Source: Caldalkalibacillus thermarum (GTDB lineage Bacteria; Bacillota; Bacilli; Caldalkalibacillales; Caldalkalibacillaceae). Taken from it: a stretch of DNA of 24,000 nucleotides. Below are positions 1 through 24,000 of the stretch, piece after piece. The position numbers and the translations under genes are program-made. The notes below the pieces were generated by a model. The model did no database searches. It was not told where the DNA came from and worked only from the letters and a program-made list of their open reading frames with translations. How positions within the stretch are numbered: position 1 is the stretch's first letter; each line of letters starts with the position of its first letter. The stretch covers positions 28,966 through 52,965 of the forward strand of contig NZ_BMKZ01000014.1 in the NCBI RefSeq assembly GCF_014644735.1, written 5' to 3'.

Positions 1-2802
1 CTCAAAAGGTTTATGTTCGCCTGTAACTTCATAATAAGTGCTTTCAATGTTAGCTAAGGCAATATAGTATGGCAGTAACAGTATTTCATTCCCCCATATT
101 TCTTTGTTATATTTATCCTTTAATTTTTCAGGGGGAATAGTGTGCATTAGCCGTGACAAAAACGTTCCTGTACCTGTAAACGGTTCTAAGATAACGACAT
201 CTTCATCTGCTAAGGAACGTGAAAATTCTTCTCGTAAAATGACATCTGAACTTTTAACCAGAAAGTCAACCAATTCAACCGGTGTATATACGATCCCAAG
301 ACGATCTGCTGTTTTAGGAAATGCAATTTTAAAGAACGTATCATATAAGTTGCTAAGAAAATGCTGTCTCTCCGTTTCCTTATCCATGCCTCGTGCCCGT
401 GTTTGCACACTCCGGTAAAATCCATCAAGGGCTCCCGTCTCTTTTTCGATAAAATCCCGGAAAACTTCCGTCACTTGATCCAGAGCTTGAGAGACAGGGT
501 TGTGTTGCAAAAAAGCATACTTATCAAACAGTGCATCAAACACCGGCTTTGTAATAATATGCTGAACAAGCATGGACAGGGCTTCGTCTTTAGTCACCAT
601 CGGATTGATAACTTCATGAAGTGAGCGTAAAAAATTTTCAAAGGTTGTTCTGGCACGATTACCAAGTTCACTGTTATGTTGTAATACTTGCTCAATGTGC
701 CGCTCTATCCTGCCAGCCACTTCTGCCACATCTTTGGCCCATGTTTCAAAGTAACGGCGATCCCCGACTTTTTCGACAATCCGCCCGATTAATGCTTTGC
801 GCAATTCGTTTCTGAACAAGTTCAATTTCATTTGCTCATATTTTTGTTCAGTTTTTTGGACGTCAATGATGACTTTGTCCTCGTCATCCGCTATATATTC
901 ATCTGTTTTTTTGGTGTTGTTTGTTTTGAGCCATATGGAGCGCACTTCTGCATCCAAACGCTCATCAATAGAGCGTAAAGCACCCAGAATTTGCCATACT
1001 GTGTCAAATTCCTTGTTTTTATCTAATGCTTCTTTGGGATCTTGATCAGGAGATACCAGCACCGGAATGATAACATAACCGTATTGTTTTCCTTCCGCTT
1101 TTCTCATTACACGTCCAACAGCCTGAACAACATCAACAACCGACCTGCGGGGACGCATAAATACAACCGCATCAAGGGCTGGTACGTCAATACCTTCTGT
1201 TAACACTTTGGCATTGCTGAGGATACGAGTAACATTTGGATCAAAACCATCTTTTAACCAAGCTATCTTTTGTTTTCTCTCTGAGGCTGGCATAGAACCA
1301 TCAACATGAATAACTTCAAATGAACGCCTGTTGAATTCATCTGGCATGTCATACGCATATAATTCCACAGTCTCCTTAAATTTTGAAGCAAATTGTTTGG
1401 AGTCTTTTATAGTACTGTTAAAAACAACAGCACGTTGCAAAGGTTTAACCTCACCTTGCAGAAGATGGCCATTTAAAGCACGCCAGCAACCGATCATTTT
1501 GGCCGCTTCCTGAACTTGTGGAGAATCTTCTTGGTTTAAGTATTGCAATAATTTTTCATGAACCTCTTCTTCATTAACAGTTAAAACGACAACTTTGTAG
1601 TCGGAAAGTATACCTTGATCAACTGCCTGCCCAAAACCCAAACGGTAAAACTCTTCTCCAAAGACATCCTTATCATCCATAGAATAGTAGTCATATCCAC
1701 TTTCATCTAGTTTTTGCTTTACTCTTGGAACAAAGACACGGGGGGTTGCTGTCATGTAAAGACGCTTTTTACCTTTTATCAAATCATTATCATGTATCAT
1801 ATGATAATACGAAGCCTCATCTGAATCTTGTGCTTTGGATACTCCTGTTGTCCGATGCGCCTCATCCGCAATAATCAGATCAAATTCTGATAATCCTTCT
1901 CTGTGAGCATCAACAATAACTTGAGAAGAATGATAGGTCGAAACGACGACTGTCATTTCATTTGACTGCACACTTTTAACCTGATTAACCAGATCCTCTG
2001 CATTGGTGGTAGGAGGGTAGGATAATAATGTTGTATCTCCCAACTGATCATCGTCTGTTCGGCCTACAGTATGATCACTCGTTACCGCAAATACCCTTAA
2101 CGGCGTATCTGCATCCTCAATCCATGCCCGAATGGTCTGTTCAACTAATGCTATAGAAGGAGCCATAAACAAAACCTTACCACCCGCTCCTACCATCTGT
2201 TCTGCCAGTTTCAAGGCGGTAAAAGTCTTTCCAGATCCCGGAGGCATAATTAATTTACCTCGGTCTGCACGTGTGAAGCCATCTATTACGGCATTGATAG
2301 CCTCCTTTTGATATTTACGGAGGTTTTTCTTACCAAAGGTTATTTCTTCCGGCTTTTGCCAATTAAACGACTCCCAGTTAATAGAGCTTTCCAGCATATC
2401 AGACAAAGTTAAGACTTTAACGGGCTTGTCCTGCTTGTCGATCAGTTTTTGAGCATTAGGACCAAGTGATGAAGATGTTACAATTAAACGATATGAAAAT
2501 TCTTTTCTGCCCGATAAAGCCAGAAACGTAGCAATATCATCCGCTCCCAAAGTTGTCTCATGGAATTTGATTTGTATGGCCCATAGATTGCCTGTGTGTC
2601 TTTCTTCAGCGACTGCATCTATTCCGGTATCACCCAATCCCTCTCTTTGAGGCCAGTCACGCCAACGCCATATTTCTGAAAACAGGTTTTGATAAAAAGG
2701 CGATTTTCTTAAGTAAGCAAGTGCAAAACGCTCAAACAACTCTCCTTTTTTTGTAGCAGAATCAATTTTTCTCCAATCCTTCAACTTATCAATAACGTCC
2801 AT
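1..2802 (-). CDS. Type ISP-like single-chain restriction-modification enzyme, N-terminal 934 aa (Mrr-like nuclease + SF2 DEAH translocase + start of N6-adenine methyltransferase); C-terminus lies beyond position 1
   Basis: Absent from the ORF track because it has no stop inside the window. My translation of the minus strand from ATG 2802-2800 (RBS GAGGGGGA, 2809-2816) stays open for 934 codons to base 1. Motifs read: PD-(D/E)xK-like GDTGIDAVA...WAIQIKF; helicase I MPPGSGKTF, II LIIADEAHRT, III LYMTATP, VI QAVGRVMRK; methylase motif-I-like LEPFTGTGTF near the edge. The domain order matches LlaGI/LlaBIII-type Type ISP enzymes. Confidence 0.8.
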   Translation of the reverse strand, partial: MDVIDKLKDWRKIDSATKKGELFERFALAYLRKSPFYQNLFSEIWRWRDWPQREGLGDTGIDAVAEERHTGNLWAIQIKFHETTLGADDIATFLALSGRKEFSYRLIVTSSSLGPNAQKLIDKQDKPVKVLTLSDMLESSINWESFNWQKPEEITFGKKNLRKYQKEAINAVIDGFTRADRGKLIMPPGSGKTFTALKLAEQMVGAGGKVLFMAPSIALVEQTIRAWIEDADTPLRVFAVTSDHTVGRTDDDQLGDTTLLSYPPTTNAEDLVNQVKSVQSNEMTVVVSTYHSSQVIVDAHREGLSEFDLIIADEAHRTTGVSKAQDSDEASYYHMIHDNDLIKGKKRLYMTATPRVFVPRVKQKLDESGYDYYSMDDKDVFGEEFYRLGFGQAVDQGILSDYKVVVLTVNEEEVHEKLLQYLNQEDSPQVQEAAKMIGCWRALNGHLLQGEVKPLQRAVVFNSTIKDSKQFASKFKETVELYAYDMPDEFNRRSFEVIHVDGSMPASERKQKIAWLKDGFDPNVTRILSNAKVLTEGIDVPALDAVVFMRPRRSVVDVVQAVGRVMRKAEGKQYGYVIIPVLVSPDQDPKEALDKNKEFDTVWQILGALRSIDERLDAEVRSIWLKTNNTKKTDEYIADDEDKVIIDVQKTEQKYEQMKLNLFRNELRKALIGRIVEKVGDRRYFETWAKDVAEVAGRIERHIEQVLQHNSELGNRARTTFENFLRSLHEVINPMVTKDEALSMLVQHIITKPVFDALFDKYAFLQHNPVSQALDQVTEVFRDFIEKETGALDGFYRSVQTRARGMDKETERQHFLSNLYDTFFKIAFPKTADRLGIVYTPVELVDFLVKSSDVILREEFSRSLADEDVVILEPFTGTGTFLSRLMHTIPPEKLKDKYNKEIWGNEILLLPYYIALANIESTYYEVTGEHKPFE

Positions 2803-2817
2803 TCAAATCCCCCTCAA

Positions 2818-3378
2818 TCAAAACGCCTTTTGTCTGACTCCCCTGACTTCATGACAATCCACGCACCGTGGCTCATACAGATCATCGGCTCCCACCACAA
2901 TCACGGGATCATCCACATGGGCCGGCTGACCATCAATCAACCGTTGGGTTCTGGTGGCCGGTCTGCCGCAACGGGCACACTTGGCATAAAGACGAGTGAC
3001 TGAGTGGCTGATGGCAACCAAGTATGGCATCGGAGGAAACGGTTCCCCCCGAAAGTCCAGATCAAGTCCGGCACAGATAACCTTGTAACCCTGATTTGCC
3101 AGTTTTCGGCATACTGATCCAATCATAATATCAAAAAAATGTACTTCGTCTATGGCTATGTATTCTGCTTTTCCATTAACATGATCCAGTATTTCTTCTG
3201 CTCTGTCAATCAAAACGGCTTCCAACGTATCCCCGTTGTGGGAAACAATGTGACCGGTACTGTACCGGTTGTCCAGCTTCGGCTTAAACGCCAGCATGTT
3301 TTTGCCCTCTACACGCCGGATCAGTTCGGTTGTTTTGCCAGCAAACATGCAACCGTATATGGTTTCGATATGTCCCAT
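2818..3378 (-). CDS. tdk: thymidine kinase
   Basis: 186 aa. P-loop YGCMFAGKTTELIRR, IAIDEVHFFD, CAGLDLDFRGEPF, and a C-terminal zinc ribbon CARCGRPA...CVDCH, all typical of type II thymidine kinases. RBS AGGAGGTG upstream of ATG 3378. Confidence 0.9.
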   Translation of the reverse strand: MGHIETIYGCMFAGKTTELIRRVEGKNMLAFKPKLDNRYSTGHIVSHNGDTLEAVLIDRAEEILDHVNGKAEYIAIDEVHFFDIMIGSVCRKLANQGYKVICAGLDLDFRGEPFPPMPYLVAISHSVTRLYAKCARCGRPATRTQRLIDGQPAHVDDPVIVVGADDLYEPRCVDCHEVRGVRQKAF

Positions 3379-3563
3379 GAAAACACCTCCTGTTTTCTTT
3401 GTCCTTAATCTGTTACTTGGTATTGCTCATATTGTTTTGCACAAAGGCTAATGAGAGGAAAAAATATTTTGGTATTGTTCGATAAAATAGTCCAATATAA
3501 TTTGTTGTTGTTTTCATTATAAAATCCCAGTGCTTTTTGGCCACATCTTCATCGTGATGTGTA

Positions 3564-3833
3564 CTAAAAAGTATCTTCTTTCCAATCCCAATAGGTTTCA
3601 TCTTTTAATTCAATTTCATTTCCTTCATCGTCATACTCAATTACAGGTTTTCCAGTATCGTGACAGTAAAAAACTTTTTCTACTTTTGCTAAAATAACTC
3701 GCTCGTCACCATCAAATTCACCATCAAACATATCTTTGTACCACTGCTTTGTTTCTTCATACTCACTAACTGCTTTTTCTCTGTCATCCGTAATACATAA
3801 CACGCCATCATCGTAAGACCAAACAATCCACAT
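3564..3833 (-). CDS. small highly acidic hypothetical protein (89 aa)
   Basis: Track ORF 3564..3851. I prefer ATG 3833 (MWIVWSYDDG...) because GGGAGGA lies 6 nt upstream, inside the longer ORF. About 30 percent Asp+Glu and few basic residues by my count. No recognisable family. Confidence 0.7.
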   Translation of the reverse strand: MWIVWSYDDGVLCITDDREKAVSEYEETKQWYKDMFDGEFDGDERVILAKVEKVFYCHDTGKPVIEYDDEGNEIELKDETYWDWKEDTF

Positions 3834-3860
3834 TTTTAATCCTCCCTTCACATCATGAGT

Positions 3861-4118
3861 CTATTGTTCACCTTCCAACGCTTTCTTGGCCACCTCGATT
3901 GCGTCCGTTGCGCTATGTGTGAGACGGTGCATATCACTGATCTTCTCAAGCGCCTCACGGTATCGTTTGTTTTGTTTGTGCAACCGCCGTATTTCTGCAA
4001 CAAGCTCTAGTACTTCGTTAACATCATCCCTTTCAATCGGATACTTTGTACCTTCATCAGCCCACATTCCCCAAGTCTTCCAGTTTGTTTCAATCTCCTT
4101 CAACCGTACCTCATTCAT
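3861..4118 (-). CDS. small coiled-coil-like hypothetical protein (85 aa)
   Basis: Track ORF 3861..4133. Start moved to ATG 4118 (MNEVRLKEIE...), preceded by GGGAGGTGAGAGG. The C-terminus ...IEVAKKALEGEQ belongs to the repeated junction motif. Confidence 0.65.
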   Translation of the reverse strand: MNEVRLKEIETNWKTWGMWADEGTKYPIERDDVNEVLELVAEIRRLHKQNKRYREALEKISDMHRLTHSATDAIEVAKKALEGEQ

Positions 4119-4226
4119 CCTCTCACCTCCCATTTGTAGGTCATGTGCTCACCTCTTTTAAAAACTCGTATAGCTCCTACACCACATCTTCGGCGTTTTA
4201 CTCATCAATACTTCACCTTCGGCGTA

Positions 4227-4421
4227 TTATGCATTAAATTCTCGCCAAAAAACAATCGCTTCCTCATCATTCGGATCTTGCTTTAATGCTTTTTCTATGC
4301 AAGACAAGTGAACAGGAGTATCAAACTCAAGCGAAAAACGTAGATTCTCTATATCTTTTCTGCCGCAGTACCAACAACCGAATCCTTTGTTAACAGCCCA
4401 CTCGATTAATCTATCCTCCAT
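4227..4421 (-). CDS. small Cys-containing hypothetical protein (64 aa)
   Basis: ATG 4421 preceded by GAGAGGAGAAAG. Contains GCWYCGRK ... HLSC, a possible small metal-binding fold. No family recognised. Confidence 0.6.
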   Translation of the reverse strand: MEDRLIEWAVNKGFGCWYCGRKDIENLRFSLEFDTPVHLSCIEKALKQDPNDEEAIVFWREFNA

Positions 4422-4530
4422 TATCTTTCTCCTCTCGCTTTTTGGCTCTACTGTTCACCTTTCAGTGCTTTTTTGGCCACATCTTCAGCGAACCATGCAA
4501 CAAAAACTCGATTGCTTTGACGTTTCTTTT

Positions 4531-4791
4531 TTACTCCGAAATATTTAATTCAAAACCATTTAAGTTAAAACCACGAGAAAATACATTTACACAGTTGAAA
4601 ACACCTTCAATACTATTCTCATAAGCAAGTATCGTGCTCTTTTGTTGTAGTTCCGAATCAGCAATAACTTTAAAACTACCATCGGAACATCTTTCATAAT
4701 AAAAAGCAACATCTTTAACTTTTTTAATAAATCTCATTTGATTTATCTCATTTCCTACTGGCGACATATTATTTTTGGTTTTGATTATCAA
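4531..4791 (-). CDS. hypothetical protein (86 aa), possibly 3'-truncated by a frame change
   Basis: The TTG start overlaps the upstream stop (TTGA), and AGGGGTGG lies just upstream. Directly after its TAA, a second frame continues for about 27 codons and ends in the conserved junction peptide AEDVAKKALKGEQ (4448-4530). Confidence 0.55.
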   Translation of the reverse strand: MIIKTKNNMSPVGNEINQMRFIKKVKDVAFYYERCSDGSFKVIADSELQQKSTILAYENSIEGVFNCVNVFSRGFNLNGFELNISE

Positions 4792-5006
4792 TAACCACCC
4801 CTAGCAATTGCTACACGCGCCAAACTGTTCCACCGCAAGACAATATCTGCCGGAATGCTTTTTATGTCGTTTCCAATTATTTTTGCAGTTTCCTTCTCAA
4901 TCTCTATCAATGCCTCTCTCAATCGTTCGTTTTCTTCTCGCAACTCTTCGATGTAACTGCACTCCCAGCAACGCAACCTTCCGTGCGTTTTACAAATAAC
5001 ATGCAT
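4788..5006 (-). CDS. hypothetical protein (72 aa) with N-terminal Cys cluster and coiled-coil segment
   Basis: ATG 5006 with AAGGGAGATGA upstream. Sequence HVICKTHGRLRCWEC followed by the heptad-like EELREENERLREALIEIEKE. Confidence 0.6.
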   Translation of the reverse strand: MHVICKTHGRLRCWECSYIEELREENERLREALIEIEKETAKIIGNDIKSIPADIVLRWNSLARVAIARGGY

Positions 5007-5052
5007 CCGGCGTCATCTCCCTTAGTACTCTTTTACAAAATTATATATTATG

Positions 5053-5556
5053 TCAGTATCGTCTTTCTGAATTCCCCTTTTCTTTTTCGGACTTTTCTTC
5101 AAGTCCAAAACACTTCGGTACATCTTTTTCCATATCCCGATATTTGCCCTTTTCAAACCCCGTCCAGAAACGTTCAACTGCATCAATAACAGCCATAGCC
5201 TGTATTTCATTCAGAGACCGGAGTTTTTCAACCAACTCTGATCCATCAACGTTCCAAACCTTGGACAAATGTTTGTGCCTGAGCGCATCTTCAACATAGG
5301 CCCACAACAGATGGGCCGTTTCCGCCGTCATGTTTTTGGTCTCCAATGCTTCCGTAATAAGGCAAGCTTCATTGACACCAAACTCAATCACGTTCAATGC
5401 ACGCCTGTATAAGGTATACAGACGTTCCAAATCACGGTTAATCGTAGAAGAACGAGCCTCTCCCCTTTCATCAATCAAATCCAAAATTTCCTTCCGAATG
5501 CTAAGAGATATTTTTTCAACCATTTTTTTCTTCCTTTCTTTCAACTCTTCCAACAT
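5053..5556 (-). CDS. hypothetical protein with possible N-terminal ribbon-helix-helix DNA-binding fold
   Basis: 167 aa ORF. An alternative start at ATG 5523 (MVEKISLSIRKEILDLIDERGEARSSTINRDLERLY) has AAAGGAAG upstream. The pattern of a beta-strand (KISLSI) followed by two helices resembles CopG/Arc/ParD-type RHH proteins. This was recognised by eye only. Confidence 0.5.
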   Translation of the reverse strand: MLEELKERKKKMVEKISLSIRKEILDLIDERGEARSSTINRDLERLYTLYRRALNVIEFGVNEACLITEALETKNMTAETAHLLWAYVEDALRHKHLSKVWNVDGSELVEKLRSLNEIQAMAVIDAVERFWTGFEKGKYRDMEKDVPKCFGLEEKSEKEKGNSERRY

Positions 5557-5565
5557 ATTTGTATA

Positions 5566-6039
5566 TTAAAGCGCTTTAGTATACCAATGATCAAGCTGTT
5601 CATTTATCCACTCCCAGTCTAAATTGAAGTGATATATTTCAGCTTCAATTTCACGTTCGTAAATTTGAATGGGGTCAATTTGATGAAATTCATCAATGCA
5701 GATTCCTTCTTCATATTCCTCCGAATTTTTCCACGTTCTGATTTCTTCATCTGTATATATTTCTTCCATAGGCCAATCTGGAGGATTGGGGCCAATTTTG
5801 TATATCGCAACCCACAATGCATCAATCCCCTTATGGTGTTCGTTTTGCTGAAGCGATTTAGACTCAAGCTCACCGGTGACAAGGTTGACTGCGGCATATC
5901 CAGCTTTTATTCCCGGTATGTATCCTTCGTGAGCGGTTCTTACGATTGTTTCAGGATTAAGACCAGTTATGATGTTTTTAATCTTTTCGTGCGGAAGAAT
6001 CTCATACACCTCATTTGCGTATGGAACTTTTACTTTCAT
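5566..6039 (-). CDS. hypothetical protein (157 aa), acidic C-terminal half
   Basis: Track ORF starts at TTG 6042. ATG 6039 sits 9 nt after AAGGAGG. It is the first gene downstream of cassette promoter P1. Confidence 0.7.
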   Translation of the reverse strand: MKVKVPYANEVYEILPHEKIKNIITGLNPETIVRTAHEGYIPGIKAGYAAVNLVTGELESKSLQQNEHHKGIDALWVAIYKIGPNPPDWPMEEIYTDEEIRTWKNSEEYEEGICIDEFHQIDPIQIYEREIEAEIYHFNLDWEWINEQLDHWYTKAL

Positions 6040-6072
6040 CAAAAAACCTCCTTTTATTTTTTTGTTGATTTT

Positions 6073-6101
6073 ATCTTACCGCAATCCTACCACGGTATCA
6101 A
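6073..6101 (-). promoter_or_regulatory. cassette promoter P1 (sigma-A type) with embedded TACC-N2-GGTA palindrome
   Basis: Minus sense: TTGATA (6101-6096), a 17 nt spacer CCGTGGTAGGATTGCGG, then TAAGAT (6078-6073). The palindrome TACCGTGGTA (6088-6097) overlaps the -35 box and spacer. AAGGAGG and the ATG follow about 30 nt downstream. Confidence 0.65.
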
Positions 6102-6123
6102 TACAATCAACCAAAAAATATGT

Positions 6124-6159
6124 AAAAAAACATGCGGAGCAACCCGTTCGCATTTTTTT
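6124..6159. terminator. A-tract/hairpin/T-tract terminator between cassettes
   Basis: Plus strand: AAAAAAA-C-ATGCGGA-GCAACCCG-TTCGCAT-TTTTTT. The 7 bp stem includes one G-T pair in plus sense. In minus sense that pair is an A-C mismatch, leaving a 5 bp GC-rich stem plus a T7 run. Confidence 0.5.
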
Positions 6160-6163
6160 GTGA

Positions 6164-6191
6164 CGCTCCCCCCAATCACATGGGGAAAGCG
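6164..6191 (-). other. sense-strand hairpin 1 (CUUUCCCC/GGGGGGAG family)
   Basis: Minus sense: CGCTTTCCCC-ATGTGATT-GGGGGGAGCG. This is a 10 bp stem with 2 G-U pairs. In plus sense those pairs become A-C mismatches. Confidence 0.6.
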
Positions 6192-6206
6192 CCTTGAACA
6201 AAACAT

Positions 6207-6770
6207 TTATTCTTCATAATAAATTTTTCTGCCGGGCTTTTGTTTGTAACTTTTTACAAATCCGTGTATTATTTCTTGAAGCTGTGATGACGAATCACTT
6301 TCCTTTATGGGTATAGTGATTGACTTGCTTCTGTCGTCAAGATTGTAATATTTGTTTTCGCCCCGTAATCTATGTTCATCGAAAAAAAATAAGTATCTAT
6401 TATGGTATTCGTCATCAAAAAAACAATCTCTTGTCGTATCAATAACGTTAAAGATGTAAGCCACGAAAGAACTTGATATTGGATCGTTTACTTCGCTGAT
6501 GATGAAGTGCAATCCATCCAGATTTATTTCGTGTGTTTTTGCAAAATCAATAGCTCTTAGAAACCCTATGTTTTTCCAATTTTGTCCTTCTTCTACTTCT
6601 ATTTTTTCTTCGTGAGTTTTTCCGTTTTTCCTGATAGCAACCTTGTTCGGAGTATACGATACATAATAATCACTGAAACCAACGTATGAGTGTTTTACAA
6701 ACGTTTCGTTTTCTAAAGTCTCATCTAATACGATATAATCGTTTTTGAAATACCATACAAATTTTTTCAC
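6207..6770 (-). CDS. hypothetical protein (187 aa)
   Basis: Track ORF 6207..6815 begins inside the predicted -10 box of promoter P2. I therefore prefer GTG 6770 (VKKFVWYFKNDY...), which follows AAGGGGCGG with 5 nt spacing. No family recognised. Confidence 0.65.
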   Translation of the reverse strand: MKKFVWYFKNDYIVLDETLENETFVKHSYVGFSDYYVSYTPNKVAIRKNGKTHEEKIEVEEGQNWKNIGFLRAIDFAKTHEINLDGLHFIISEVNDPISSSFVAYIFNVIDTTRDCFFDDEYHNRYLFFFDEHRLRGENKYYNLDDRSKSITIPIKESDSSSQLQEIIHGFVKSYKQKPGRKIYYEE

Positions 6771-6805
6771 CAAAACCGCCCCTTTTTTTTCAATGCTTTG
6801 ATTAT

Positions 6806-6834
6806 ATAATACCATATTCCTACCACGGTAGCAA
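6806..6834 (-). promoter_or_regulatory. cassette promoter P2, homologous to P1/P3
   Basis: Minus sense: TTGCTA (6834-6829), a 17 nt spacer CCGTGGTAGGAATATGG, then TATTAT (6811-6806). The same palindrome TACCGTGGTA lies at 6821-6830. Confidence 0.65.
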
Positions 6835-6870
6835 TATCAAAAATTATGTAACACAGAACAATATATTGGT

Positions 6871-6908
6871 GTGACGTCCTCCCCCAACCAATGCGGGAAG
6901 AACGTCAC
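6871..6908 (-). other. sense-strand hairpin 2 (same family)
   Basis: Minus sense: GTGACGTTCTTCCC-GCATTGGTTG-GGGGAGGACGTCAC. This is a 14 bp stem with 2 G-U pairs. Confidence 0.65.
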
Positions 6909-6950
6909 GAGTAAATTTGATTTTCTCAACTGCTTCAGACAATCTTTAAA

Positions 6951-7124
6951 TTAAGATTTTTTACTCCTTGTTTTTTGCTCAATCATTTCTTCCACTTTAT
7001 TTTTCAGTGATACAAGAGCAGTAAAATCAATATTTACTTCGATACCATTATTTTCAAGTTTTTCGATCGCTTCACAAGCCCCATCTAACTGTTTCCATAT
7101 TTTTTCTAATTCTCTTTTTGTCAT
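6951..7124 (-). CDS. small hypothetical protein (57 aa), below the ORF-track cutoff
   Basis: My translation: MTKRELEKIWKQLDGACEAIEKLENNGIEVNIDFTALVSLKNKVEEMIEQKTRSKKS. ATG 7124 is preceded by GAGGTGA. It sits exactly between promoter P3 and hairpin 2, in the same layout as the neighbouring cassettes. Confidence 0.55.
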   Translation of the reverse strand: MTKRELEKIWKQLDGACEAIEKLENNGIEVNIDFTALVSLKNKVEEMIEQKTRSKKS

Positions 7125-7176
7125 ATTATCACCTCATTTTTGACTAATTTGACTAATTACTAATTTTATTGATTAT

Positions 7177-7205
7177 ATATTACCATATTAATACCACAGT
7201 ATCAA
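7177..7205 (-). promoter_or_regulatory. cassette promoter P3, homologous to P1/P2
   Basis: Minus sense: TTGATA (7205-7200), a 17 nt spacer CTGTGGTATTAATATGG, then TAATAT (7182-7177). The variant palindrome TACTGTGGTA lies at 7192-7201, and an extra TACCGTG lies just upstream at 7206-7212. Confidence 0.6.
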
Positions 7206-7232
7206 CACGGTAATAATAAGGTTTTTTGGTTA

Positions 7233-7260
7233 TGACCCCCCCGATATGGGAAAGGTATCA
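7233..7260 (-). other. sense-strand hairpin 3 (same family)
   Basis: Minus sense: TGA-TA-CCTTTCC-CATATC-GGGGGGG-TCA. It has 3 + 7 bp with a 2 nt bulge and 3 G-U pairs, and essentially no structure in plus sense. Confidence 0.5.
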
Positions 7261-7264
7261 CAAA

Positions 7265-7287
7265 CCAAAAAACAAAACGCCTTTTGT
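7265..7287 (-). terminator. weak intrinsic terminator of the pre-insertion 8860..9165 gene
   Basis: Minus-sense ACAAAA-GGCG-TTTTGT followed by TTTTTGG. It starts at the last base of the reconstructed TGA stop. The stem is entirely A/T, so it is weak. Confidence 0.4.
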
Positions 7288-7308
7288 CAGAATTCCACGA
7301 CCTTTTTT

Positions 7309-7348
7309 GCGCAGGGGTCCTCCCAATTCATTGGGAGGGGGAATGCGC
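7309..7348 (-). other. composite hairpin directly after the iscB stop (candidate right-end subterminal hairpin or terminator)
   Basis: Perfect 9 bp stem CCTCCCAAT/ATTGGGAGG (7319-7338, 2 nt loop) enclosed by an outer 5 bp stem GCGCA/TGCGC (7309-7313 with 7344-7348). Confidence 0.6.
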
Positions 7349-7351
7349 CGC

Positions 7352-8647
7352 TTATGACGCATACCCATACCCATCATTTTTATGAATAATTCTTAAATAT
7401 TTCGGATGAACGTCAAACCCGTTTAACCTGAAACTTGGACGATGACGTATCTGAATACGTCCGATATGAACACCTTCATATTTCCCCTTTGGTATCACAG
7501 CTTTTACTATGTCACCCGTCATGAAACCAAGATAGGTTCGCTTTTTTTGGCGGTGACTTTGCGGAAAGCCGTACCTGTCAACGTTGCACATCCGGCGCGT
7601 GCCGTGGCCCTTTGCGATGATTTTTAAAACCTGCATGTCGGGATCAAGACGGACATTTTCGCCGCTCTTTCCAACACATGCGGCGTCAATCCAATGCGCT
7701 TTCGGATATTACTGTGCGCTTCGATTATACTTCGTTCGACCACCGGTTCCAATTTCAAGTTCCAATCCCAATTCTTTCAGACGGTCAAACAAAACCCATC
7801 GTGACGCGTTGATCGCCGCCGCGTCCCTGAGCGGTGTCTTAAGCTGTGCTTTGATGCGTCCGGCACGTTCAGGATCATGTGCAAGGAATTCTTCAAGTGA
7901 ACGGTTGTCTTTTTCCCGGTTACAATCATGGCATGCAATGACAAGGTTGGATACCCGGTCACTTCCGCCTTTTGAACGAGGTATAACATGTTCGATCTCA
8001 AACGGTACATTCTCCACGTCACAATACACACAACGGCGGCCAAACTTATCCAGTAGATACTCCTTCACTTCATATCCGAAGAGTGTCCCTTGCTGGTATT
8101 CGATGCCCTTGATCTCAGGATTTTGCAACTTCTGAGTATCGAACCGCGCAAGTTCCAGCGAAAGGTGCGCAAGAGGCACAAACTTCCGCAAGCGGCGTAC
8201 CCATGTGAATACGTTGAAAACGCGACTCATGATGCTCGGCGGAAGCCATCCTTTCGGACGCCGGCGGTTGAGATACCGTGGTGCGCGATACCGTGTCTTG
8301 CGATTCCGGCGCAAACGCCGAAGGGACCGCCGTTCCAAAAGTGCAGTACGGATCTGTTCGCCCCTATGGTACAGTTCTGCGGCCCAGATGACGGTCTTCC
8401 CACATTGGAATTCACCAACGAGTGATATGCCTGTGACTTTTGAGCCCGGATCAATCTTGAGCCTGACTGTCTGGATGTCTTTGCCGTCATCCCGTGCTTC
8501 GCGGTCTTTAAGCAGGATCGTAAATGGATAACGGCGATAGACGGCGGCACGTCCTTTCCTGAGCAGTTTTCGCGCCCTTGCGGGATGACACGGCATGAGT
8601 GGATTTCCTTTCCTGTCTACAACAAAAACTCGATTAACAGTCTTCAT
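7352..8647 (-). pseudogene. iscB: iscB (RNA-guided RuvC/HNH nuclease) interrupted by a single in-frame TAA at 7709-7711
   Basis: ATG 8647 (MKTVNRVFVVDRKGNPLMPCHPARARKLL, the PLMP domain) with AAGGAGGGG upstream. RuvC-I RLKIDPGSKVTGISL. Arg-rich bridge helix RRSLRRLRRNRKTRYRAPRYLNRRRPKGWLPPS. RuvC-II LSLELARFD. HNH CVYCD...EIEHVIPRSKGGSDRVSNLVIACHDCNREK. Then ...KYNRSAQ-TAA-YPKAHWIDAACVG (RuvC-III) continues in the same frame into track ORF 7352..7636 (TID-like LGFMTGDIVKAVIPKGKYEGVHIGRIQIR). I verified the frame continuity codon by codon. Confidence 0.85.
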
Positions 8648-8890
8648 TGCGGTTACCCGCCCCTCCTTGTGGGTAATGTGGGCCTCGCCAATGTTATCCC
8701 GGCTTGTCCTGTCCGGCACACTGGCTTCAACCCCGTATGCCTGTTTAATGCCGGACGGCAGTTGCCCGAAGCTGGCCCAAGCACCCCGGGGTGCCATGAC
8801 CGGGATAACGTAGCCCATTGACCTTGCGGCCCGGGCTGAGGCTGGTCAACTCCAAGGCTTCATGCCTCCGTCTTTAGACGGGGGTAGTTG
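8648..8890 (-). ncRNA. candidate omegaRNA scaffold of the IscB element
   Basis: About 240 nt of GC-rich sequence immediately 5' of iscB on the same strand, which is the canonical position for IscB omegaRNA. It is dense in local helices, for example CCGTCTAAAGACGG, GCACCCCGGGGTGC and TGCCGTCCGGCA. The long N-terminal extension of track ORF 7709..8818 falls here and lacks an RBS. The ends are not determined. Confidence 0.5.
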
Positions 8891-9165
8891 ACGACCGTCT
8901 CAATCACATCTTTTTCCGTTTCGATGGTCTCATACAAAATTCCGATCAAGTCTTCCTGAAGCTCTTGTTTGGTTTCCGGATGATTGTCCAAAACGTTTCT
9001 CAATTCCGGATCGTAGAAGATGTTCAGATTCACAAAGCATACATCTTGGCTTTCTTCCACATCTGCATCAACATGTGCCTCGCCCACAACCATGTTGTCC
9101 TGAAGTGTTATTTTTGCCGTACAAACATGATCTCCTTTGGTAATTTCTGAAAGAGTGTAACGCAT
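8860..9165 (-). CDS. acidic hypothetical protein (101 aa as found); 3' end altered by the IscB-element insertion
   Basis: ATG 9165 with AAAGGAGG upstream. The last 9 codons (NYPRLKTEA) lie inside the inferred element. Removing the element gives ...DVIETVVEF-TGA followed by a hairpin plus T-run. Confidence 0.7.
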   Translation of the reverse strand: MRYTLSEITKGDHVCTAKITLQDNMVVGEAHVDADVEESQDVCFVNLNIFYDPELRNVLDNHPETKQELQEDLIGILYETIETEKDVIETVVNYPRLKTEA

Positions 9166-9257
9166 ATTGCGTCAGCCTCCTTTAGTTTTTTTTGATGGTT
9201 TTTTTAACAGTGGAAAAGAGGAATAACAGAGCCGGATGAATCCTCCCAGCCCCGAAA

Positions 9258-9704
9258 TTATTTTTCCTCGTTTTTTCTGTCAAGTATTTCACGGCTAATT
9301 TCTCCCACCACTGCATTTTGGGGACGTTTTCGCTGGTCGGTTGCTATCAGTGTCCATACCGAATCGTGAAAAACTTCCAGCGTCTCCACGTACTTTTTGT
9401 GGAAAGCCGTGAATCTCATAGGCACTTGCCTGTACTCCTTTACTTCTTTGATATACTGCTCCAGTTTCACAAATTCTACGGCTATCTGCATAGTCCAATT
9501 TTCGTCCCTTGGTCTTTGCTCCTGCGACAGCGCATTGATCTGTTCCAGCGTTTCCGTTACGTGTGCAAAGTTGGTGTCCAGAAACTGAAAATATTCATCA
9601 GACAGTCTCCCGTTTTCTGAGGCTTCTTCACCACCAGCTTCCGCTACAACACAACCGGCAAGCATCAGTAAGGTAAACATGGCAAAAACAAGGCCTTTTT
9701 TCAC
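9258..9704 (-). CDS. lipoprotein (148 aa)
   Basis: GTG 9704 after GGGAGGGA. Signal peptide MKKGLVFAMFTLLMLAGC with the lipobox LAGC. The mature part is not recognisable. Confidence 0.75.
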   Translation of the reverse strand: MKKGLVFAMFTLLMLAGCVVAEAGGEEASENGRLSDEYFQFLDTNFAHVTETLEQINALSQEQRPRDENWTMQIAVEFVKLEQYIKEVKEYRQVPMRFTAFHKKYVETLEVFHDSVWTLIATDQRKRPQNAVVGEISREILDRKNEEK

Positions 9705-9763
9705 TCATATCCCTCCCACTTTGGTGTGTCAGACTTTAAGGGGCTGGAACGAAGCCCAACCCC

Positions 9764-10462
9764 TCACTTTTGATAAATCGACTCATTCTTGACCCACGCA
9801 TCACCCGTCCATTCGTAAAACATCTCATCAAGACTGGTTCCTTCCGTCAAATCCTCGTCTGTTGTCGCCCTGATCCTGAAATCAGACAGAAACGGATTCA
9901 AAGGGGACAGGTATTCCAGTTTTTCCGCCACGACAATGATCCGCTGTTCCGGGTTTTTGTTCCATTTCATGTACAGTAAAAGGTCATACACATCATCACG
10001 GGCCACAAACACATAATACAGCTTCTCCCCAATCTGCATGGCCCCCACAAACGGATCAAGGGACGGCACAATCTCCGGCTCGTAGTCCAGAAACACCTCG
10101 TACAGCTTAAAGAAGACCATGCATTTCAAAACGTCTTCCGCCTGCCAATGAAGCCAGTAATTGGGCGGTAACTGAAACGTATGGATGGCGTTAGTTCCCA
10201 ATGTGTAAATGGGGATGTTTTTCTCATGCGACAGTTCGTGCCGCATGAGAAAATGGTATTCTCTGCACAGTTGTTTCAGCTTCTGGGTGTTCAAATCAAA
10301 CAGTCGTTTCAACTGCACACCACCGATCACACCAACCGAAGCCACGGCATACAGCATGGGATGGAGTTCAGAAGGGATTTTGACCTCCCGTGGCCTGACC
10401 CGCTCCCGGTTCCATTTCACTTTCCAGCCATGACTCAGTGAAAAGGGACTGGCCATACCCAC
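9764..10462 (-). CDS. hypothetical protein (about 230 aa), possible divergent Replic_Relax-like winged-helix protein
   Basis: The start is ambiguous (GTG 10462 or ATG 10456). The segment LHPMLYAVASVGVIGGVQLKRLFDL...LCREYHFLMRHEL...IYTLGTNA parallels the N-terminal pattern of the 14061..15044 protein (ILRDLYRFRVMNGEQIRRLYF...WIRSRKI...VHYITDRG). The similarity is weak and was judged by eye. Confidence 0.45.
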   Translation of the reverse strand: MGMASPFSLSHGWKVKWNRERVRPREVKIPSELHPMLYAVASVGVIGGVQLKRLFDLNTQKLKQLCREYHFLMRHELSHEKNIPIYTLGTNAIHTFQLPPNYWLHWQAEDVLKCMVFFKLYEVFLDYEPEIVPSLDPFVGAMQIGEKLYYVFVARDDVYDLLLYMKWNKNPEQRIIVVAEKLEYLSPLNPFLSDFRIRATTDEDLTEGTSLDEMFYEWTGDAWVKNESIYQK

Positions 10463-10469
10463 CAGCCCC

Positions 10470-11282
10470 TTACAGCTTACGGATAATCTTGCCGTAGATT
10501 CTCTCTTTCTTGGCGTTCACATCATACACCCGCAAGATGACCCGGTCCCCTTTTCTCAGCCGCTCAAACATCATATGTGGCACTAACGCATCTACACCGG
10601 GTTCCAGATTGACAAACACACCGTAATCCTCCACACCGGTCACTTTTCCGGCGTATTCGCCGCCCTTGACGTACCGCTTGGTGCAGTCTGGATACGGATT
10701 CGGTTTCAATGCCTTGGCACTCAAGGTGACTTTCTGGTTTTCCTTATCCACTTCCATGACCTTCACCTTGAGATGGTCTCCGACCTTGAATTCGTCCCTC
10801 AAGTCGTCAATCCAAGCGTAATCAATCTCGGAAGCCGGGATTCTGACCGAAATGCCGCCGATGTCCACAACCAAGATTTTTTCCATGACGTTTCTCACCA
10901 CTGCAATCACAACCTGCCCCTCTTTCAGACGGCTCCATGTGATCTCGGCCATCCGTTCAAGGGCATCTTTCCTTGAGGCGGTGAATACGTCATTTTCCCG
11001 GTCATAGTTCAGCACCATCATGGCCACTTTGGTGCCAATGAGATTTCGCAGTTCACTCAGCTTTTCACAACCGGAGTACTCGAGTGGAATGTAGCCTCGA
11101 ACGTTCCCAACCTGCACAACTCCGCACGGCTCACCCAGCTTGTTTTCAATACCGATCAGAACAGCCTGCAAAATGGTTTTGTTCTGATAAGCCGCAATCA
11201 CTTCCTGCCAGTCTTTACGCTCTTCCTCCAGTTTTTCAGGGTCAAAACCCTCTACCAGTACTTGTAACAGTTGATCGCTCAT
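10470..11282 (-). CDS. S1 (OB-fold) RNA-binding domain protein with multiple S1 repeats (270 aa)
   Basis: ATG 11282 after GGAGGGTGA. S1-like repeats, for example GQVVIAVVRNVMEKILVVDIGGISVRIPASEI...FKVGDHLKVKVMEVDKENQKVTLS and GGEYAGKVTGVEDYGVFVNLEPGVDALVPHMM...LRKGDRVILRVYDVNAKKERI. Confidence 0.75.
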   Translation of the reverse strand: MSDQLLQVLVEGFDPEKLEEERKDWQEVIAAYQNKTILQAVLIGIENKLGEPCGVVQVGNVRGYIPLEYSGCEKLSELRNLIGTKVAMMVLNYDRENDVFTASRKDALERMAEITWSRLKEGQVVIAVVRNVMEKILVVDIGGISVRIPASEIDYAWIDDLRDEFKVGDHLKVKVMEVDKENQKVTLSAKALKPNPYPDCTKRYVKGGEYAGKVTGVEDYGVFVNLEPGVDALVPHMMFERLRKGDRVILRVYDVNAKKERIYGKIIRKL

Positions 11283-11336
11283 TCGATCACCCTCCATCTG
11301 ATTTTTTTAGGCTGATACGTTACCCAGCAAACCGTT

Positions 11337-13223
11337 TCAAAATAGTTCCTGCCTGATACGGCGTTTTTTAACCTCTTTTTTGTTTTCATCTCTGCCATTT
11401 TCTGTTTCTTCTTTTACAGCATCACCCCTTTCAAGCGGTTCATTTTGCGGCACTTCTCTTTCATGTGAATGTTCGTGTGAATGTGGCACTTCTTCTGAAA
11501 CGGATACGACAGTCTTTTCACACTCAGGGGCTGGATCGTCCGTGCCAGTAGCCTGCATTGGCTGGGAATCCAACCAGACCACACGGCCCGGTTCGCTTCC
11601 GGGTTGGCTTTGCGAAGCGAAGACAACAGGCTCCGCTTCAACAAAACGTATTTTTCTAACTTCAAAATCCGTTTTGGAGGCCTGAGCGGTGTGGCGGGCA
11701 GATGAACCGGCTGATTCACTGCCCGCAACAGGCGTCCATTCGCCCTCCACTGTCCAACGGCCGTTTTGGTCAAATGTTTTTTCCCGCTTCTTAAAAGCGT
11801 AGCGTCCCGGCTCTGCCGGGTTGGCTTTGCGAAGTGAAGACAACAGGTCAAATATTGACCGTTTTTTCACTTCCGCCCGCTCCACCCATTCCCGCCGCTT
11901 TTTCCAGTCACGAGGGATGAATCTGCCTTTGCCTATCTTCGGCGGTTGCGGTGTGCCATCTTTAAGCAATTTGTACACAAAGTGGAAACGGGGCAGGCCG
12001 TCCATCAGTTGAGTGTAAAAAAAGCGGTATTCTTCCTGCTCCGTGTCCCGATAGCTGGCCGGAAAGATGTTGGCCCCGATAACCCTCGTGTCATAGGTGG
12101 CCTGCCGGACAATGATCTGTTTCTTGCCAAATTCCTCTGCAAATTCTTTGGCATCTTCGCTGGTTATGCCGCCAAAACAGATTTTGTTGCGACAGCCGTT
12201 CAGTATGGCCCGCTTTACGGCTCGACCACTCATCTTGCCCGTCTCCACTTCCAACTGGCTCAAGGATTGGCAGGCAAAGATACCGGCCACCCGGTACTCG
12301 GCCGCTATGTTCAGAAAACGCTCAATGTCCGGGTTGATATACCGGGAATACTCGTCCACGATGAGAAAGTGGGGGACACGGGTCTTTTCCGTCCCCCCAC
12401 GCCTGAATGTCCCTGATTGCAAATGCATGATGATGTACTGGCCAAATGCGTCCCCGCTTGAACCCAATTCGCCCAAAGCCGTGTTGACCGCCAAAATGCC
12501 ACCTTCTTCAAAGTGACGATCTATGTCAAAACTGGATTCTCCCGTCATGATGGAACGCAAATGACGGTTGGCCGTGAGATTCTCCAACTGGGCACGAAGC
12601 CCGATCACAAACTGGCGGTATTTGTCTTTCATGGCCCCCAACAGTTCCGCCTTGAAAAACTTGGTCAGATCATCTTCTCCCTGCCGGTTAACCAGTTCGT
12701 TCACCTTGTATTCCAACAGCTTCAGATCACGCAAGGTGTTGACCACGTCTCCCAAATCCAGACGGTCACCCTGAAGCCGTTTCAACAGCTTGGTCACGTT
12801 GCGGGCCGATACTTCCTGCACGGTGGCGAAAAAGGCTTCCTGTTTGCCAAACAGGCTCTTTAACACCGCCACCGTGGCCTCGGCTACGGTATCTTCATCT
12901 CCCACCATCGGGTTGAAACGGTGACTCTCATAGGACGGATCATAACCGGCACTTTCTGCATACCCACGCTTCTGTGCCGGGTCTATATGCACAAAGTCAA
13001 GTCCCATTTCCTCACACATCTCCCGTACCATAAACGCCACGTCCCCTTTCGGCTCAATCACCGAAAGGCCCAGTTTCTTACCCTTGGCTTTCTGCACCAA
13101 TAGATTGTAAATGATTGGTTTCAAAATGGTTGCCGTCTTTCCACAACGAGTGGGACCCACCACCAGCATGTGGGTAAAAGCGTCACTCCCACCCCAGATG
13201 ATCGGCCTGTCCAAAATCAACAC
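11337..13223 (-). CDS. VirD4/TraG-type conjugative coupling ATPase (T4CP) lacking an N-terminal TM domain, with a long acidic/His-rich C-terminal tail
   Basis: Walker A VVGPTRCGKT lies about 20 aa from the N-terminus. Walker B PHFLIVDEYSRY. Also FACQSLSQLE and NKICFGGITSEDAKEFAEEFG, typical of TraG/TraD/VirD4 proteins. The start codon is uncertain: GTG 13223 directly abuts GGGAGG, and TTG codons lie a few nt downstream. Confidence 0.8.
   Translation of the reverse strand: MLILDRPIIWGGSDAFTHMLVVGPTRCGKTATILKPIIYNLLVQKAKGKKLGLSVIEPKGDVAFMVREMCEEMGLDFVHIDPAQKRGYAESAGYDPSYESHRFNPMVGDEDTVAEATVAVLKSLFGKQEAFFATVQEVSARNVTKLLKRLQGDRLDLGDVVNTLRDLKLLEYKVNELVNRQGEDDLTKFFKAELLGAMKDKYRQFVIGLRAQLENLTANRHLRSIMTGESSFDIDRHFEEGGILAVNTALGELGSSGDAFGQYIIMHLQSGTFRRGGTEKTRVPHFLIVDEYSRYINPDIERFLNIAAEYRVAGIFACQSLSQLEVETGKMSGRAVKRAILNGCRNKICFGGITSEDAKEFAEEFGKKQIIVRQATYDTRVIGANIFPASYRDTEQEEYRFFYTQLMDGLPRFHFVYKLLKDGTPQPPKIGKGRFIPRDWKKRREWVERAEVKKRSIFDLLSSLRKANPAEPGRYAFKKREKTFDQNGRWTVEGEWTPVAGSESAGSSARHTAQASKTDFEVRKIRFVEAEPVVFASQSQPGSEPGRVVWLDSQPMQATGTDDPAPECEKTVVSVSEEVPHSHEHSHEREVPQNEPLERGDAVKEETENGRDENKKEVKKRRIRQELF
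11600..11630. repeat. 31 bp direct repeat, copy A (partner at 11817-11847)
   Basis: CGGGTTGGCTTTGCGAAGCGAAGACAACAGG versus the same sequence with one C-to-T change at 11817-11847. The offset is 217 bp, so the two copies are translated in different frames of the T4CP tail. Confidence 0.85.
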
Positions 13224-13319
13224 CTCCCAAAAACATTGTCACAAATGGGGCTGGAAGGTATGGGGCTGGCAGGGATGTGGGAGAAGATTCGGCCCTTGCT
13301 TAGCAAAGTCAATCACTAT

Positions 13320-13355
13320 TGGAATATGGCGTTCAAATGGAATATGGCGTTCAAA
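13320..13355. repeat. perfect 2 x 18 bp tandem repeat in the spacer between the 4-TM gene and the T4CP gene
   Basis: TGGAATATGGCGTTCAAA occurs at 13320-13337 and 13338-13355. Nearby, ATGGGGCTGG occurs twice (13245-13254 and 13260-13269). Confidence 0.85.
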
Positions 13356-13369
13356 ATGGCTTTTGTTCT

Positions 13370-13870
13370 CTATCGCTTCTCGTCCACTTCTTCTCCCAAA
13401 ACAAGGTATATCTCATCTTTTTTCTCACTGTCTCCCTCTCCCTTCAGCCATTTCCTGAACCGCTCCCACTTCTCTTCAAATGACTGAGTCCCCTCAACCA
13501 GCTTTTCCTTGTCCACATTGCCACGCTTGTATCTAAACGCTGTCACTGCCCGCCAGTAAACAAAGACAAATCCCAATAAGACCATGAACATTAAAATGTA
13601 GACCACACGCATGACAATGACCGGGGCCACAAAAAAGTCCCGCTCATTCCAAAAGTGATAAACGCTGGTTCCCAACAAACCGGACACGTAAAAAACAGCC
13701 GCCACCATGTGCAGGTACGGCTGTTTCCGCTCATCCACATATTCAAATACTCCCGCTATAACGCTGATCACCAACAGTGTCCACCACACCCACTTCGGCA
13801 ATAACCATGCACCGCTTACCAACAAAACGGCACTGATTAATGCCAACACCAAATTCGCCTTCCCTAACAT
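13370..13870 (-). CDS. integral membrane protein (166 aa, about 4 TM segments, charged cytoplasmic tail)
   Basis: ATG 13870 after GAGGGGAG. Hydrophobic stretches LVLALISAVLLVSGAWLL, WWTLLVISVIAGVF, LHMVAAVFYVSGLLG and VVYILMFMVLLGFVFVYW, then a Lys/Glu-rich tail. Confidence 0.75.
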   Translation of the reverse strand: MLGKANLVLALISAVLLVSGAWLLPKWVWWTLLVISVIAGVFEYVDERKQPYLHMVAAVFYVSGLLGTSVYHFWNERDFFVAPVIVMRVVYILMFMVLLGFVFVYWRAVTAFRYKRGNVDKEKLVEGTQSFEEKWERFRKWLKGEGDSEKKDEIYLVLGEEVDEKR

Positions 13871-14067
13871 CAGTTCACTCCCCTCATGCCCTCCTTCCGT
13901 ATGGTGTACTCGTACATGTGGATAACAAATTCGATTTCATCGGCCATGATCTCACGCATCATCAGGTATATCTCCCACTGTTCCTCCGGGGTGTATTCCA
14001 TCAATTGTTCTTTAATATCTGGTATGTTCACTATTTCACAAATGGTCTTCAGGCCCTCAATCAGCAT
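13870..14067 (-). CDS. small acidic hypothetical protein (65 aa)
   Basis: ATG 14067 lies 8 nt after AAGGAG. It overlaps both neighbours (7 nt and 1 nt), which suggests translational coupling. Confidence 0.6.
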   Translation of the reverse strand: MLIEGLKTICEIVNIPDIKEQLMEYTPEEQWEIYLMMREIMADEIEFVIHMYEYTIRKEGMRGVN

Positions 14068-15044
14068 ATTCCCAACTCCTTATCCGTGATTTCGATAACC
14101 TCAATCCCCCGCATGTCTTTTAAACGCTCTTCAATGTCGTAACTGAACAACTCATGTGTAAACACCATGACTTCCTTGTCGTGCCGCTCCCTTTTCATCC
14201 TGTCCAACAACGCCAAATCGTTCATCATCAGATCGGCCACGTATTTTTCAGATTCCCCGCATCGAATGATGTAGGGATACACGCTTTTTAAATGATCATG
14301 ATTCTCTCTTGCTTCACCATGTTTTGTGATTAAATTCACAAGGTGTTGACTCCCTTGGTAATGCCTTAGATACTGACACGCAAATCCAAACGGCATCAGA
14401 CAGGCACTCGCCAGTACATGACTGTCCATCATGCCCAAAAATTCATCGTAACTCTTCACGCCTCTAAATAATATCAGGTTCCGACACAAGGGCACTTCCA
14501 TTGTGTTTTTTTCCGCTTCAAAAAGCACACGCCTTAAAGTGCTTTCCCGTGCTCCACCCTTGATGATGTACACAAAATATTCATTTCCATCACGGTCTAT
14601 GATGGAACCTTTGTACAAATCTCCCCGATTGGTACGGTACTTCTTCTTCAGTTCCCGTGAGTCGACAAACGTGTATCCACTGTCTTTCAACTCCACATAC
14701 AGGTCTACAAAATCCAGATAACTGTCCATGTTCTCTTTCTTGATATGCAAATCCTTAGCCTCTATTTCCTCATCACCTATTAACTGATGTTCCCGCAATA
14801 CCCTTAATCCCCTGTCTGTAATGTAATGCACCGCTTCTATCCTGCTTGCGTCCGATAAATGCCGTGCAATCTTCCTAGACCTTATCCACCCGCTGTTCCT
14901 CATGATATATAGCTTGCGATAGGTATACGCTTCATGCTCCCCAAAATACAACCGCCTAATCTGCTCCCCGTTCATTACCCTAAACCTGTATAAATCTCGC
15001 AATATCCCCAAATCCCGCTCCGTCACCTGCTTGATTACCTGCAT
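14061..15044 (-). CDS. Replic_Relax (replication-relaxation) family protein, 327 aa
   Basis: Track ORF 14061..15290 starts at an RBS-less GTG. ATG 15044 follows AAAGGGGAGAAGTG. The N-terminus VTERDLGILRDLYRFRVMNGEQIRRLYFGEHEAYTYRKLYIMRNSGWIRSRKI...VHYITDRGLRVL fits the winged-helix pattern I associate with that family. Confidence 0.6.
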   Translation of the reverse strand: MQVIKQVTERDLGILRDLYRFRVMNGEQIRRLYFGEHEAYTYRKLYIMRNSGWIRSRKIARHLSDASRIEAVHYITDRGLRVLREHQLIGDEEIEAKDLHIKKENMDSYLDFVDLYVELKDSGYTFVDSRELKKKYRTNRGDLYKGSIIDRDGNEYFVYIIKGGARESTLRRVLFEAEKNTMEVPLCRNLILFRGVKSYDEFLGMMDSHVLASACLMPFGFACQYLRHYQGSQHLVNLITKHGEARENHDHLKSVYPYIIRCGESEKYVADLMMNDLALLDRMKRERHDKEVMVFTHELFSYDIEERLKDMRGIEVIEITDKELGIC

Positions 15045-15186
15045 CACTTCTCCCCTTTCACCATGGCTGTCTTGGCTGTGGTTTTTTCCTCCGGCTTTGC
15101 TCAGGCTCGACCCAAGGTCTCGCACCGCAAATCCGTCCGTCAAAACCACACTCCCTTCAAACCGAATGACTGCCTCCCAACACAAA

Positions 15187-15302
15187 ACCTTTACCGTAAA
15201 ATCGGGATGGCTGTCTGTGTTTACTCCGTCTACCTTTACGGTAGCCGTTCGTAAACACACCGTAAAAGAGAACACCTGTTCCGTTTGCACCTTTACCGTA
15301 AA
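15187..15302. repeat. array A: ACCTTTAC(C/G)GTA repeats built on the palindrome TTTAC-N-GTAAA
   Basis: ACCTTTACCGTAAA at 15187-15200 and 15289-15302. ACCTTTACGGTAGC at 15232-15245. An ACCGTAAA half-site at 15259-15266. Confidence 0.8.
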
Positions 15303-15359
15303 CCGTTTGGACAGAAACTCGATAAAAAACTGATATAAAAGCGATTGTAGCCCATCTTG

Positions 15360-15562
15360 TTCATGTCAACTTGACATGAATTCCTTTGTTTGGAGCTTCC
15401 GGCAAACCACTCCTTCTGATCCGCTTTAATATAAAAGGCATTTTTCGGTTACTAAAACACCGTTATTTGACATAAACCGCCCATGTCAAGTGGTCAACCC
15501 AGAAAATTAGGGGGTTCTTGACATGAAAAAACTCAATTTTAAGCCTTAAAAATCGTGTCAAA
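15360..15562. repeat. array B: TTGACAT(G/A)AA motifs, including a perfect 21 bp palindrome
   Basis: TTCATGTCAA-C-TTGACATGAA at 15360-15380. Further copies at 15467-15475 (TTGACATAA), 15482-15490 (inverted), 15518-15527 (TTGACATGAA) and 15555-15562 (inverted, degenerate). Confidence 0.8.
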
Positions 15563-15572
15563 TAGCACCGTA

Positions 15573-16295
15573 TCAGAACAAAGATTCTTTTAATTTTGGG
15601 TTCCTTTTTCTCGGAGACGGATCATCGTCATAGCCGTCATTATCTTTATCGTTTTTACCCAGACTGAGATTCAGCATGTGTTCTTCAAAAGTTGTTTCAT
15701 TTTCCTGAGTTTCTGCTATGGCAAGAGAACGGTTCCTTAGTTCCATAAGGTAATTGTTAAAAAAATCACCAGAATTACTGACTTCAAGCACATACATCTG
15801 CACCTTTTCTTTTTCTCCCCTAAGCCCTATTTCTGTACACGACAAGTAGCACCAATTATCATCGTGAACATAACCTCCCGACCGAAGGTTATCAATAATA
15901 AATTTCGTATATCGGTTATCAAGGTCACGAATGATGCGGTTTTTGAAATAATGCAGGATAAAGACATGAACCTGATCAAATACATGTTTTTTAGGAACGT
16001 GAAGATTGGCCAGATTAAAGGCATGTTGGTAAACACGCTTTACTTTGTTTCGTATGTTCATTTGTTCATCATAATGAGGCATCATCCCCGGATATTCAAC
16101 CAACAGAACGGGATAATCAAAATCTTCCTGCCATTCAACCTTGCATGGGATGACTTCTTTAATCTGCTCATAACGTTCTTTTGACTGCACATCCCGGTAC
16201 AGGAACCATTTCAGACCTTCCAACCAGCGTGTGTAAAGCTCTGTCCTCAACCTCTCAACCTGCTCAATCGCCTTTGGATAGGGCTTGTAAAACAT
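15573..16295 (-). CDS. RusA-like Holliday-junction resolvase domain protein with extended N-terminus (240 aa)
   Basis: ATG 16295 after AAAGGAGGAA. The core IRDLDNRYTKFIIDNLRSGGYVHDDNW matches the RusA signature (compare E. coli RusA [27 protein letters not shown]). The protein is roughly twice RusA length. Confidence 0.55.
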   Translation of the reverse strand: MFYKPYPKAIEQVERLRTELYTRWLEGLKWFLYRDVQSKERYEQIKEVIPCKVEWQEDFDYPVLLVEYPGMMPHYDEQMNIRNKVKRVYQHAFNLANLHVPKKHVFDQVHVFILHYFKNRIIRDLDNRYTKFIIDNLRSGGYVHDDNWCYLSCTEIGLRGEKEKVQMYVLEVSNSGDFFNNYLMELRNRSLAIAETQENETTFEEHMLNLSLGKNDKDNDGYDDDPSPRKRNPKLKESLF

Positions 16296-16309
16296 CTCGA
16301 TTCCTCCTT

Positions 16310-16537
16310 TGTCCGACACGTTTTTGCTTATATATCAAGGGTTGAACGGAAGTCTGTCCGACAAAATGAACAGATCGAACCGCCCGTTTTACAAGATGAA
16401 GACGTTTGTCGGACAGACAACCCGAAAACCATTGATATAAAGCCATTTGTTTGTCCGACAAGTAAAAATCCTTATTCTTCCATTTGTCAGACACATGTCC
16501 TGTTTTTGGCTTTATGTCAACGTTTTTGTGTCGGACA
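16310..16537. repeat. array C: six copies of the 9 bp palindrome TGTC-N-GACA
   Basis: TGTCCGACA at 16310-16318, 16355-16363 and 16452-16460. TGTCGGACA at 16407-16415 and 16529-16537. TGTCAGACA at 16485-16493. Spacings are 33-52 bp. The array fills the whole 245 bp gap between two genes. Confidence 0.85.
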
Positions 16538-16540
16538 ATG

Positions 16541-18001
16541 CTAACCAATGGTTTTGATGTTCTCCTGAGTTCGGGGCAAAGCCGATAAAATCGTTTTGGT
16601 GGCAAACTCAAATTCCCTTGCCGCCGTCTGGTCAATGTGAATTACCGGACGGCCGTAACGCATGGCCACCAAGTGAACGGGCAGGTCACTCAACACCAGA
16701 TCAGCGTTCATTCTCAAACGTTGTTCCTGACCTGACTCCAACACGTTGGGGACAAACCGGTTCAGTACCCTCAACAGACGCTTACCCTGCCATGCTTCCC
16801 TGTGCTTTTCGCATATCTTCTGATGGTGTATGTCCATGTCCTCCACATAGACCACCAGCACATTTTCCCAGTGCATGACCATGTTCCAGCGGTCAAAAGG
16901 CAGGTCAATCACCCGGTAATGTCCCTGATTGTCCATGTTTTCAAACGTCTCAATATGCAGGTTGGGATAACCCTGTACCTGCCCGTTTTTACCCACTGGC
17001 ATGTCCAGATATGTCCATAACGTGGTTTCTTCCTGAAAGCTGACCAGTTTGGTCAACGTCCCCTGTTTGCTTAAGGTTGCGGCCAGATTGAGTGCCACAT
17101 ACGTTTTGCCCGTGGTCAAGGGAGACGTGACGATAATGTTGTATCCCTGTGGTTCCTGCTGAGCAAAGCCTGTCATATTGGGGCTGAAGTGAAAGACAGG
17201 TTCATTTTTGTTTTTATCAGAGAACGAATGTATTTCTTCTTTAACCGCACGTTCGTCTGACTGAACGGTTTCTGCCGGAGTGTGAATCTGATGTTGGTTT
17301 AACCTGTTTTCATCATGCTCATTGGGCTTTTGGGCTTCAGATGGTGTTACCGGGACGGGTTCAAATGACCAAGCTTGCAGAGTGTCCTGTTTCTGTTGTG
17401 CCGGTTCCTGTTTATGCAACGGCTGATTTTCTTCTTTTCCAAAGGTAAAAGTCCATGCAGGGGGCTGGACGGAACTGTGGGGCTTTTGGCCGGGTTCCTG
17501 TGCCGTTTGATGATCTGTCTTTTTCTGAACCGGGTCTTTTTTCTTTTTCCAACCAAACCATGCCCATTTTGAGTGATTGGTGTCTCTGTCATTTCCCTCA
17601 TCCGTGTCCTCCACATCCCCTTTTTCCAACCGTTCAATTTTTTCTTCGGCCATGCCCAGTGTAGCCGGAAACTCGATGGCAAAACGGATTTTTTCTTCCG
17701 TCACCGGATCAAGAATATAGTCATATACCGAAAGTGGAAGCCATTTTTCCCTGATCTCCTTTGGCTTGGTATGACCAACAAGTACGACTACCCTGACACC
17801 GGCTTTCCTTAACTCGTACAAAAGCTGTTCAAAAGGCATGGTTCCCTGTAACAGGGGAGACAAAAAAGCCAGTTGTGGCCGGTTTTTCTTAAGTTGCAAC
17901 AATACCCCTTCACGATAGGCAACGGGAGGCAGGTTGCCGCCTGCCACCCTCTGGATCATCTGGTCAATCTCCTTTTTTCCCGTGGCAATGATGATGTGCA
18001 T
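16541..18001 (-). CDS. TadZ/CpaE-like protein: atypical receiver-like N-domain, Gln/Pro/Glu-rich linker, ParA/MinD-like C-domain with deviant P-loop
   Basis: ATG 18001 after GAGGGGGAA. The N-domain has a receiver-like layout (HIIIATGKK...LAFLSPLL...VVVLVGH...VYDYILDPVTEEKI) but lacks the acidic pocket and phospho-acceptor Asp. The C-domain NIIVTSPLTTGKTYVALNLAATLSKQG ... HYRVIDLP resembles the ParA/MinD/CpaE Walker A and B regions, with LTTGKT in place of GGxGKT. Confidence 0.5.
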   Translation of the reverse strand: MHIIIATGKKEIDQMIQRVAGGNLPPVAYREGVLLQLKKNRPQLAFLSPLLQGTMPFEQLLYELRKAGVRVVVLVGHTKPKEIREKWLPLSVYDYILDPVTEEKIRFAIEFPATLGMAEEKIERLEKGDVEDTDEGNDRDTNHSKWAWFGWKKKKDPVQKKTDHQTAQEPGQKPHSSVQPPAWTFTFGKEENQPLHKQEPAQQKQDTLQAWSFEPVPVTPSEAQKPNEHDENRLNQHQIHTPAETVQSDERAVKEEIHSFSDKNKNEPVFHFSPNMTGFAQQEPQGYNIIVTSPLTTGKTYVALNLAATLSKQGTLTKLVSFQEETTLWTYLDMPVGKNGQVQGYPNLHIETFENMDNQGHYRVIDLPFDRWNMVMHWENVLVVYVEDMDIHHQKICEKHREAWQGKRLLRVLNRFVPNVLESGQEQRLRMNADLVLSDLPVHLVAMRYGRPVIHIDQTAAREFEFATKTILSALPRTQENIKTIG

Positions 18002-18033
18002 ACAATTCCCCCTCTGCAATCATTTTTTGTTGC

Positions 18034-18324
18034 TTAAGGTGCGGTGCTGACCAAATCTTCAAGAATCTGTACAATTGTCGGGGCCAGCCAAACCAAGATA
18101 AAACCGAAAATAGCCATAATTAGAGTACCGCCTCCGGCTCCCCTCATACGTGACGAACCAAACAACATCCCCACAATCAGTACAATGCCACCTAATCCAA
18201 ACATCACTAGAAAGATTGGTACGCTGATCTGTTGCAAAAGATAGAAAAACTGCAAGATAACCCCAACCAACCAGTCCGTAAACTGCTCCAATGACATTGG
18301 TCTGATCTCAACATTGCGTTCCAA
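18034..18324 (-). CDS. small membrane protein (about 96 aa, 2-3 TM), possible TcpE/ConC/VirB2-position component
   Basis: Track ORF starts at GTG 18333, abutting AAGGAGGG. TTG 18324 has 9 nt spacing. Hydrophobic segments WLVGVILQFFYLL, VPIFLVMFGLGGIVLIVGMLF and LIMAIFGFILVWLAP. The functional role is inferred from size and context only. Confidence 0.55.
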   Translation of the reverse strand: MERNVEIRPMSLEQFTDWLVGVILQFFYLLQQISVPIFLVMFGLGGIVLIVGMLFGSSRMRGAGGGTLIMAIFGFILVWLAPTIVQILEDLVSTAP

Positions 18325-18922
18325 CGTATACACCCTCCTTGAAAAATAGATAACCCTGTGCCATCAACACGTTGCTGTCAGTCAGTTGTTCAAATTCCCT
18401 TTTGTCTTCCACCCCCTCCACGATAATTGACCTCTTTTCTTCCTGCAAAAACTTCTGACACCACTTTTGCTTAATCTCATCAACATGCACCTTGAATCCC
18501 GTCACATCCTGTTGTTTCCAAAAGCTGTATGTCCGTTCGGTCACGTCATCCACCCACACTTCCAGCCCCCTGCTTTTGAACTTCTCAATCAAGGAGGGAA
18601 TCCGGGCATATGCATTTGGTGGTTTTCCAGAGAGATTCCACTCCACAATTTCAATGCCGCCATCCCAGACAAAGGAAGACTCAGCCAGAAAGGGAAGGCT
18701 GTCCAATGTAATGTTGATCAGTTTTGGAAAAAAGGCCTGCATTGAAAGTGCCTTTTCAATGCAGACCCGTTCCCTGTCCCACAAAGCATATACATCAGTC
18801 ACATCAAAATACCGCCCAACACTCATACCCGTTGGACGGCAAAGATATTCTTCGTATACCGTTTCCCTTTGAGACAAATGGACAACAGGCTCCTTTGCCA
18901 TCTTAATCTCTGTTTTTACCAA
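18308..18922 (-). CDS. stand-alone minimal EAL-like domain protein (204 aa), probably degenerate
   Basis: TTG 18922 lies 7 nt after AAGGAGGGGA. EAL-domain landmarks appear in the correct order: INITL (N of NLS), IEIVEW (ExTE), GLEVWVDDVTERTYSF (DDFGTGYS region, degenerate), FKVHVD (KxD), IIVEGVEDKREFEQL (EGVE), AQGYLFFKE (QGYxF). The EAL triad position reads YAL, and the segment after it is shortened. Confidence 0.5.
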   Translation of the reverse strand: MVKTEIKMAKEPVVHLSQRETVYEEYLCRPTGMSVGRYFDVTDVYALWDRERVCIEKALSMQAFFPKLINITLDSLPFLAESSFVWDGGIEIVEWNLSGKPPNAYARIPSLIEKFKSRGLEVWVDDVTERTYSFWKQQDVTGFKVHVDEIKQKWCQKFLQEEKRSIIVEGVEDKREFEQLTDSNVLMAQGYLFFKEGVYVGTQC

Positions 18923-18942
18923 CAGATCCCCTCCTTAAAAAA

Positions 18943-20559
18943 TCAGTAGACAAATTGCAAATAAGGCATGGGATCAACCGGTGAACCGTTGATCCGCACT
19001 TCAAAGTGCAAATGAGGCCCCGTTGACCTGCCTGTACTGCCAACCGTTCCAATAATCTGACCCCTAAGAACATCATCTCCCACTCTTACTGATGTACTCC
19101 AAAGATGGGCATATAATGTTCTCAATCCTGAACCATGCTCAATCACCACGTAATTACCATAACCTCCGCCGCATGATTGATTGCCTTCACGACAATGGCT
19201 TACAACCGTGACCACCCTACCGCTTTCCGCCGCCACAACTGGTACATGACGGGGAGCGCCGATGTCCACGCCGTTGTGAAAACTTCTCTGTCCCGTTATG
19301 GGATGAACACGAGGGCCGAATGGTGACGTGATCCGGCTGTGACCGGGGACCGGCCACGCAAGCTGACCACTGCCTCCACCAACCGTCATAGTTTGTGATA
19401 AACTTAATACTCTGTCAGCATAGGCATAACTTCCGCCCGAATAACGATACAAGGCCTGACGTGGATCTTCATTGATACCCAATACTGACAGATAATAGGC
19501 CGCACTATAAATGGCATCAATCGGGTTGAACGGGTCAGCTTTGCCGTCCCCATCCCCGTCAATGCCATAAATGGCCCATGTAGAGGGAAGAAACTGCATT
19601 AACCCTTGAGCTAACTCTCCCGTCCGGTTGGGCGGCCCCACCGCATTTGGATTAAATGAAGACTCCACAAAGGCAACCGCTACTAGTATCATCCAGTCCA
19701 CATTGTATCTTTTCCCCGCATCCTGAAAGGCCTGTATCCATTCCGGCGGAAGATTGGAAAAGTCAATGCCTCCAATGTTGAGATAGTTTGAATAACCGGG
19801 CATTCCTATCAGAAAGCCAAAATGTTCATTTCCCGTTCCGGCGGAAAATGCCGTTTCTAAAATCAGCGTCCGGTCATCTTCACTGACCCGATCCATGTCC
19901 AGATAACGTTTGATCACATCATCCAGACGTTCGTAACTTTGTTTAAAATCAATGCCGGATACCACTTCCTGTGTAATTGTCACTTTGGTGTTATCCCATT
20001 CATACTCAACCGTTTCCCATTCATAGGAATAGAAATATGTTCCCCGAAAGGTGTCGGCAGTGACCAACAACAGAACCTCATCAACAACTGTCTCGGTTTC
20101 CACAACCTCTTCCTGTACAATAACCGTCTCACCCGTTTCATCCACTTCTTCCTTTTCAACAATCTTTTTTGTTTCAGTCACAATCGTAATGGTACTGTCC
20201 TTGTATTCAAACTTCGGAGCCAGTCTTTCAGCAAGCCTCCTGATATTGTTGTAAGGAAGCTCACCACTTCTTTCCAATTCGGCACTGTACAAGTCAACTG
20301 CATAAACAAGACCCCAGTGCAGTTTGTATTTTAATTCTTCGGCATTGTAGCTCTTTACACCCGGAAAAGCACTTTCCGCCGCTTCAAGATACTTTTGTCT
20401 CAAAGCCTCATCTTCTTCATTTGCTTCATTTGATCCGGTAAGATCACCCATCGCTACGTTGCCAAAAAATGCGGAAATGTAAAGAATGGGCAAACCTATC
20501 AGAATCCCAAATACAATCACCAAAACAACAACAACAATTCTGAGCCGTCTATTCCTCAT
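18943..20559 (-). CDS. membrane-anchored bifunctional cell-wall hydrolase (SLT lytic transglycosylase + M23 peptidase), T4SS-associated
   Basis: N-terminal TM IVVVVLVIVFGILIGLPILYI. SLT motifs VAFVESSFNPNAV, GLMQF and AAYYL. M23 motifs HNGVDIGAP, GNYVVIEHGSGLRTLYAHL and GSTGRSTGPHLHFEV. Confidence 0.9.
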   Translation of the reverse strand: MRNRRLRIVVVVLVIVFGILIGLPILYISAFFGNVAMGDLTGSNEANEEDEALRQKYLEAAESAFPGVKSYNAEELKYKLHWGLVYAVDLYSAELERSGELPYNNIRRLAERLAPKFEYKDSTITIVTETKKIVEKEEVDETGETVIVQEEVVETETVVDEVLLLVTADTFRGTYFYSYEWETVEYEWDNTKVTITQEVVSGIDFKQSYERLDDVIKRYLDMDRVSEDDRTLILETAFSAGTGNEHFGFLIGMPGYSNYLNIGGIDFSNLPPEWIQAFQDAGKRYNVDWMILVAVAFVESSFNPNAVGPPNRTGELAQGLMQFLPSTWAIYGIDGDGDGKADPFNPIDAIYSAAYYLSVLGINEDPRQALYRYSGGSYAYADRVLSLSQTMTVGGGSGQLAWPVPGHSRITSPFGPRVHPITGQRSFHNGVDIGAPRHVPVVAAESGRVVTVVSHCREGNQSCGGGYGNYVVIEHGSGLRTLYAHLWSTSVRVGDDVLRGQIIGTVGSTGRSTGPHLHFEVRINGSPVDPMPYLQFVY

Positions 20560-21970
20560 TCACGTCTCTCTCCATAGTATAGTTGATAATCCGTTTTTCC
20601 TGAGACTGTTCACCTTCCGATTTGGAAATAGGCTGAGCAGACGGGGTCACGTTGAATACATTCATGCTTGAAGTGCCAGTTGAAGGTGCATAATGCCTTT
20701 GAGACTGTTGCCTTTGAGACTGTATGGTTTGAGACTGTCTGGCAGGTGCATTCACTCTGGACGCTGTATTTGTAATATGAGTCCTTTCACCTTCGGTTCT
20801 TAAAACTGAAGAACCAGAAGTTTTATATCCACTGTATGATGAGGCTTTTTGAAATTGAATAACGTTTGAACGCCGGACACCGGAACCAGACCGAATATTG
20901 GAAGACATATACGATTGTGGAGACTGATAGTTGTTTTTAAATGGAAGTGAAGCAACTTTTACCGCTCCAGATGACGCTGTTCCAGACGCTGAAGCATATT
21001 GGGATGTTCCAGATGTTCCATATGTTGAAACTCTTTGGGACGTTCCAGACGCTGAAACTCTTTGAGCGGTATTTGTATTGATATGACCGCCTAAGACGGT
21101 TCCTGAAGAAACTGATTTTCCTCCCATTGCCGAACCCATGCTGATAATCCGGCGTGACTGTGATGGCGTTCCACTCTTGACGGCAGAACCACCAACGGTT
21201 GAAAAAGAAGTCCTTCCTCCTGTTGGAACTGATGAAAAAGAAGTCCTTCCTCCTGAAGTGTATCCGTTAGACGTGCTTCCTCTTGCCACTACTGAAGAAC
21301 TTTTTCCAACAGGCAGGTTGTTTTCACGGCCGCTTGTACGCCACACGGCCATTCCATCGGTCCCTGTTGCTGACAAAGATTGTTTTGTCATGTTCTCCAG
21401 CCCTTGCTGAACCCCCTGTTGAACAGGCTGGTTAAAATCTTTTTGCATCTGTCCTGTTTGATGTTCTGGCAGATAACCATATATTTTGGGAGAATTTGTT
21501 TCCATCCCATGCAATTCAGACAACGGTGATACACCATCACCAAACGATACCGAACCATCATTACCTGTGGCTGTTAATGAACCGTTGTTACCTGAGGCCG
21601 TCAATGGTGTTTTTCCGGCTTTGGCGGCAATATCCATATCGCCCATATTGCCTAAAGAACGTTCATTGCCGATTCCCGTTAAGCGATCCGGGGTTCCGGC
21701 AGGCTGGGCGGGAGAGCCGGAAATAGGGCCGGGACTTGAACCTCCACCTCCACCGCCGCCTTTACCAAAGGCCATTTTACCGATACCAACCGTTCTGAAC
21801 GCACTTTTCAGCATTTGACTGGTGGCCCAAAGGCTGTTACCGGCTTCATCAATTGGATTGCCACGGTCAAACATGTCAAAAAGAGCATAAATGAACCTGC
21901 GGAGGAAACGCCCCGCAGGTAACAGGATAAACAATAAAAACAACGCCTGTATAAACGTAAACTGGAACAT
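20549..21970 (-). CDS. N-terminally anchored Gly/Ser/Thr/Gln-rich low-complexity protein (473 aa)
   Basis: ATG 21970 after GGGGGGA. N-terminal TM FIQALFLLFILLPAG, a GKGGGGGGGSSPGP run, then long S/T/G/Q-rich sequence with internal repeats. A 22 bp exact DNA repeat lies at 21201-21222 and 21234-21255, encoding GGRTSFS twice. Confidence 0.7.
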   Translation of the reverse strand: MFQFTFIQALFLLFILLPAGRFLRRFIYALFDMFDRGNPIDEAGNSLWATSQMLKSAFRTVGIGKMAFGKGGGGGGGSSPGPISGSPAQPAGTPDRLTGIGNERSLGNMGDMDIAAKAGKTPLTASGNNGSLTATGNDGSVSFGDGVSPLSELHGMETNSPKIYGYLPEHQTGQMQKDFNQPVQQGVQQGLENMTKQSLSATGTDGMAVWRTSGRENNLPVGKSSSVVARGSTSNGYTSGGRTSFSSVPTGGRTSFSTVGGSAVKSGTPSQSRRIISMGSAMGGKSVSSGTVLGGHINTNTAQRVSASGTSQRVSTYGTSGTSQYASASGTASSGAVKVASLPFKNNYQSPQSYMSSNIRSGSGVRRSNVIQFQKASSYSGYKTSGSSVLRTEGERTHITNTASRVNAPARQSQTIQSQRQQSQRHYAPSTGTSSMNVFNVTPSAQPISKSEGEQSQEKRIINYTMERDVNEE

Positions 21971-21980
21971 AATATCCCCC

Positions 21981-23144
21981 CTACCACCAAAGTCCTCTTA
22001 GGATATTTACGATCAAAACAGCACCAATGCTGATAAAAAAACCAAAGGCACTGTACTGCAATCCCTTGATGGCCGAATAGCGCATACTTGGATTCTTGGA
22101 ACTCACCGCCAGTCTCAGAGCGTTCCACAGCAACACCCCTGCGGCCACAACAGCACTGCTCAAGAATATGAAGGTCATGATCGGTTGCAGAACACTTCCT
22201 ACAGAGTTAAACATATTACCTGAACCCAAGCTGGCGTTTAGAAAACCGAAATACAACACGATTACCAATGCATGAGCCGTTTGCATGAAAATCTGGGAAG
22301 TCAATTCAGCCGCCCAAAGTTTAAAAGCCATACCGTCTTTGTTGCGGGCAAAAGCCCACGCCGCAAAAGGAGCTATGATCACCAAAACCGCAATCATGAA
22401 CTTGCGGAAAATGTACAGAATAATTAACCACAAACCCATGACAGCCAAAGCAAGATAGATGATCGAATCCAAAAACACACTTTCTGTTAACGACTGATCT
22501 GTATTGATGGTGGAAAAAGCGGAAAAGCCCGACTCCAACAGCGGAATATTTCTGGCAAATGAATACAGTCCGTCAACAAAAGCCTTGTTCAGATTGGCCA
22601 AAAGAAAGAACAGAAGATGGGCAAGCACGAGCAGGATAGATGCCCCAATATAGGCCATCATTTTGTCCTGCCAGTCAGACCGCTTGAGTGGATTGGTGCT
22701 TTCAATCATCATTTTCCATCCGTAAAAACCAATGGAAATGGCGAAAAATATCCAAGCGACCGAACTGAAAGCCAGCCTTAACGGATTGATCACGTTGTTC
22801 CATTCCTGAGCCGTAAATATGTTGCCTACAGCATTTTCTCCGTATAAAGCCCCCGAAAAAGGATTGGCCTGCCCGAATACAACATGCTTTATGCTTGTGC
22901 CTCCCAACAGATAAGCGGCAAAATCAACCACTGCATTTATCAGGGCGGCCAGCAATCTTTCCAGCATGCCAGACCTTTTCGTTTTTTCCATGACCTCTTG
23001 ACGCAATTCTTCATCCGGTGAATAGGGAACGTCACCTCTGAACTGCTCAGGAACAGGTTCAACGGCCAATACTGTTACTTGTCCAAGAAAGGAAGCATAT
23101 AAAAAGACAGACAACATAAGCACAACAAATGTTTTCTTCTTCAT
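21981..23144 (-). CDS. polytopic membrane protein with signal peptide (387 aa), possible VirB6/TcpH/ConG-like channel component
   Basis: ATG 23144 overlaps the upstream stop (ATGA). Signal-like N-terminus MKKKTFVVLMLSVFLYASFLG, then at least 6 hydrophobic segments. It sits directly after the VirB4-like gene, the usual position of VirB6 analogues in Firmicutes T4SS loci. No sequence motif confirms the role. Confidence 0.6.
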   Translation of the reverse strand: MKKKTFVVLMLSVFLYASFLGQVTVLAVEPVPEQFRGDVPYSPDEELRQEVMEKTKRSGMLERLLAALINAVVDFAAYLLGGTSIKHVVFGQANPFSGALYGENAVGNIFTAQEWNNVINPLRLAFSSVAWIFFAISIGFYGWKMMIESTNPLKRSDWQDKMMAYIGASILLVLAHLLFFLLANLNKAFVDGLYSFARNIPLLESGFSAFSTINTDQSLTESVFLDSIIYLALAVMGLWLIILYIFRKFMIAVLVIIAPFAAWAFARNKDGMAFKLWAAELTSQIFMQTAHALVIVLYFGFLNASLGSGNMFNSVGSVLQPIMTFIFLSSAVVAAGVLLWNALRLAVSSKNPSMRYSAIKGLQYSAFGFFISIGAVLIVNILRGLWW

Positions 23145-24000
23145 GACGTTTTCCTTCCTCCGGGAGTCGTGTTTACAAACTCATGTTCATAAAAAGAAGC
23201 ATCAATACGAATCGAAAGCAAATTTTTCCCGATCTTCAACAACGCTTCACCGGGATGGGCACTTTCAAGAAACTGCCTTTGCCCATCAGACAAATGGTAC
23301 TGAGCCTGCACATATTCAATGTCTGTCTCATTCTGTTTGAGCAAAACAGTGGCTGAAGCGTTAGTCAAAACGGCTTTACCCTGCTGTGATCTGGTAAACT
23401 CTTCAAAGGATTGAGAAGCCACGCAAAAGCTGGTGTTTCTTTTGCGACAACGTCTGCTCATCTTCTCCAGAAACATGGCCGAATCCTCGTGATACATGTA
23501 CATCCACGCTTCATCGGCCACCACCAGCTTACGCACATGACGGTTCCGCTTGACAAATTTCTCCCATATCCAGTTTAGAATGACGTGCATGGCCAACGGC
23601 TTCATAATCCCCTCTTCAAGATGTGAAATGTCAAAGTCAATGGCCACGGCATCTTTCAGCCGCACACGGCTTTGTCCGTCAAAAAGACCCAACGGGTTTC
23701 CCCTGCGATAGGGAAAAAGCAGTGTGGCCAGACGTTGGCCAACTTCCGTCCCCTGTTCCTCCAGCCACTCAACGGCTTCACTGATGGTAGGCATCTCTTT
23801 TTTGCGGTAGCCCACATACCCCGGACGGGGATCAGGCTCATAAAGGGAGTTGGGGTCAGATGTAATCTGCCGCTTGCTGTATAAGGACATGATACACCGA
23901 TCCAGTACGGCGTTTTCTTCCGGTGAAAGACGATAGCCGCCATTATTGGTGAACATGACGTTAAACAGGTTCTTGATGTCCTGCATTTTCTCGTGCAGAT
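23141..24000 (-). CDS. VirB4/TrsE/ConE/TcpF-type T4SS ATPase, C-terminal about 286 aa (5' end beyond window)
   Basis: The reading frame is open upstream of the track's ATG 23986 to the window edge (..LHEK-MQDIK). Walker B-like KLVVADEAWMYM, FCVASQSFEEF and VLLKQNETD match the C-terminal half of VirB4-family proteins. Confidence 0.8.
   Translation of the reverse strand, partial: LHEKMQDIKNLFNVMFTNNGGYRLSPEENAVLDRCIMSLYSKRQITSDPNSLYEPDPRPGYVGYRKKEMPTISEAVEWLEEQGTEVGQRLATLLFPYRRGNPLGLFDGQSRVRLKDAVAIDFDISHLEEGIMKPLAMHVILNWIWEKFVKRNRHVRKLVVADEAWMYMYHEDSAMFLEKMSRRCRKRNTSFCVASQSFEEFTRSQQGKAVLTNASATVLLKQNETDIEYVQAQYHLSDGQRQFLESAHPGEALLKIGKNLLSIRIDASFYEHEFVNTTPGGRKTS

Follow-up and report, generated by a model that had tools for sequence, protein, structure and literature searches.

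A derived nonsense codon probably inactivates iscB in a non-autonomous OMEGA element of Caldalkalibacillus thermarum with a preserved ωRNA

Within the 24,000 nucleotides of Caldalkalibacillus thermarum DNA analysed here (the window), an iscB gene is interrupted by a premature stop codon. It is very probably an ordinary pseudogenised iscB within a non-autonomous IS200/IS605-type IscB/ωRNA (OMEGA) element whose ωRNA is preserved. Comparison of copies gave the whole element a length of ∼1.6 kb (7294..8892, minus strand). Positions 8647 to 7352, read on the minus strand, form a single 431-codon iscB frame, and its sole internal stop is a TAA at codon 313 (7711..7709). The element is of a known kind that automated annotation had already named IscB; it opens no new question and is of little import beyond annotation. 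RefSeq calls the 312-aa fragment an RNA-guided endonuclease IscB without any truncation flag, and in the mining of thermophile IscB proteins for genome editing the entry (WP_229703978.1) should be treated as a fragment.

The iscB frame starts at ATG 8647 with MKTVNRVFVVDRKGNPLMPC and runs for 312 codons to ...GGRTKYNRSAQ and the TAA, after which it continues in the same frame with YPKAHWIDAACVGKSGENVRLDPDMQVLK down to the terminal TAA (7354..7352). Neither a frameshift nor a second premature stop was found along the 431 iscB codons from ATG 8647. The two ORFs listed for this region, 7709..8818 and 7352..7636, are thus pieces of one frame. A preliminary description of this DNA had claimed that they were one gene split by a single in-frame TAA with no other lesion, and both parts of this claim hold, given the continuous minus-strand frame and homologues that align without gaps on either side. 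The longer ORF (369 aa) has an identical entry in GGK22827.1, with the locus tag GCM10010965_14670 on a contig of 71,392 bp. Its 57 extra N-terminal codons overlap the ωRNA and have no counterpart in any homologue. Homologues begin at MKTVNRV and RefSeq likewise uses the start at 8647 for the 312-aa version; judged from these alignments, the 57-codon extension is spurious. The 312-aa product itself is identical to WP_229703978.1, which is named 'RNA-guided endonuclease IscB [Caldalkalibacillus thermarum]'.

The codons before the stop (1-312; 7712..8647, minus strand) encode the PLMP domain, RuvC-I, the bridge helix, RuvC-II and HNH, as assigned by Pfam, NCBIfam and the identity with the RefSeq protein. 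The Pfam profile RRXRR (PF14239) was matched over its whole length (1-174) with 3e-71, upstream of the stop, and the PLMP domain is recognisable by NPLMPC at residues 15-20. HNH, HNH_4 and HNH_5 matched residues 206-257, also upstream of the stop. This HNH domain is placed between RuvC-II and RuvC-III, and the Cys, His and Asn of its motif are invariant in the homologue alignment. A profile search on the conceptual read-through protein, which the preliminary description had suggested, gave an alignment that spans the stop: the NCBIfam equivalog guided_IscB (NF040563) scored 456.3 bits over residues 7-326 (cut-off 175 bits). Full-length homologues at 65-81% identity align ungapped on either side of codon 313. 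Chance cannot account for matches of this strength.

The remainder of iscB (codons 314-431; 7355..7708, minus strand), which should stay untranslated, aligns with homologues without gaps and encodes RuvC-III and the C-terminal TAM-interacting region. RuvC-I D66 (in IDPG) and RuvC-II E165 are encoded before the stop, while the RuvC-III residues H318 and D321 follow it by 5 to 8 codons. They were located with a PDB sequence search, which returned IscB structures (TbaIscB, OgeuIscB 7XHT/7UTN and others) and aligned PKAHWIDAA after the stop to PKDHYLDA of solved IscB chains, so that the RuvC-III His and Asp correspond to codons 318 and 321. The complete split RuvC (Asp, Glu, His, Asp) is consequently not contained in one translatable frame, with H318 and D321 present only in the DNA. 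In solved IscB complexes, a C-terminal domain of ∼90 residues contacts the TAM. Its counterpart is missing from the predicted product; codons 340-431 are ungapped against full-length homologues but lie behind the stop. All landmarks named in the preliminary description (PLMP, RuvC-I, -II and -III, bridge helix, HNH and TAM-interacting domain) are therefore encoded, as seen in the Pfam, NCBIfam, homologue and PDB alignments. The positions of the motifs relative to codon 313 likewise bear out its reading of the truncated product as HNH plus RuvC-I and -II without RuvC-III and the TAM-interacting domain.

An IscB split into two polypeptides was considered and rejected. There is no in-frame ATG, GTG or TTG between the stop and position 7636. 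The start at 7636, the first in frame after the stop, is already past the RuvC-III motif and lacks a Shine-Dalgarno sequence. A two-piece enzyme is not plausible for these reasons.

In its domain order (PLMP, RuvC-I, bridge helix, RuvC-II, HNH, RuvC-III, C-terminal domain), the encoded protein resembles OgeuIscB (PDB 7XHT/7UTN) and the IscB element of Geobacillus stearothermophilus (Meers et al., bioRxiv 10.1101/2023.03.14.532601), but it is only distantly related to the solved IscB proteins (E about 1e-29 to 1e-45). As in other IscB-ωRNA elements, a HEARO-type ωRNA that starts at the transposon end lies directly upstream. In contrast to these systems, the window copy has a premature TAA before RuvC-III and is predicted to be inactive.

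The closest relative is a sister copy in C. thermarum strain TA2.A1 (AFCE01000094.1, proteins EGL83626.1 and EGL83627.1; L001 5288-6888), which is 97.6% identical over 1601 bp. This match takes in the entire 1.6-kb element, and the two copies share their ends and the ωRNA. At codon 313 all three close DNA relatives, namely the sister copy and two copies from other samples (L042 and L043, ∼80% identical), carry GAA. The residue aligned to this codon in 11 protein homologues is Glu, Asn or Gly. Since all close relatives have GAA, the TAA of the window (7709..7711, minus strand) is, on this comparison, a derived nonsense mutation, a G→T transversion that changed Glu313 to a stop. The sense codon at this position, which the preliminary description had proposed to look up in an alignment, is thus GAA (Glu). 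Restoring Glu313 could rebuild an enzyme that is predicted to be probably active.

The sister copy has its own nonsense codon. Although it has GAA at codon 313, it carries TAG instead of CAG at codon 98. This change is present in three independent assemblies and splits the gene into calls of 154 aa and 283 aa. The copy also has replacements at two otherwise invariant glycines, G133R and G410R. A further relative with 81% identity from metagenomes (P0080; L044 1155-2776, also L045 and L046) is interrupted near codon 309 by an insertion with an rve-family (IS3-like) transposase, only a few codons from the position of the codon 313 stop. The breaks in the sister copy and in this relative are genuine, as several assemblies show for each, so decay is the norm in this clade. 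No intact protein with ≥90% identity was found in a collection of 15 billion proteins. Its clusters at this level contain nothing but fragments of the lineage, and intact IscB proteins reach 81% identity at most. In a scan of genome contigs, the matches were distant relatives only (≤58% identity), with no Caldalkalibacillus locus among them. Look-ups of the exact 312-aa, 369-aa, 94-aa and flanking 101-aa products yielded no independent assembly of the window copy, an exact DNA scan around the stop had no match in JGI metagenomes, and a full-text literature search for premature stops in IscB returned nothing relevant.

The two C. thermarum copies differ also at the 3' end of the gene. The sister copy and 81%-identical relatives extend 7 residues beyond the terminal TAA of the window (from Lys432 to ...AAHSPSQ). 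This TAA (7352..7354, minus strand) corresponds to AAA (Lys) in the relatives, from which it was derived, and the sister copy keeps AAA at codon 432 together with the longer C-terminal tail. The AAA→TAA change is the second new TAA within the window lineage.

Pairwise dN/dS between the two C. thermarum copies was 0.26. The differences were polarised with L042 and L043 as outgroups, which assigned eight nonsynonymous (V51A, R82C, S112L, E132K, E200D, E313*, R363Q and K432*) and three synonymous changes to the window lineage, as compared with four nonsynonymous and seven synonymous changes in the TA2.A1 lineage. With these small counts, the window lineage has an ω of approx. 0.81, which is indistinguishable from neutral (p=0.73), and the TA2.A1 lineage one of approx. 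0.17 (p=0.005 against neutral); the difference between the two lineages is not significant (p=0.2). Catalytic residues are untouched by the replacements specific to the window. The substitutions of the window lineage are compatible with relaxed constraint, their number being too small for proof, and the constraint on this copy may have been relaxed for some time. A very recent inactivation, as might be read from the dN/dS of 0.26, is not supported, since polarisation put the purifying signal mostly into the lineage of the other copy.

The preliminary description had offered three options for the stop, namely very recent inactivation, an error or a tolerated stop. Real inactivation is the best supported of them because the close relatives all carry GAA, but the term 'very recent' had to be softened because seven other derived amino-acid or stop changes stand against three synonymous ones (ω approx. 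0.8).

It is unlikely that the TAA arose from faulty sequencing or assembly and that iscB is in fact intact, with Glu313. The codon differs from the GAA of the relatives by one base, the remaining frame is undamaged and only one assembly of the window copy is on record, all of which would fit an error. However, the site lies outside a homopolymer (GCACAGTAATATCC) and consensus substitution errors are generally rare in short-read assemblies. The same lineage has, moreover, acquired seven other derived amino-acid or stop changes including the second new TAA at the normal end, and the genuine breaks in the sister copy and the 81%-identical relative, found in several assemblies each, also speak against an error here.

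The part of the gene after the stop is no more diverged from the sister copy than the part before it (98.0% vs 97.2% identity). Such a clean frame with an undiverged post-stop part is also expected of an intact gene or of one that is read through. Together with the fully preserved ωRNA, it would suit a tolerated stop, by which low-level read-through of the TAA yields a little full-length IscB and limits the dose of a potentially toxic nuclease. This explanation is nevertheless extremely unlikely: the stop is absent in every relative and is therefore not a conserved feature, neighbouring genes use TAA as an ordinary terminator, and the base after the premature TAA is a T. UAAU is a strong termination context in bacteria, and no recoding signal was seen. 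An alternative genetic code was rejected as TAA, TAG and TGA each terminate neighbouring ORFs, and a suppressor tRNA encoded within the window was rejected as the window contains no tRNA gene.

Under the favoured explanation, a pseudogenised iscB, the ancestral IscB with its ωRNA would have cut the empty donor site left by TnpA-mediated excision, and recombination after this cut would have restored the element. Such homing is established for related elements, and for this one we infer it. In the window copy, a single G→T transversion turned the GAA of Glu313 into TAA. Translation should end at codon 312 and give a 312-aa protein with PLMP, RuvC-I, bridge helix, RuvC-II and HNH. As this protein has neither the RuvC-III His and Asp nor the TAM-interacting domain, it should fail in target recognition and in forming the RuvC fold, and the nuclease activity of the window copy is predicted to be lost.

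The ωRNA scaffold (HEARO RNA; 8673..8892, minus strand) is apparently intact. It matched the full model (1-211) of Rfam RF02033 with 149.4 bits (gathering score 83) on the same strand as iscB and ends 25 nt before the iscB ATG. Its identity with the sister copy is 99.1%; with more distant copies, whose coding sequences are only 77-80% identical, it is 90-93%. From its sequence, the ωRNA still looks functional. Between 8498 and 8892, which covers the ωRNA and the first 50 iscB codons, there are two adjacent differences to the sister copy in 395 nt, in comparison to 34 differences in the remaining 1204 nt (Fisher p=0.005). This low divergence may possibly result from a constraint on the ωRNA and transposon end that reaches into the ORF or from gene conversion.

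The conserved ωRNA could also be seen as a sign that the 312-aa protein works with it in a new role. In analogy to nuclease-dead TnpB derivatives, this might be RNA-guided binding or regulation, or nicking by HNH alone. Two strains keep a near-identical ωRNA with the nuclease gene knocked out by different nonsense codons, and the 395 nt of ωRNA and first 50 codons are the more conserved part, both of which would agree with such a role. It is, however, hardly credible. The truncations to 97 aa and 312 aa mean that no common product is preserved, and the window protein lacks the TAM-interacting domain and part of the RuvC core, on which folding and recognition of DNA depend in solved IscB structures. 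An ω of approx. 0.8 in the window lineage argues against selection on the protein, and the ωRNA, which doubles as the transposon end, would be highly conserved in any case. Part of the catalytic apparatus is also lost in IsrB, which is naturally without HNH, and in TldR, the nuclease-dead repressors derived from TnpB. These are, however, conserved and selected proteins with intact frames, whereas the loss in the window is an unconserved, lineage-specific nonsense codon. In the two C. thermarum strains, the nuclease gene was interrupted independently with the ωRNA left nearly invariant. That the host or the conjugative element therefore selects against active IscB and retains the RNA or a truncated RNA-binding protein for a different purpose (e.g. 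RNA-guided regulation), or that a leaky TAA acts as a dosage valve, is highly improbable.

The preserved ωRNA of the presumably decayed gene marks one end of the element. The copies become similar at precisely 8892, where the HEARO model has its first base (GTCAACTACCCCCG), and cease to be so at ∼7294 (...GCAAAAAAGGTCGTGGA). All relatives start at the same base with GTCAACTACCCCCG, and identical ends lie amid unrelated flanks in the window, L001, L042 and L044. The limit on the 3' side is uncertain by ∼5 nt, as GTGGA is either the end of the element or the TAM. Among the three copies compared, GTGGA follows ...AAGGTC in both C. thermarum copies and GTGGG takes its place in L042. Read on the iscB strand, this motif of the far end may be the TAM. 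The GC content of the element is 51.8% in comparison to 44.3% for the rest of the window. A DNA fold placed a subterminal hairpin at 7309..7349 (no strand assigned), on the far side from the ωRNA, which is the left end by the TnpA convention. It consists of an 8-bp stem, CCTCCCAA/TTGGGAGG, within a 5-bp outer stem and is kept in L001 and L042; taken alone, it is not significant (z = -1.7). No Y1_Tnp match was obtained among the window ORFs scanned and the element contains no tnpA, which is typical of IscB-ωRNA elements, as is its orientation, the same as that of the upstream gene. A nearby tnpA accompanies only ∼1.5% of iscB genes and is absent in about 98%, and IscB elements tend toward the orientation of the upstream gene (bioRxiv 10.1101/2023.03.14.532601).

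The insertion site could be compared with an uninterrupted homologue on the TA2.A1 contig L001, where the sister copy itself occupies a different site. The homologue reads ...GATTGAGACGGTC/ACGGATTTCTGA (the slash denotes the point of insertion) and shows that the insertion was a simple one without target duplication. The two C. thermarum copies and this empty homologous site make a clean small example of the boundaries, insertion and decay of IscB elements. The insertion replaced the last codons of a host 101-aa ORF (8860..9165, minus strand), as seen from its homologue at L001 23-313. The homologue ends with ...IETVTDF*. In the window, the ORF continues into the ωRNA as ...IETV-VNYPRLKTEA*, its three final codons (TDF*) having given way to ten codons (VNYPRLKTEA*) of the 5' ωRNA stem. 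The element is oriented as this upstream ORF. Since the 101-aa ORF and the ωRNA share their orientation, the ωRNA may be a product of read-through transcription. The preliminary description had mentioned neither the ωRNA nor the boundaries of the element nor the sister copy and its separate nonsense codon.

In the published anatomy of IscB elements, the guide lies outside the transposon end that bounds the ωRNA (bioRxiv 10.1101/2023.03.14.532601). The flank at 8893..8910 (minus strand), which differs in every copy, would accordingly supply the guide portion of the ωRNA. The flanks 5' of the ωRNA are unrelated among the window, L001, L042, L043 and L044, as expected if flanks supply the guide. 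The TA2.A1 empty site (L001 about 270-320) matches the last 14 nt of the presumed guide of the window exactly (TGATTGAGACGGTC); these are followed by ACGGA at the empty site and by GTGGA in the window. For an active nuclease, the empty site would be a near-cognate target of homing.

The gene neighbourhood fits the earlier placement of the element in the cargo region of a conjugative element, which is a reasonable reading of the Pfam matches nearby. These comprise a type IV coupling protein (11337..13223), a Replic_Relax protein (14061..15290), an SLT+M23 cell-wall hydrolase (18943..20559) and a TraG/VirB4 P-loop protein (23141..23986), all on the minus strand; a pilin-like membrane protein also belongs to this upstream minus-strand conjugation cluster. 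The coupling protein is 57-61% identical to those on 100-130-kb plasmids of Brevibacillus and Lysinibacillus. Megablast against PLSDB plasmids with the element and the conjugation region as queries gave no match. The contrast with a chromosome drawn in the preliminary description need not hold, as an integrative conjugative element would itself be chromosomal. Downstream of the element, there are small ORFs of unknown kind and a thymidine kinase (2818..3378). A Type ISP restriction-modification enzyme (1..2802, minus strand; Mrr_cat_2, ResIII/helicase, ISP_coupler and the start of N6_Mtase) runs off the window. The sister copy sits in a related mobile region that also has thymidine kinase and restriction-modification genes. 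There, a cytosine methylase and an EcoO109I-type endonuclease take the place of the Type ISP enzyme, so the defence cargo differs between the related elements. Between the coupling-protein gene and the ORF that follows it, there are two short tandem repeats (13245-13355), one of 15 bp in 2.2 copies and a perfect one of 18 bp in two copies, which could be an origin-of-transfer or regulatory region. A 204-aa ORF in the conjugation cluster (18308-18922, minus strand) matched the C-terminal half of the EAL domain (cyclic-di-GMP phosphodiesterase) below threshold, with 30.6 bits against a cut-off of 31.3.

Follow-up and report, generated by a model that had tools for sequence, protein, structure and literature searches.

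The MOBC family of relaxases is exemplified by TraX of pAD1 and MobC of CloDF13 (PMC5357655, PMC3424549, PMC12857230); the Replic_Relax family (PF13814) has been identified with MobC (PMC5357655), and its fold has been classed as PD-(D/E)XK (PMC3424549). TraX binds direct repeats located 70-120 bp from the nic site, and for this prototype a covalent intermediate was not detected (PMC12857230). The pAD1 origin of transfer, oriT2, was examined here in the pAD1-like plasmid pTEF1 (NC_004669), where it consists of a 142-bp inverted repeat (19498-19639) and 12-bp direct repeats (19658-19735). In pAD1, nic reportedly lies inside the large inverted repeat. The other exemplar of MOBC, MobC/MobB of CloDF13, is likened by description to the protein considered below as a member of an atypical family of relaxases outside the HUH type, with a relationship to restriction endonucleases, but CloDF13 is a small mobilisable plasmid of Gram-negative bacteria whereas the element analysed here is of the self-transmissible Firmicutes type.

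In the window, that is, the entire 24-kb stretch of Caldalkalibacillus thermarum DNA that was analysed, a gap at 15045-15572 precedes a gene of the Replic_Relax family, and the comparison supports the view that its layout corresponds to the known MOBC oriT2 of pAD1-type plasmids. In both pTEF1 and the window, the stop codon of the upstream gene is followed by short repeats, a large inverted repeat and the co-oriented relaxase-type gene, which is linked to the gene for the type IV coupling protein (T4CP). TraX of pAD1/pTEF1 and the window protein both belong to PF13814 and share a homologous winged-helix N-terminal domain; the restriction-endonuclease-like fold that comes after it is predicted for the window protein and has been reported for TraX (PMC12857230). 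Moreover, the heptamer TAAAGGT is found, in the same orientation, in one of the two repeat arrays of the window (array A) and in 3 of the ~6 direct-repeat units of the pTEF1 oriT2, a coincidence noticed after the fact. The two systems also differ in several respects. The window protein consists of 327 aa, with an extra C-terminal domain, compared to 261 aa in TraX; the repeats in the window are dispersed, partly bidirectional and accompanied by a second class, TTGACAT, as opposed to the five or six tandem 12-mers of pAD1/pTEF1; and the inverted repeats span 44 nt and 74 nt versus 142 bp in pTEF1. Furthermore, a RusA-like nuclease, an S1 protein and a putative ~235-aa paralogue are co-conserved here, whereas no RusA- or S1-annotated gene is listed beside traX of pTEF1, and MOB-suite types the window relatives as non-mobilisable but pTEF1 as MOBC. 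The gap is probably an oriT, a variant of the known MOBC-type arrangement.

Results

The gap, which the initial annotation had placed directly upstream of the Replic_Relax gene, indeed spans the 528 bp between the minus-strand TGA that ends the upstream gene (15573-15575) and an ATG at 15044 that is preceded by a strong Shine-Dalgarno sequence, AAGGGGAG (15050-15057). The flanking genes are all on the minus strand, and the gap lies inside a tightly packed minus-strand conjugation operon, being the largest in this chain of genes, where all others are at most 221 bp long. That it is also the longest non-coding stretch of the window, as had been claimed, is not established because the segment 1514-2131 likewise lacks an ORF of at least 50 aa. 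Nor is the gap literally ORF-free: a 100-aa ORF with a TTG start occupies 15031-15333 on the plus strand, and the relaxase ORF can be extended mechanically to a GTG at 15290. Indels in the relatives speak against a coding function of these ORFs. The substance of the description holds.

No sigma-70-type promoter was detected in the gap on either strand, in agreement with the original view that the TTGACA hexamers are not promoters, and a search for sigma-A -35/-10 pairs on the gene strand yielded no consistent sites across ten homologous gaps. We considered the TTGACA hexamers as -35 boxes and rejected this reading: the spacing never fits, a -10-like hexamer is found at only 14 nt from two of the sites and is not conserved, and the equivalent positions in other lineages are occupied by unrelated motifs. 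A single-strand (Frpo-like) promoter was set aside on the same grounds. Taken as a whole, the sequence supports the interpretation of the gap as a cis-acting DNA region with candidate protein-binding sites rather than a promoter. The minus strand shows no terminator behind the upstream gene, which makes read-through likely; the gap is probably co-transcribed with the operon genes, and therefore its hairpins could act in RNA.

The gap contains two repeat arrays. Array A consists of three direct repeats, TAC(G/C)GTAAAGGT, on the gene-sense (minus) strand, at 15289-15302, 15232-15245 and 15187-15200; read on the plus strand, the sequence ACCTTTACCGTAAA is exact at 15187 and 15289, the third copy, at 15232, is ACCTTTACGGTA, and a half-site, CACCGTAAAA, is located at 15258-15266. 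All of these had been recognised previously, but the middle copy had been taken for an inverted variant, a description that does not truly apply, since all three copies run in the same direction on the gene-sense strand. The sequence TACCGTAAA together with its complement occurs 3 times in the 24 kb, each time within the gap, and the heptamer TAAAGGT is found only 3 times in the window, always in array A and on the sense strand. Array B (15360-15564) comprises six TTGACA(T/C) sites in both orientations. Two of these form the arms of the perfect 21-bp palindrome TTCATGTCAA-C-TTGACATGAA at 15360-15380, which the initial annotation had reported correctly and of which about 0.02 are expected per 24 kb by simple arithmetic; the single sites are located at 15467-15476 (plus), 15482-15490 (minus), 15518-15527 (plus) and 15555-15564 (minus). 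Four single copies of TTGACAT(G/A)AA had been listed, and those at 15467 and 15518 fit this consensus while the remaining two read TTGACATGG (15482-15490, minus) and TTGACAC (15555-15561, minus). The repeats of both arrays are far above chance: of the window's 17 TTGACA hexamers, 6 lie in the interval 15364-15561, as do 5 of its 9 TTGACAT heptamers, and the largest 9-mer family of the gap, with one mismatch allowed, has 6 copies, a number reached by none of 200 shuffles. The array B sites retain both position and sequence in L015, L001, L002 and L006/L007 (here and below, L numbers denote related loci), and in other lineages comparable positions are taken by a different 9-10-mer.

Two hairpins, both read on the minus strand and neither of them mentioned in the initial annotation, were identified in the gap. 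Hairpin A is a compound inverted repeat (15216-15259) with an outer stem, GTTTAC/GTAAAC (15219-15224 with 15251-15256), a tandem G.A internal loop beyond it, and an inner stem, CTACC/GGTAG (15230-15234 with 15240-15244), closed by a 5-nt loop; its tip is the middle copy of array A. Across five relatives, 95.7% of the cells are paired, with compensatory double changes at 3 pairs and a covariation score reached by none of 500 shuffles; C. thermarum shows an additional compensatory change from A-T to G-C. Analogues with different upper stems were read by eye in L012, L010, L014, L004 and L005. An extended structure in which the flanking A repeats form an outer stem can be folded for the window, but not for L001 and L002, and was rejected; these repeats are therefore treated as putative binding sites. 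Hairpin C is a 74-nt inverted repeat (15077-15150; folding z = -3.5) whose core on the sense strand is GCGAGACC-TTG-GGTCGAGC (plus-strand 15104-15123). In L001, L002 and L015, the core of its loop is invariant and the stem contains matching insertions in both arms; hairpin C is confined to the closest lineages and is absent from L006/L007. Two G.T wobbles in hairpin A and one in hairpin C of L002 are on the gene-sense strand.

The comparison set included ten related loci, with protein identities from 91% to about 25%, and in all ten a gap of 330-530 bp precedes the Replic_Relax gene. A comparison with gaps beside other Replic_Relax genes had been proposed at the outset, and the site proved to be conserved in every relative examined. 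The order and the direction of transcription are conserved as well: RusA-like gene, gap, Replic_Relax gene, small ORFs coding for small membrane proteins, T4CP, S1 protein and a ~235-aa protein, with T4SS and T4CP genes flanking wherever the contig reaches (two loci are contigs of ~2.2 kb). Inside the gap, the repeat array comes before a long hairpin inverted repeat with TAAAGGT-core direct repeats at its flanks; each locus has 4-6 lineage-specific 9-10-mers, in both orientations and at similar positions, the array statistics being marginal in L014, L004 and L005. The motif thus switches from lineage to lineage, as co-evolving protein-DNA recognition predicts.

So far, the clade, which belongs to a family of Bacillales conjugative elements, amounts to about 190 protein clusters from Paenibacillaceae megaplasmids, one Caldalkalibacillus chromosome and metagenomes. 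The elements examined encode a T4SS-type ATPase and a coupling protein, and the closest ones possess the full VirB4-VirB6-hydrolase set. A 91%-identical copy resides in the cultivated strain C. thermarum TA2.A1, within a closely related, chromosomally integrated element. A megablast search of 9000-24000 against plasmids, a tblastn search against phage genomes at E 1e-3 and a protein-pattern scan of GTDB genomes retrieved no relative; the same type of scan of metagenomes found one locus. All four plasmids with relatives are typed as non-mobilisable (PLSDB/MOB-suite), including the two complete Brevibacillus relatives examined in detail, NZ_CP034542 and NZ_CP032411, and the genes that PLSDB lists for the complete B. 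marinus relative include no other relaxase. In agreement with the initial annotation, no classical relaxase was found among the window proteins scanned, which cover 24 kb of a 71-kb contig, so that one could lie elsewhere.

The gene downstream of the gap (14061..15044, minus strand; 327 aa) encodes the Replic_Relax-family protein, the candidate relaxase. Its match to PF13814 (30.9 bits against a cut-off of 25.3) covers model positions 1-111 of 191, that is, the DNA-binding half, and the matches of proteins P0003 and P0004 behave likewise. The AF2 model (pLDDT 94.5) predicts an N-terminal winged helix, a restriction-endonuclease-like middle domain with the topology alpha-beta-beta-beta-alpha-beta (residues 103-193) and an extra C-terminal alpha/beta domain. 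In Foldseek searches, the winged helix matched PadR, MarR and HpaR with a probability of about 1; the nuclease part matched NucS (2vld, 0.94) and PspGI (0.63) and, in BFVD, entries annotated as 'Nuclease' and 'Restriction endonuclease' (0.9-1.0), in all cases with weak E-values. Comparison of the 63-sequence family of the window protein with a 29-sequence TraX family using hhalign gave a probability of 95.8% (E 7.7e-9) over the N-terminal half only (residues 10-119 against TraX 18-113); for the catalytic halves, the probability was 0.8% and not significant, and BLASTP detected no similarity between the window protein and TraX. The residues D152, E170, E172, K176, R180, Y181 and Y203, which we take to be catalytic in TraX, are invariant in the TraX family alignment and have no demonstrable counterparts in the window family, where D128, S129, R130, K133 (100%), R140, Y156, Y159 and E176 are conserved instead and the canonical acidic positions of strands beta-2 and beta-3 of the nuclease fold vary. 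Judging from these alignments, the protein is a candidate relaxase of a very divergent MOBC type. The initial annotation had left it open whether Replic_Relax proteins substitute for a relaxase, overlooking that PF13814 is the established family of MOBC relaxases; in principle, therefore, the question is answered for the family, and relaxase activity in this very divergent clade is putative. Replic_Relax proteins of the same family, with the similar partners T4CP and ParM, are also encoded by Bacillus plasmid-prophages (Tyrovirus/Thrax, Izhevsk, phage G), where the genes are known by annotation and no oriT has been described; the structure of gp146 of phage G matches the Replic_Relax model at E 6e-9.

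On the other side of the gap lies a gene for a 248-aa protein of the RusA-like Holliday-junction-resolvase family (15573..16295, minus strand), which the initial annotation did not mention as a flank. Its likely start is an ATG at 16295 with AAAGGAGG before it, whereas the mechanical ORF list begins at a GTG at 16319. Pfam, NCBIfam and PDB sequence searches were negative, and RusA was recovered only by PHROGs (phrog_34, 'RusA-like Holliday junction resolvase', E 6.6e-9) and by the fold search, in which the AF2 model matched E. coli RusA structures with probabilities of 1.00 (1q8r_B) and 0.99 (2h8c/2h8e). Among 16 homologues, R131, D132, D134, N135, R136, D154 and W156 are invariant and L133 and D153 nearly so; we take the acidic residues to correspond to D70, D72 and D91 of the E. 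coli enzyme. Thus, the protein shares the RusA fold and the RDLDN...DD acidic signature with E. coli RusA and PHROG 34, but differs in having a ~85-aa N-terminal extension and an acidic C-terminal tail and in the setting of its gene, which belongs to a conjugation operon and not to a module for phage recombination. The gene adjoins the Replic_Relax locus in L001, L002, L006, L012, L014, L004, L005 and L015.

Further downstream, the VirD4/TraG-like T4CP (11337..13223, minus; PF02534 and PF12696) is syntenic in L004, L005, L010, L014 and L015 and is always directly followed by an S1/OB-fold protein (10470..11297, minus; PF00575, E 1.2e-18), for which a role as a single-strand binder is possible. 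The conserved last member of the module is a 232-aa protein (9764..10462, minus), which the initial annotation named as a second protein to test for binding. It has no match in Pfam, to Replic_Relax or otherwise; the profile-profile signal is weak, with hhalign aligning the 232-aa family to the Replic_Relax family at 41% probability (E 2.7e-4), colinearly over 168 columns, so the protein is possibly a distant Replic_Relax paralogue.

Discussion

The gap's anatomy, its conservation and covariation across relatives, the gene neighbourhood and the predicted folds of the two flanking proteins lead us to favour, with moderate confidence, the interpretation of 15045-15572 as the oriT, or relaxosome assembly site, of a conjugative element close to the integrated one of TA2.A1. 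In the proposed mechanism, element-encoded sequence-specific proteins would occupy the short repeats: the direct repeats with the core TAAAGGT are probably bound by the winged helix of the Replic_Relax protein, in the manner of TraX at the oriT2 repeats, and the TTGACAT array might be bound by a second factor or by the same one. The resulting nucleoprotein complex would open the strands and extrude the hairpin at 15216-15259, perhaps assisted by 15077-15150 in the window lineage. The hairpin or its immediate vicinity would next be cut at a specific site on a specific strand, either by the Replic_Relax protein, through its restriction-endonuclease-like domain and MOBC-type chemistry, or by the RusA-like structure-specific nuclease, and the processed strand would pass to the coupling protein encoded just downstream. 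A bolder version, which we regard as rather improbable, is a new type of relaxosome in which repeat-bound winged-helix proteins extrude a hairpin or cruciform that the RusA-like nuclease cuts, alone or together with the Replic_Relax protein. If this were true, the chemistry would be neither that of HUH/tyrosine relaxases nor canonical TraX chemistry, and it would become clear why complete plasmids that have a T4SS and T4CP are typed as non-mobilisable. A full-text literature search found no published link between RusA and relaxosomes.

The initial annotation had proposed an oriT or a master control region; the former agrees with the layout of the MOBC oriT2, whereas the latter lacks promoter evidence. 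Nevertheless, a transcriptional or post-transcriptional control region of the DNA-processing operon deserves attention as an alternative, if an unlikely one. The repeats would then be operators for an element-encoded regulator, possibly reflecting autoregulation by the winged-helix domain, and the hairpins would form an intercistronic mRNA element ahead of the Replic_Relax start that governs stability, processing or translation. The hairpins are indeed located on the sense strand 30-170 nt upstream of the start codon, with the G.U-compatible wobbles on that same strand, and read-through from the upstream gene is likely given the lack of a minus-strand terminator. Moreover, a regulatory role is usual for PadR/MarR-type winged-helix proteins, Replic_Relax has been called 'a predicted transcriptional regulator' (PMC3424549), and the module includes a protein with an S1 RNA-binding domain. 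However, no sigma-A promoter was found in the gap or its nine relatives, an Rfam search of the gap at E up to 1 gave no match, 4-6 bidirectional sites over 200 bp exceed the needs of an operator, and an operator-like array is already present in the neighbouring gap, 16296-16540. Besides, control and transfer functions are compatible because oriT regions often hold promoters too.

A far less probable function is that of a vegetative replication origin with iterons bound by the Replic_Relax protein as the replication initiator. Repeated 9-14-mers beside the gene of a DNA-binding protein resemble iteron origins, the family owes its name in part to the plasmid-replication annotation of pUA140 (PMC3424549, reference 156), and the B. 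marinus plasmid has no annotated Rep gene. Yet 15045-15572 contains no DnaA box with at most 1 mismatch and no AT-rich block (>75%) or unwinding element, its GC content being 0.44; the repeats are bidirectional and irregularly spaced; the Replic_Relax gene is found within a T4SS/T4CP cluster at every locus, including the integrated copy of C. thermarum; and the Bacillus phage-plasmids that bear Replic_Relax have a separate replication initiator (PMC9703825). Marginally less probable still is a site unrelated to the initiation of transfer, either a centromere-like site for a ParA/ParM-type partition system or a recombination site at which the RusA-like nuclease would resolve multimers or process junctions. 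Short bidirectional arrays are typical of plasmid centromeres, ParM genes are located 2-3 genes upstream in the Brevibacillus plasmids and L006, and the upstream 492-aa protein has, as read from its translation, an apparent deviant Walker-A motif; RusA, for its part, is a nuclease of four-way junctions, and cruciforms can be extruded from the gap. On the other hand, ParM/ParR are not adjacent in the window, L015 or L010, parC is normally upstream of parM and not two genes downstream, and the tight, universal linkage is to Replic_Relax and T4CP.

The transfer-origin interpretation has practical implications. Relaxase-based typing is the standard way to call the mobility of plasmids and genomic islands, and a whole clade escapes it. 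Defining the oriT and the DNA-processing proteins of this clade would extend the poorly understood MOBC family, in which covalent intermediates are not known, yield a testable model in which a restriction-endonuclease-like protein and a junction resolvase might start conjugative transfer, and supply a cis-acting site for mobilising DNA into thermophilic Bacillales. Since TA2.A1 is cultivated and carries the 91%-identical copy, experiments are feasible.

The next gap, 16296-16540, contains six TGTCSGACA palindromes. This array overlaps an extended -10-like element and a ribosome-binding site and makes 16296-16540, by its sequence, a better candidate for transcriptional control than 15045-15572.

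Anatomy and conservation of the gap upstream of the Replic_Relax gene

The 528-bp gap at 15045-15572 is most likely an oriT, a reading that rests on its anatomy and conservation, its gene neighborhood and the folds of the proteins encoded around it. From approximately 9.2 to 24 kb, every gene of the window lies on the minus strand, in tight succession with intergenic gaps of -26 to 221 bp; the sole exception is this gap, which is bounded by the stop codon of a minus-strand, RusA-like gene (15573) and the Replic_Relax ATG (15044), the latter with a strong ribosome-binding site, AAGGGGAG. The initial annotation considered the gap ORF-free and the longest non-coding stretch of the window. The latter does not hold, given that 1514-2131 likewise lacks ORFs of at least 50 aa; as to the former, mechanical ORFs do cross the gap but are probably non-coding because relatives carry indels there.

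Both repeat sets previously claimed for the gap were found as described, save minor corrections. The A repeat, ACCTTTACCGTAAA, is present in exact copies at 15187 and 15289, with a third copy at 15232 and a half-site at 15258, the three copies being direct repeats on the gene-sense strand, without the inverted variant that had been proposed. The B set consists of a perfect 21-bp palindrome (15360-15380) and four further TTGACA(T/C) sites, only two of which match the TTGACAT(G/A)AA sequence originally assigned to all four. The gap holds 6 of the 17 TTGACA hexamers and all three copies of TACCGTAAA in the window, and its largest family of 9-mers, with 6 members, was equaled in none of 200 shuffles.

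Related loci (percentages are protein identity to the window's Replic_Relax protein) come from the C. thermarum TA2.A1 chromosome (L015; CP082237.1, 3,106,756-3,127,433; 91%), a contig assembled from a sequencing run (Logan; L001, 72%), metagenome contigs (L002, 58%; L007 and L006, 47%; L010, L012 and L014, 32-28%) and the Brevibacillus plasmids NZ_CP034542 (L004) and NZ_CP032411 (L005), both at ~26%. Within the window's lineage, substitutions spare the motifs of the gap, namely, the TTGACA(T/C) sites, the central palindrome, which varies at the central base only, the TTTTACGG/TAAAGGT repeats and two hairpins. In hairpin A (15216-15259), 95.7% of the cells are paired across five sequences, compensatory double changes occur at three pairs, and the covariation score was reached by none of 500 shuffles; at the tip, the TA2.A1 locus shows one more compensatory change, from A-T to G-C. 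Hairpin C (15077-15150), which is absent from L006 and L007, has an invariant core, GCGAGACC..GGTCGAGC, and stem insertions that are matched between both arms.

The distant lineages carry different array motifs at the same positions (ATGGGTAAA in L010, TGTTCTAACAC in L012, TTCTGACAT in L014, GTTTTTACC in L004 and GTTTATATAC in L005), after which comes a long inverted repeat that forms a hairpin with an unrelated upper-stem sequence; in L012, the base of the hairpin is unchanged, GTTT(T)GC-GA...GGA-GCAAA(A)C. Lineage-dependent motifs within a fixed position and architecture are the signature of co-evolving protein-DNA recognition. Because the motifs switch by lineage in this manner, it is only incidentally that TTGACA looks like a -35 box and, with no sigma-70-type promoter found on either strand of the gap, the earlier view of these hexamers as non-promoter elements is borne out.

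The Replic_Relax protein as a candidate MOBC relaxase

Whether Replic_Relax proteins substitute for a relaxase had been left open; in principle, this is already established because PF13814 is the family named MobC in CONJscan, that is, MOBC relaxases (PMC5357655). The family has been placed in the PD-(D/E)XK nuclease superfamily (PMC3424549), and its prototype, pAD1 TraX, is a relaxase that combines a winged helix with a restriction-endonuclease-like domain and binds five direct repeats located 70-120 bp from the nic site; a covalent intermediate was not detected (PMC12857230).

The Replic_Relax protein of the window (14061-15044, minus strand) is a remote member of this family. The Pfam match to PF13814 (30.9 bits) covers model positions 1-111 of 191 only, and BLASTP detected no similarity to the TraX homolog of pTEF1, a pAD1-type plasmid (NC_004669). 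Comparison of a 63-sequence Replic_Relax family alignment with a 29-sequence TraX family alignment gave a 95.8% probability, limited to the winged helix and the next helix; the catalytic halves did not align. The TraX residues that we take to be catalytic (E28, D152, E170, E172, K176, R180, Y181 and Y203) are all invariant in the TraX alignment, whereas the window's family conserves another set: D128, S129, R130, K133 (100%), R140, Y156, Y159 and E176. In the confident AF2 model (pLDDT 94.5, pTM 0.90), a winged helix (9-85) is followed by an alpha-beta-beta-beta-alpha-beta unit (103-193) and then by an additional alpha/beta domain (215-327). Foldseek matched the first domain to PadR/MarR regulators and the model, weakly, to the PD-(D/E)XK nucleases NucS, PspGI and Cas4-like; a viral structure library yielded Bacillus phage G gp146 (E 6e-9) as well as entries that carry the name nuclease or restriction endonuclease. 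The family is small: at 50% identity it comprises 194 clusters in a set of 1.84 billion representatives, and its proteins are all ~320-350 aa long.

Genomic neighborhood

The window encodes a Gram-positive type IV secretion (T4SS) cluster, all on the minus strand: the C-terminal part of VirB4 (23141-23986), a VirB6-like protein (21981-23144), an SLT+M23 cell-wall hydrolase (18943-20559) and, beyond the gap and the Replic_Relax gene, two small proteins (13870-14067 and 13370-13870), of which at least the larger is apparently membrane-spanning from a by-eye reading of the translation, a VirD4-type coupling protein (T4CP; 11337-13223), an S1-domain protein (10470-11297) and a 232-aa protein (9764-10462) with a weak paralog signal to Replic_Relax (hhalign probability 41%, E 2.7e-4). 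In the loci with long enough contigs, the order is constant: the T4SS genes come first, then the RusA-like gene, a gap of 330-530 bp, Replic_Relax and 1-2 small ORFs, and finally the genes for the T4CP, the S1 protein and a protein of ~235 aa.

The gene flanking the gap (15573-16295, minus strand; 248 aa in the ORF list) encodes a RusA-like Holliday junction resolvase that is extended at its N-terminus. The protein, which contains RIIRDLDNRYTKFIIDNLRSGGYVHDDNW, has no Pfam or NCBIfam match; it is similar to PHROG 34 ('RusA-like Holliday junction resolvase'; E 6.6e-9), a fold search with its AF2 model (pLDDT 72) retrieved E. coli RusA structures at a probability of 0.99-1.00, and one homolog carries the NCBI name 'RusA family'. 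Among 16 homologs, R131, D132, D134, N135, R136, D154 and W156 are invariant, and L133 and D153 nearly so. This gene is a conserved neighbor of the gap across the Replic_Relax family, with the exception of L010, where two small ORFs replace it. No publication that connects RusA with relaxosomes turned up in a literature search.

Two further genes are on the minus strand. The 492-aa protein (16541-18019) has no family match and, by eye, shows a receiver-like N-terminus and an apparent ParA/TadZ-like P-loop (TSPLTTGKT); its place is taken, by position only, by a 471-aa protein in L015 and a 461-aa protein in L010. A 204-aa protein encoded within the T4SS cluster (18308-18922) has a partial EAL-domain match that narrowly misses the Pfam cut-off (30.6 versus 31.3 bits), and L015 encodes, at the equivalent position, a 204-aa protein also with a weak EAL match.

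The TA2.A1 locus is a near-identical, chromosomal element of a cultivated thermoalkaliphile, with a 91% identical relaxase-like protein and a 94% identical gap; this copy may be impaired because a DDE transposase is inserted into its T4SS cluster. The B. marinus plasmid NZ_CP034542 (L004, L008 and L009) and B. laterosporus pAZOBL1 (L005) are complete, at 100-130 kb, and both carry the RusA-like/Replic_Relax pair together with genes for a T4CP, a Tad/Flp-like pilus, ParM and topoisomerase IA; the former, examined in full, additionally encodes a VirB4-like DUF87 ATPase and a RecD-like helicase. Both are typed 'non-mobilizable' by PLSDB/MOB-suite.

Comparison with oriT2, mechanism and alternatives

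Plasmid pTEF1, pAD1-like and typed MOBC by PLSDB, carries its traX homolog at 18114-18899 on the minus strand. Ahead of it come, in transcriptional order, the stop codon of the T4CP gene, approximately six tandem 12-bp units, CCTAAAGGTATG (19735-19658), and a compound, 142-bp inverted repeat (19639-19498). This layout agrees with that reported for oriT2, and the window shares its order, from the stop codon of the upstream gene through the repeat array and the inverted repeat to the relaxase gene. TAAAGGT, the core of the A repeats, has all three of its window copies in the gap, on the sense strand, and occurs in the same orientation in three pTEF1 repeat units, which account for 3 of its 6 copies in 50 kb. 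Having been noticed after the fact, this sharing is suggestive only; it marks the A repeats as the likely binding sites of the Replic_Relax winged helix.

In the most likely mechanism, sequence-specific proteins would load on the repeats. The TAAAGGT repeats would be occupied by the Replic_Relax winged helix, and the TTGACAT array by either the same winged helix or the 232-aa protein; a hairpin would then be extruded, a strand-specific cut made by the restriction-endonuclease-like domain or the RusA-like nuclease, and the cut strand handed to the T4CP.

Several other explanations of the gap were tested. A promoter or operator is at odds with the lack of a sense-strand sigma-A promoter in any of the ten gaps (those of the window and its relatives), and a structured RNA family member with the lack of an Rfam match. 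Against a replication origin, neither a DnaA box nor an AT-rich unwinding element was found in the gap, and the module is chromosomal in C. thermarum TA2.A1; against a partition site, the window, L015 and L010 have no adjacent par genes. The hairpins may act at the RNA level: read-through transcription of the gap is probable, and it is on the sense strand that the G.T wobbles of the hairpins fall, although such wobbles would be equally expected were the sense strand the transferred strand.

A MOBC relaxase with an oriT made of repeats and an inverted repeat is an already known kind of system. What is new is the window's Replic_Relax clade, with larger proteins, a catalytic half that is unalignable with TraX and no detection by MOB-suite; the conservation, alongside it, of the RusA-like nuclease, the S1 protein and the putative paralog; and the predicted site with two motifs and two hairpins. 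The literature search found no paper that studied these elements beyond annotation.

Other features of the window

The next gap upstream (16296-16540), between the genes for the 492-aa and RusA-like proteins, contains six TGTC(C/G)GACA palindromes (16310, 16355, 16407, 16452, 16485 and 16529), and the five exact copies that the window has all fall within it. The array is conserved in L015; the copy at 16310-16318 abuts the ribosome-binding site, with an extended -10-like TGaTATATA just upstream. This region looks like an operator array and is a better candidate for the control region than 15045-15572, for which that role had been proposed.

Positions 1-2800 are almost devoid of convincing ORFs. 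A thymidine kinase gene is located at 2818-3378 (minus strand), and L015 has one, too, downstream of its module. A HEARO RNA (Rfam RF02033, 149 bits; 8673-8892, minus strand) lies immediately upstream of an RRXRR+HNH protein gene, the two forming an IscB-type pair; the protein is apparently split into ORFs of 369 aa and 94 aa (7709-8818 and 7352-7636, both minus strand), and the pair sits in a GC-rich island (~0.53 versus 0.35 in the flanks).
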